NCBI RefSeq assembly: GCF_964204645.1 | Contig: NC_134028.1 | Coordinates: forward strand, 17,429,653-17,493,652 | Length of the DNA: 64,000 nucleotides | Direction of reading: 5' to 3' | From: Tubulanus polymorphus | Lineage: Eukaryota; Animalia; Nemertea | Shown: positions 1-64,000 of the stretch, one piece after another | How the letters are laid out: each line of letters opens with the position of its first letter | Position numbering within the stretch: the stretch's first letter is position 1 | The notes under the pieces: generated by a model | The model's database searches: none | The model's input: only the letters and a program-made list of their open reading frames with translations | What the model was told of the DNA's origin: nothing | Program-made: the position numbers and the translations under genes

Positions 1-374
1 GACAAGTCGCCATATCTATGTCGACATACCGCGATATATCGCGTCAAGTCGACATGAATATGTCGATATATCGTGACGTTTTGAAGACATATTTCGTTTT
101 CTCGACCATTTTCCTCGCGACAAGTCGACATATTCATGACGACTTGAAACTCAGTCGTCATATTACTAGCGTCATCATCTTACATTTAGACATGTCTTCA
201 AATGACGGCTTGTCCCGTGGAAAATGAGCAAAAAAGCGAAATTTGTTGTGAAAACGTCACGATATGTAGACATATTCATGTGGACTTGACGCGATATATC
301 GCGATATATCGACATAAATATGGCGACTTGTCGAGTTTGAACGCGACAACTGGAGGCCCTTTATCGCTTCCGTA
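1..374. mobile_element. Palindromic MITE, copy 1 (left end cut by window edge)
   Basis: Near-identical to 4121-4494. Ends GAGGCCCTTTATCGCTTCCGTA followed by CTATATC. Confidence 0.75.
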
Positions 375-461
375 CTATATCAGATTAATCGACTTCAAAA
401 TAGGCGAAACCATAAGTCTTTATTACGTTATTAATTGGCCTAATTATTCAAAAGCTAATAA

Positions 462-1412
462 AGTGGGCGACAAAACCAAAAAAATTGTCGCGGGCGATAA
501 AACCAAAATAATCATTTGTCGCTGGCAATAAAACCAAAATATTGAATTGTAACGGGCGAAAAAACCAAAATATTGAATTGTAACGGGCGAAAAAACCAAA
601 AAAATGAATTGTCGCTGGCGATAAAACCAAAATCTTGAATTGTCGCCGGCGACAAAACCAAAATATTGAATTGTCGCGGGCGACAAAACCAAACTAATGA
701 ATTGTCGCGGGCGATAAAACAAAAATAATGAATTGTCGCTGGCGATAAAACCAAAATATTGAAATGTCGCAGGCGATAAAGCCAAAATATTGAATTGTCG
801 CAGGCGATAAAGCCAAAATATCGAATTGCCGCGTGGGACAAAACCAAAAATATTGAATTGTCGCGGGCGACAAAACCAAACTAATGAATTGTCGCGGGCG
901 ATAAAACCAAAATAATGAATTGACGCGGGCGATAAAACCAATATAATGAATTGACGCTGGTGATAAAACCAAAATATTGAATTGTCGCAGGCGATAAAAC
1001 CAAAATATTGAAGTGTCGCAGGCGATAAAACCGCGACAAAAAAAAATTGTCGCGGGCGATAAAACCAAAATAATGAATTGTCGCGTGCGACAAAACCTAA
1101 ATAATGAATTGTCGCAGGCGATAAAACCAAAATAATGAATTGTCGCGGGCGATAAAACCAAAATAATGAATTGTCGCGGGCGATAAAACCAAAATAATGA
1201 ATTGTCACTGGTGATAAAACCAAAATATTGAATGTCGCAGGCGATAAAACCGCGACATAAGAAAATTGTCGCAGGCGATAAAACCAAAATAATGAATTGT
1301 CGCGTGCGACAAAACCAAAATAATGAACTGTTGCGGGCGATAAAACCAAAATAATGAATTGTCGCGGGCGATAAAACCAAAATAATGAATTGTCCCGGGC
1401 GACAAAACCAAA
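462..1412. repeat. 31-bp satellite array 1
   Basis: Tandem units of consensus GAATTGTCGCGGGCGATAAAACCAAAATAAT. The overlapping repetitive ORFs here are artefacts of the repeat. Confidence 0.97.
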
Positions 1413-1515
1413 ATTATTGTTTTGTTGCGTTATTTTAGTTTTGTCGTTTTGTCATTATGTCGCCCTCATTTGCATATACGTGTTTTTTTTACGCATGGCC
1501 CTTATCAGCCACCAT

Positions 1516-1858
1516 ACTAAAGCCTTAAGGCCGCGTAAAACTCGATAAACACTTCAAGCGACACAGCGAACGATCTCCTTTCCCCCACAGCGAACGCTTA
1601 ACCTAGTAGAGGCTACTAGCCTATGTAGGCCTAACATCCGGACAGATTGGTCGTAGGCCTATTGAATAACAACCCACCTAAATATCGTAAATTTTGTTTA
1701 AAGTTCAATCCAATGAGTCCGTTAATAAACGCAACAATTATACTGTGTTTGTTTGAGACAGTAAAGCTCAGTACCGGTAGGCCTAAAGCCGCGTCAAACT
1801 CGATAAACACTTCAAGCGACACAGCGAACGATCCCTTTCCCCCACAGCGAACGCTTAC
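1516..1858. repeat. Direct repeat pair of about 75 bp
   Basis: GCCGCGT(A/C)AAACTCGATAAACACTTCAAGCGACACAGCGAACGATC...CCCCCACAGCGAACGCTTA occurs at about 1531-1600 and 1788-1857. Confidence 0.85.
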
Positions 1859-2198
1859 TCCGAATGTCAAGTGTGAGACCAGCATACGGAAAGGATTGTG
1901 TTATATACTTGTATTTAGTAAATACCTTGTGCATTTGACAATGATCGGTATGTACTGTAGGAAATATAGAGTATTGACGGTATTGATATAGAGGTTGAAG
2001 CCCGCGGCCGAATAAAGTAATATATTCTTTTATTTTGATACCTCGTCGACATAACAGCTTTTCTCCGCTATATCTCTTCGGCGTGTTTAGTTTAGGCCTA
2101 CGATTCCCCGGTACACTAAAGATTTATCTTAGTAAATACACGGTTAATTCGGTAAAGAAAAATAGGTATTGTTAAACTAACTCCTTGAAACCCGCAGC

Positions 2199-2737
2199 CA
2201 AATCACTGGTAGTAATAAATTAATGTGTACTCGATTTGATTCTCATGATGAGGAGAAACTCGAAGCTGATCCCCGGAACGACGATGTAGTAACACACGTC
2301 GATTCGTCGATGTTTACGGCTCGACAGTGCTTTTAAAATCTAAAGTAGTAAATTTCCAGTGTATCGGTAATATGATCTGATGAGGAAAATGGGCTATTGT
2401 TAAAATCACTGTTTGAAGACCGGACTGAATTTGAAGTCTGCGGCAATAAATTAGTTCATTTATTTTTGAATTGATAATCGAAGTGACAGTCGGCCTGGGT
2501 GTTGATTTCGGGATGACGACTCGAAAAACATGTCGCCCCATTGAATGGGACTAAATTTTCGATGCTTACGGCCCGACAGCGCTTTTGTAACGATGATTCG
2601 TGAAAAAACACGCGGGCTATTTGTAGATCTCAGTGAGCTGAACGATATTATATGGATTGTATATGAAACAGCGGTAAGGTAACAAAGCCTATGTTCTTTT
2701 GGTAAAAATAGTGTGGAAGAAAATAATAATAATAAAT
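2199..2737. repeat. Segment duplicated at about 8405-8940
   Basis: AATCACTGGTAGTAATAAATT through GGAAGAAAATAATAATAA is repeated almost identically after the second satellite array. Confidence 0.92.
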
Positions 2738-2792
2738 ATAGCTGCAAAGCAGCGATAACGGGTTTTCTGCAGTCTTAGAATCCTGTTCAACG

Positions 2793-3025
2793 GTGGATTT
2801 CGACGAAGCATTTGATAATGCACAACATCAACCATTACTAAACAGGCTCCATGGAAACAGTAACCATGATAGGTCGCTCAAATGGCTCAGCAGTTATCTC
2901 TGAACGAAAACTTGTAGCTGAAATCAACGGAACACCTCATCTTGGAATAAGTCGATCTAACTAGTGGAGTCACGCATGGTAGTATCCTGAGTTGTCTTCT
3001 GTTTATTGTCCTGACAAATGGCATA
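2793..3025 (+). pseudogene. Degenerate non-LTR retrotransposon (CR1/L2-like) reverse transcriptase fragment
   Basis: Frameshifted translation VDFDEAFDN..SLKWLSSYL.ERKLVAEINGT..LTSGVTHGSILSCLLF resembles the DFSKAFD, WxxSYL and SGVPQGSILGPLLF motifs. Confidence 0.7.
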
Positions 3026-3074
3026 CACAGTAATCCAACATATACCTGACCGAGTAAATTTCCAAATCGACCTT

Positions 3075-3600
3075 AACGCGCTGTTCGACCAAAAAACTTA
3101 ATGTTCCAACAAGAAAATCTTGTTCGAATGAAAATAATTCTGTTTGATAGAACAATACGCTTTTTGCTTGAACCAAAAATTTTCTTCATTCTGACAAAAA
3201 ATGTGTTCGAATAAAAAGCTATGTTATTGTTGAAATGAAAAAAAATTTGGTTGAGCGAAAACAATTTTTTTCGAACGAATGTTTGAATGAAAACAATTCT
3301 GTTCGATTGAACAAAATACTTAATACTTTCGGTTCGGAGAAAAAACTTTTTTCAATATACTTGTTCGAACGAAAAACTTAATGTTCTGACAAGAAAATTC
3401 TGTTCAAATTAAAACGATTCTGTTCAATTGAATGATTGTTCGAACGAAAAACCTTTCGTTTGGACAAAAAAAGTTTGTTCAACTTTGTTCTAACGATTTT
3501 TTCAAATTGGTTCAATTGTATAGAATATTATTGGTTCGAACGTCATAAATTTTGTTCCGACGAAAGAATTTTCAAGCAAAGGTCTTTTGAACGAAAAAAA
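3075..3600. repeat. Degenerate AT-rich tandem repeat
   Basis: Recurring TGTTCGAACGAAAA-like units. Confidence 0.6.
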
Positions 3601-3825
3601 AGATATTTCTGGTGCTCCGCAGTAACTTAAAGCCAGACGTAGGTTGTTCTTGTGACACGATGCGATCCTCGCGTTGCATCGCAAGTTTCGATGCAAGTCG
3701 CTTGCAATACGATTGTGTGCAACTAGTTTCTGCCAGTCGCAAGAGCGCGTCAATTGGTTGTGACAGTCGTGTCACGTCGCAGAAAGTAGAACACCTACGA
3801 CTCCATGTGACTGGCGTTGCTGAAA

Positions 3826-3981
3826 GATGAGGACGCCAGTGATATGACGACTGAGTTTCAAGTCGTCAAAACGTCACGATATGTCGACATATTCATGTCG
3901 AATTGATGCGATATATCGACATGAATATGGCGACTTGTCGAGTTGGAACGCAACAACTCGAGGCCCTTTATCGCTTCCGTA
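3826..3981. mobile_element. Partial third copy of the TACGG-terminated MITE
   Basis: Reverse complement of the left half of 4078-4494, ending GGCCCTTTATCGCTTCCGTA. Confidence 0.75.
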
Positions 3982-4077
3982 GATCTTTCATTAAGTAGGA
4001 TCACTTGAATGATCGCTTTAATATCACTCTAAAAAAAAAGAATCTGCCAAAATGACCTTAATATTCGACACTATATC

Positions 4078-4494
4078 TACGGAAGCGATAAGGGGCCTCG
4101 GAGATGACGCGTTCCAACTCGACAAGTCGCCATATTATTGTCGACATACCGCGATGTATCGCGTCAAGTCGACATGAATATGTCGATATATCGTGACGTT
4201 TTGACGACATATTTCGTTTTCTTAACCATTTTCCTCGCGTCAAGTCGACATATTCATGACGACTTGAAACTCAGTCGTCATATTACTGGCGTCCTCATCT
4301 TACATTTAGACATGTCTTCAAATGACGGCTTGTCCCGTGGAAAATGAGCAAATAAGCGAAATTTGTCGTGAAAACGTTACGATATGTAGACATATTCATG
4401 TGGACTTGACACGATATATCGCGATATATCGAAATAAATATGGTGACTTGTCGAGTTTGAACATGAAAACTCGAGGCCCTTTATCGCTTCCGTA
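4078..4494. mobile_element. Complete 417-bp MITE with long imperfect TIRs and a 7-bp TSD
   Basis: TACGGAAGCGATAAGGGGCCTC ... GAGGCCCTTTATCGCTTCCGTA, flanked by CTATATC at 4071-4077 and 4495-4501. Confidence 0.85.
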
Positions 4495-4582
4495 CTATAT
4501 CAGATTAATCGACTTCAAAATAGGCGAAAGCATAAGTCTTTATAACGTTATTAATTGGCCTAATTATTCAAAAGCTAATAAT

Positions 4583-7500
4583 GTGGGCGACAAAACCAAA
4601 AAAATTAATTGTCGCGGGCGATAAAACCAAAATAATCAATAGTTGCGGGCGATAAAACCAAAATAATCAATTGTCGCTGGCGATAAAACCAAAATATTCA
4701 ATTGTCGCGGGCGACAAAACCAAAAAAATGAATTGTCGCGGGCGATAAAACCAAAATAATGAATTGTCGCGGGCGAAAAAACCAAAATATTCAATTGTCG
4801 CGGGCAACAAAACCAAACTAATGAATTGTTGCGGGCGATAAAACCAAAATAATAAATTGTCCCAGGCGATAAAACCAAAAAAATGAATTGTCGCGGGCGA
4901 TAAAACCAAAATCATGAATTGTCGCGGGCGACAAAACCAAAATATTCAATTGTCGCAGGCGACAAAACCAAACTAATGAATTGTCGCGGGCGATAAAGCC
5001 AAAATAATGAATTGTCGCGGGCGATTAAACCAAAATATTAAAGTGTGGCAGGCGATAATACCGCGACAAAAAGAGAAAAAAATTGTTGCGGGCGATAAAA
5101 CCAAAATATTGAATTGTCGTGGGCGACAAATCCAAAAAATGAATTGTCGCGGGCGATAAAACCAAAATCTTGAATTGTCGCCATTGTCACGTGTGACAAA
5201 ACCAAAATAATGAATTGTTGCGGGCGATAAAACCAAAATATTGAAGTGTCGCAGGCGATAAAACCGCGACAACAAGAGAAAAAAATTGTCGCGGGCGATA
5301 AAACCAAAATAATGAATTGTCGCGGGCGATAAAACCAAAATATTGAATTGTCATGGGCGACAAATCCAAAAAATGAATTGTCGCGGGCGATAAAACCAAA
5401 ATCTTGAATTGTCGCCATTGTCGTGTGTGACAAAACCAAAATAATGAATTGTCGCGGGCGATAAAACCAAAATAATGAATTGTCGCGGGCGATAAAACCA
5501 AAATAATGAATTGTTGTGGGCGACAAAATCAAAATATTGTTTTGTCGCGGGTGACAAAACCAAATTAATGAATTGTCGCGGGTGATAAAACCAAAATAAT
5601 GAATTGTCGCGGGCGATAAAACCAAAATAATGAATTGTCGCGGGCGATAAAACCAAAATATTGAATTGTCGTGGGCGACAAATCCAAAAAATGAATTGTT
5701 GCGGCAGAAAAACCAAAATCTTGAATTGTCACGGGCGAAAAAACCAAACTAATGAATTGTTGCGGGCGATAAAACCAAAATAATAAATTGTCGCAGGCGA
5801 TAAAACCAAAAAATGAATTGTCGCGGGCGATAAAACCAAAATCATGAATTGTCACGGGCGACAAAACCAAAATATTCAATTTTCGCAGGCGATAAAGCCA
5901 AAATAATGAATTGTCGCGGGCGATAAAACCAAAACATTGAATTGTCGTGGGCGACAAATCCAAAAAATAAATTGTCGCGGGCGATAAAACCAAAATAATG
6001 AATTGTCGCGGGCGATAAAACCAAAATAATGAATTGTTGCGGGCGATAAAACCAAAATATTGAAGTGTCGCAGGCGATAAAACCGCGACAAAAAGAGAAA
6101 AAAATTGTCGCGGGCGATAAAACCAAAATAATGAATTGTCGCGGACGATAAACCCAAAATATTGAATTGTCGTGGGCGATAAATCCAAAAAATGAATCGT
6201 CGCGGGCGATAAAACCAAAATCTTGAATTGACGCCATTGTCGTGTGCGACAAAACCAAAATAATGAATTGTCGCGGGCGATAAAACCAAAATAATGAATT
6301 GTCGCGGGCGATAAAACCAAAATATTGAATTGTCGTGGGCAACAAATCCAAAAAATGAGTTGATAAAATAATGAATTGTCGCAGGCCATAAAACCAAAAT
6401 ATTGAATTGTCGTGGGCGACAAATCCAAAAAATGAATTGTCGCGGGCGATAAAACCAAATTAATGAATTGTCGCGGGCGATAAAACCAAAATAATGAATT
6501 GTTAAGGGCGATAAAACCAAAATATTGAGTAGTCGTGGGCGACAAATCCAAAAAATGAATTGTCGCGGGCGATAAAACCAAAATCTTGAATTGTCGCCAT
6601 TGTCGTGTGCGACAAAACCAAAATAATGAATTGTCGCGGGCGATAAAACCAAAATAATGAATTGTCGCGGGCGATAAAACCAAAATATTGAATTGTCGTG
6701 GGCGACAAAATCAAAATATTGTTTTGTCGCGGGTGACAAAACCAAATTAATGAATTGTCGAGGGCGATAAAACCAAAATAATGAATTGTCGCGGGCGATA
6801 AAACCGAAATAATGAATTGTCGCGGGCGATAAAACCAAAATATTGAATTGTCGCAGGCGACAAATCCAAAAAATGAATTGTCGCGGCAGAAAAACAAAAA
6901 TCTTGAATTGTCGCGGGCGAAAAAACCAAACTAATGAATTGTTGCGGGCGAAAAAACCAAAATAATGAAATGCGCGGGCGATAAATCCGCGACAAAAAAA
7001 AAATTGTCGCGGGCAATAAAACCAAAATAATGAATTGTCGCGGGCGATAAAACCAAAATATTGAATTGGCATGAGCGACAAAACCAAAATAATGAATTGT
7101 CGCTGGAGATAAAACCAAAGTAATGAATTGTCGTGGGCGATAAAACCAAAATATTGAATTTTCGCGGGCGACAAAACCAAACTAATGAATTGTCGCAGGC
7201 GACAAAACCAAAAAAAGAATTGTGGGGGCAACAAAACCAAAATAATGAATTGTCGCGGGCGACAAAACCAAAATGGTGAATTGTCCAGGCGACAAAACCA
7301 AAATGGTGAATTGTCGTGGGCGACAAAACAAAAATAATGAATTGTCACGGGCGATAAAACCAAAATGATGAATTGTCTCGGGCGACAAAACCAAAATAAT
7401 GAATTATCGCGGGCGATAAAACCAAAATATTGAATTTTCGCGGGCGACAAAACCAAAATAATGAATTATGGGGGCGACAAAACCAAAATAATTTCCTCAG

Positions 7501-8396
7501 GCGACAAAACCAAAATAATGAATTGTCGCGGGCGACAAAACCAAAAAGAAGAATTGTGGGGGCGACAAAACCAAAATAATGAATCGTCGCGGGCGACAAA
7601 ACCAAAATGGTGAATTGTCCAGGCGACAAAACCAAAATGGTGAATTGTCGCGGGGGACAAAACTAAAATAATGAATTGTCGTGGGCGATAAAACCAAAAT
7701 GATGAATTGTCTCGGGTGACAAAACCAAAATAATGAATTGTCGCGGGCGATAAAACCAAAATAATGAATCGTCGCGGGCGATAAAACCAAAATAATGAAT
7801 TGTTGCTGGAGATAAAACTAAAGTAATGAATTGTCGCGGGCGATAAAACCAAAATATTGAATTGTCGCGGGCGACAAAACCAAAATATTGAATTGTCGGG
7901 GCGACAAAACCAAACTAATGAATTGTCGCGGGCGACAAAACCAAACTAATGAATTGTCGCGGGCGACAAAACCAAAAAAAGAATTGTCGGGGCGACAAAA
8001 CCAAAATAATGAATTGTTGCGGGCGATAAAACTAAAATAATGAATTGTCGCGGGCGATAAAACCAAAATAATGAATTGTCGTGGGTGACAAAACCAAAAT
8101 GGTGAATTGTCGCGGGCGACAAAACCAAAATAATTAATTGTCACGGGCGATAAAACCAAAATATTGAATTGTCGCGGGCGACAAAACCATTAAAAAAAAT
8201 TGTCGCGGGCGACAAAAACAAAATACAAAACCAAAATAATGAATTGTCGCGGGCGACAAAGCCAAAATAATGAATTGTCGTTGGCGATAAAACCGTAATA
8301 ATGAATTGTCGCGGGCGATAAAACCAAAATAATGAATTTTTTCAGGCGACAAAACCAAAATAATGAATTATCGCGGGCGATTAAACCAAAATATTG
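4583..8396. repeat. 31-bp satellite array 2 (about 3.8 kb)
   Basis: Same unit as array 1. Recurring variant units (for example GTCGCCATTGTCG and CCGCGACAAAAAGAG) suggest higher-order blocks. Confidence 0.97.
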
Positions 8397-8941
8397 GTAG
8401 TAACCAATCACTGGTAGTAATAAATTAATTTGTACTCGATTTGATTCTCATGATGAGGAGAAACTCGAAGCTGATCCCCGGAACGACGATGTAGTAACAC
8501 ACGTCGATTCGTCGATGTTTACGGCTCGACAGTGCTTTTAAAATCTAAAGTAGTAAATTTCCAGTGTATCGGTAATATGATTTGATGAGGAAAATGGGCT
8601 ATTGTTAAAATCACTGTTTGAAGACCGCGACTGAATTTGAAGTCTGCGGCAATAAATTAGTTCATTTATACTTGAATTGATAATCGAAGTGACCGTCGGC
8701 CTGCGGGTTGATTTCGGGATGACGACTCGAAAAACATGTCGCCCCATTGAATGGGGCTAAATTTTCGATGTTTACGGCCCGACAGCGCTTTTGTAACGAT
8801 GATTCGTGAGAAAACACGCGGGCTATTTGTAGATCTCAGTGAGCTGAACGATATTATATGGATTGTATATGAAACAGCGGTAAGGTAACAAAGCCTATGT
8901 TCTTTTGGTAAAAATAGTGTGGAAGAAAATAATAATAATAA

Positions 8942-9258
8942 TAATCACGCGGATATCAATAGGGTTTTCTGTGAAATAACAGAAAACCCTCATAATCACG
9001 CGGATATCAATAGGGTTTTCTGTGAAATAACAGAAAACCCTAATATAATCACGCGGATATCAATAGGGTTTTCTGTGAAATAACAGAAAACCCTAATAAT
9101 CACGCGGATATCAATAGGGTTTTCTGTGAAATAACAGAAAACCCTAATAATAATCACGCGGATATCAATAGGGTTTTCTGTGAAATAACAGAAAACCCTA
9201 ATAATAAGAAACACGCGAATCTCAATAGGGTTTTCTGTGATGTAACAGAAAACCCTAA
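8942..9258. repeat. Six tandem hairpin units of about 51-54 bp (last one variant)
   Basis: Unit AATCACGCGGATATCAATAGGGTTTTCTGTGAAATAACAGAAAACCCT(AAT)n, with stem TAGGGTTTTCTG/CAGAAAACCCTA. Confidence 0.93.
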
Positions 9259-9259
9259 A

Positions 9260-9861
9260 TATTTTTCAACAAAATCGGATAATAAGGAGCAGTTGTTGAA
9301 CGATTTAATAGAACATTAAGAACAAGAATGTGGAAATATTTTACAGCAAATAGTACTTTTAAATGGATTGATGTTTTACCAAAATTGATAGAAGGATATA
9401 ATAATTCTTATCATTCTTCTATTGGAATGAAACCTATTGATGCTAGAAAACCTGAAAATGCTGAAATTGTTTGGAATAATTTATATGGAGCATTTCTTGT
9501 AGATGATTTTGGTGAACCTAAATTTAAAGTTGGTCAAAATGTTAGAATTTCTAAGTATAAAAAGATATTTGACAAAGGATACGATCGAAATTTTACTAGG
9601 GAAATATATAAAATAAAAAAGGTAATAACAACAAAACCATATGTCTATAAATTAGAAGATTTAGATGGTGAAGAAGTTGATGGGTATTTTTATGAAGAAG
9701 AATTGAGTTTAACTACTGAAATCTAGAACAAGAATATAAAATTGAAAAAGTATTAAAAACAAAACCTGTTAAAAGAAAAAAATATTCTTTAGTAAAATGG
9801 GTTGGATGGCCAGATAAATTCAATGAATGGATATTATCAAGTAAAATTAAAAATATAAATG
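9260..9861 (+). pseudogene. Polinton/Maverick retroviral-type integrase, C-terminal part with chromodomain
   Basis: AVVERFNRTLRTRMWKYFT..YNNSYHSSIGMKP..KFKVGQNVRISK..GYFYEEEL. After a frameshift: EYKIEKVLK..LVKWVGWPDKFNEWI (chromodomain). Confidence 0.9.
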
Positions 9862-12800
9862 CAGACCCTCCAACCTTTGAAAATCATTTTCAGGAATAAA
9901 AGTATGATTTTCGGGAAAATGGACCGGTTTTCAGGAATCACAAATAAATAAAAGACATAAAAAGATACATGTTTTTAACAAGAAAATAAGACGTTTTTAT
10001 TCTTTGTCAAGATTATCGTTTTGCCTTAAAACAATATATAATTAACTCAAACTAAAATGTTTAAAAAAGAATTAAAATTAAAAGAATAAACTATATATAC
10101 ATATACTTCAACAAGCACAGTATGGTTAATACCAAGTGCCCAAGCTAAGTAAAATCAAAAGTAGCCTGTGAACTCTTTAATCTTAAGAAATTCATAACAA
10201 AAATAAGCAAGTTGTTACTTTTTTGTCAGTTGTCACACTTGATAGTAATGGTTGAGTAATATAGCAAATTAAGTGGCTTTCTTTTTCTCATACGAACATG
10301 ACCTGGCTTTCTTAATCATTTTTCCATCGAACTCTCTTTCGTAACAGTGGCCATCCATGTTTACCTTTACTTGTAAGATAGACTGCAAAGTTGAAACATT
10401 CATTGACTTTCATTGTCTACTTTATTTTTACGAACCATGCCGAATAATCTTTCTGATTCAGCATTTGAATGTGGAATTGTTAGGATGGACTTCATGACTG
10501 TGGGCAGAAATTTAAAAACAGGTTGATCATGATGTATTGATTTTATCAACCCTATCTCTTGCCATTGCTCATCAACTCTGTCAATAGACAGTAATTTCTC
10601 ATTAAATGCATGTGACTGATATTCCATGAATTCAGTCTGAATAGCATCCTTTATAAAGGCAGCATTTCCTATGGATTCGTTGACTGGTACAATAGAAGGG
10701 AACCGATAAAGAAAATAAAGTAGACTCGACACATGTGCAGTTTCACGCTTTGACACATCAGCAACTGTTGCGTGACCCAACAGTTTATCATTCAGTGGGA
10801 AATTCTTCTTTATGTAGTCACAAGCATTGATATAATATTGGCGAACATTACTATAGAACTTTTTTTTGTCATCATCACTCAGTCCTTTTGACTGTGACAT
10901 GTACTCCAATGCACTACTACCAATCATTATGTCTTTGTCGGGTAGAATATTATAACTAAGAGCATACTTGACATCGAGTTCAGAGCACGATGACATGGCA
11001 CTTGGTTTCATAAACCGGATAAGTAACTTCCGCAATAGACCCATGAGGGTTGGCTTCAACTGATGTACCATCGGCTTTTCGGACTGCAGCAAGACATTAG
11101 CCTGATTAAAAACTGGAAGCACACTTTGAAGGAAATAGCAGACCAATCGGGTTAATGATGAATTCAGTTTTTTTTTAGCCCGTACTTTCCGATCACTGAA
11201 AATAGAAGTATCAAATTTCCGTCAGAAACGTTAGGTCAATCAGGGAAGGATGTTTCTAAAGTAAGTTTGAAAAAAACTGAATGCAAACCATGCAAGAGTC
11301 TTCAATTATTATTACAAGACACAAGAAAAGACTCTTGCCTAGTTTGCATTAAGTTTTTTTTAAAACCTATTTCATTCATCACATCCATCTTTTTATGTAA
11401 AATGTGGATTTCTACCTAGAGTCTAACATGATCGAATTACCTTGATGATGCATCTGGGTGGTCCTTGCATTCTTCTACAAAAAATTTACGCAATGGTATC
11501 CATTGCTCAAGCAGACGTGTGAGAGCTTTCCCCAAAGAAAGCCAGCGTGTTGCCCATGTTTTATTATCTTCATTTCTTCTTTGCCACAAATCTTTTCTTT
11601 TGGTGCTCTTATCAAGATAATAGAAAATTTCAACAAGCAGTTCCTCGATACTGAGAAGACTAAATGCCTTTGCTCCCTTTTCAGCAGCCAGATGTATCAG
11701 GTGACAAGGACACCCTGATAAATAAACGTTTTCATTTTGCTTTCGTATATAAGCAATTACGCCTTTCTTGCTTCCAGTCATTACATTACAATTGTCTGAA
11801 CAAAAAGCTAAACAGTTCTTCCATTCGAGATCAAATTTCTGTAGTTCTTTGTCCAACATTTGTAGATATTTTCTCCAGAACTCAGGTCGTTTATACACGG
11901 AATAGATATCAAAACACTACGTACCAAGGCGTTCGGATTCACAAACCGTAAAATAACTGGATATAATTTATCATCCCCCTCATCACTACCATCACAGGCG
12001 AGGGTAAATGTTTGCGCCACTTTCAAAGCATCGATTGCCTTTGTCACAGAGTCCTTAGCCATAGCTTCGATAACATTATGTCCTTTCGTGTGCCCACAGC
12101 TAAATTTTTTAGCTATCTTTGAGTCTGGAAACATTTTTTTCATTAAATGGTTTACGTGGTCCATGATCGAAAATGGCAGATTATGTTCAATCAAAAAAGA
12201 TAAAAACAGAAGTTCCGCATTTACAATGCGAGTTAGATCACTATCATTCGTATCCACAGCGCTGAATCCTGTCGCGAATAAATTTTGGTTAGAGGATAAT
12301 ATTCGTTTGTAGTCCTTATGCTTTTCTGACTGACAATGACGGCGACAGTCATCTCTTCCTCCATGCTTGATAGAAAAATCGGTTTTGCACACTTTGCAAT
12401 ATGCAAAGTGCTTATCTTTCTTCTTCGAATGCGTCACATCAGGGAAGAGAACACTATATTCCACCAAGTATTTTTGATAAGCCCTTGATGTTGTCTTTGC
12501 TTTTTTCTTCGGGATTTCCACATCAGAATCACTGCTCTCCCCGTTATCCATTTCCTGAAAATATATGAGTAACAATAGCTTGTAAATTGTAGGATCCCGA
12601 TGAAAGGAACATTGTATCGAAGGCTTAGGCAAGCTATAAATATTCTTTTTTCAAACTATTACGTGACATCTCAAATTTAATTCAGTAGGGAATGATTAGT
12701 GAAAATCACACGATTGAACCTATTATTCTACCCATACACGTTGAATGAAGTACTTAATAAAATTGACGATATAATAAAATTTCATTTAATTGGATTGGTT

Positions 12801-13551
12801 TAAATCTAGTGACAGGAGAACGTTCAAAATTTCGTCGATAAAATCGGCGGAATATATCGTAATGTAGCATGATCAACTTACTCTCTGATTAATTAATAAA
12901 CAAGGCACATTGCTTACTTACGATTAAAAATGCAGATCCTTGACCAAGAAGTTAGAGCCGCTACGAGTGAAACGCAAATGAAATGGCGCGGTAGGTCCGG
13001 CGCCGTACACAACACATAAAGTGGACGCACTGAGGATCGCGTGAAACCGATATCGAGTAAGCCCATTGCAAATCGATTGATTTTCAAAATTTTTCAAGTA
13101 TCGTCACTAATAGTTAAATGCGATAATTTTACGCTATTTTCATTTAAATACGCAATCTCCGCGAAGTAGTCGCAAAGGACGAGAGAATTAAAAAACGCCG
13201 TAGCGAGCGTGTTTGATTCAGGTAAATATAGATTACTTGGTACTGGGGTTTTTCCCATCAGACTCGCGCCGTTAGATAGGAAAAATCAATACGATGCTAG
13301 TGCTGTATGTATATAATATGCATTTCACATACTTTGACGCTGATTTCAGATAGACAATCAATTTTCTTTATGTACGGCAGGGATACTATAAATGAGCGCT
13401 TTTACGGCTCAGGACGCTTTTTACGGTCCAGTATCGCCTGTCGATCTTCACTCACGAAATTTCCGGAATTTTTCCACCGGCAAACGGAATGCGGATATTG
13501 GTTCGAAAATACGTAACGATTCCGGATAAATCGGAAGGGTTGGAGGGTCTG
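9862..13551 (-). mobile_element. hAT-superfamily DNA transposon, both ends present
   Basis: 14-bp TIRs CAGACCCTCCAACC / GGTTGGAGGGTCTG, flanked by TAAATG at 9856-9861 and 13552-13557. Confidence 0.92.
10269..12551 (-). pseudogene. hAT transposase (intron about 11440-11198; several frameshifts)
   Basis: Zn finger CKVC..H..SEKH; LACDGSD; FCSDNCNVM; CPCHLIHL; TRWLSL; C-terminal dimerisation motif IPHSNAESERLF. Confidence 0.9.
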
Positions 13552-13554
13552 TAA

Positions 13555-14182
13555 ATGAATAAGGAATTATTTATATTTGAGCCTCATAATATGTTAATTT
13601 CTGGCGTAACAAATTGTGGAAAAACTTATTTTATATTAGATTTATTAGAAACTGTTTATAAAAACTATTTTGGTAATATAGTATTATTTTGTCCAACATA
13701 TGAATTTAATCAAACTTATGATAGAAATATTACTAGAAATAATAAATTTATTATATTAGATCCTAAAACAGTAAAAGAAAATTTAGATAATTGTATTAAA
13801 ATAGCAATTGATATTTATAAAGGATCAAATACATTATTCATTATAGATGATTGTGCAAATTTACATGATTAAAAAATTAGAGAGAGTGAGTTATGCTATT
13901 TAGCTTTCTCTGGGAGACATTTCGGGATAACAACATGGGTTTTAAATCAAAAATATAATTCAATTGTTGAAGACTTTAGGGAGAATATAAGATTTCTAGT
14001 TTTATTTTTTAAATAAAGATAGAAAATCTATGAAAAATGCGCTTGAGGAAAATGATATTATTCCGCATGATTTACATAATGAATATATGGATAAATTGAA
14101 AAATAATAAAAGATCAAAATTACTATTTAGATTACAACACCCATTTAAATATGAATTTATTCAAATTCAACTAGCTTGTTAA
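13555..14182 (+). pseudogene. Polinton A32/FtsK-like packaging ATPase
   Basis: Walker A GVTNCGKT and Walker B LFIIDD. GRHFG..LNQKY..FREN follows a premature stop at 13870, and there is a later frameshift. Confidence 0.9.
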
Positions 14183-14440
14183 TCTATTACATATTTAGTT
14201 ACTTTCTAGTTGAATTCTAGTTATTGGTAGTTGAAACAAAAAAATAAATAAAAACAACAATATTTTAACTAGCTTGTTAATCTAGTATATTTTTAGTTAC
14301 ATTCTAGTTGAATTCTAGTTATTGGTAGTTGGAATAAAAATCAACTAGATTTAACAAGAAATAAATAAAAACAATAATAATTCAACTAGTTTGTTAATCT
14401 AGTTGATTTTTAGTTACATTCTAGTTAAATTCTAGTTGCA
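14168..14440. repeat. Intergenic repeats of about 100 bp with CTAG-centred palindromes (about 3 copies)
   Basis: AACTAGCTTGTTAATCTAG...GTTACATTCTAGTTGAATTCTAGTT recurs at about 14170, 14267 and 14384. Confidence 0.7.
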
Positions 14441-14469
14441 ACATCACAACTAATTTTTTTGTTATATAA

Positions 14470-15361
14470 ATGGTGGGTGAAAAGAAAAGAAAATCTAAAA
14501 ATGGTGATGTTCCAATTGAAAAAACTTTAGATGATTTAGGAATAACAGAAACAAAATTAACTCCAGATGATGGTGCTTTAAATAATGTTACAACAAATAA
14601 TAATCATGAATATTATCTTTATTGTAAACATTAATTAGAAATATTAATAGCATCTGGAAAATGTAAAAATTTTATCGGTAAAAATTTAACTTAGAATTAG
14701 ATACAATGAAATCAAATGAAATTATTAGATAATTTAGGATTTATGAAACCGCGAGAACAGCTAGAATTAATGACGCGATATCAGAAAATGTAGTAAAAGG
14801 TTATAGTAAATTATGTAATTATATACTACCAATTGAAGATGAAAATAGATTATATTCCGATTTAAAAAATGATTATTTAGTTATGACTGAATTAAATAAA
14901 TGGATTGGATATTTATCATTTCAATTAGGCGGATTTATGACATTATTATCAACTGGGGTTATAACATTTTCAAATATTGAAAGTAAAAATATTTCTATAA
15001 TAAATGAGCGAGGTGGAAGAAGTGAAGGAATTAACTGTGAAGAAAAAACCGAGAACTCAGAAACAAATTGAATGGTCTCGGCAATTAGGAATTAAATCAC
15101 AAGAATATAAAAAAGCTGTAAAAGAAAAAAATAAGTAATAAAAATGGTGAAAATATTGTTATTTCTACTCCTTCTAATAACAGAATATTTGATAAATGTC
15201 TATATTTTACAGTTGGATTTGTAATTGTATTCATTTTGATTGGGTGTAATTGGTATAAGAAATCAAATAAAATTCATGATATTTATAATTCTGAAACAAC
15301 TGCTATCAAAAATGAAAATACTTCTGAAATTCCAAAATTGATAATAAAAAAAATGGATTAA
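14470..15361 (+). pseudogene. Two decayed Polinton ORFs downstream of the ATPase (unknown function)
   Basis: MVGEKKRK..IYETARTARINDAIS..LGGFMTLLSTG, and overlapping MSEVEEVKEL..KQIEWSRQLG with a hydrophobic segment. An inverted paralog lies at 30480-31240. Confidence 0.65.
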
Positions 15362-15511
15362 TATTTTAGAAAAAAAGCAAAAAAATAATTTTTTTTGATT
15401 AATTGAATATCTCACTACTTTTGTCTATCTATGCGGAGCAATTAAATTGTCCAGATAAGTCATTTCTGATTCTAGATATTCATTATTTTTATTAATTTAT
15501 TTTTCTAAAAT

Positions 15512-15790
15512 TTAATCAACCATTTCTAAATCATGATGGCCATCTTCATTTTTTCCATGATAGATTATTTTAAATCCTTCTAAATCTTTTATTTCCTCTG
15601 TATTCCATGAAACCCATTTATCAGGTACAAATACTTTAAATTCTCGCGATGTACTAACATTGCAGTAGCTTAAATTAGCTGATACTTTCTCTCCATATTT
15701 AGTTTTTATCTTTTCTAATTTCAATATTTTATGTTCAATTTCTTTTGTAACATCAACTAACTTTTTTATTTCAAAATTGTTTTTTTGCTG
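15512..15790 (-). pseudogene. Small Polinton TKYG-motif protein, 5-prime truncated
   Basis: IKTKYGEKVSANL..FKVFVPDKW..IIYHGKNEDGHHDL. Paralogs at 30050-30326 and 48389-48735. Confidence 0.65.
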
Positions 15791-16091
15791 GTTTTATTCT
15801 GTTATTTATTGTTGCTAATTACTTGTGGTGATGAGTGGGGATTACTTCCCCTTGTATATAACAAGCACGCTATTAACCGTTCTCACCCAAGCCTCACAGC
15901 ATCTATTTATCCGGGCACAGTTGACACGCAATCACTGTACTACAGTAATAGCACACGCGTTAATAACCGTTCTCAGTAGCGACTCACTGTATCGATCTAT
16001 CCACGCGCAGTTGTTGTTACGCGCACTCACTGTATGTGTGTATCACAGAGCCATCGTCCGTTCTCACTAGAGCCTAGCTGTGATGAGTGTT

Positions 16092-16139
16092 GTCTCGACC
16101 TCTCGACCTCTGGTATGAAAACGCCATTTCCTAATTACT
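16092..16139. mobile_element. Polinton terminus (outer arm ending TTACT) abutting the middle of a pPolB gene
   Basis: CTCGACCTCTCGACCTCTGGTATGAAAACGCCATTTCCTAATTACT aligns with 19435-19480. Confidence 0.75.
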
Positions 16140-19071
16140 TACAACAAAGAAGTAACCAGTCTCTGAATCATCTGCAATATCTAGAATTCTTTTCTTCCAA
16201 TCAAATTTATCATTATTTTCATGTTGTAAAACTTCAGTTATTTCAAATACTACATAAGGTCGTGGTTCCATCATTGCCCAACCATATAGATTATTTGCAT
16301 CTATATATAATAACTTATATCCAGGGTTATCATTTACATTAAAATATCTATCGCCTAATACACCTGAAACTCCTTCTCTTATAGATTTTTCAAATAATAA
16401 TAATTGATCTATATTTGTTAACAAATCCATTTTTATATCTGTAAATTTTAATCCACAATCCCATGTTAAACCTGGTGATGAATAACAATGACAAGGATCA
16501 ATGTTAAAATATTTTAAGTTTACATCTCTAAACCTTTCAAATATATCAGTTAATAATAATACATCTGATTTTAAATATAAATCCTAATAATACTAATTGC
16601 CCATGATTTTTCATTCCAAAATGATTCCAAATATTCAATGTTCTATTATATACTTCATCTTTAACATATTCATTTTTTAATTCATCATAGAATTGTTCTT
16701 TTATAAGTTCAGTTATATTAAAATCATTATGATTTTTACAGAAAGAATATGGAATCGCTCCTTTATATCTCATTAATTGGAAATCATCATTATTTGGGTA
16801 GTGTTGTTTTAATATTTTTAATTCATCATCAACTAATGATTTTGATAAGTTATCTAATGAACTATTTAAAAATCTATATGAATCTATAAATCTTAGGCAA
16901 CCAAATTGGAATGATGTATAATTCTCAGATGTTCTAGCTAACATTTTAAATTCATAAGTTGGTATTTTATCTTTTGATCTATTTGAATTTAATCTTTCTA
17001 TTTCATTATTGATTTCTTCTATTTTATGACATAACTGTTTGATAAATAAATGTGCATCATATCCTGATGGATTATGAAATATAACTGGAACAAAATTGAT
17101 TTTCTTTGCTTGCAAATTACAATTCTCATGCGCTGCGCCTCTAAACTTTCCATTCAAATGATCATGGTCTCTTACTTTTTTATCTTTATAATTAAATATC
17201 TTTTCACAATAATAACATTTACCTGCAAACACAAATTCTTCTTTATCTTCTTCTGTCATTATCTTTTCACAATAATAACATTTACCTGCAAACACAAATT
17301 CTTCTTTATCTTCTTCTGTCATTATCATTTCTTTATTTGTATTCAATAATTTACTAAATCTTATTTCATATTCAATTAATAAGTCACAAAAATGATTGAT
17401 AACATTTTCATTTCTATAATGATAATATTCACTTTCAATTAGTTCTGCATAATCAGATTTTATATATAACCCGAAAGCTGCAGCCGATTGATGAATCTTT
17501 TTAATAGTATTTGCTTTTGGTGGTTCATCTGAAAAATCATTTTCATTAGAATTTAATTTCTTTCTTTTATAATATATTTCTTTTCTATCTTGATCAGTTA
17601 ATTCTTTATTAAATGATTCAAAATCTCCATATATAACAAATGGTACTTTATTTTTGTAATCATATTTTTGAATTCTAATATCTTATCATTTTCATTTGGT
17701 AAAACTAATTTACAATAATCATGATTTTCACATAATTGTTTATGATTTAATAATGTACTTTCATTACTGAATCTATGTAAACATTTTCTACAAAGATATA
17801 TTTTATGGTGATCATTTTCTGATTTAAAAAAAAAATCGATTTGTTTAATCCACATATAATGATTTTCATAATATAGTATCTATAAGATCATTTGAATCAT
17901 AATCTTTTGATAGGTATAAAGGTTCTAATGTATGATGTTTTATATTGTTACCTTTTGTTTTTGGTAATTTGATTAAATCAAATACATTTATTTATAAATT
18001 ATTATCTCTTTCTATTTTTGGGATATTTTAAATTCTAACAGGATACTTATCTATCTTATAATTATTTTCAAATTGTTTATAATTTTTTAATCTAAAACTA
18101 TGTGTAATATCTTCTGTTTGGTGTAAGCAACTTATAATTGTCCATAGAAAACATTTATCATCAAAATTTTGTACATTTATAACAGCATTAGTTTTAAATG
18201 GTAGTTTAATATAACTTGATGCTTCAATATCTGGTTCTTTATAATATGATACATTATTTTCATCTATTGGTTTTGATTTAGTTAACTTATTATATTTTGT
18301 GTTATACACATGTAAAGTCATAAATATTATCTCATCAAATATTAAACCAGATCCTTCAAAATATTTCTCTTCTATTTTAGTTTTTATTTCATTATAACAT
18401 TTATCTAATTTATCATCTATATGTTGTTTAGATATAATATGTTGTGAATGAGAATTTATATTATATATTGGTTTATCTTCAGATTTTATAAATTTAACTT
18501 TAGAAGATATACTAATTTTAGGGTATTCAACATCAGTAATTATTTTCATAATATTTTTCATATTTTCTAAATGTTTTTTATTTTCTTCTAATGTTTTACC
18601 TTTATGAAATTTAAACTCAATAGCTGCTGGACCAATATCACTTTTAAATGCTTCGGTTATTTCTATATCTTTTTTATTATCTAATGAATTAATATAATTT
18701 CTTACATCTTCCATGTATGGTCTTTTATTGTTTAATTTATTTCTTATTCTTTTAATTATCTTATGTTTATTATCATCGTCATTATCAAAATAATCTTCAC
18801 CTAAAATATCATTATTCATATTTCTAATATGACTTTTAGATTTTAAATGTTCATTATAATATCTTTTATCACTGAATGATTGATTACATGTACCACATTT
18901 ATATATTTCTTTTTCATTCTTTAATTCATCTAATTTAGTTTCTAATATATCATCTTCATATTCTAATTTCAATTTATTCTCTAAATGTGTTTTAGTTTTA
19001 TTGTGTCTTGATTTTTGGGATTTATCTATATTCATTTTACACGTTGAACAGTAGTACTTATTTGTTTCCAT
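16140..19071 (-). pseudogene. Protein-primed family B DNA polymerase, copy 1 (N-terminus to just past motif A)
   Basis: N-terminal C2H2-like fingers; SSYIKLP..INVQN.DDKCFLW; PFVIYGDFES; RDHDHLNGKFRGAAHENCNL; FHN.SGYDAH; RFIDSYRF; YLKSDV; LYIDANNLYGWAM. Multiple frameshifts. Confidence 0.95.
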
Positions 19072-19480
19072 TTTAATACTAATTTTTTTTCTAAATTGAT
19101 TTTAGAAGTTCTTCATTTATATTTTATTCATTTATATGTTATTCAATGATTTAAATATGAATTATTTCAATCACACTTTACTGACACTTTTAATGTTTAA
19201 AAATCTAACCCATACAAATATAAATATTGAAATATGTTTAAAATATATCTATATATCTATTTATAAGAGCTCGTTAATTACTCGTTACTTTTTACTCACA
19301 CTTTACTAACACTTTTATATTGAATAAGCTATCAATTTATATGTTATTCATATATATTTTATTCATGTATATGAATACTTTAAGAGTAATAGGGGTAATG
19401 GGCTTTCATATCAAATTTTTCATTTTTTTACGAGCTCGACCTTTCGACCTTTGGTATGAAAGCCCATTACCCCTATTACT
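19072..19480. repeat. Polinton terminal repeat region ending in a palindrome (19385-19480)
   Basis: AGTAATAGGGGTAATGGGCTTTCATA ... TATGAAAGCCCATTACCCCTATTACT. Subterminal (T)TTACTCACAC motifs are shared with 25490-25790. Confidence 0.8.
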
Positions 19481-21866
19481 GTTGTTGGAAATCTTATGCT
19501 CACCTTGCTGCAACGAATACGTAAACCATCAGCTTTTAGAAAGCAGCCAATTACTATGAAGGTTGATTTCGATTGTAGCTACAACATCAAACCTGATAAG
19601 GATTTAGTAATCGGTTCTGCGGCCCAAGACGTTCTCGATAATGGAGTCGCTTCTAACACTAGAGCAAAGTTCTACAAAGATGTTGCCAAATCCTATCGGT
19701 GTGTGCTATCTTACATCAAACTGAAAATCAATCCAGAAGATCAGCCATTGTAATTTCGCTCCATATTTCGTAATTTCTGGGTCCTGCTAAAGTACAAAAC
19801 TACGAAATTACGAAATATGAAACGTAATTACGAGATATGGAGCGAAATTACGAAACTACGAAATACGAAACTAAATTACGAAATGGAAATTTTTTCGCCA
19901 GTAGTGCTGAAATACGAACCGAAATACGAAACGAAATGGTCACATTTCAAACACACGCCCATACTATGGTCAAAGCTCGTTATGACGCTACGGGACTGTA
20001 AAAATCTCGGCGGTGCATGAAAATGATCTTTTGAAAGTACCATATTCAAGAATTTATTTTCTTAAACTGGAGGGTTTTTAGAACGCCATTTCCACGAACT
20101 CAGACGCGGTAAAGAATAGTGAAATGATAGGCCCTACACATGGACTACATGACGATCTTTTTACCGCTTAACAGCGTAGTGACGAGCAATTTGAAAAAAA
20201 TTCCGGCCGTGAATTTTCTTTTAGAATCCGCATCCCTTGCAAAATCCAGACTTTTAAGCTCCTCAGCAGAGGAGAAACGAGGTATCAATTTTTTAGCCTA
20301 AACACTGCAGGATATATTTTAAGGCACACTTCGTTCTCTAACCCGTAATTTATTAATCGCTACCTTCCAGTTGTATATGAGCATGCGCAGATCATACTCC
20401 CTGATGGCATCGCTAAACTCAGTCGCGGCACGGAACCCTGCCACACTAGACCGGGTGCGCATGTTTAAGCCAGCTCCACGAATCCGCTGCTATAGCGCAA
20501 AAAATTACAAAATTTTTGTTTCGTATTTCATTTTATACTTTAGCAGGACCCGCGAAAAAAAGACCATTTTGTTTCGTAGTTTAGCATTTCGTATAGTATT
20601 TCGTTTCGTACTTTAGCATTTCGTAATTTCGTTTCATATTTCGTAATTTCGTAGTTTCGTACTTTAGCAGGACCCTGATATCAGTCTTAGACGTGTGAAG
20701 ACGTTTTCGAATATGAAGTATTTTCTTAATACCTATCCAGTTGTGAAGAAGTCACTAGATATAGACAGCCTGGAAGACGAATCTAATGATTACACAACTA
20801 TGAGTGATGACGAACTACCAGTAAACCTCTTTACCATTACACCACCTAATGGAGAACCTACACATCGGTCTGCAGAGGAACAATGGCAGATGATTACAGA
20901 GTTAGTTGACCTTACTGGAGCTACAAGGTAAATATATTTATTGTTTAGTCAACATCTCTTTACTCTGAACTATGCTGAAATTTCCTGAGAGACAAAAATT
21001 GAAATTTGAACCCTGCAAGTGCAGATTATTTTCACTTTAATGGAAGTGCTTACAACATGCCCTCTTTTTTATTGATAGGTTCAAGACCCTGCCTAGGATG
21101 ATGATGACTATTCTCCTATTTCCAGTTAGTAACGCTGGATGTGAGCGTGTATTCAGCACCATAAGGAAAAACAAAACAGACTTTCGGGGCAGCCAATCTC
21201 CTAAAGTTCTTGAGTCGCTGGTGATCCTGAAAACAAGAGGGGGAACCTGTCATCTAAATAACCATATCAATGATTTGCTTAAGATGTGTAAATCAGCAAC
21301 TGCTAAATCATTAAAGCAGGACTAACTTTTCATTATTCCACATAGTAGATAATTAATTATTAGGTATTTTTCTGTTGTGTTGTGATAAAAGTTATTTTTG
21401 CAATTACAAAACATAATGTGATCGAAGCTTGAGTGATATGTAATGTGTGACAATCATTCTGTCCAGCAGTATTTCTATGGTTAAAGTACTATATTCATAG
21501 ATGTTAATTATGTATAACATGTGTATCCAGATGTATTCTTGACAAAATCAAAAGTCTCAGTTTTATTAATATGTGGGCATAGCCAGTGTAGCCACGTGAT
21601 TTATTTATGACAATCAATTACTGCAGTATTAGTTTTAATGAATACAATTAATTTCACTTAAATCAAAGGTTTTGCTTCTTTTTAAATTTACTACTAGATG
21701 TAATCTTGATTTCTGGGTTTTGTGGGGCTTTTACTTATTTTCTTTGAAAATACAGGTTCTTTTTTTTTGGAAATTTAACAAATTTTGAAAATACAGGAAA
21801 ATCATCGAAAATACTTAAAATTTTGGTTTGTGCTACTTTAAAATTTTTGGGGGGTTGGCACCTCTT
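19481..21866 (+). mobile_element. Second hAT element: 3-prime part of transposase (stop at 21325) and right end
   Basis: SYNIKPDKDLVIG matches SYNILPDKDIMIG of element 1. EEQWQMI; intron about 20928-21078; FPVSNAGCERVFSTIRKNK; end GGTTGGCACCTCT at 21853-21865. Confidence 0.82.
19779..20675. mobile_element. MITE/foldback element inserted in the hAT transposase
   Basis: GGGTCCTGCTAAAGTAC(ACGAAAT)n ... (ATTTCGT)nGTACTTTAGCAGGACCC. The hAT reading frame resumes after it. Confidence 0.8.
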
Positions 21867-21869
21867 AAC

Positions 21870-22350
21870 TGAGTTACGACATAAACGATTATCGCTCACA
21901 AACTTATATCCGTGCTCGACTATTGAATACTTCTGACAGTTCACGGACGCGTGATTTTCGCAACAATATACACAATTACGACTCGTACCAGGATATTTAC
22001 TGAATCTATTAAATTTGCTACCAGAATTTACTCCTGACTGGGTTTGTGTCAAAAATGCAGAACATTGGACATCTTGTGATTCAGTAGAATTATTAGAATA
22101 CAGTTCCAGTAAATCTTGCTCATTAGATAGAGATAGTAATGATTCGTCTAGAGTCTTTGACCAAGCGACCTCGAGAAATATTTTGAACAACGGGTAGTGG
22201 TAATTTCTTCAAAATAACCGGAACTAGCATATCCCCGTACGATTCGGATTTTTTAACCTAATGTATCAAGTGAGCGCACATACATATTGATATTATCATA
22301 GAACAATCTAAGACTAGCAGCGGTATGCGATGGTTTTTTAATTTCTAACG
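21870..22350 (-). pseudogene. BEL/Pao LTR retrotransposon gag fragment
   Basis: LRLFYDNINMYVRSLDTLG, SESYGDMLVPVILKKLP (frameshifted), then Zn knuckle CVYCCENHASVNC..RLCRN. Confidence 0.7.
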
Positions 22351-22558
22351 TTGCTACCATATCATTATTTAAACAAGAGATCCACATATCTTAATATCTC
22401 TGGCGCAGAATGTTATCTTTGTAATGTATAGGCGCCATCTGATTGATGCATCTGTAAGGTTTTCCTTGAACACTTCATGGATGAGTAAAATCTGCTGATT
22501 TCTGTGAACAACATCATCAAAATCTAATCAGCAATCATCGCGGCAATACACGAGGTGT

Positions 22559-22788
22559 GGGCCTATTCGATTGTGCGCGCATAATCTTCCGTGAAGTAGC
22601 GTATCGATTGAATCTTCGGCTATTTGCATAATGAAATAGATATGGGGAGACGGAATCGATACTACGGCTATCAAATTAAAAATAAACATATAAGACTCTC
22701 CCATGACTGAGAAATGAGAAACTAGAACCGAGCAGATTAATAGATAAGATTAAAACACCGGTTTGTCTGCGTCAATCGAATATGCCCT
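22559..22788. mobile_element. Small MITE-like element
   Basis: Inverted ends GGGCCTATTCGATTG / CAATCGAATATGCCC. Confidence 0.45.
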
Positions 22789-24202
22789 TACATTGATTGA
22801 CAGCAGGAGCTCAGCCAACCGCATGGAGCAGTCTAGCCGTTTTATGAAACAAAATGCTCCACGAAATTTCTTTAAAAATCGCCACAAATTCATCGATTTC
22901 TCTTAAATGAACGCGATATTCAAAATTCCATTTCCAACAGATTTTAGCCGCATGATGAAGCTACATTTTGCACATAAATATAGTAGATTGCATGACTTCG
23001 TGTCAAAGTTATAACCTCATTTGTTAGCAAAAATTCGATTTTGGACCCATTACAACATAACAACATCAGATAAAAAAAGAGAAACAAATAGATTGGTCAA
23101 ATAATGTAAGTCTACCGTTTTACCATCCTGTACCTAATTTTTTGTATGCCTACAATTTTATGAACTGTAACAGTAGAAAAGCGAGTGAGAGAAGGTATGA
23201 ATGCGAGGGTGAGTGGGAAGTGTGTATTTGGGTACTTGATGCTACAAGTGAAAACTTTAAACAGGTTCACCCTGCAAATATATATGTTAAAAAACAATTA
23301 TGTATGTACTACTTTATTATATAACTCATGTTTATTAGCAAAATAAAGAATAATAATAATAATAATATACGCATGAACCAATCGTCTGGATTGACCAAAA
23401 CGATCTTGAATGATTTTAACAGCATGAGAAAACGTTCCGCCGCCGGACGACCAATAGGGTTAGACCTGGGAAACCAAACGACGTAAAGCCAAACAAACAA
23501 TCATAAGCGGGCCTCCCTCAGCTGCTCAGTGACACCGACGCCGGCATCGCTCTCTGTGCTTACGTATAACCGGTTGATCAACGTACCTATTGTGCCTCAG
23601 AGGATCTTGCATTCAGAAAAATCGTTCTGTTATTCTGTATTATTCTGTTATTATTCTGTAGGGCCTAGCAGTTCATGCAAACAACCACAGTCAGTCGAGA
23701 TTACCCTAGCAGTAGTACATCTTCGATACGAATCTCGTGTCGCAAGTGCCGGAACTTTTGTATTAAATGGAGTTTTTTTATACAAATCTTGATTGATATA
23801 AACACTTAGCTGGGAAATGATGGGAAAAATCAGAATAAACCAGTTTGGTCTTTTTAACAGAATCGCATTAATGAGGTTTAACAATACAAATAGCCCAGGT
23901 TAAATCGTTCGGCAGAAAAATGAAATTCATTTTAGTAATTGGTAATGTGTTTGTTCATACCAAAGGTCGAAGGGTCGAGCTCGTAAAAAATAAAAGAATT
24001 CTTGCTTTCTTACTTTCTTGGCAAGAATCTTGGTTTCTTACTCGTACCTCTCGTACGTAGATATATAAATAGTTTTGTAAAAATTATAAATATAAATTAT
24101 TAATCTTGGTATAGAAATTTAAGTGAAAACATACAATTTATTCATTTTTATATATTTCAGCCAATTTAACAGTCTATTGCTTAATTTAAATTATGTAACC
24201 TA

Positions 24203-24415
24203 TCATTTAATTCGTGAAATATATCTATGATTTCTCAAACTCTTTTTATTTTTATATTTCTTATTGCATATTTCACAACACTTAATATTATTCAATCTAT
24301 CTGAAATATAATTTATGTTATCTTTTAAATCAGCGTATCTAATCTTGCAATTATCATAGAATTCTAACAACTGTTTTATACTATGAATTGAAAATGAAAC
24401 TAATCCTGTAAGCAT
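24203..24415 (-). CDS. Small C2H2-like zinc finger protein (possibly partial)
   Basis: CEICNKKYKNKKSLRNH. Confidence 0.5.
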   Translation of the reverse strand: MLTGLVSFSIHSIKQLLEFYDNCKIRYADLKDNINYISDRLNNIKCCEICNKKYKNKKSLRNHRYISRIK

Positions 24416-24851
24416 AATGATTGATTTAATATTCTGTTGATTTTTATATATTAGATGTAATAAATTTAATATATTTTAACTCATTTAATTATTCGATTAA
24501 TTCCCTAATCTGATTCAATAACTTTTTTATGATTATTTCTATGATTGTTTCCATTTAACTTCTTTAACTTTATTTTCAATTATTTACTCAATTTTATATT
24601 TTCATTCATCAAATCTTACTAATATTTTCATAGTAAAAGAAAAGCGCAGCCAATATTAACCCTCCTGCTATAAGATAATGTTTTAAATCAATTTTTCCCA
24701 GTTGGAATGAAACCATCCATTTATTTAACGAAAAAAAATTAAAAGATTAATAAGTAATTTGATTTATCTTATTTTGAATATGAATATTTAGAGTTGAAAT
24801 ATTATTGAGTTATGATATTTGAAATTTTCCAATTACTTATACAGCTTAATC

Positions 24852-25490
24852 TTATTTCAATATATATTTATTATTCTTTTCACATTCGATATGTTTAACT
24901 GTTTGATAATGTTTTGATTTATGTGATCTTAAATATTTACCTCCACAATAACAATACACTTTTTCATTAGGATTGAATTTTCTAAATTCATTATCTAAAT
25001 TACATTGAACTGCAATATCTTTGAATGATTTTTCATTATCTAATTCACATTGAATTCCAATATTTGATGAATTTTCATTATAAATAATTTGTTTATTATC
25101 AAAATTGAAATAATATAATTGTCTTTTTTCAATTCTTAAGTTAATCAAATCATTATAATCTTTTGAAAGTATTATATTACTTTTTCTTTCATTGAAAGGA
25201 ATTTTAAGAATATTTATTATGTTTTCATCTAAAGTTCCTTTAAAATTTAAAACTGTATTAAATATTTTAGGATTTTTGATTCCATTATCAAAAGCATCTA
25301 CTAGTTCAGTAATTAAATATGTTTCATTTGATAATATTTGATTAATCATAGTAATGTTATCAATTTTATAATGTCTTGTGGACACTAAATTTGTTGCTGA
25401 AATATAATTTTTAATGTTAAACTGTGAAAATATCTTATTGGTTTCATTGATTTCGATTTTGAATTTGGGTTCTTCTTCTTCTGTCTTCAT
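24852..25490 (-). CDS. 212-aa virus-like protein with C-terminal CxCG..H..H zinc finger
   Basis: Intact ORF ending KVYCYCGGKYLRSHKSKHYQTVKH. Its ATG directly follows the shared subterminal region. Confidence 0.65.
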   Translation of the reverse strand: MKTEEEEPKFKIEINETNKIFSQFNIKNYISATNLVSTRHYKIDNITMINQILSNETYLITELVDAFDNGIKNPKIFNTVLNFKGTLDENIINILKIPFNERKSNIILSKDYNDLINLRIEKRQLYYFNFDNKQIIYNENSSNIGIQCELDNEKSFKDIAVQCNLDNEFRKFNPNEKVYCYCGGKYLRSHKSKHYQTVKHIECEKNNKYILK

Positions 25491-26266
25491 TTTTATAACA
25501 AAAGTTTTATTAAAATGAATCTACCACATATAAATATAAATATTCAATGATTTAAATATGAATTATTTCACTCACGCTTTACTCACACTTTATATGTTAA
25601 AAATCAAGAATTTAACGCATATAAATATGAGTATTCAATGTTTTAAATATGAATTATTTTACTCACACTTTTTATGTTAAAAATTTATATTTTATCATTC
25701 GAAATCTATATTTGATCTTATTTTCTAGATTATTATGCTAATATTTTACTCTCACTTTTAAAACATGAATATTTTAAGAGTTAAGAGTAAATGGTAATGT
25801 GTTTGTTTTGTTCATAACAAAGGTTGAAGGGGCGAGTGTGTAAAAAATAAAAATAAATTCATTTTCAGCATACATGAAAATCGTACTAACACAAATTGAC
25901 CTTAAGACCTCTCAATCAACATCGCCATAGAACATTTGTCAGCAGATGTAATACATTAACCACAGCAATAACCACCACTAATACCATACCAGAGTATAAT
26001 CTTCTTACCAAAAATGCTTCAAGGACCATGGGCCTCTTGTTGGAAAATAGCCCGTACCTATTCAAGTAATTTGTATAAATATGGACTAACAATAAGTTGG
26101 TTATGAAACAGTTCAAAAAATTGTATTAAGTACAAAATCATCATTCTAATCGGTTGAAAAATGGAAGGCATACAAAAATATCTTCTACATTTTCTATATC
26201 TACGTAAATGAACAATCCCTTAAAGCAAGTTTTTGTCAAAGCTGATTAATAGTTTCCGTTTAATGG

Positions 26267-27362
26267 TCAACGACGTCGGATTCTTATTGGAGCACTCGCC
26301 CTTTTTGAGAATACAGTACGAATATCTTCCATGAAACGTTTGCCTTTATCGATGAAATTCCACAATTTGTCCAACATTTTTGTTTTGTAATTTTTTAGTT
26401 TTCTCGATGGATTGTAATGCCTGATGTTGTCACGGAAACAAACAGCAGCGATTTTGTCGCACAGACACAAAGACGTATCACATACAGTGTTGACTGAATC
26501 TAAAATGGAGAAAAACAACGATTACAGCGTATTTCTATCGATACATCATATGACGTGTATATGCACATATGGTACGTAACTTACCACAGTGAATAGTCTG
26601 ATTTCTATAAATCCAGTAATACATATTAATATGTGGATTTTTAGATATTTCGTATATATGCTTTCTTTTGCAAGTCGTTTGCCGGATATCGTAATAACAT
26701 TTATCATGTCGCATGCAACACCTACAAAAATATATTTAGGCCACCTAATGAAAGTGTCGGATTACCAAGTTCAGCCTTTAAATGTACAACTTGTCTTATT
26801 ATTTCTAATTGACGCGTTTAACTGATCAATAACCCTTGGTGCATAGATCATATCTATTTACATTAACGCATTCCTAAATAAATAATCAATGCACACAAGA
26901 TAATGTTTTTATGATGTGACTTAAGGAATCAATGAATTGCCTACGTATCAATAGGATCTAATGGAAGGCCTCTTCCTCCAAAACCGCACCATCGACCATA
27001 TCCATTGAAAAGGGAAGCTGAGTGTCCGGTGACGATTTGAACCATTTGCCCAAACTGATCCAATCTGCGTTTTTCCCTTACCAAGCCTAGAACAAAGTGT
27101 TCTTTCTGAATACAACATTTTGTCACCCTTCGAAAATGCATGAAATGTGTATCATTAATAAGTCTCGATTTGATTAAATATAAGTCATTATGTTCACACG
27201 TAAAGCAACCTACCTAAACTTTTGTCAGTTACCAAAATCAGCGTCAATATGTATCTGATGACACTACGAATGTTAGTATTCCTTAATCAAATCAAATATG
27301 GTTTAGATTTCTCGTTTTCAAATTATGTTGGAAATATATCATGTTCGAGCATCAACTCACAT
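26267..27362 (-). CDS. Secreted phospholipase A2 (group I/II-like), 193 aa; exons 27362-27361, 27281-27214, 27086-26945, 26721-26585, 26499-26267
   Basis: Phase-consistent GT-AG splicing gives MNTNIRSVIRYILTLILVTDKSLGLVREKRRLDQF..YGRWCGFGG.G.PLDPIDTCCMRHDKCY..CDTSLCLCDKIAAVCF: Ca loop, His-Asp dyad, Tyr and second Asp. The first two exons are less certain. Confidence 0.9.
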
Positions 27363-29129
27363 TTTTCCTCTCGCTTTCAGAATACGGCATAAATAGAATT
27401 GTATTTAACTAACTCAGCATCGTTTGCGGTTATAAATAAGTAAATAATCGACCTAAATCGGCTGTAATCATTGCTGTTCACACATCAACGAAAGGTTGAC
27501 ATCGATAAACCTCAGATATTCTAATATGTTTAACGTATTAATTAAGACTAAATATGTATAATCGATGTGGTGTATTGCCTATGATTATGTTGTTATTATA
27601 ACCCGCACTAAGCAAGCGTACAGATAATCGATACTCAAAACATTGTATATGATAATGAGTCTAATTGAATCGTTTAATCATTAATGAATACCCCAAGCTT
27701 AATTCAATTCATTCGATCTATATATATTTCATATGAAAATGATATTATAATATCATTTTCATATGTAAGTTCATTAAACACGTATCAAGTGACAAATGCT
27801 GAGATGAGTATTGTGCTCACTGGAACGTTCAAATAGTACGAACGCGTTTTTGGAGGGGCGGGACAAAAATTATACTTACTTTGTACGGGAAGGGGGTTAA
27901 AGTAAAATGTGCGTATTCTTTGTGATGGGGTGGTACTTAGTGAACTGGAAATATTCAAAATTACGTCAAATGGTAGTACAAAAAACTGAATAACACGCAT
28001 TCTAATATTATCCTACTCTAAATATCATGTTTAATTAAAGGTACGTAGGTAAACAGGTAATACATTATGGCTAATTCGTTGGGTGAGAGGGAGGGAAATT
28101 TACGTACGGATGGGGTACCACAAAATAAGTACCAATATCGTATAAAGGGGAGGGGGTCTAAACTAGACATATACGTAAAGAATACCTCTCAGCTATTGAT
28201 CTCATAGATCAAAAACACTAGGGTTAATCCTCCTCCTACCATGGATAGAAATACCACGTCATACGAAAATCAGTAAAAAAACTATAGATTGTAGACAAAG
28301 GCCGAAATCCAGGACGCCTATTTCACACAGAAATTTGGTTGCTTTCAACGACCTTAATGCGCCTTCCTCCCGTCATTTAAACCACAGCTCAAGCATGAAG
28401 AAAATCAGTCTAAACCTCTACACCTTAGAGCTGTTATAAGCTCCAAAATGGGTTTTTAAAACGCCGACATGTAGAGCGGAAGTAATTCAAATATGGTTAT
28501 TTCACACACCAACATGACTGTGGCGGCCATACTGGGTGATAAAAGGGCTCATACTCTTTCCATCACAAAGCCATAGATCGCGTAATAAACACATTGTTAT
28601 GAAGCGGTTGACGGAAACAAGCTCGAAATTGCTCACCAAATCAGGTCGACCCTAGTTCCAGGACGCGTTAACTACCTTGCAATCTTGGGTTACGGATATA
28701 CACGTTTTTAGTGTATTATTAGATTTCAAGGTCGTTTTCGCTACCAAAATGCTGGTCAAATGATATCGTTCAGAAACATATTTAAATACGAAGACAAGAA
28801 CTTTGGAAATTAAGGTACGTTTGTTTTTAATTCATACTGAAAGGTGTCTGGACTTAATTGTCGAAGAATGAGAACAGGAATAGACAATTAATAGGAATAT
28901 GGTAAACTGTAAAACGTGGATAGCAATTAATGGAAAATTGTAAGTCGGTATTGGAAAATCAGAAATCTTCTGCCAGTTTACCAGTTTACCGCCAGGGACC
29001 ATGTCAATGATTCAACTGCCAACTGGAGCGGGGGCTGGTTCATACAACATGGCACTAATAAGAAGTGGGATGATATATATGAATGAATTTCAGATTGGAA
29101 CCACTGGCTAAAAGAAAGAGGTTCGACAC

Positions 29130-29945
29130 CACGAATCTATTCGGAGTTAACTTCGTCAACTGGTCTGAAAGATATTCCTTTTGATGGCACGCCATTTATT
29201 TATGACAGTCGTCTGGTGCTTAACTGTCACCATGGCGCTGATTATAATAAGAGTAAAAAAGAGACGCCGCAAGTCTTTGAATGCAAGTCGTTGTTTTAGT
29301 TTGATGGTTTATAGTGTGAGTGCAGTAAGTTCGTATATCTTTGGTGGAGGATCATGTATTCATTAACAAAAAAGCTTGACTGCCCTGCATCGATAAAAGT
29401 GAATAAGGTTGTCCAATTTCCTGATATAATGGAGATTACCGCTTAATCCTAAAGTATTATGCATTGTTACTCGAATTATGTGATTTATTTATCAACGGTA
29501 ACACTGTACGTTGTTAAGAAAACGGTTCGGCGAAACTCCGACAGAATTTGCATGACTTGTCAATAAATGGATAAATACAATATCATATTCAGTTGCCCGA
29601 CATATAGGACCACAAGGAAAACCCGTTGGGGATGAGGTAATTTGTCCGCGAAACAATGATTCTGATTATTAAGGCCTAGGGATTTTGGTAAGATTTACTC
29701 AAAAATGTTGCTTGACACTTCTTTGCTTTAAATTGGCTTTATTTTTTTAGTGGACAATTTAAGGAAATTATTCTATCTGGAACTTTGCTCATTTGAATTT
29801 TACAAATACGCGTAACGTACCACATGTGTTTTAATTTTCAGACAGCAAATATGTGCGAGCCTGTTGATCCTGTAATCGTACAGAAGATACGCAGCCTGAC
29901 ATTAAACAGAGTTCGGAAAGTGTCTGAAATGATGCCATACATCTG
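29130..29945 (+). pseudogene. CaRF-like / MULE transposase N-terminal fragments
   Basis: IPFDGTPF..LNCHHG, TKKLDCPASIKV, YHIQLP..DH, PVDPVIVQKIRSL..VRKVSEM, in exon-like pieces. Confidence 0.55.
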
Positions 29946-30049
29946 TAATTAGTCGTTACTTCACTACTCATAAAGATATCGAAAATGTATGTTGAATGAG
30001 AAGTATACTCGCCAGAGAAGCAAGGTAAATGCAGCCATCAGAATAACAC

Positions 30050-31240
30050 CAGCAAAAAACAATATGAAATAAAAAAGTTAGTTGATGTTACAAAAGAAAT
30101 TGAACACAAAATATTAAAATTAGAAAAGATAAAAACTAAATATGGAGATAAAGTATCAGCAAATTTAAGTTACTGTAATTTTAGTTCAACGCGAAAATTT
30201 AAAGTATTTCTACCTGATAAATGAGTTTCATTGAGTACAGAGGAATTGAAAGATTTAGAAGGATTTAAAATAATCTATCATGGAAAAAATGAAGACGGTC
30301 ATCATGATTTAGAAATTGTTGATTAAATAAAAAATAAATTGATAAAAAAATTAATTAAATATTAAGAATCCGAAATGACTTATCTGGACAATTTAATTGT
30401 TCCACATAGATAGACAAAAGTAGTGAGATATTTAATTAATTAAAAATGAAATTATTTTTTTTTGCTTCTTTTCTAAAATATTAATCCATTTTTATTTTTA
30501 ATAGCAGTAAATTCAGAATTATTAATATCATGAATTTTATTTGATTTTTTATGCCAACTACACCCAATCAAAATGAATACAATTACAAATCCAGTTGTAA
30601 AATATAAATATTCATCAAACATTCTATTCATCTAAACGCTCTATCAGAAGGAGTAGAAATAACAATATTTTCACCATTTTTATTAACATCTTTATTATTT
30701 ATTTTTTCTTTTAAAGCTTTTTTAAATTCTCTTGATTTAATTCCTAATTGCCGAGACCATTCAATTTGTTTCTGTGATCTCAGTTTTTTCTTCACAGTTA
30801 ATTCTTTCACTTCGCTCATTTATTGTAGAAAAATGTTTACTTTCAATACTTGAAAATGTCATAAATCCAGTTGATAATAATTTCATAAATCCACCTAATT
30901 GAAATTAAATATCCAATCCATTTATTTAATTCAGTCATAACTAAATTTTCATTTTTCAAATCGGATTATAATCTATTTTCATCTTAAATTGGTAGCATAT
31001 ATTGACATAATTTACTATAACCTTTTACTACATTTTCTGATATCGCATCATTAATTCTAGCTATTCTCGCAGTTTCATAAATCTAAAATAATTTAATAAT
31101 TTCATCTGATTTCATTGTATCTAATTCATTATAACTTAAATTTTTACTAATAAAACTTTTACATTTCCCAGATGCTATTAACATTTCTAATTTATGTTTG
31201 CAATAAAGATAATATTCATAATTATTATTTGTAGTAATAT
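30050..31240. mobile_element. Polinton block, inverted diverged paralog of 14590-15790
   Basis: TKYG ORF on + (30050-30326) and the two ATPase-downstream ORFs on -. The reverse complement aligns throughout. Confidence 0.88.
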
Positions 31241-33643
31241 CATACATCGATAATATAATTATAATATAATTATAATTCCATTTGATGAATTAACAAACAA
31301 AAAGAAACAAAGAGAGCGAGATGAAATGTGGTACAATATAGAACTTTATTTTAATGAGAAAAATGAAATGGAAGAACCTAAATAATTAAATGAAAATGAA
31401 GAAGCCAATAGTGATTTCGAGTATGATGATATTGATTTATGTTTTTTTAATAACCACAAGGTACTGGTTTTATTCCATCATCCAAAATGTATCTTTTATC
31501 GTCGAATGGATTTAATCTAGTTTTTTCAACTTCATTAATGTACATTTCGTGATCTTCTAATCTTAAACAATTCATTTTATGTTTCATAACTATTGCGTTA
31601 TATAAACACTTTATATAATCTTGAAATTCTATACGTTTATCAACCACGTGCTTTGTTATTCCTTTTAACTTTTTTCCTTCATGATCTTTTGTTCTGTAAC
31701 TATTCATTTTACTTCTTATCCCAACAAATTCAATCATTTCATCACCCCCTAATTCATCTTTAAATTTACCAGGAATTTTCTTATTATCATTGCTAAATAA
31801 TTCATGATCTTTTGGATAATTGCTAAAGTCAAAATGATGTTTTAATGTTTTTAAGTCTTTTGTTATGTCATTTGTCTTGATTTTTAGTATGTAGGCGTCC
31901 GTATTTAAGCAAATTAATGGAAATCCACAGTTAAATGTTCCATTTTCAGTTGATAAATCATAAACATAATCTGATGGGTTATATATTTCAAATAAATCTC
32001 TAACTTCTTCAGTTCATTCATTTTCTACATGGCTTAAATTAAAGCAATTTGGTTTAGATTTAATCAATGCAATATTCATATTAAAACCTAATGAACTACA
32101 TAACACATTTAACCCACTTATTGCACATTTTCCTTTCTGAGCCAAAGATATTGTTTTGTGGTTTTCTAAACTTTTTGTTCCATCTGCTGCGTAGAATCCA
32201 ATGAGGAACCATTTTCTTAAATTATATTTTGCATTTAATACATAATCTGGAACTATATTTTTTTTTGTTGAAGTAATTCTTTTAACTATTGCATGAATAT
32301 AGAATTCATCATTATATTTAATTGCAAAATCTTTAGGGTTATTCACAAGTATTCTATAAACTGCTGTTTCATATGATCCACCATTCTAAATGTTTTATTT
32401 GGATAAACTTCTTCACAGTATTTTTTAATTCTTTTAATTTCAAATCTAGATTGCATAAATACCAACAATATTGAGTGCGACTAATATATTTATAAACACC
32501 CGCTGAACCATCTCCGATAAAACATCCTTTGATGAAATATTCTTTTTCTTCTAATGTTTCTGGTTCTATATTATAGATATTATCAATTATTTCATCAAAT
32601 GACCTATGATCCATTCTTGGGTAAAATCTTTTATGTAATAATTCATCTCCAATTTTTAGCATTGGTTGACGTCTATGACGTCATGCCAATGCAAGTAAAA
32701 TGGACCGAAAATAGTAGTACGAAAAAATAGCGCCAACTCTTCTCATTTTCATAATAACTTCAAATTGTCACTCCGTTCACGTAAAACATTAGAAACAGCT
32801 GAAAAAGACTAAAAAAAATGTTTCAATTATTCTTCACAACATAGCGTCGCCAGATTTCTGATTTAATGGTCCAAAAAGTTATTCGATTGCATTTTTCTCG
32901 TTCATTATCTGGTAGATGAGAGTGGGTTAAACAATCGCGTAGCGATATGTACGCATTGACATTGGCAGTAAAGAATGGGGAACAGCCTCTTCTGAATAGA
33001 AAAACATAAAATTATGTACCTCCAGTTTATAAATATCACAGTGTTTGGATATCTTTGTTACTCCAACTATCAGTATCCATGGGATTATTTGGGATTAATC
33101 CTCAGCGTCAGAATACGTATTTCTAGAGCAGTGGAACGGCAGCCTACTCGTAACTGAAACCCGTATGTGATCGTGCGGGAACGCCTTTACTAAAGTTAAA
33201 ACCATTTCATGATGACACGAAACATCAAACGGTAAACGGTAGGCTACCACCATGATACGATATCACCAATAAAGATGGATCATTTTATTCAATTTTACCA
33301 GAGTTGTTTATTGGAGGAAAATATCATTGTTAGGTACGGCGAGAACAACCATGTTGTATCATCAATCAGTTGACTGACATTGTAAAATTCGATTCGGCTA
33401 TATTCTAATATAGGTTTTCACTTTAGGACGCCCTACCCGCCTGCTGCACACTCATAAGGCGGTAGCACCCTCTTACGCACTCGGCAGAGATTCGCTTTGT
33501 AATGCGCGCCGGGAAAAAATACCTTTTATTATCTTTTTCCATGCGTTAAACAACAGTGATTGAATTTACGCGTTGTTTGTCGTAAATTACAATATTGCGA
33601 TGGTTATTTGCCGCTGCTGTAGTATTTTGGAATTGAATCGAGC

Positions 33644-34362
33644 GGCCTCGGTAGCTCAGTGAGATAAGGCGTGATGCTGTTGAATCCACGATCAATGCCG
33701 AGTGACAAGTGGGTTCGAGTCCTGCAGGCTGCGAACAGTGTGCGGGCAACACTTCAAAGGCCGTACCGGCGTGAGGTTAAATGAACAATCCAATAGGAAT
33801 AGTCTTGGGAAACCAAGATCCAAACGACGTACGTAATGCCAATCAAACAAAAAGACAAACAAACAATCATCAGCCGGCCTCAGTGACACCAACGCCGGCA
33901 TCGCTCGCTGCGACGTTTTGCATGCGTACAGGCATCAGAGCTTGGAGCTCTAAGATCAGAGGGTCTTGCAATTGCATTCAGAAAAAATCGTTCTGTTTTT
34001 GTTTTCATTATTCAGTGGGGCCTAACAGTTCATGCGTAAAAATGGGTTTTTGTATCCAAATCTTGATTGATATAAATATCTTGGCTGGGACATGATGGAA
34101 AACATCAGAATAAACTAGTTCCGTCTTTTTAAAAGAATCGCATTAATGAGGTTTAACAGTACAAATAGCCTAGGCTAAATCGTTCGGCAGAAAATAAATT
34201 CATTTTCAGGAATGAAATCGTACTAGACAAATATAGACCTTAAAGTCTGTGGTCCTCCCAATCAACATCGTCATAGAAGATTTGCCGGCAGATGTAAAAC
34301 ATTATAACCACTTAATACCACAGTATAATCTACCGATGCTTCAAGGCCCATGGGCCTCTTGT
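33644..34362 (+). mobile_element. tRNA-derived SINE-like repeat
   Basis: A-box-like TAGCTCAGTGAG (33652) and B-box GGTTCGAGTCC (33712). The downstream body is repeated at 23460-26040. Confidence 0.62.
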
Positions 34363-34477
34363 TATATCAGTTGGTTTTATTTCATCACCATTTTTCTAAT
34401 TAAACTATGATCTTCTGTAACATCTACAAATCCTAATTTAGTTCTAACTCTATATATTATTTTATTTGTTTTATGTC

Positions 34478-35883
34478 TATTATTATTATTATTATCATTA
34501 TTATACATGTTTAAGTGCCCTGTCCAGATTAGTGAAACTGCTCCAAAGCACTTACAAATACAGAAATACGACGTACAATAAAATCTGATGATAAAAACAT
34601 TACAATATTGAATTTAAAAACAGTGAACATTCAGTAAGACAATTTCAATTGAAGGCAATTCTAAAATAATGTGCTTTTAAATTCTTTTTAAAACACTCAA
34701 TAGACTTACTGCATTTAAGATGACTAAGCAAGGCATTCCAAGTTTTTGGGCCATAGACTCCAAAAGACTTGTCACCAAATTGGCTAAACGTACGTGGAAT
34801 AAAAAGTAAATTAAAATTAACAGATCTAAGATTTCGCTATGGTCTATAAAAACTAATCATGTCACAGAGATAATGAGGAGCCTCATTTTTAAGGATAGAA
34901 AATATCAAAACACAGATTTTAAAATCTATTCTAAAGCGGACTGGCAGCCAATGAAGGTCTGCTAAAACAGGAGAAATGTGTTCACTTCGTTTAGTGAGGG
35001 TAACTATTCTAGCTGCCACATTTGGTACCTTTTGTAATCTGTAAATCTGTGTCGCCGGGATATTAGATAACAAAGAATTACAATAGTCTTGCCTAGATGT
35101 AACCAAAGCATGAATAATTGACTTGGTAGAATCCGTAGATAGATACTTACGAATACAACCAATGTTTCTCATATGGAAATAACAGGATTTTATGACGGAT
35201 GACACATGATCCGTCATAGACATGGATCTATCAAAAATAGCACCTAGATTCCGTACTGAGTGAGCAGGTACTACAGAAACAGAACCAACATGCAGTTGTA
35301 CATCAGTAGGTGGTACATAACGAGGAGAACAGAAAAACAAAGACTCGGTTTTGTCACAATTTTTGTCACTATCTCTGTGATAATTGGTAAAAGATCGTCT
35401 AAACGCTCTTTTAAAAGCCATGTTGGCAAAGGATCCAATTCACAGGATTTACTAGCTGAACTAGTTATTATTTTCCTTATCTCATCCTGCGTTGCTAAAG
35501 AAAAAGTTGATAGACTATTAAACTCCGGAAGTGAGTGGTCACTGCCTAAATTCTCAGAACGTGGTAAGGGCATATCAGCACGGATATCACTTATCTTATC
35601 CAAAAACTTATTAAACTGATTTGCTAAAGCCTCGGCTGACTCATAATGTGGTAAAACTGGCACAGATGATGAACCAAGGAGGTGTTTCACTACTGAGAAA
35701 ACACTTTTGGAGTTACGACCACAATCGATGATTTTATTGTTGAAGTACTGCCTCCTTGTTTCAACGATCATGTGGTTAACAAAACGACACAGCAGTTGAT
35801 ACATCTGCCTATGAACTTCCAGCTTACTCTTTCGCTACTGCCGTTCCAAGCAACGCCGTTCCCGTTTAGTATCATGAAGTTCG
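34478..35883 (-). mobile_element. L2/CR1-clade LINE, 5-prime truncated, RT core deleted
   Basis: KSCELDPLPTWLLK; VRNLGAIFD; HALVTSR.DYCNSLL; LQKV.N.AARIV; LHWLPV..RIDFK. 3-prime (AAT)n tail at about 34480-34503. Confidence 0.88.
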
Positions 35884-37852
35884 TCTAATTATATTTTTTA
35901 ATTTTTTCCATCCATTTTTTGTCCAAACATCCATTAATCCATTAATTTGTATTAATCCTTTTTCACCATATGAAATATAAGATTTATTTTGATTAGGAAT
36001 TATTTCTGAAATTCTTCTAAATAATATTTGATTATTGTATTTTTATAGTATTTGGGTATCAGCTGTTACAGAATCAAAATATAATATTTCAATATGCGTT
36101 TCCCCAAAAATTGGTTGTAAATATTATAATAGAAATCATTCATTAATAATTTTGATATTTCTAAAACAGTTGAACCAATGAATATAGGTTTATAAAATTT
36201 CATTGACGCTCTTTTTAATTTTACTGCTGTTAAATAATCTTTTATTTCCTAAGTGTCTAGGACTTGATTGTAAATTTCTCAGTCGTTCAGAATTATTTGC
36301 TAATTCAATATCATTTCTATTTCTTATATTTTCACATGTTTTTCCATAAAAAACTATTATTCATTAATTTAAAAAAATCTTTATCAAGATCTGTTTTAGA
36401 TATTGTCCTCTGTTGAGTATTAAAATCTATATATTTTTCTAACCACTTCGATGGATTAAATTCAATATATCGATATACATTCTTTAATTTCATTCCTTGT
36501 TTTAGATAACACATTCTAAAACATTTAACATTCTATAATGAACGATATAATTGTATTTATTATTTTGTGATAATATTGATTTTTCTGTAAAAACATGATC
36601 TTTGGGTTTTATTTTTTTCTGATATTCACTTAAATAACTATCATCTACAGCTAAATGTTCTTGGCAATATGGTAAGTTTCTTGTTTTACACTTTATGTTA
36701 TCAGGATATTCTCAATCAACTACAAATAAATAACCAATTGGTGCTTCATCTTTTAAACCCATAATTGCACAATCAGTTTTATCATCATTTTCAACTTCTG
36801 TTAATATAAAATTTTTGTATGGTTGAGGTTGCATCATTGCTCAACCATATAAATTATTGGCGTCAATATATAATAATTTATATTCATCATCCAATTAACT
36901 ATCTCCCATAACACCACTAATTTCACCTCTAATTGATTTTTTAAAATAATAAAACCATGTATGGTTCTTTTAATAAATCTAATTCTACATTTGTATATTT
37001 TAAACCGCATTGCCTGGTTAAACCAGGACTTAAATAACAATAACAAGGATCAACATTAAAATGATTCAAATTAACTTCTCAAATTTTTCAAATATATCAG
37101 CCAATATCATAACATCTGATTTTAAATATAAATCTACTAATTCACCGTGATTTTCTATCTTAAAGTGATTCCAAATATTTAATGTTCTATTAAATACTTC
37201 ATCTTTCACATACTCATCTTTTAATTGATCATAAAATTGTTCTTTTATTAATTCCATTACATAAAAATCATCATGTGTTTTATAAAATGAATAAGGAATT
37301 GCACCTTTAAATCTCAATAATTTAAAATCTTGTTCATTTGGGTAATAATTTCGAGTTATTATCAAATCATTATCAACTAAACTTTTTGCTAAACTATCTA
37401 ATGAACTTGCTAGAAATCTATAAGAATCTAAAAATCTCAAACAACCAAATTGAAATGAAATGTAATTTTCAGAAGTCTTAGCTAATAGTTTAAAATCATA
37501 TTTTCTTACATTTGCATCATTCCATAACACTATTCAATTGAGAATTTACAATACTTAAAGGACTACTGAACAATTTTGTTTTTTCCCTTGAATCAATCCA
37601 GTAAGATGTAATAAATGATAATCTAATGACCTTAGGTATATTTGTTTTCATTTCGAATACTTTTAAGAGGTTTTTTCTTGCTACGGCAAACCAAAATATA
37701 CGTAGTCGCGATGCTCAGCAATCTCGGGTAATCCCCTGTGGTGACGTCAGCGCGAGATGTTGAGAACCCGGAAGTATTATCAGCCTCGTTCAGATAGCGA
37801 TAACAACAGGAGATAAAGTGATTATAAAAAGATTTTAAAACGATTTTAAACT

Positions 37853-40800
37853 ATGCCACGGCGTTGTTTGTACTACAATTGTAGTACACAAGATTCCTTG
37901 TTATACAAATGGCCGCGTGATCCAAATATTGCTAGAGTATGGACTGCTTTTGTGAGTAAAAAGCGAGCACAATGGAAGCCTTCGTCATCAAGTGTGCTCT
38001 GTAGAAAACATTTCACAACGGAGGCCTTCGACAATTACATGGAGTAAAATGCTGGTTTTGCTAATAGGTTTGTATATTAAAAACATCAATCCCATAAAAT
38101 AAACTGATACCTTGATTCTACAGCTTTTGAAACAAATCATATTTAATTCACTTTCGAGTGACCTGGGTCTAAGTGTGTCATGTATAATCAGGCGACTTGT
38201 AATTAGTTTGGAAACAACTGACTATTATGATGCATTTTTCACTTCAGTCTTCGATTAAAGAAAGATTCTGTACCAACTTTGCATCTCAATGATTCTGTTG
38301 TGTCGAATTCTGTTGACTCGCCTCAGAAAGCAGATTTTTTGAGTCCGCAGATGCAGAAAGGACGTTCAGCTTTTGAAAAGAGACGGAGGCTAGCGATGGT
38401 CAATGATGCGACTCAACCAAGTGTAGCTGAACCAGAGCTTCAAAGTATTGACTTTGAAATTGATGGTGATGGCGATCTCGATAAGATGTGGGAAACTGTA
38501 GCTGTTCAAACTGAACCTATCACATCTAGTAAAGGTAATTACATCCATTCGAAATCATGAATAAGATAGTTGCCTACCTACTTTTAATTTCATATTTCAT
38601 TTGTTGATTATAGAAATTGAATTAGATTTGATCAGTATTATTCAAAAATATACTTTTAATTTCATATTTCATTTGTTGATTATAGAAATTGAATTGAATT
38701 TAATCATTATTATTTAAAAATATTTTTTCAGCAATCCAAACTCTCAAATGGAAACCTAAGTACTTTTGTCAACGTCGACATTTCCCAAAATATTCAAAAC
38801 CGAAAATCAAAAGCTACAAAATCAGACGCACCTCACGTGGGGTTCAATGTTCCCTTCTATCCCCAAAGACAAGACCCAAGAAGCGATACAGAAAGGCTAG
38901 TCAGAGCAGTGTCTCATCAAACAAGACAGATTCTGATGAAGAATATCGTCCAGAGTGCGACACGGAGACTGAATCGGATGATGAATTTCAAGAAGAAAGT
39001 TTGAAATTTGAAGAAATGAAGTAAGATGATCATTACATGTAGCCTACCCTCAAGTTAGATATCATGACATAGAAATTTGTATTTGATTTTGTCGAGAGAT
39101 CAATACTAAGATCTGTGAAATTATAGAAGTATTTTTACTTGCAGGAATGAAGATGACGTTGATTTTCAGGATCAGACCAAGTTTATTGTTTATCAGTCTG
39201 CTCTGCTGATACTATTTCAATTCTGCAGTATCTGCAAGGGTGAAAATCTTGTCTCGAAGAGTGTGTCTTCTACCTGTCTGACAGTTAGAACCCAGTGTAA
39301 GCTGTGTAACCACAGGACCACATGGAAAAGTGAGCCATCCATCAAGGGTATTCCCGTTACCAGTATATTATTGAGTGTTGGAATACTACTGACAGGAAGC
39401 CTAACAGCAAAGGTGATCAGGTTGTTTAAGTAAGTTGAAACCAATGCTTGTCATCAAATTGTGCCTCAATTTTCATCGACTTTTAAAAAATACATTTCAA
39501 TATATAATTTCAAACATTCATTGTCAATCCAGCTTCATAAAAATTCAGTGCCTTTCAACGCGAACAGTGTATAACCATCATTCGAAATACATCCATGCCG
39601 CTATACGACAAGTTTGGGAAAGGAAACGCGAGTCTATGCTTGATAGTCTCAAATCATCTCCACTGTTGATAGGAGGAGATGGACGCTGTGACTCACCTGG
39701 CCACTCGGCATGTACTGCTCATACTCAATAATGAATCTGGAGACCAATAAAATAATAACTTCTGAGTTAGTCCAAGTAAGTATGCCTTGTAGTTATTCAG
39801 GGTTTATGAATGTGGATTCGTTTTTAGGTATTTTGTTTTTTTAATGTATAATTCAGTCAAATGAAGTGACATCATCAAATGCGATGGAACTAGAAGGCTT
39901 AAAAAGATGCGCAGAAAAACTGAAGAAATTCAAAATCACAGCTCTCGTAACTGATATGCATTTGTCCGTTAGAAAATGGGCACGCGACACTTGGAAAATT
40001 CCACATTACTATGATACTTGGCATTGTGTCAAAGGTGCGTAAGTAACACAATTTTGTAAATGGTTTCTTAAGGCTTGTTCACAAAGATCTACGTTTTGTT
40101 TTTCATTTTATCTGTCAAGCAGTCACAAGAAAACTTGAACGCCTAGGAAAGCAAAAAGACATGGAGGTTATCAAAGAGTGGATACCCAATATCAAAGTCC
40201 ATTTGTACTGGTGTGCCCAATCCTCAGAATCAGGAGACCACGAGACAATAAAACAGAAATGGCTGACATGCATACAGCATGTTCAAAATAATCATGAGAA
40301 CTGTCTCCACGCATCATATTCTAAAAAAAAGAAATGGTTAATTCCAGGTATATTTTTCTATTCTCTATTTAATAGCTACCCGGTTAGATAATTAAGTGTA
40401 AATAATTGTTTTCATTTTGATTTATTGATCTTTTAATTTTTTAGGATCCAATGTTGCATCTGAATTTGAGAATCTTGCAACTATCACGCGGACAGTTAAT
40501 CAGATATCCAATATGTCTAGCTATGGACAAACCAGCAGTATCGAATGCTTTCATAACATCTTAAATCATTTTGCCCCTAAGATGATAGATTTCTTTTACG
40601 TCGGAATGCTCAGTAGGTATGTAAATACATGTAAAAATATGAATTTACAAAATCACATCATTGTTCTACCTGGTACATTATCATTCTATCTTCATTTCAA
40701 ATTCCATTAGGATCTGTATAGCAATACTTCACTATAACGAAAATTCTGAACGAATTCAAGCTGAAACGAAGACTGGTAATCAGCGATGGCAGGTGCACTA

Positions 40801-41172
40801 TCCAAAGTATAAAGATGGTCACGTTTTAAGAAAAATTCTGACAAAAATCACTCATGGTAGGCTGAACCTAACAAAGTGTGATATTTTTTACTAAAAATTA
40901 CTCGGGTTCATTAAAAAAAATTTTTTTTCAGATTACGTCAAGTTATGCTTTGCAGAAGTTTTTAACAACATAAAGAGACGCCCGCATGATTCCTCTAAAA
41001 TAAATGTACCAGCCACATTGATCGCGGATCGCAAAACGGTAGTTAAGGATGAAGCAGTAATCTACCATACATCAAGATTCAAGAAGGTTACCGAAAAGGT
41101 CAAAGGAAAATCAAAATCAACTGTCCTCGCTACTCAACCTAAAAAGCGAACACCGAATCTATTGATGACGTG
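37853..41172 (+). pseudogene. Kolobok transposase (THAP + DDE), about 10 exons, premature stops
   Basis: THAP MPRRCLYYNC..WP..W..LCRKHF; GDGRCDSPGHSA; SSNAMELEG; LVTD.H; HYYDTWH; QTSSIECFHNILNHFAPK; LHYNEN. Confidence 0.88.
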
Positions 41173-41382
41173 ATTCGCGAGGTTCTGGAAAGTGACTTGG
41201 TTGACAATTAATAACCACTTGACTATTTACTGCTGTTATAGCTATCATTGTAGTTATTTGAATTCCTTGTTACTCGGCTCAAGATGACATGATTGACAAC
41301 TTTTTTAATGCAAAATATATACAAATCATTTATTCTTGTAAATTAATAAAATATTTTATACATTGCAACTAAAAATTGCGTT

Positions 41383-42349
41383 TTAGTTTTCTAATGGAGG
41401 TAGACTGAATCCTCTGAATTGCTGATCCTCTTCGAGGACATCTTCTTTTGGGAAATGTGCCCTGATGCATGACACGATACATGCAGGCAATATAACTCTA
41501 TTGTTTATGCCGCAGAATCCCCAGCACCATCAAACACACTGTCTATATGCAATGTGCCTATATTTGTCTGGTAAAGGTCCCTCAAACGCTTTACGGCCAT
41601 ACTGCGAACGAAACCCATACCATGCCGAAACATCCAAACACACTGACTGAAATGATGGCGTATCAGTCATGCAAGTGAAATGGTCGTCTCCTGGTCTTGC
41701 ATTGAGCTGGTCTAATTTATTTTTGACCTTGGGAACCTCATGGCAGCAGATACACTCTGGCTCAGTGTCCAATATCTGGCAATGAGAGCAATGACACCTA
41801 GGAAAGAGAAAATGATTTTGAATTACCACGTTCAGTCTGCAAATTGAAAGTTAAACATCCCTAGAAACTAGCTAACACAAAGATGTATGCTACGCCTCGC
41901 TCGAGTAACGTACTACAACAACTATTGTTGAGTTCGATGACAATAACATAGGCCTATTGTGAGCAGTGAGTAATAGGCCTACCACGTTGTAATAAAAGTG
42001 TATGGTTAGTTAGACAATACTTTTTCTTAGGAATGCCGTGAATAAAATATTTGACCTTATTATGAATAGTTTTTTTTAAACAATAGTTATTCATTACCAT
42101 TCATCTTGGCGATCCACGTCTAATCTATTCAGTCTATCCGGCCTGTCATCAGGTCGGTCGCCCTCTTCCGAGTCGGATGCATCTGGCTCATAGAAAATAT
42201 GGATCTAGAATTGGTTCTGCCACGTTTACAGTCTCCACAGATAATTCACTGCCCGACTCACTGTCTTCCCTTTCAATATAATTATTATCTGACGAAGAAT
42301 CTTCTGAACTTTCATCACTGTTGCTTATGTTGTTAATTGTATCCGCCAT
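41383..42349 (-). pseudogene. KolX-type protein with P2X7 C-terminal (ballast)-like Cys-rich domain; exons about 42349-42098 and 41798-41383
   Basis: Acidic N-terminus, then W|CHCSHC..ECICCHE..CMT..FQSVCL..YRHIAYRQ..WCWG..RVILPACIVSCIRAHFP..FRGF. Contains an internal stop. Confidence 0.88.
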
Positions 42350-42571
42350 GTTTGTTTACAAAGTAACTTCTCGCGCTGACGTTTACTCACGTGACCTGCT
42401 CATTACACGTGGTCAGAGTAAACTAAACAGCGGAGATCTTTCAAAAGTTAATTTTTTTGGTTAAAAAAACTTCATGTAAATATTTTTAGGAGTCAATATG
42501 GAATATGTGTTACTTAATCAACAGTATAGTGAAAAAATACGATGCATATTGGAATAGTGTTCAGTAGTCCT

Positions 42572-43690
42572 TTAATTGCGCTTCAGATATAATATAAATG
42601 TGCATTTAAGAAATTTAAGCTTCCTTTTTTCTTTTTCATGAATAATTGTATCCCATCTTTTGTATTTTGTAGTTTTTTCCCCAGAACCATGTAATAAATT
42701 ATCCTCTGTCGTTCTAAAATCTAACCATAATGCATATTTATTACCGGTATAATAATCAATTTGATTAATATTACAATTTTCAGATGATTTATTTTTTTCA
42801 TTCATAAAATGTTTTCTAATTTCTGGCCACTGATCTATCATTCTCGTTCCTTGACAAAATATTTTATTTGCTATGCCTTCGATAGTTATTTCTACTTTTG
42901 TTATTTCAGGATTATAATACTTATCAACCTGTACTGCGCCATTAGAATATGTAGCAATGGTAACAAATATCAATACACCTTTAATAGATCTTCTTGGGAA
43001 GTTAATATTCTCATTAATTATTTCATCATTTGCATTAATATTTAAAGTTTTAAATTTATCAATATAATCATATAATAATGAAAATCCTTGATTGTATTGA
43101 GTTTGAATTATGCTAGCAATATTTTCATCAGTTACTGTATCATATTCTAAACATATATTCGATAATTTATATCCCATATCTTTAACAACGCTAGATAATA
43201 CTATTTCATTAACAGGGGCAAATGTTATCTCGAATATAATATCTTCTTGAATTGCATATTTATATAAAGGTGCATTATTATTTATCAATTCAAAATCTAA
43301 TGGAATTTTATATTTGCTTCCATGAATCTTTTTTATCAAATTATCTGTAGCATTAATTATTATTGCATTATTAGCTTCTGATCTTAATTCATTATGGTTT
43401 TCTGATTGGATTCCTTGAAATATCATATTATTTCTATTTTCTTTTGTCAACCATCCAACACTATCAACAACATAATCATTATCATGGCCAGTTACTTTTA
43501 TAACAGCTGATAAATAAATACTATTTGGAACTTAAAAAGTATTTTGATTTAATCTCGGGATTCTAACATATAAAGTTTCATCAGGATTAATATTAGAAGG
43601 ATTATGAGTAATTATGTGATGAGATCTCCCTGCTTTAATAGCATTAGATATTCTAGAATTCTTAGAAGGATTTATGTAACTCTCACTCAT
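42572..43690 (-). pseudogene. Polinton major capsid protein; last 13 codons and stop displaced to 37558-37517
   Basis: THNPSNINPDETLYVRIP; YKIPLDF; YKLSNICLEYDTV; RSIKGVL; YNPEITKVEITIEG; KYALWLDFRT..LHGSG; MHIYIISEAQL|SIVNSQLNSVME*. Confidence 0.88.
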
Positions 43691-43706
43691 TTATTTAAGA
43701 GAAAAA

Positions 43707-45121
43707 AATTGATTATTTATTTTGGATCATATTCAAACCCAAAAATAATTGCACTTACAACTGTAATTAAAAATAAAATAATACGTTCAGCAGCAAAGTT
43801 AAGAATATTCCCAGCAGATTTCAATATAAAACCAACAAACGATGCTATAATTCCGGGTAAAGCTGCAGCAGATTTTTTAGATAGTTACCATAGATATTTT
43901 GCTAATTGCTTTAAACCATCTTTAACTTTATCCTGTATAGAATTATTATCATTTGGAGGTTTATCCGGTTTATTGGGTGTAGGCCTAGATTTTAATGAAG
44001 TTGATATTGCTAAACCTATTGTTGTGAATACCATAGTTACAGCTGTTAGAATTGAAAGAATTGTTATACCTTCTAGTTTAAATAATAATTTTATTCTATC
44101 TTTTAATGATATTTCAGAAATTGGTTTTATCAACAAATCTTTAAAAATAACTTTTAATCCATTAATATTATAATCACATGATTTTTTTGATAATTTAATT
44201 TCTTCTTTCTGAAATTCTATGTTATATTCTAAATCATCTTTTTCTTTTTTTAAATTCGATTTCTTCAATAACTTTATTATCTCTATCTAATTTTAATTGT
44301 TCTATTTCTCAAATTTTATCAGTTCTATCTTTTTCTTAAGTTCTAATTTTAAAATCTCTTATACTTTTATCACGTACAATTTTATCAGATGCAAGTCTTT
44401 TACTGATAATTTATCTAATTGCTTTATCAGAAAATATATTTAAATCTTCTAATTCTTGATCTGTTGCATCAAGTAATCCATTTGGTAAAAGTTTTTCAAT
44501 TAAAACTTTATTTGATTTAAGTTTACCAGAAGTTGTTTCTGTTTCTACATTATTATTGATTGTTTCAAATAAGTCATTAATTCTTTGTTTAAATACTCTT
44601 TTATTTTGATTTATTTCTTCTTGTGTAACATTTTCTATTTCATTATTGCTTATTGTTTTAATTCTAGATGGTTCTAAATTACTCAATGTTGATTCTGCTA
44701 AAATGTTTGTTTTGTTTTTTATAAGAGGTATCAATATAATAATCATCTTTCAAATGATAATAATATTCACCATCTAAAAATTTTAATTCTCTTACTAAAT
44801 ATCTAGCACCTCTATCATTTATATTATATCCAGATCTTTCAAATATAGGTTTGAAATTATAAATATATTCATTATATTCTAAATTTTGTTTTACTAAATC
44901 TGGATTTTCATTTTCGGGATTTATTCTCGATTTAGGTTTTTTTTATCAAACTCGTCTGTTGACGGGGCTTTAGAACCACTATCTGCTAAATTAGAATTAT
45001 ATGCTGACCCATCATCATTATCAATATTAGTTTCATCATCATTATAATCATCATCAATATATCCTTCATTATTATTTCCCATTTCTCCCATTTCATAAGC
45101 TTCTCCACCTTCTACATCCAT
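43707..45121 (-). pseudogene. Polinton protein with acidic N-terminus, coiled region and C-terminal membrane helices
   Basis: Fragments MDVEGGEAYEMGEM.., LEGITILSILTAVTMVFTTIGLAI and KSAAALPGIIASFVGFILK, joined across frameshifts. Confidence 0.65.
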
Positions 45122-45137
45122 TTATATCTTATAAAAA

Positions 45138-46145
45138 TTAAAATCTAAAATACGATATTCCTCCTATTACAATTCCTATACAAGTTATAGCTAATTTAGT
45201 ATTTTCATGGGATTTATTATCATTATTAGTTTTAATTATTTCATGTTGAATATTATCAGTTTTTATAATTTCTGTAGTATTGTAATCTTTTATTTTAGAA
45301 TCATTATCCAATTTGATATTCTTAGTTTTAGTTTCTGTTGATTGAATATGTTTTTTAATTTTTTCGCCTTCCATTAATTTTGGAGCAGTGATAATCTTTT
45401 TATTTATGTCATTTAATCCAAATGAATTGTTTATTGTTGCAGTCTTAATCAAATTATTGCAACCAATTATATTTCCCATTTTTAAAACTAAATCATTAGA
45501 AATAATTAATAAATTAGGGCCTATACATTAATTTAATCTAATATGTGATTTATCTAAATAATTTTGGTACCTGACTATATTTTCTGGAATCGATCTATTT
45601 TTATCATTATGAATGGAATCTTTGGAATAATACTTTGAATTGTTTTTTTGTATCAAATGAAGTATTATCATTTCCAACTATTGGTTATCTTGTTTCAACT
45701 TTCGCACCAAAAATACAAATCAAATATATTCTATTTCATTTAATATTATTCGGATTCGAAAATATGTGTGAAATCTAAATATTGTGTGAATAAATTTTAA
45801 ATCACAATAATTCAAATTTTTATCTAAGTTATTTAAATGATTATTCCAACTTATACCACCGCCTGTTGTTGCACAATAAACAGCAAAATTCAATTGGTTC
45901 TGCCAATATTTCGTATTAGATTTTACTTTATATATATGATATTCATCTCGAGTAAAAGTAACTTCATATGTATTAAATATATTTTCCATTTTAGAAATAA
46001 AAAACTGTGTTTCAGTAACATAAATTTCTAGATTAATTAATGAATTTAAAACTAAATTTTTATATGTAATATTTTTATTAAAATATATTGCAGGAATATT
46101 ATATTTAATTGATTTATTATATTGGAAAGCTTTTGGAAACCCCAT
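45138..46145 (-). pseudogene. Polinton/adintovirus-type ORF of unknown function, internally deleted
   Basis: YWQNQLNFAVYCATTGGGISW..FRFHTYFRIRIIL, with a C-terminal hydrophobic tail. Confidence 0.6.
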
Positions 46146-46149
46146 TTTT

Positions 46150-47550
46150 ATAATAAAAAAATTAATAATTCACTAATTCTTTTAATAATTTAAATTGTTC
46201 TTCAACTGTTATATTACCATTTAAACTTATTATATAATCTAATGTACTTTTTAATTTATTAATTTCTTTTATATTAGATTTTATTTTTTCTTTATAACTT
46301 TTTGAACTTATGCCGGTTAATACACTTGAACTTAAACCTAAAGCTCCAATTGAGATAGCTAAAGGTGTTAATGGTGAGAATAATGCTAAAAATGTTATTA
46401 CAGAACTAATTGTTACTGAACCACTGATAATAAAATAATTATAATTTTAGATTTTAAATATTTTTTCTTTTTAACTTTTAAATCATTTTCAAATTCTAAT
46501 ATTTGTTTTTCCAAATATAATTTTGATTTAGTTTTATTTATATCATGAGAAATAATATCAATATTATCAACTTTATCATCCAATTATTTAGAAAAGAAAT
46601 AACTAATTAGTAAATTTATATGCAACAAATAATACAATAACAGTTCCACCTAAAATCCAAATTATTTCATATTTCTGTTGTTCTTTACTTGGTGTATAAT
46701 AATCTGATAATTTGGGTTTGTATAGATGTAATTTTTCTTTATTTGTAACTGCATTATATAAACTCATAGCTTCATCAACTGATTGAAAATCTCTATGTGT
46801 AATTTCTGGTTATATGATTCTTTATTGATGTAATCCATATAGTTTTGTCTGTTTTCTCTATATTCTTCTGCTGCTTTATTATACTTTTCTAACGATAAGT
46901 TGTTTTTTTTTGTTCTGATAATGGACCATTTTTATCAATATGCTTGAATAAATAACCACCACCAGTAAATGCTAAAGCATTAACAATTGCCGATCCTATG
47001 ATAGTTATAATTGCAGATGCCATTTATTTAGTAAAAAATTACGCTTTTATATAGGAGGAATATATTTTTGTTTTTCTAAATAATCAATTGTTAAATTAGA
47101 TAAAGTAACTGCTAACTTTAATTTTAAAATATCATTGATATCAAATCTATCAACATTAACACTTCCCATTTTGAATACTTTTTTAAATACTATTGAATAA
47201 CCAACAGTTCCAACTGATAGTAATGCTCCATTATATAACCCAGTAATTATCCACTTATTATCACAAAAAAAATTACCATCTTCAAAATATTTAGTTAACT
47301 TAGTTAAAATTATTTCAACATTTATTTCATTACTACTTTTATGATTATCATATATTTCAGTTAATATGTTTTTAATATGATCGATAATTCCATCTTCATT
47401 TAATTCATAATATTCTAAGGGTGTTCTAATTAAATCAATTACTTTTTCTATATTATAATTTTCTTTATTAATCATTGATGCATTGTTAAATGATTTACTT
47501 TTTATATCAGTAATTACATCATTAAGTTTAATTCTCATTTCTTTACCATG
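46150..47550 (-). pseudogene. Cluster of about four small, mostly hydrophobic Polinton ORFs
   Basis: MDDKVDN..LTPLAISIGALGLSS; MASAIITIIGSAIVNALAFTGG..LSDYYTPS; ..TIDYLEKQKYIP; MVKKMRIKL. Confidence 0.55.
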
Positions 47551-47615
47551 TTTAAAATCAAACCCAAAACATATACTCGGCCCAACAGTTATATTCAGTT
47601 ATATAGTTAAAATAA

Positions 47616-48373
47616 TTACTCTTTACATCTTAAAACTAATTCATAAATTACAGGAAAGTTATTCAAATCAATTACGTATCCATTGTGATTTCTAATTTCT
47701 AATCTAAAATTATTAAATTGAGGAATGCATGGTTTGAAATCGCATTCGGCTAAATTATAATTTATTTGAGTTCCAAATTCTTTAACATTCTTCAATGGTA
47801 AAATATTCAATAAACCAGAATTACAAATTGTATCTTTAGTTGCTTCTAATGTTTTTGTAGGATCAATTAAACTGCAATAAATATAAAAGTGTGTAAAAGG
47901 CATTAAGTTTGGTGTAGCATCAGCATTACGTATCCTTACATCCGGGGTTATTCTTAAAATTTTAGCTAAAGGTTTTTTAACTAGAAATTGATGCTGATCT
48001 TCATTGCCTAATTGTATTCTTACTCTATCAGAGCTATCACTTTTAATAAGTCTTAATTCAAATCCAGCAGATGCACCCATTTTTGAGCGTGCTCTTTTAT
48101 TAATTTCTTGGCTAATGTTTCTAAATTATATAATCCTGGTTTTAGATAAAGATGAAACCATCTTTTCTTATTTCTGTCATGAATTAAAAAGACTCTATGT
48201 TCAATAGATTTATCCGATATATTATAAAAAGAATTACATAGACTTACATTTATTAATTTCAAATCTACACAATTTTTAAATTCTCTATCTAATTGTACTA
48301 ATAAATTATGTGATTTATAATCTGTATGTCTTCTTGAATCAACAAATATTCTATATTCTTTTAATTCTACCAT
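47616..48373 (-). pseudogene. Polinton minor capsid (penton-like) protein, one frameshift
   Basis: IFVDSR..NSFYNI..KPGLYN..LAKIL..FYIYCSLID..LLNILP..FRLEIRNHNG.VIDLNNFPV.YEL. Confidence 0.8.
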
Positions 48374-48388
48374 TTAATTTACATATTT

Positions 48389-48735
48389 TATTCGAAATCT
48401 ATTTCATGGTGCCCGTTTTCATTCTTACCCTTATATATGAAATAGAAATCACCAGAACATAATTCTTCTAAATCTTCACTTGATAATCTATGAAATCTAT
48501 CTGGTAAATATGTTCTGAATTTATTTTATTTCAATCCTTCATATTCTAAGTGAATAACTAATTTATCTCCATATTTGTTAGTAACTGTATCAATATTTGT
48601 AATTAAATATTTCTTATGAATTGTTTGTTCATTTAACTTCTTAAATTTTATAATCTACAGATTTAGCATTTGTGATATCTTTAATTCTATCTAGAAATGA
48701 TTTGATGTTCTCACTGTATATTTGTTTACTCTCCA
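48389..48735 (-). pseudogene. TKYG-family small protein, divergent paralog
   Basis: MESKQIYS..TVTNKYGDKLV..FRTYLPDRF..FIYKGKNENGHHEIDFE. Confidence 0.65.
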
Positions 48736-48966
48736 TTTTAATAACAAATTTTTTTATTAAAATGGATTTTAGAAGTTATTCATTTATAAATGTTAATCAT
48801 TTATATGTTATTCATATATATATATGAATATTAAAGTAATTGGTAATATAGGGGTTCAGGTTACAGGTTGAGAGGGCGAGTGAGTAGAAAAATAAATTCG
48901 AGTGTGCGAGAATTTATTTTTCTACTCACTCGACCTTTGGCCTGAACCCCTATATTTCCACTTACT
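48736..48966. repeat. Polinton terminal region ending in a 132-bp imperfect palindrome (48835-48966)
   Basis: AGTAA..AATATAGGGGTTCAGG..CGAGTGAGTAGAAAAATAAATTC / GAATTTATTTTTCTACTCACTCG..CCTGAACCCCTATATT..TTACT. Confidence 0.82.
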
Positions 48967-49577
48967 AACACTGAGTAGTAGAATTCGTTTTCGTACTCTG
49001 GTCTCTTAGACCTTGAGATCTAGCATAAGATTGATATCGCTGCTTTGGTTGTATATTTGAAAATTCATGCTCTGTCTGCTTACTTTGGGTGTACCACGCC
49101 GGCGCGTAAGTGCTAGACACATTTGCAGTTTCTTGGATGGTTTCTTCGTGGGTGTGTGAAGCATGACACACGTGCTATTCCGATATGAGATGTAGTTTTA
49201 AAACAAATAAATTACTAAATTGACAATTAAGCAATGCCTTCCAACGAAAACCATAGGGTTAGATAATTTTTATATTACAGTGAATATTTTGAAATTTCAG
49301 AAGAAAAACTAGGCATCTTGCACAAGTTATTTTGTACGAAAGGAAGCAAGTATCATATGCGTAAGCAAAAACGGACTTTGCTAAAGCTAAACTCCAATAA
49401 GAGGCTTCAGGTCTCAGAATTCAGACCAAAATTGACCTTTTGGCGAACAAAAAAGGTGATAGGATGACCGTCTTATTTTCAATCAAACCAAAACAACCAC
49501 CAATCAGCCATCTTGAATCTAACACGGTTAGTTGTTGGGCTGAAGAGATGTCTAGGATGTAGAGATTAATGTATATA

Positions 49578-50002
49578 GCAACAAGAAAATTAATTTTAAT
49601 TAATCATTTGACGAAAAAATGTAGAATTTTGGGTTAAGCTAATGTTGGTTTGCAAATTTGAAATCAAAGTTTTAAGAAATTTGGGGAATTATGAGAATTG
49701 GCGAGTAGGTGATACAGGCCTTCGACTGTAAATAGTGGTTTAATCTTTTATTGAAATTTGTCAATAACGATAACTTGTGACCGACTTCATTTCACTTATG
49801 CTCTAAGCTGATCTGCAACTTCATTGTCTCCATGGCCGAGGAAAGAGCTCTTCTGATATCTGATTCATCATCACTTTGGAGCATATCGTGTGGCCTAGCC
49901 CAGTCAGTTTGGCTGCCACTCGATATCCTCTTGAGTCTGGGTTGAAGTACTGAGACATGTCATTTTAAATAACTTGTTCATCTTATTCTGTATTAATTAC
50001 CC
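49578..50002. repeat. Interspersed repeat, direct copy at about 56356-56740
   Basis: CAACAAGAAAATTAATTTTAAT...TTATTCTGTAT..ATTAC is shared. Confidence 0.85.
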
Positions 50003-51034
50003 CTGTGTTTTGTATGTTGTATTTTCTTATTGGTTTACCTTTGTCAGCAGTATGAGCTTGGCATTGAGCCAATTCATGTGAAATCGCGGTACGTATTTTT
50101 ATGTGAGCATTTGTTTCATTGGTTCTCGGCTTAAACGACGTATAATCGATGCGATTGAAGACATGGCGAACCTTCCATCGATGACGTGGTCAACTCAGTT
50201 AAAATTCTACGAAAAACTGTTTTTGGCGGGAAAATTCTTAGCTCTTGCATATAAAATTACAATGACCTCGATTGGGGGACGTTGCCTCTACGAGCGAATG
50301 TGATTGGCTGTTTTTGGGATATACGGGGAATTCTGGCGCTACTAAAATAATTATGGGAAAGCCATTAATGGCGAACGTTTCATTGGACTAGGTGCCGTAT
50401 ATGTGCGAATCTAAAATGCTCATTGCTGGTGAGAATATAATTATTTCACATATCGCCATAGGTATTGTTTCGTTTTAATACCCGGTGATTGTGTTGTAGA
50501 GATCGAAGTGAAGCGAACGTTCACTACACAAGGCATCCACGTGTGCGCAGGAGCGCTAACATTAGACTGTTGCACACACAAACACACGCTTATACACACT
50601 ACTATATGGTGATGCAGTAACGCTGCTGCACGTTTGGTGTGATAACAGGCTGAATAATCGTCGTAGCAGAAGATGAGCGCTGTGTTTTCTGTTTGATAGA
50701 ATTTGTAATAAATTGTAATTTCTTGTGACCTGAAAATACTAAGCAGCAAACTATAGGTATAGGTCGAGGTATGAATATTGTAGTGGTAAATTCCAGGATT
50801 TAAAACGATCTAATACTACGCCCCGGTGTTTTAGCTTCCGCGGCCATACATGGGAAGAGGTTTCGTTTCCAAGACACAATATTCAGCCACCCTCTGATAT
50901 GTGACATCATACGAATTTTATTTGAATATTTTTTCATATTGTGAACATTTTTTTTGAAAATATAAAATAGTTTCCAATGCCGCGCCTACCTGTACCCTAC
51001 AAAATTTCGGACGTAGACCATAAACAAATGTTTA

Positions 51035-51200
51035 TCTTTGGTCTTATTTGACTACAAAATAATTCTTTAAGAACGATAAAATACAATATAAACTTCTAGA
51101 ACTTTGAAGTCACAAATTAAAAAGATTTTTTCAAGCAATGCCCTTACTCCAAACAACATCTAGCTTTCAAACCACACTTTGCCCATGGGCAATTTATTTT
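51035..51200. repeat. Interspersed repeat, inverted copy at about 61362-61531
   Basis: TCTTTGGTCTTATTTGACTAC...GCCCATGGGCAATTTATTT is a reverse-complement match. Confidence 0.85.
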
Positions 51201-51735
51201 TAAATTTATTACTTGTGTTTTGTATATTGTATTTTCTTATTTTTAAATTTGTAACTTTATTGAATTTGGGAATCTGATCAATATAGAATTGAATTGTCCC
51301 CTGATACACATGCCATCAGAGGATGCGGAGCCATATACGACAGGTATGCTATTATAAATTGCTATTCGGAATGATCGTTCTCATGAAACCCGCATACCCC
51401 TAATATTGAACATATTTTCTAAAACATTTGGATATTGAAATCATATGTTTACACATTTTCAAATTGACCGCTGGTAGCCGCCGATAAAACTCACGCGGCC
51501 CTACACAGATCGTAGATAGCTTCGTCCACCAGCATCCCCATGTCAGGGTCTTACTTTTATATTAGACTTCTGCACCGTGTATACATCCTATTTTTGACCG
51601 AATAATCCGATTTACTTATCATTTCTTTTTATGCCTGCCGCTTCTGATATAATCATAGATCCATTACTATTACAATACGTCTTCTCATGATATTCAATGC
51701 CATAAAATATTTCGAGGTTCAAATAGGGCTCATTA

Positions 51736-51912
51736 CATAATCACAGTAAGACATTCTACATCTTTGTCAATGATATTTTGCCAAATAGCTTGTATATTTA
51801 CACATAGACCTGACATTTTGCACGATTTACGGTTGTGATTTGTAAAATGACGCTGAAGGGTAACATTGTTTAGGTTTCATAATGGTAACGTTTTATAAGG
51901 CGTCAAAAAATC
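51736..51912. repeat. Interspersed repeat, direct copy at about 58547-58728
   Basis: ATAATCACAG.AAGACATTCTACATCTTTGTCAAT...ATAAGGC.TCAAAAAATC. Confidence 0.82.
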
Positions 51913-52616
51913 AAGCCAATCTGGATTCCGTGTACGGCTGGATGCATGGACAAAAATTGAACGCAATAGCCTGCTGAGACCAAAGTTCCAAGTGGGCTAA
52001 AAATTCATCATGTATGTATAAGGACTTTTCAACAGACGTAAGTTGTCTAATAAACAAAATGAACTAGAATGAACTTAATATATCTATTTGAAACATATAA
52101 CAGGAAAATTTATTCATTTTTGAATTGCATTTTTTGGTAGTAGAAATATATCATTGGTATGATTCATTTTCTTATGAAATTTAATATCAACAATCTTTTA
52201 CTCTACTGTCTGATGGTAAAGATTCTAGGGATGATGCGCGAGTTTTTATGAACCCAATAACTTACGGCACAGATTTGGTACATTATGAGTTGGTATGTCA
52301 ATGAATTAAGTACAAGTATTAATACAAGATCAAAATAACCTGAAAAATGAACATTCATGAAAAGGGGACAAGGGCAGAGAATGGGGTGAAAATCTATATG
52401 TCTTTTCAATCTTAAAAAACATTTACATTTATAAAACAAGCGTTATTGATATACTATTTACAATTCACTCCCCTGGTTGCAGGTGGTAGAACTTATCTCG
52501 TAGGCATTGTTGTTTGGATAAATAATCATTGGGCCAGGGGTTATGAATGATTGTCTCCAATTCAGGAGTAGTGATGCATGTGAAAATGAGACAGCATTGA
52601 ATAGAATTACAGGTGC

Positions 52617-53219
52617 AAACATCTTTCGTACTAGAGTTCCATTATCAATTTTGAATGCATCCACCAGCAGAGCCGACTCCACATACAGTCAAGGATGCAT
52701 GCATATAACATCCAGAAATGATTGGTCTAGGATTTCAACCTGCATGCATGGCATAGTCAGGGTATGACATTCGTTATCCACATTACAATGAAACCTACTA
52801 TGAATGCAAGTACCCTTTGTTTGCCTTTATCTACAGACATGATGTGTATGCAGTGAACATCGTGCAGATTAACACAACTTTCGCAGAACAATAGAACAAT
52901 GATTCAATCTTCGCTGTAAAACATCTTTCGTACTAGAGTTCCATTATCAACTTTTGAATGCATCCACCAGCACAGCCGACTTTACATACAGTCAAGGATG
53001 CATGCATATAACATCCAGAAATGATTGGTCTAGGATTTCAACTGCATGCATGGCATACTCAGGGTATGACATTCTTTATCCACAATCCAATGAAACTTAC
53101 TATGAATGCATGTACCCTTTGTATGCCTTTATCTACAGACATGGTGTGTATCCAGTGAACATCGTGCAGATAAACACAACTTTCGCAGAACAATAGAACA
53201 ATGATTCAATCTTCGCTGT
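52617..53219. repeat. 302-bp tandem duplication in the presumed KCTD 3-prime UTR
   Basis: ACATCTTTCGTACTAGAG starts at 52619 and again at 52921. Confidence 0.93.
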
Positions 53220-53248
53220 TGGACAACTTTATATGGACACAGTAATTG

Positions 53249-61287
<8,039 letters not shown>

Positions 61288-63235
61288 CTAAAAATAAATA
61301 ACAAATGTTTTACATATGCCACTACGTTAAAGACACATCAAATATGATGGCTAACTTCCTTAAATAAATTGCCCATGGGCAAAGTGTGGTTTACCTTGAA
61401 AGCTAGAGGTTGTTTGGAGTAAGGGCATTGCTTGAAAAATCTTTTTAATTTGTGACTTCAAAGTTCTAGAAGTTTATATTGTATTTTATCTTTCTTAAAG
61501 AATCATTTTGTAGTCAAATAAGACCAAAGATTTGTAACAATTAAGACAAGAAGATTTTGTAAGACATTTGTATGAAAAAATATTCTGAAGTTCACAAGCA
61601 CTTATTCCCGGTCAAACATAGGTGCCCAAGATAGATAAAGGGGCACCATATCCAATTGAAAAGGCACATTAAGTAAAAAGCACAAAGAAAATTGTCAAAT
61701 TAGTGGATCCAAACCCCCCACGTTGTATGAAATATCCTTGCCCTTTTATTGATAAATAGTGCCCTTTTAAATTTAGAAGGTAGATCAAAATAGTGCCTGG
61801 ATAGCCCCTGGCAACCTCTAGGCTGTCAACATCATATTTCATGCCGGCCCCCTGGTTGCCAGCATTATTTGATTTGAATCGACCCTATGTCAAAGACGGT
61901 TCGGCCCCAAGTTATGCCCTAGTTATGTACCCAGTTTGAAAAATAATTGGTCGACAAAATTAGCCACTTGGTTTTCATGTCCGCCCCCTGGTGGCCATAA
62001 TTTGAACTGAACCAACCCAATTTTAAATGAGGTTTAGCCTAAGTGATGCCCTGCTCATGTAGCAATTTTGAAAATTTGGTTGACAATTACGACCTCTATG
62101 CTGTTAACGGTGTTTTTCAGCCTGCTGGCCATCATAATTTGAACCAATTTGACTCAATTTTAGATGGAGTTCTGCCCCAAATGATACCCTACTTGTACAC
62201 CAATTTTGAAAAAAAGGGTTGACAATTGCCGCATCTAGGCTATTTCCATCACTTGGGGTGGCGGCTGCAGTGTTTTTAGGCACAGCTAAATCTATATGCC
62301 ACACTCAATTGAAAGTTCAGCCGGGGGCATAAAATGTAAGTTGGCTTATACACCAGATACCTTCGATATTGATTGAAAGTGACCATGTTCCGAGTTCAAG
62401 GTCACCATGATGAAATGGACTATCAATTCATGTTAGGCTACGCTCTCAATCAGAATTAAGGATACTGATAGAATAGTTGATTATACCTTAGGAATGTATC
62501 AAAATTAAATATCAAGAGAAAAAAAATCGAGTTTATTCAATGCGCAGTACGCAGTATTCAATATGGCATGCTGCAGTAGCAGTGTACCAGTACCTGTAGG
62601 CGTTTAATCCATATACAGCACTCTAATACATGCGCACGGCATTCAATCATACACAATACATTCAACATGCAGATACAAACAATGAGAACAAATCCGATAA
62701 TATATTGCACAGTATTAAAGACTCATTACTACTATGCAAAACACCATCACTGTTTTTGAAGACTTATCTAACCGCATGAAGAATTGAGTCGACCTATACA
62801 GCTAATATAGACAACTTTTATAAACAGAAAATTTTATTTCAACTTAAACACCAGGGCCTGTCACCAGGTTGGTTAAGAGGGATGAAACGGCCCATATTGA
62901 AAAAGTCGAAAAATATTTTCAAAAAAAGGATTTTTTGGGGAACAAAATGCAGTAACTTTTAGCCAAAAAACTTACTTCCTTTTGGTCAAAATGTTAATAG
63001 TTTAGGCCTCAATTAGAGCCGCTTTTTGAATGAGACGCCAAATTGGTTTTTTCCGACTCCACAGTTGTGCTAACAACTGCCGAAAACCGTCTTAAGGAGC
63101 ACTCTTAACTACGGAGCGCTCCGATGTGACGCCCGCGATTGAGGTGATTAAAGCGATTGAAGTGATTTACACTGTTCTCAGGAATAAAGAAAATGTTAGA
63201 AAAGGTCGGAAATCCGTCTATGGTTGGAAGATTTT

Positions 63236-63645
63236 CATCCCTGGGTTAAGATAACCTGTGGATAAGTTCTTAACTACCGCATAAGAACACATCCACCGGT
63301 TAGTTAACCACTAGTTAGATTCAGTTGCTCAAAACCTTGGTTAGGTCGCGGCTAGTTAAAGTTCCTTAACCAGCGGTTAAATCATTTATCCACTGGTTAG
63401 CCTTTTTTTCATAAAACATTCATCCGAAAATTGAGTCAGACACTTGAATCGCTGTAGATTAAATCTGTTGTAGCCAAATGTAGGCATTAAAAAACTGCGC
63501 TGGCCATTTTTAACCACTGGTTAAGTACTACACATAGACCCATGGGTCGTTTAACTTTAACCAATGGTTAGGGAATTTTACTGTTGGTTAAATTTTTGAG
63601 AAACCCAATCTAACCGACGGTTAAGAGTTTAACCGTCGGTTGATT
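63236..63645. repeat. GGTTAA/TTAACC-rich palindromic repeat region
   Basis: Many TTAACCNNNGGTTAA-type units. Confidence 0.5.
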
Positions 63646-64000
63646 GGTTGATATCAGTTAGATGTGGAAGCCATGTTTGCTTTATAACAAATGTATCGAA
63701 GATTCTGATTGGTGGTTGAAATCTTCAATCAGCAGCTATTGCCTCCGCAGTAAGATTTTTCAATTGTTATAATTAATTTCATTCGAATATAAAAAAATAC
63801 ATTTGCGGGCAGTTTTGGCATTGGATCAATTGAATAGTTTGTTTCGATTGACGACATGTATGCATCACGCGCGTCAGTCTGATCATTACTGCTGTGCACT
63901 AATCAATAGACCACGTGCATGCAGGTATATACTCTAGTGATCAGTAATGTATAGACGCTGCTCACTAGCGTGCGGCACATTTTTGAATGCTATCGTTTAA

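What the first reader, a model, noticed from the sequence alone, without database searches (positions are those of the whole stretch)
31903..36072. Intein in the catalytic motif C of a Polinton protein-primed DNA polymerase, in an animal genome
Seen: the minus-strand pPolB frame reads PIFGETHIEILYFD, then switches at 36072 to SVTADTQIL*KYNNQILFRRISEI..DVWTKNGWKKLKNIIR. It returns at 31902 after ..SDYVYDLSTENGTFNCGFPLICLN with TDAYILKIKT..GKFKDE. Removing the insert restores YFD-TDA, the YxDTDS motif. Ser1, a block F VYDL motif, terminal Asn and +1 Thr are canonical splicing residues. Known: YGD/TDS is the pol-c intein site of archaeal and giant-virus PolB; inteins are essentially absent from animal nuclear genes, and I do not know of one described in a Polinton pPolB. 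Inference: an intein lineage invaded Polintons and reached an animal germ line inside them.
Basis: partly seen in the sequence, partly recalled or inferred. Interest (0 to 1): 0.95.

Follow-up and report, generated by a model that had tools for sequence, protein, structure and literature searches.

The report
Giant-virus intein inside animal Polintons
A virus-like jumping element in what is very likely an animal's chromosomes carries, in the catalytic site of its DNA polymerase gene, a protein intron (intein) related to those of giant viruses; this copy is broken, but intact relatives exist and likely still splice and spread between copies, although inteins were thought absent from animal genomes.

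Summary
Confirmed and extended. The insert at 36072-31903 (minus strand) splits motif C (YFD|TDA) of a Polinton protein-primed polymerase (pPolB). Six other pPolB clusters carry an intein at the same site, five as unbroken reading frames; the model of one has the Hint plus LAGLIDADG fold. The pPolB inteins form one clade (100/100) among motif-C inteins of giant-virus-type PolB. One sits in a polymerase only 21-26% identical to the rest, a lateral jump. In one cluster, intein-bearing and intein-free copies are 98-99% identical except within -6 to +44 residues of the site, as homing or escape from it would leave. Reads show many intein copies in the host species, most without the second insertion or the stops. 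The host is very likely an animal (spliced sPLA2 gene, THAP, LINE). Splicing and cutting are untested. Ten literature searches found no Hint intein in a pPolB or an animal genome, and this scan had not noted it on other DNA.

The parts
36073..37521 (-). pPolB N-extein (exonuclease end to motif C, ending ..HIEILYFD); several stops and frame changes; the 5' half of the gene is not found in the window
   Evidence: tblastn to intein-free P0122 residues 694-1194, 55.6%; PF03175 E 2e-5 on 37069-37533; translation
35884..36072 (-). Intein piece 1: block A with Ser1 and N-terminal Hint strands; one in-frame stop at 36045-36043
   Evidence: 44/78 identical to P0005, E 5e-20; hhalign to intein alignment A1, probability 95.6
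34479..35883 (-). Later insertion 1: 5'-truncated LINE-like fragment ending in an (AAT)n tail (boundaries approximate)
   Evidence: ORFs 35274-35834 and 34840-35439; Atlas neighbours eukaryotic, nearest named family RVT_1 at 0.88, a lead only; tail seen; read depth 8-33
34362..34478 (-).
   Evidence: 27/33 identical to P0005, E 2e-11
32656..34361 (.). Later insertion 2: 1,706-bp non-coding high-copy repeat with a 3' GACGTC hairpin; resembles HINE/Helentron-type elements (recalled, not tested)
   Evidence: joint 32655/34362 skipping 1,706 bp in 163 reads at 88 starts in run X5 and in contigs of X1-X3; depth about 980-1,940; ends; no Rfam or tRNA match
31903..32655 (-). Intein piece 3: both LAGLIDADG motifs (GCFIGDG, GFYAADG), block F (YVYDL), block G ending Leu-Asn; frame changes near 32434 and 32366, stop at 32016-32014
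   Evidence: 46/75, 13/28 and 92/157 identical to P0005, E 3e-77; PF14528 25.6 bits; motifs; 74.6% to P0121
31447..31902 (-). pPolB C-extein, starting with Thr+1 (TDAYILK), open to its stop
   Evidence: 77.4% to intein-free P0122; 151 codons without stop
30773..31229 (-). Decayed gene downstream of the polymerase, also downstream of the intein-free pPolB in L084
   Evidence: 68.5% to L084:5149-5781
42575..43675 (-). Probable double jelly-roll major capsid gene; whether it belongs to the same copy as the intein-bearing polymerase is not shown
   Evidence: Atlas 0.97 to viral clusters, 10-18% of members of some carry Capsid_NCLDV or Capsid_N, recognition only 1704; 49-50% to L088:1774-3027, which lies beside a related pPolB
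37850..38044 (+). THAP domain of a transposon stretch lying where the 5' half of the polymerase gene should be
   Evidence: PF05485 34 bits, cut-off 23.9
16140..19071 (-). Second, separate pPolB copy (N-terminal two thirds), ending before motif C, so its intein state cannot be read
   Evidence: up to 82% to P0003; 79% DNA identity to the first copy over 300 bp
13555..14007 (+). A32-type packaging ATPase of another, inverted Polinton copy
   Evidence: PF04665 28.1 bits, cut-off 22.8; inverted repeats 14582-15784 versus 30054-31243
9286..9723 (+). C-terminal part of a retroviral-type integrase of another Polinton copy
   Evidence: 70% to L084:6213-7154, which passes the rve cut-off (36.4 bits)

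Best explanation
The insert is a broken copy of a LAGLIDADG intein that sits between Asp and Thr of motif C in Polinton protein-primed polymerases, belongs to a clade nested among giant-virus-type PolB inteins, and likely reached an animal germ line inside an integrating Polinton, where intact copies are predicted to splice out and likely spread by homing. Steps: (1, inferred) a motif-C intein of a Nucleocytoviricota-type PolB entered a Polinton pPolB once, probably in a co-infected cell, using the D|TDS context that both polymerase types share. (2, partly shown) It has lived long in one pPolB subclade, since intein and polymerase divergence and branching match there, while being lost and regained, and it jumped at least once into a distant pPolB type (P0145). 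(3, predicted) In intact copies Ser1, block-B Thr/His, block-F Asp, the terminal Asn and Thr+1 excise it and rejoin DTDS; without splicing the catalytic motif would be split. (4, inferred) The endonuclease cuts intein-free copies at motif C, and repair from an intein-bearing copy converts them along with a short flank; intein-free survivors show changed sequence around the site. (5, shown) The window's copy later took up a LINE fragment and a 1.7-kb repeat, two stops and three frameshifts, and is dead.
For: Junctions and residues. Intact in-frame relatives: P0005, P0135, P0145, P0149, P0150, plus the fragment P0121; P0135 passes Pfam Intein_splicing (37.7 bits, cut-off 35.8). AlphaFold model of the P0005 intein, pLDDT 95.2; best Foldseek matches are homing-endonuclease inteins (7qsu E 2.4e-17) and PolB inteins of phycodnavirus, Pandoravirus, Marseillevirus and Megavirus. 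Trees: 8 pPolB rows one clade among 65 of 215 other motif-C inteins (SH-aLRT 99); 7 rows 100/100 among 31 of 215; 114 of the best 120 hits are PF00136 polymerases, and 212 of 215 such inteins follow YGD; 40 of the 80 best viral loci carry GVMAG in their name. P0145: intein 40-46% identical, C-extein 19-26%, nested at 98/87. The intein label needs 5 changes on the polymerase tree. P0135 cluster: 7 intein-bearing versus 6 intein-free members, all 10 fixed differences within -6 to +44 residues of the site, 0 in residues 1-1030 and 1102-1191; the near flank of the intein-bearing copies matches a sister lineage that is only 75-82% identical elsewhere. Reads of organism A: depth 118-238 on intein bins against 8-33 on the LINE bins; 173 of 175 and 233 of 247 reads differ from the window at its two stops.
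Against: No splicing or cutting was measured. The penultimate His is missing in 4 of 7 pPolB inteins, including this one, though only 80 of 215 relatives have it. Hint models score below their cut-offs for P0005, P0145, P0149 and P0150. Inside the main subclade intein identity equals extein identity (58% versus 57% for window/P0005), so several independent jumps are not needed there. The flank pattern rests on protein sequences of 13 of 136 cluster members, without DNA or host name. Intein-bearing pPolBs are rare: 1 of 120 hits and 0 of 80 metagenome loci. The tree root is not inferred, so direction from giant virus to Polinton rests on the nesting and the far greater diversity on the giant-virus side.
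Confidence: 0.78

Rival explanations
1. One ancient acquisition followed only by vertical descent and repeated precise loss; the endonuclease no longer homes, and the local differences in the P0135 cluster reflect ordinary recombination between Polinton sublineages.
For: Within the main pPolB subclade the intein tree mirrors the polymerase tree and identities match (58/57, 47/46, 76/79%). Intein-bearing copies of P0135 form one small clade of their own on the polymerase tree.
Against: P0145's intein is nested among the others while its polymerase is 19-26% identical. All 10 fixed differences cluster on the insertion site. Both LAGLIDADG motifs keep their acidic residue in all intact copies, which decays when homing stops (established knowledge of the homing cycle, recalled).
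Confidence: 0.11
2. The intein is real but the DNA is not an animal germ line: the window comes from a non-animal eukaryote, a symbiont or a chimeric assembly.
For: The closest intein-free relatives lie on short environmental contigs. Only 494 of 24,184 laid reads of run X5 are 99% or more alike.
Against: A secreted PLA2 gene (PF00068 on three exons, GT-AG borders), THAP and CaRF domains and a LINE-like insertion nested inside the intein; the element is multi-copy in three samples from two studies of one species label; named relatives of this polymerase are from a leafhopper and a mite.
Confidence: 0.06
3. The insert is a non-splicing passenger, a Hint-like plus endonuclease cassette that kills the polymerase, and intein-bearing copies persist only as non-autonomous elements helped in trans.
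For: Penultimate His absent in 4 of 7; Hint scores often under cut-off; intein-free helper copies coexist in the P0135 cluster.
Against: Seven full-length 1,537-1,539 aa frames at 98-99% identity with intact polymerase motifs; all other splicing residues kept across lineages 40-58% identical; the same His-less ends are common in giant-virus PolB inteins, where the gene is essential (117 of 215 end Lys-Asn).
Confidence: 0.05

Closest known systems
pol-c allele inteins of Nucleocytoviricota and archaeal PolB (Mimivirus PolB intein, YGD|TDS; Ogata et al. 2005, PMC549080, passages read)
   Same: Same site in motif C, Ser1, block-B Thr/His, terminal Asn, Thr+1, a two-motif LAGLIDADG endonuclease, about 350 aa; 34-44% identity to metagenomic members.
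   Different: Host is a protein-primed PolB (PF03175) of an integrating Polinton, not an RNA-primed PolB (PF00136); the residue before Asp is variable (YFD, YMD, YLD, SSD, ASD, YGD); the seven pPolB inteins form their own clade.
Inteins in endogenous giant-virus DNA polymerase genes on nuclear scaffolds of Klebsormidium, Tetrabaena and Hondaea (Gallot-Lavallee et al. 2023, PMC10710043, section 8 read)
   Same: A viral polymerase intein carried into a eukaryotic nuclear genome inside a viral element.
   Different: Those hosts are algae and a labyrinthulomycete; the main text has no mention of Polintons or animals. Here the carrier is a multi-copy integrating element with intein-free targets in the same lineage.
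HNH and VSR nuclease insertions in Polinton pPolB (Jeong et al. 2023, 10.1101/2023.08.22.554363, passages; Krupovic et al. 2024, PMC11071308, one passage)
   Same: Endonuclease domains inside Polinton pPolB; Krupovic et al. suggest they result from intein invasions. The endonuclease VII-like domain is also in this family (PF02945).
   Different: Those are permanent domains with no Hint domain reported (0 occurrences of Hint, LAGLIDADG or homing in Jeong et al.). This insert has full splicing blocks, interrupts the catalytic motif and is present or absent among near-identical alleles.
Polintons/Mavericks of animals (adintoviruses; Starrett et al. 2021, PMC8502044, passages)
   Same: pPolB, integrase, A32 ATPase and a probable capsid gene among decayed copies in the window.
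   Different: No intein is mentioned in the main text (0 occurrences). By PF03175 score P0145 (111 bits) would fit their Alpha class and the window's family (50-62 bits) their Beta class; this is inferred, not tested against their exemplars.

Membership tests
Class 1 intein | In-frame insert in a conserved motif, with contiguous intein-free orthologs | tested here: met
   P0005, P0135, P0145, P0149, P0150 are single frames; P0001-P0004 and P0122-P0126 read YFDTDS or YLDTDA through the site
Class 1 intein | Block A Ser/Cys at position 1 and Ser/Thr/Cys at +1 | tested here: met
   Ser1 and Thr+1 in the window and in all five full relatives
Class 1 intein | Block B TxxH and block F Asp | tested here: met
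   VDVTEDHSL in the window (34.4 kb) and in 11 of 11 pPolB inteins read; YVYDL in block F
Class 1 intein | Block G terminal Asn | tested here: met
   Asn in 7 of 7 pPolB lineages
Class 1 intein | Block G penultimate His (assisting residue per PMC7765530, passages) | tested here: not met
   Leu in the window, Ser in P0005, Lys in P0121 and P0145; His in P0135, P0149, P0150. Not a strict family trait here: His in only 80 of 215 related PolB inteins
Class 1 intein | Hint fold | tested here: met
   P0005 model pLDDT 95.2, Foldseek 7qsu E 2.4e-17; PF14890 above cut-off in P0135, below in P0005, P0145, P0149, P0150; no hit on the window's separate pieces
Class 1 intein | Self-excision with extein ligation | not testable with these tools
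   needs a reporter assay; the window's own copy cannot be translated through
LAGLIDADG homing-endonuclease intein | Two LAGLIDADG motifs with acidic catalytic residues between the Hint halves | tested here: met
   two G-F-x-x-[GA]-D-G motifs in the window and in 11 of 11 intact inteins; PF14528 above cut-off in the window and five relatives
LAGLIDADG homing-endonuclease intein | Cleavage of the intein-free site and gene conversion | tested here: inconclusive
   indirect only: all 10 fixed differences lie within -6 to +44 residues of the site; conversion and escape mutations are not separated
pol-c intein allele | Insertion between Asp and Thr of PolB motif C and closest kinship to inteins at that site | tested here: met
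   site as in PMC549080; 212 of 215 nearest non-pPolB inteins follow YGD; trees
Polinton/Maverick | Protein-primed PolB | tested here: met
   PF03175 in window piece and relatives
Polinton/Maverick | Retroviral-type integrase and A32 packaging ATPase | tested here: met
   both in the window but in a different, inverted copy; integrase follows the closest intein-free pPolB in L084
Polinton/Maverick | Double jelly-roll major capsid protein | tested here: inconclusive
   Atlas lead at 0.97 with low recognition; no Pfam or PHROG hit; not folded
Polinton/Maverick | Cysteine protease, terminal inverted repeats and 6-bp target duplication | tested here: inconclusive
   no protease among 123 window ORF pieces scanned; no inverted repeat brackets the copy among the 25 longest of 67 pairs shown; the region is fragmented

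The most novel reading that the evidence does not exclude
A giant-virus-derived homing intein is active inside an animal germ line: it splices out of the polymerase of integrated Polintons, converts intein-free copies in the same genome and has selected escape variants of the otherwise near-invariant motif C (including Asp-Cys-Asp), and it has crossed between the two major Polinton polymerase types. This would be the first intein family resident and mobile in metazoan chromosomes and the first in any protein-primed polymerase.
Probability: 0.45. Interest if true: 0.92.

Novelty: new variant of a known kind. Interest (0 to 1): 0.82.

Why it matters
Inteins are described as absent from metazoan genomes (Green et al. 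2018, PMC5784728, passage) and limited to microbes and unicellular eukaryotes (PMC7765530, passage). A family resident in Polintons integrated in an animal shows a route by which they do enter: giant virus to Polinton to germ line. It gives the first concrete Hint intein behind the suggestion that pPolB insertions come from intein invasions (PMC11071308), and it is molecular evidence that animal-type Polintons shared cells with giant viruses and exchanged DNA across very distant polymerases. The P0135 cluster, with near-identical intein-bearing and intein-free copies, makes homing and target escape testable in a multi-copy element. It is not an intein in a host gene, which limits the claim.

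Tried and rejected
Spliceosomal or group I intron: rejected; the borders are not GT-AG, relatives carry the insert in frame, and Rfam gave 0 matches at E up to 1 over 31000-37000. Hint models on the window's separate pieces: 0 hits. The window's LAGLIDADG piece found 1 weak viral locus (37%) and the P0135 intein 0 loci in viral contigs; alignment A3 found none there; P0005 found none in metagenome contigs; 0 of the 80 metagenome loci carry an intein. Phage records: 2 weak matches to the intein only, 28-29%. No RNA holder listed; this says nothing about expression. No joint between the two exteins is among the 15 joints shown (162 more not shown), so intein-free copies in organism A are only suggested by the higher depth on the exteins (317-326 and up to 633) and remain open. 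The DNA around P0005, P0121 and the P0135 cluster, and the window's own genome, could not be seen. Asp-Cys-Asp at motif C: 3 of 17 in the P0135 sister family against 1 of 74 others, 28 unread, plus 2 of 6 intein-free cluster members; too few to count as evidence. P0145 against PDB sequences gave only a weak match across the junction to Nanoarchaeum NEQ068 (E 0.017). Repeated independent invasions of the main subclade were considered and not adopted, because intein and polymerase trees agree there. The capsid gene was not folded.

Full report
1. The observation. On the minus strand a decayed protein-primed PolB gene runs from 37521 to 36073 and ends ..HIEILYFD; from 36072 the frame reads SVTADT..; a second stretch ends ..YVYDLSTENGTFNCGFPLICLN at 31903 and is followed by TDAYILK and 151 open codons. 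The nearest intein-free polymerases (P0001-P0004, P0122; 71-77% identical over the C-terminal part) read HIEIMYFDTDSYILK straight through this point.

2. Anatomy. A search with 31450-32013 gave 174 hits, 120 listed; 1 of the 120, P0005 (1,693 aa, JGI), covers the whole query and carries PF03175, PF14890 and PF14528. Its insert is 354 aa at YGD|S..ISN|TDS. Together they span about 1,059 bp and are 57.8% identical to P0005 over 356 columns. Between them lie a LINE-like fragment with an (AAT)n tail (about 35883-34479) and a 1,706-bp non-coding repeat (34361-32656). The intein also has stops at 36045-36043 and 32016-32014 and frame changes near 34394, 32434 and 32366, and the N-extein has several more lesions. 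This copy is dead.

3. It is an intein. Ser1, block-B TEDH, block-F Asp, terminal Asn and Thr+1 are present, and two LAGLIDADG motifs keep their Asp. The penultimate residue is Leu, not His; His occurs in 3 of 7 pPolB lineages and in only 80 of 215 related PolB inteins (117 end Lys-Asn). The window's separate pieces hit no Hint model; PF14890 is above cut-off in P0135 and below it in P0005, P0145, P0149 and P0150. An AlphaFold model of the P0005 intein on 59 rows has pLDDT 95.2; its best PDB matches are homing-endonuclease inteins (7qsu E 2.4e-17, PI-PfuI, PI-SceI), and its best named viral matches are DNA polymerases of a phycodnavirus, Pandoravirus, Marseillevirus and Megavirus. The site is the pol-c site YGD|TDS described for Mimivirus and archaea (PMC549080, passages).

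4. A family, not a single accident. With the P0005 intein as query, 1,302 proteins matched; of the best 120, 114 are RNA-primed PolB (PF00136), 1 is a topoisomerase and 5 are pPolB (P0005, P0135, P0145, P0149, P0150). The exhaustive search (2,058 hits, best 150 listed) added no further pPolB beyond the fragment P0121, which is 74.6% identical to the window's third piece. In viral contigs the best 80 of 575 loci reach at most 42% identity, and 40 of the 80 carry GVMAG in their names (that this means giant-virus genome bin is recalled). Trees of the inteins place the pPolB rows in one clade: SH-aLRT 99 with 65 of the 215 other inteins, and 100/100 in a careful tree with 31 of them. The root is not inferred. 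On a polymerase tree of 49 intein-free and 7 intein-bearing rows (the P0121 fragment was left out as too short; 71 long intein-free proteins were thinned), the intein label needs 5 changes. Two readings have to be kept apart. Inside the endonuclease-VII-bearing subclade the intein tree mirrors the polymerase tree and identities match (window/P0005 58% versus 57%; P0149/P0150 76% versus 79%), which points to long residence with loss and regain, not five fresh invasions. P0145 is different: its intein is 40-46% identical and nests at 98/87 with the window's group, while its C-extein is 19-26% identical, which needs a lateral jump between distant polymerase types.

5. Signs of homing. P0135 represents 136 sequences; the 15 listed lie on ENA contigs of 57 kb to 1 Mb. 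Seven are full-length with the intein (1,537-1,539 aa), six reach motif C without it, and two are fragments that do not reach it and were dropped. The two classes are 94-99% identical over the first 1,042 residues. All 10 columns in which no intein-bearing residue equals any intein-free residue lie between -6 and +44 of the site; there are none in residues 1-1030 or 1102-1191; within 10 residues of the site 6 of 21 columns vary among the intein-free copies and 0 among the intein-bearing ones. The near flank of the intein-bearing copies (YMD|TDSFVLSVN) equals that of a sister lineage that is only 75-82% identical elsewhere (131 of 136 proteins readable). Either the intein brought its flank from that lineage, or the intein-free copies changed their target; both imply an active endonuclease, but neither is shown at DNA level, and the host of these contigs is unknown.

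6. The host. No genome or name was available. The window holds a secreted PLA2 gene on three exons with GT-AG borders, THAP and CaRF domains, hAT remnants and the LINE-like piece, whose nearest Atlas clusters are mostly eukaryotic with Chordata or Mollusca among the commonest recorded phyla (a lead only). That these features together mark an animal is established knowledge applied by me; I put it at about 90%. Four runs of one coded species were laid on 31400-36400 (three samples, two studies; X1 may be the source). In the raw reads of X5, depth is 118-238 over intein bins and 8-33 over the LINE bins, about 10-25 copies if the thinnest bins stand for one; 163 reads at 88 starts skip the 1,706-bp repeat; 173 of 175 and 233 of 247 reads differ from the window at its two stops; only 494 of 24,184 reads are 99% or more alike. 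So the intein family is multi-copy and inherited there, and most copies lack at least some of this copy's lesions; whether any is fully intact, and whether intein-free copies coexist, is open.

7. The element. Besides this polymerase the window has a second pPolB copy that ends before motif C (19071-16140), an integrase part (9286-9723, 70% to an rve protein that follows the closest intein-free pPolB in L084), an A32 ATPase (13555-14007) and a probable major capsid gene (43675-42575). These belong to at least two fragmented copies; no protease or terminal repeats were found. I file it as Polinton-type with that reservation.

8. How it most likely works. Shown: position, residues, fold of a relative, clade, decay of this copy. 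Predicted: excision by the class 1 route rejoins DTDS, which the polymerase needs. Inferred: origin from a giant-virus PolB in a co-infected cell, carriage into the germ line by the Polinton's integrase, and spread by cutting intein-free copies. Rivals are vertical descent without present homing (0.11), a non-animal host (0.06) and a non-splicing passenger (0.05).

9. What is known. Ten full-text searches found no report of a Hint intein in a Polinton or any protein-primed polymerase. Krupovic et al. 2024 suggest that HNH/VSR domains in pPolB came from intein invasions (PMC11071308, one passage); Jeong et al. 2023 describe those domains without Hint or LAGLIDADG (passages); Starrett et al. 2021 do not mention inteins (passages); Green et al. 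2018 state that inteins are absent from metazoan genomes (passages); Gallot-Lavallee et al. 2023 report inteins in endogenous viral polymerases of algae and a labyrinthulomycete (passages and section 8). Term look-ups in PMC12220804, PMC13768754, PMC3671162, PMC5718144, PMC13215967 and 10.64898/2026.10.13.758929 gave nothing relevant; PMC7765530 was read in passages for the splicing residues. The library lacks most subscription papers, and I read no supplements or Repbase entries, which could hold an earlier annotation. The scan's own notes held no intein-in-Polinton finding; two unchecked notes on group I introns in flatworm Polintons are a parallel, not support.

10. Verdict. A real intein of a known allele type in a new kind of host gene and, very likely, in an animal genome, with intact relatives and signs of homing: a new variant of a known kind, interest 0.82.

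Noticed in passing
window 26270-27062 (-): Spliced secreted phospholipase A2 gene (PF00068 on three exons, GT-AG borders) lying among Polinton fragments; used as evidence for an animal host.
   Followed up: partly
window 465-1414 and 4585-8393: Long tandem arrays of a 31-bp unit (about 31 and 117 copies); a 51-bp array with internal inverted repeats at 8939-9258.
   Followed up: no
window 14582-15784 (+) and 30054-31243 (-): Inverted pair of about 1.2 kb at 81-93% identity: the genes downstream of the polymerase in two Polinton copies of opposite orientation.
   Followed up: partly
window 47619-48373 (-): Two adjacent frames whose start looks like a Polinton minor capsid (penton) gene; recalled likeness, no family hit.
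   Followed up: partly
window 10403-12650 (-) and 21041-21322 (+): hAT transposase remnants (PF05699).
   Followed up: no
window 29087-29296 (+): ALS2CR8/CaRF domain fragment above the Pfam cut-off.
   Followed up: no
window 24855-25520 (-): 222-aa AT-rich ORF ending in a zinc-finger-like stretch, no family or relative found.
   Followed up: partly
P0133, P0136, P0138, P0146, P0188: Giant-virus-type PolBs with two inteins only two or three residues apart inside motif C (D|TD| and neighbours), and others with an additional intein at SAN|S.
   Followed up: no
P0143: A topoisomerase II with two inteins of the same family as the PolB motif-C inteins (31% identity), a case of non-allelic spread.
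   Followed up: no
P0258, P0260, P0111, P0115, P0117, P0077: Intein-free pPolBs with Asp-Cys-Asp in motif C, mostly in families that the intein has invaded; possible escape variants.
   Followed up: partly

Follow-up and report, generated by a model that had tools for sequence, protein, structure and literature searches.

Is the insert that interrupts catalytic motif C of a Polinton-type family B DNA polymerase (PolB) in Tubulanus polymorphus a true intein, and, if so, how did it come to sit in a protein-primed polymerase and in some of that polymerase's relatives? We analysed the 64,000 nucleotides around it (contig NC_134028.1, positions 17,429,653 to 17,493,652; hereafter the window, whose own coordinates are used throughout) and confirmed that the observation is real, the polymerase gene carrying in its motif C, on the minus strand, a dead but complete intein. 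Our main reading, to which we give a probability of roughly 80%, is that this is a decayed intein made of a Hint domain and a two-motif LAGLIDADG endonuclease, whose intact relatives in Polinton polymerases would splice and have likely spread by homing.

The intein spans 36072-31903 (minus strand) and is inserted at the D/T boundary of motif C (YFD/TDA), with junctions that read ...EILYFD/SVTADT on the N side and ...PLICLN/TDAYIL on the C side. Two host-repeat insertions split it into three pieces (Table 1), of which the sequence-only reading had counted two, as 63 + 254 codons, passing over the middle one between the insertions; the range of 32014..32662 that it had assigned to the intein holds the endonuclease core and falls short of the whole element, as the C-terminal splicing block reaches 31903. 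Besides the two insertions, the intein is damaged by three frameshifts (near 34395 in piece 2, near 32432 and 32367 in piece 3) and two in-frame stops (36043-36045 in piece 1 and a TGA at 32014-32016 in piece 3). With at least seven breaks, the window copy is no longer able to splice or home, and function of this copy cannot be shown.

Table 1. Positions of the intein, its host polymerase and neighbouring features in the window.
Feature	Position	Strand	Remarks
Intein piece 1	36072-35884	-	~63 codons; N-terminal splicing blocks: Ser1, SVTADTQIL, stop, then ...VWTKNGWKKLKNIIR
Intein piece 2	34478-34362	-	~38 codons; RHKTNKIIYRVRTKLGFVDVTEDHSLI (block B, T..H), frameshift, KNGDEIKPTDI
Intein piece 3	32655-31903	-	~251 codons; KIGDELLH, both LAGLIDADG motifs, blocks F/G (YVYDLSTENGTFNCGFPLICLN), terminal Asn
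N-extein of PolB copy B	36073-37509	-	matches P0285 residues ~701-1188; ends ...EILYFD of motif C
C-extein of PolB copy B	31450-31902	-	open frame, 151 codons, starts TDAYILKIKTND...
PolB copy A, protein-primed	16140-19101	-	C2H2 fingers and HNH/Endonuclease_7-like insert; truncated before motifs A-C
A32-like packaging ATPase fragment	13555-13869	+	Polinton hallmark; Pfam Pox_A32 28.1 bits, cut-off 22.8
Retroviral-type integrase, C-terminal part	9286-9723	+	Polinton hallmark; 50% identity, E 3e-43, to P0304 residues 281-423
Insertion 1	34479-35883		fragment of non-LTR retrotransposon; minus-strand ORFs 34840-35439 and 35274-35834
Insertion 2	32656-34361		dispersed high-copy host repeat, private to window copy

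The residues on which splicing depends are still readable across these breaks. Ser1, the nucleophile, directly follows the N-extein (YFD/S, 36072-36070) and recurs in 9/9 Polinton-type rows that reach the intein start as well as throughout the rPolB pol-c rows; the block B Thr..His pair lies in VDVTEDHSL (about 34430-34400), and the terminal Asn is followed by Thr+1 (...PLICLN/TDA, 31905-31903 and 31902). The penultimate position of block G holds Leu in the window and Lys, Ser or His in relatives; a His there is common in class 1 inteins and not universal. Each piece has its own matches in tblastn, piece 1 to six giant-virus-type inteins (E 1e-5 to 0.011; it also stands in alignment A1) and 34478-34392 of piece 2 to giant-virus-type inteins at 65-74% identity and to P0169 at 89.7%, while the whole element aligns collinearly with giant-virus-type inteins (E 2e-31 for the 32.0-32.7 kb part). 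Over its full length (345 residues), the window intein is 59.4% identical to that of P0169. The splicing-domain pieces of the window had no Pfam match when searched alone.

The endonuclease is carried by piece 3, where both helices, IVPDYVLNA and the segment that follows were found where the sequence-only reading had placed them, on the minus strand. The motif 1 helix YFIKGCFIGDGSAG (32498-32539) ends in ..GDGS and the motif 2 helix WFLIGFYAADGTK (32173-32211) in ..ADGT, with IVPDYVLNA preceding the latter and QKGKCAISGLNVLCSSLGFN following it; the two LAGLIDADG helices are ~100 residues apart. The acidic residue is intact in both, and, far from being degenerate in all copies, this Asp is kept in 9/9 rows of relatives that reach motif 1 and 15/16 that reach motif 2. 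The segment 32017-32346 passes Pfam LAGLIDADG_3 (PF14528; 25.8 bits, cut-off 22.5), and the motif 1 piece on its own had no Pfam match. Chance similarity was ruled out: a search of 1.84 billion proteins with the in-frame stretch 31903-32346 retrieved 336 of them at E<=1e-3 (best E 2.3e-62; top match at 69% identity). The earlier proposal of a two-motif LAGLIDADG intein is thus borne out by the paired helices with their acidic residues, by the LAGLIDADG_3 match and by the splicing residues at the junctions.

The host gene was also correctly called Polinton-type, being a protein-primed PolB of the PF03175 type. Its N-extein remnant, broken by three in-frame stops and six or more frameshifts, is spread over three frames as nine pieces that are 53-77% identical to P0285 (ungapped tblastn); 37069-37533 scores 24.1 bits on Pfam DNA_pol_B_2 (PF03175), just below the cut-off of 25.8. 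The C-extein is 74% identical to P0285 residues 1183-1337, the P0002 sequence continues likewise after its own intein, and intein-free relatives read ...MYFDTDSYILKIKTND at motif C. Taken together, the window extein is 71.7% identical to the intein-free P0285 (608 aligned residues) and 56.6% identical to P0169, which itself reaches 62.3 bits on PF03175. Copy A, 74.5% identical to copy B in DNA and 68-82% identical to P0285 residues 8-973, scores just under the Pfam cut-offs for Endonuclease_7 (23.5 bits, cut-off 23.6) and below that for DNA_pol_B_2 (22.2 bits, cut-off 25.8); because it ends before motifs A-C, the state of its motif C is unreadable. The integrase fragment, matched by a coral protein that bears rve (PF00665), and the ATPase fragment lie 18-28 kb from the intein amid nested insertions and are candidate members of its copy. 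No Pfam match was obtained for the AT-rich ORFs at 42.5-48.4 kb. A 1.2-kb inverted repeat is present in the window (14582-15801 / 31243-30039).

Reads of the source organism revealed more about the insertions and about other copies. Insertion 1 shows a GC step at both borders and the lowest read depth of the window (9-48, against 112-247 in the intein bins), and matches of its 200-aa ORF at E<=1e-10 number 137 and include RVT_1/Exo_endo_phos relatives, all organisms named among them being animals. Insertion 2 has a read depth of about 930-1730, and partial copies of it lie elsewhere in the window (23765-23933 and 25850-26041). A total of 163 reads (88 start places) connect 32655 to 34362, jumping 1706 bases, which argues against pieces 2 and 3 being from separate genes, and the stop at 32014-32016 is not shared by 165 of 167 reads. 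The organism thus holds many further intein-bearing copies, without insertion 2 and without the stop of the window copy. Among the joints and loose ends listed from these reads, beyond which there are 146 more joints and 47 more loose ends, none linked 31902 exactly to 36073, as an empty site would, and none was loose at 36072/36073. A contig joint in X1 runs from 31835 to 36124 with 27 other letters in between, and loose ends occur at 36120-36124.

The sequence-only reading had further likened the intein to those of giant-virus PolB, a kinship upheld by the common site, by Ser1, Asn and Thr+1, by the collinear tblastn alignment and by 37-43% identity to giant-virus-type pol-c inteins over about 330-345 residues (E down to 6.5e-22). 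The nearest sequence relatives of the window intein are other pol-c inteins; topoisomerase II and pol-b-site inteins branch outside in trees. SVTxDT, VWTxxGW and (L)KIGDxLLH, named earlier as typical of such inteins, all occur in the window, where they line up with the corresponding segments of giant-virus-type pol-c inteins. The pol-c inteins of giant-virus (Nucleocytoviricota) family B polymerases share with the window's the D/T insertion point in Y-x-D-T-D-S and, as stated in passages of Ogata 2005 (PMC549080) for the Mimivirus intein, a first Ser, a last Asn and Thr+1. They also share the SVTxDTP / VWTxxGW / VDVTEDHSL / GxxLLH series and the two-motif LAGLIDADG core, and the pattern YGD/SVTxDTP...N/TDS, with Ser1, runs throughout the matched pol-c rows. 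The difference lies in the hosts: theirs are RNA-primed PF00136 polymerases (PF00136 in 30/46 scanned matches of the intein search, PF03175 in 0/46), whereas the window host is the PF03175-type PolB of an integrating Polinton, and Polinton inteins, unlike theirs, do not always have His at the penultimate residue, the window copy moreover being dead.

Among viral metagenomes, the collection scan was run with alignment A3, the twelve-row A2 being too divergent, and many GVMAG-named contigs were found among the 80 IMG/VR loci kept. An IMG/VR scan with P0001 alone gave no relative and one with the C-extein a single weak match of 27 residues. The viral nature of one giant-virus-labelled locus, L002, rests on its GVMAG contig name, with no hallmark capsid gene within 16.5 kb of flanks. 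Bases of flanking target-site DNA in common with the window numbered 14-23/36 at rPolB loci and 20/36 at the Polinton locus L082, counts that are suggestive only.

Could the insert instead be a fixed nuclease domain of the polymerase and no intein at all? Passages of Jeong 2023 (PMC10748475) describe fixed HNH and VSR inserts in Polinton polymerases, so that nuclease modules do occur in protein-primed polymerases, and the polymerase family here has an HNH/Endonuclease_7-like insert in copy A and L082. Those inserts, however, are in the passages described without Hint, elsewhere in the protein and as synapomorphies of entire clades, whereas the window element is a full intein that splits the catalytic DTD of motif C and carries Ser1, T..H, a terminal Asn and Thr+1; even near-identical copies differ in whether they have it, exactly 346 residues being missing from close relatives. 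Its relatives also pass Intein_splicing and are modelled with a Hint fold. For one of them, P0166 (PF14890 Intein_splicing 41.9 bits, cut-off 35.8; LAGLIDADG_3 and Hom_end above cut-off), the intein part of the AlphaFold model has a pLDDT of about 85-95 and matches endonuclease-bearing inteins (7qsu E 5e-15, 2cw7 1.5e-13, 1dq3 1.8e-13; PI-PkoII, PI-PfuI, PI-SceI), as well as I-DmoI with a TM (target) of 0.74-0.77 and an rmsd of 2.5 A over about 175 columns, figures that describe this relative, to which the window copy is tied by collinear tblastn. Archaeal Pol inteins (PI-PkoII / Tko Pol-2, PI-PfuI) and VMA inteins (PI-SceI, TliVMA), the best fold matches of the model at only 12-17% identity in fold alignments, likewise place a Hint domain around a monomeric two-motif LAGLIDADG enzyme; in sequence-only PDB searches with single window pieces they were marginal at E 0.03-0.4 (PI-PkoII E 0.41, VMA intein E 0.03) and nothing was significant. 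Together, the Hint domain, the splicing residues, the split motif C and the exact absence in relatives led us to reject the fixed-domain explanation, which we regard as exceedingly improbable. For the intein itself, a transfer between the RNA-primed and the protein-primed PolB families is well supported on sequence comparison, because the identity between families (37-43%) nearly equals that between Polinton intein subclades (44-52%) and the two polymerase families are barely alike themselves. Neither the direction from giant virus to Polinton, as proposed earlier, nor co-infection as its setting is supported. The extein is Polinton-type, as predicted, and the Polinton-type intein rows (18/18) form one clade (SH-aLRT 100) that a quick ML tree nests within rPolB inteins (SH-aLRT 94 and 95); an AU test on the two saved trees under LG+F+G4, however, did not reject a sister position with all 74 rPolB pol-c rows on one side of the branch (p-AU 0.536 vs 0.464 nested), and log-likelihoods were as good or better for sister than for nested (-43806.6 vs -43809.5 under LG+F+G4; -42585.4 vs -42600.8 under a mixture model). 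These trees, whose outgroup rows are 150-residue C-terminal parts only, thereby leave room for a reversed transfer, from an old residence in Polintons to giant viruses, or for a third source, both groups deriving from archaeal or other pol-c inteins. We consider this somewhat unlikely given the nesting in the quick ML tree, the far commoner and more diverse rPolB pol-c inteins (108 vs 8 rows; 79/80 loci; 80/80 loci) and the related endonuclease halves found also in giant-virus-type topoisomerase II and at the pol-b site. An earlier two-group split of Polinton inteins in FastTree was gone once full-length Polinton inteins were added.

Whether the intein homes within Polintons was judged from its distribution among relatives. 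In the extein tree of 64 rows, the 13 intein-plus rows need 11 state changes (shuffled mean 12.1), at least 10 of them forced by well-supported branches. One 90% cluster of 136 members, 40 of which were covered, illustrates this mixture, its 15 listed members comprising 7 with the intein, 6 lacking exactly the intein and 2 short of the site. Intact relatives include a 1537-aa polymerase of the P0163 type, P0365 stands for an intein-free sibling, and some variants read D-C-D-S. Intein-plus and intein-minus siblings are 98-100% identical in the N-extein, and near the site identity between same-cluster siblings falls to 90%, 80% and 92% in three 40-residue windows from -40 to +79. Interleaved intein-plus and intein-minus polymerases together with this site-centred extein divergence fit a homing cycle, and spread by self-copying into empty polymerase genes seems likely on these comparisons. 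Subclades that are only 44-52% identical nevertheless retain the two catalytic Asp and every splicing residue, which further argues for selection on the endonuclease. The competing explanation does without homing in Polintons: after a single ancient invasion, the intein would have descended only vertically with the polymerase, recombination with intein-free copies would repeatedly have removed it precisely, and the endonuclease would be a passenger that persists fortuitously or because it serves some other role. Consistent with it, in 10/10 pairs the intein and the extein give much the same identity (e.g. 59.4 vs 56.6; 70.1 vs 74.2), the intein and extein trees show the same three subclades, and for the low-identity tract around the site no donor was identified, P0163 there being no closer to the other sampled lineage. 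The near-equal divergence points to an old residence; homing between close relatives would explain such co-divergence, and prolonged vertical inheritance punctuated by losses would explain it equally well. The tract itself may be the mark of escape in alleles that lack the intein. Set against vertical descent, at least 10 forced changes among only 13 intein-plus rows, the conserved catalytic and splicing residues, and siblings of 98-99% identity that diverge mostly within about 40-80 residues of the site, as conversion tracts would, make it in our judgement quite improbable. Of the homing scenario put forward by the sequence-only reading, spread therefore fits the relatives through the interleaving, the one-cluster mix, the site-centred divergence and the kept Asp. 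Recent spread among the copies of the Tubulanus genome is not supported: intein and extein divergences are near-equal and no empty-site joint occurs among those listed. The co-conversion tracts that it had proposed to look for may have a counterpart in the divergence peak at the site in relatives, with no identifiable donor.

Under the preferred reading of a once-active homing intein, intact copies would splice by the class-1 route, with Ser1, Thr and His of block B, the last Asn and Thr+1 as the acting residues, and motif C would regain its catalytic DTD. Other copies whose motif-C coding sequence is uninterrupted, whether integrated or replicating, would be cut there by the monomeric LAGLIDADG enzyme, and repair off an intein-bearing copy would convert the cut site and carry some flank along. 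Entry into protein-primed polymerases was probably a single event, with the Y-x-D-T-D-S coding site that RNA-primed and protein-primed PolB have in common as the point of the jump, in whichever direction it ran.

Our literature searches did not turn up any Polinton polymerase described as holding a true intein. The 2006 Polinton paper may mention an intein; if so, the novelty would be lower. On the strength of HNH and VSR inserts, 'intein invasions' are raised as no more than a conjecture in passages of a 2024 paper (PMC11161782). In passages of Green 2018 (PMC5784728), inteins are regarded as absent from metazoan genomes, an absence used as an argument for intein-targeted drugs, and a full Hint and LAGLIDADG intein in a Polinton polymerase, within a genome whose retrotransposon and integrase have animal relatives, bears on that view. 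The wider account, in which true inteins reside in animal genomes, jumped at pol-c between giant-virus and Polinton polymerases and have since acted as a homing gene drive that converts copies and their flanks, is one we put forward tentatively, at slightly under even odds. The intein itself is a tangible example of passage between polymerase families alike in little but their catalytic motifs, and such a cross-family jump bears on the routes by which homing endonucleases come to occupy new genes. For the study of homing, co-conversion and loss within one genome, an element family that replicates itself and has both intein-plus and intein-minus members among its many copies is a natural setting.

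Polymerase copy B, a protein-primed family B polymerase, could be traced on the minus strand from 37509 to 31450, in a window where AT-rich tracts (20-27% GC) alternate with tracts of 34-41% GC. All parts of its intein are present, yet two insertions, three frameshifts and two stops disrupt it. The N-extein is damaged by at least six frameshifts and three in-frame stops, and its pieces share 53-77% identity with P0285, an intein-free relative; the C-extein is 74% identical to the end of that protein. The 200-residue ORF of insertion 1 returned 137 protein matches at E<=1e-10, and among the 120 matches listed all organism names were animal (corals, fishes, abalone). The sequence-only reading had placed both LAGLIDADG motifs correctly, and its codon count had overlooked the 38-codon piece between the two insertions.

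Coordinates of the interrupted polymerase, its intein and other element parts in the window
Feature	Position	Strand	Description
N-extein, copy B	37509 to intein start	-	nine pieces in three frames; last residues ...EILYFD
Intein piece 1	36072-35884	-	SVTADTQIL immediately 3' of YFD, in-frame stop, then ...VWTKNGWKKLKNIIR
Insertion 1	34479-35883		1.4 kb, between intein pieces 1 and 2; 200-residue ORF is a non-LTR retrotransposon tail
Intein piece 2	34478-34362	-	RHKTNKIIYRVRTKLGFVDVTEDHSLI, frameshift, then KNGDEIKPTDI
Insertion 2	32656-34361		1706 bases, between intein pieces 2 and 3
Intein piece 3	32655-31903	-	KIGDELLH, both LAGLIDADG motifs, two frameshifts, stop, YVYDLSTENGTFNCGFPLICLN
LAGLIDADG motif 1	32498-32539	-	YFIKGCFIGDGSAG
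LAGLIDADG motif 2	32173-32211	-	WFLIGFYAADGTK
Frameshifts of intein piece 3	near 32432 and near 32367	-	between LAGLIDADG motifs 1 and 2
Stop of intein piece 3	32014-32016	-	TGA, between motif 2 and YVYDLSTENGTFNCGFPLICLN
C-extein, copy B	31450-31902	-	TDAYILKIKTND..., 151-codon open frame
Polymerase copy A	16140-19101	-	68-82% identity to intein-free P0285; C2H2 fingers
A32-like ATPase fragment	13555-13869		Polinton part
Integrase tail	9286-9723		50% identity to rve-bearing coral protein

To place the intein in a family, we searched the in-frame stretch 31903-32346, with the stop read as X, against 1.84 billion representative proteins, where 336 proteins passed E<=1e-3, with 42 of them at or below 1e-10 and one reaching 2.3e-62. 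Among the 46 top matches scanned with Pfam, 30 carried DNA_pol_B (PF00136), mostly together with the exo1 domain, one was a topoisomerase II and none carried PF03175. The inteins of these PF00136 polymerases occupy the pol-c site and begin with Ser ('YGD|SVTxDTP ... [HK]N|TDS'), in line with the description of the Mimivirus intein in a passage of Ogata 2005 (PMC549080). All three window pieces are collinear with full-length inteins of such polymerases and have the segments SVTxDT, VWTxxGW, VDVTEDHSL and GxxLLH in common with them. The piece with motif 2 scored above the Pfam LAGLIDADG_3 cut-off (25.8 bits against 22.5), and the remaining pieces, each searched alone, had no Pfam match. IMG/VR contained 230 intein relatives. 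The best 80 all lay within genes for RNA-primed polymerases, for topoisomerase II or for a 'TDGFNF'-type polymerase, and many of their contigs carry GVMAG names. Because no capsid gene was found in the 16.5-kb neighbourhood of one GVMAG contig, the giant-virus label stands on contig names and literature, including the 67 polymerase inteins of Phycodnaviridae, Iridoviridae and Mimiviridae listed in a passage of Green 2018 (PMC5784728). The relative P0166, a Polinton-type polymerase with an intein, scored above the Pfam cut-offs for Intein_splicing, LAGLIDADG_3 and Hom_end. Its AlphaFold model (pLDDT ~85-95 across the intein) matched the folds of the endonuclease-bearing inteins TliVMA (5e-15), PI-PkoII, PI-PfuI and PI-SceI, as well as the monomeric two-motif enzyme I-DmoI (TM 0.74-0.77, rmsd 2.5 A). 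Directly past the window intein, the first 12 bases (31891-31902, minus strand) are 8/12 G+C against ~25% in the gene, and their first six letters coincide with those given for the Mimivirus site in a passage of Ogata 2005 (PMC549080), which may reflect target-site constraint or chance.

Raw reads under the same species label (run X5, ~12% of the run, placed on the window at 85% likeness) covered the intein at a depth of 112-247, the exteins at 227-464, insertion 1 at 9-48 and insertion 2 at ~930-1730. A direct link of 32655 to 34362, seen in 163 reads with 88 start places, shows that other copies carry the intein without insertion 2. The stop at 32014-32016 was not shared by 165 of 167 reads, and between one third and nearly all reads had a length different from the window at several of the frameshift positions. 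Read depth, joining reads and stop-free reads therefore indicate that the T. polymorphus genome has about ten or more additional copies with the intein, some less broken than the window copy. Neither an exact empty-site joint nor a loose end at the N-junction occurred among the read rows listed.

Beyond this genome, polymerase-part searches at E<=1e-5 found 4239 relatives with L082, the one protein-primed type among the 80 metagenome loci kept (a 1203-residue and a 186-residue frame with one break in between), and 3890 with P0169, an intein-bearing relative scoring 62.3 bits on PF03175. Seven intein-search matches (P0002, 69% identical, P0006, P0014, P0050, P0081, P0104 and P0111) continued after the intein into a protein-primed C-extein like that of the window. 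The intein occurs widely in the Polinton polymerase family: it was present in at least 11 of 194 listed polymerase relatives (P0160-P0166, P0169-P0172), and the remainder reaching motif C were uninterrupted; sorting by motif C pattern gave 104 empty and 81 unclassed, the latter by eye mostly uninterrupted variants such as D-C-D-S, GFDTDS or ASDTDS. A large intein-free subfamily (P0173, P0181-P0187, P0190 and many more) has D-C-D-S for D-T-D-S, with Cys where the residue after the intein would be, which could be homing-site escape or plain subfamily variation. One 1054-residue polymerase of this eukaryotic-element family, P0288, bears the UniRef label 'Sulfurimonas sp.', probably from a contaminant or mis-binned contig.

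The intein had been proposed to have crossed between RNA-primed and protein-primed polymerases, and the comparison bears this out. Polinton and giant-virus-type inteins are 37-43% identical across ~330-345 residues, only slightly below the 44-52% between Polinton intein subclades, and their exteins belong to different Pfam families; on these sequence comparisons, transfer between the two polymerase families is secure. The proposed nesting among giant-virus inteins held up less well. In a quick IQ-TREE analysis under a mixture model, with 98 rows and 359 columns and with topoisomerase II inteins as the root, all 18 Polinton-type inteins formed one clade (SH-aLRT 100) placed within the RNA-primed pol-c clades (SH-aLRT 94 and 95). 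However, a tree keeping the 74 RNA-primed rows together had a log-likelihood of -43806.6 against -43809.5 under LG+F+G4, was better under the mixture model too, and received a p-AU of 0.536 against 0.464 for the nested tree; nesting therefore cannot be taken as established, and a sister position fits just as well. The 36 bases around the window site match RNA-primed loci (up to 23/36) just as closely as they match L082 (20/36), which is compatible with a jump at a common Y-x-D-T-D-S coding site and proves nothing. Direction from giant virus to Polinton, and the co-infection scenario, are conjecture.

Spread by homing, also proposed earlier, has to be weighed against old vertical residence of the intein in Polinton polymerases. 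In an extein tree of 64 rows, the 13 intein-plus rows needed 11 state changes, at least 10 forced by starred branches, and six had an intein-minus nearest neighbour; shuffled labels gave a mean of 12.1 changes with 113 of 500 shuffles as low, the observed 11 being no fewer than shuffled. Within the P0163 90% cluster (136 members), 15 listed members comprised 7 with the intein (1537-1539 aa), 6 without exactly the intein columns and 2 short of the site. Intein-plus and intein-minus siblings there are 98-100% identical over the N-extein, and identity dips around the site, with 90% over the preceding 40 residues and 80% over the following 40, and recovers to 92% over the next 40 and then to 98%. 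Among related inteins, the catalytic Asp persists in 9/9 rows for motif 1 and 15/16 for motif 2, and Ser1, T..H and the terminal Asn are likewise conserved. This interleaving, dip and conservation speak for a homing cycle. Old vertical residence is favoured by intein and extein identities that are nearly equal in 10/10 pairs compared, by the same three subclades in both trees and by the fact that no donor was identified for the tract around the site. Relatives of the window intein bear the marks of a homing cycle, and our reading is that one old entry into the Polinton family was probably followed by prolonged homing between close relatives and by loss.

Elsewhere in the window, copy A is truncated ahead of motifs A-C by GC-richer DNA (about 15800-16140), and its HNH/Endonuclease_7-like insert scored 23.5 bits against a cut-off of 23.6. 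A 1.2-kb, 85% identical inverted repeat with small ORFs (14582-15801, plus; 30039-31243, minus) has one arm directly past the end of copy B, and may be a terminal inverted repeat or a sign of two tail-to-tail elements. An AT-rich (20% GC) fragment at 24206-25520 (minus), with a C2H2 finger resembling the N-terminus of these polymerases, is possibly a third element fragment. AT-rich ORFs of up to 319 aa at 42575-48373 (minus) had no Pfam matches; they are candidate genes for the element's capsid and further virion proteins. GC-richer DNA between AT-rich pieces has long ORFs (38231-41170, plus; 10403-12650, minus) that look like other nested host transposons, and the two of these ORFs that were tested matched nothing in Pfam at E<=0.01. 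A satellite-like host array occupies about 8 kb at 447-8447 (minus); its tandem repeats leave several minus-strand frames open, with units FGFVARDNS.FWF.RPRQF.ILVLSPATIHY.

Giant-virus pol-c inteins are well known, as passages of Green 2018 (PMC5784728) and Ogata 2005 (PMC549080) attest. For Polinton polymerases, passages of Jeong 2023 (PMC10748475) describe HNH and VSR inserts, which a passage of a 2024 paper (PMC11161782) takes to suggest 'intein invasions'. Intein-containing polymerases of viral-like type have been reported from nuclear scaffolds of algae and protists (Gallot-Lavallée 2023), and the passages of that paper on intein-bearing polymerases mention neither Polintons nor animals. 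Our literature search found no report of a true intein in a Polinton polymerase. The 2006 Polinton paper reportedly may touch on one. The window feature is a real intein of the pol-c family, though a dead one, and it occupies a host gene of a new kind, a Polinton polymerase, within a likely animal genome.
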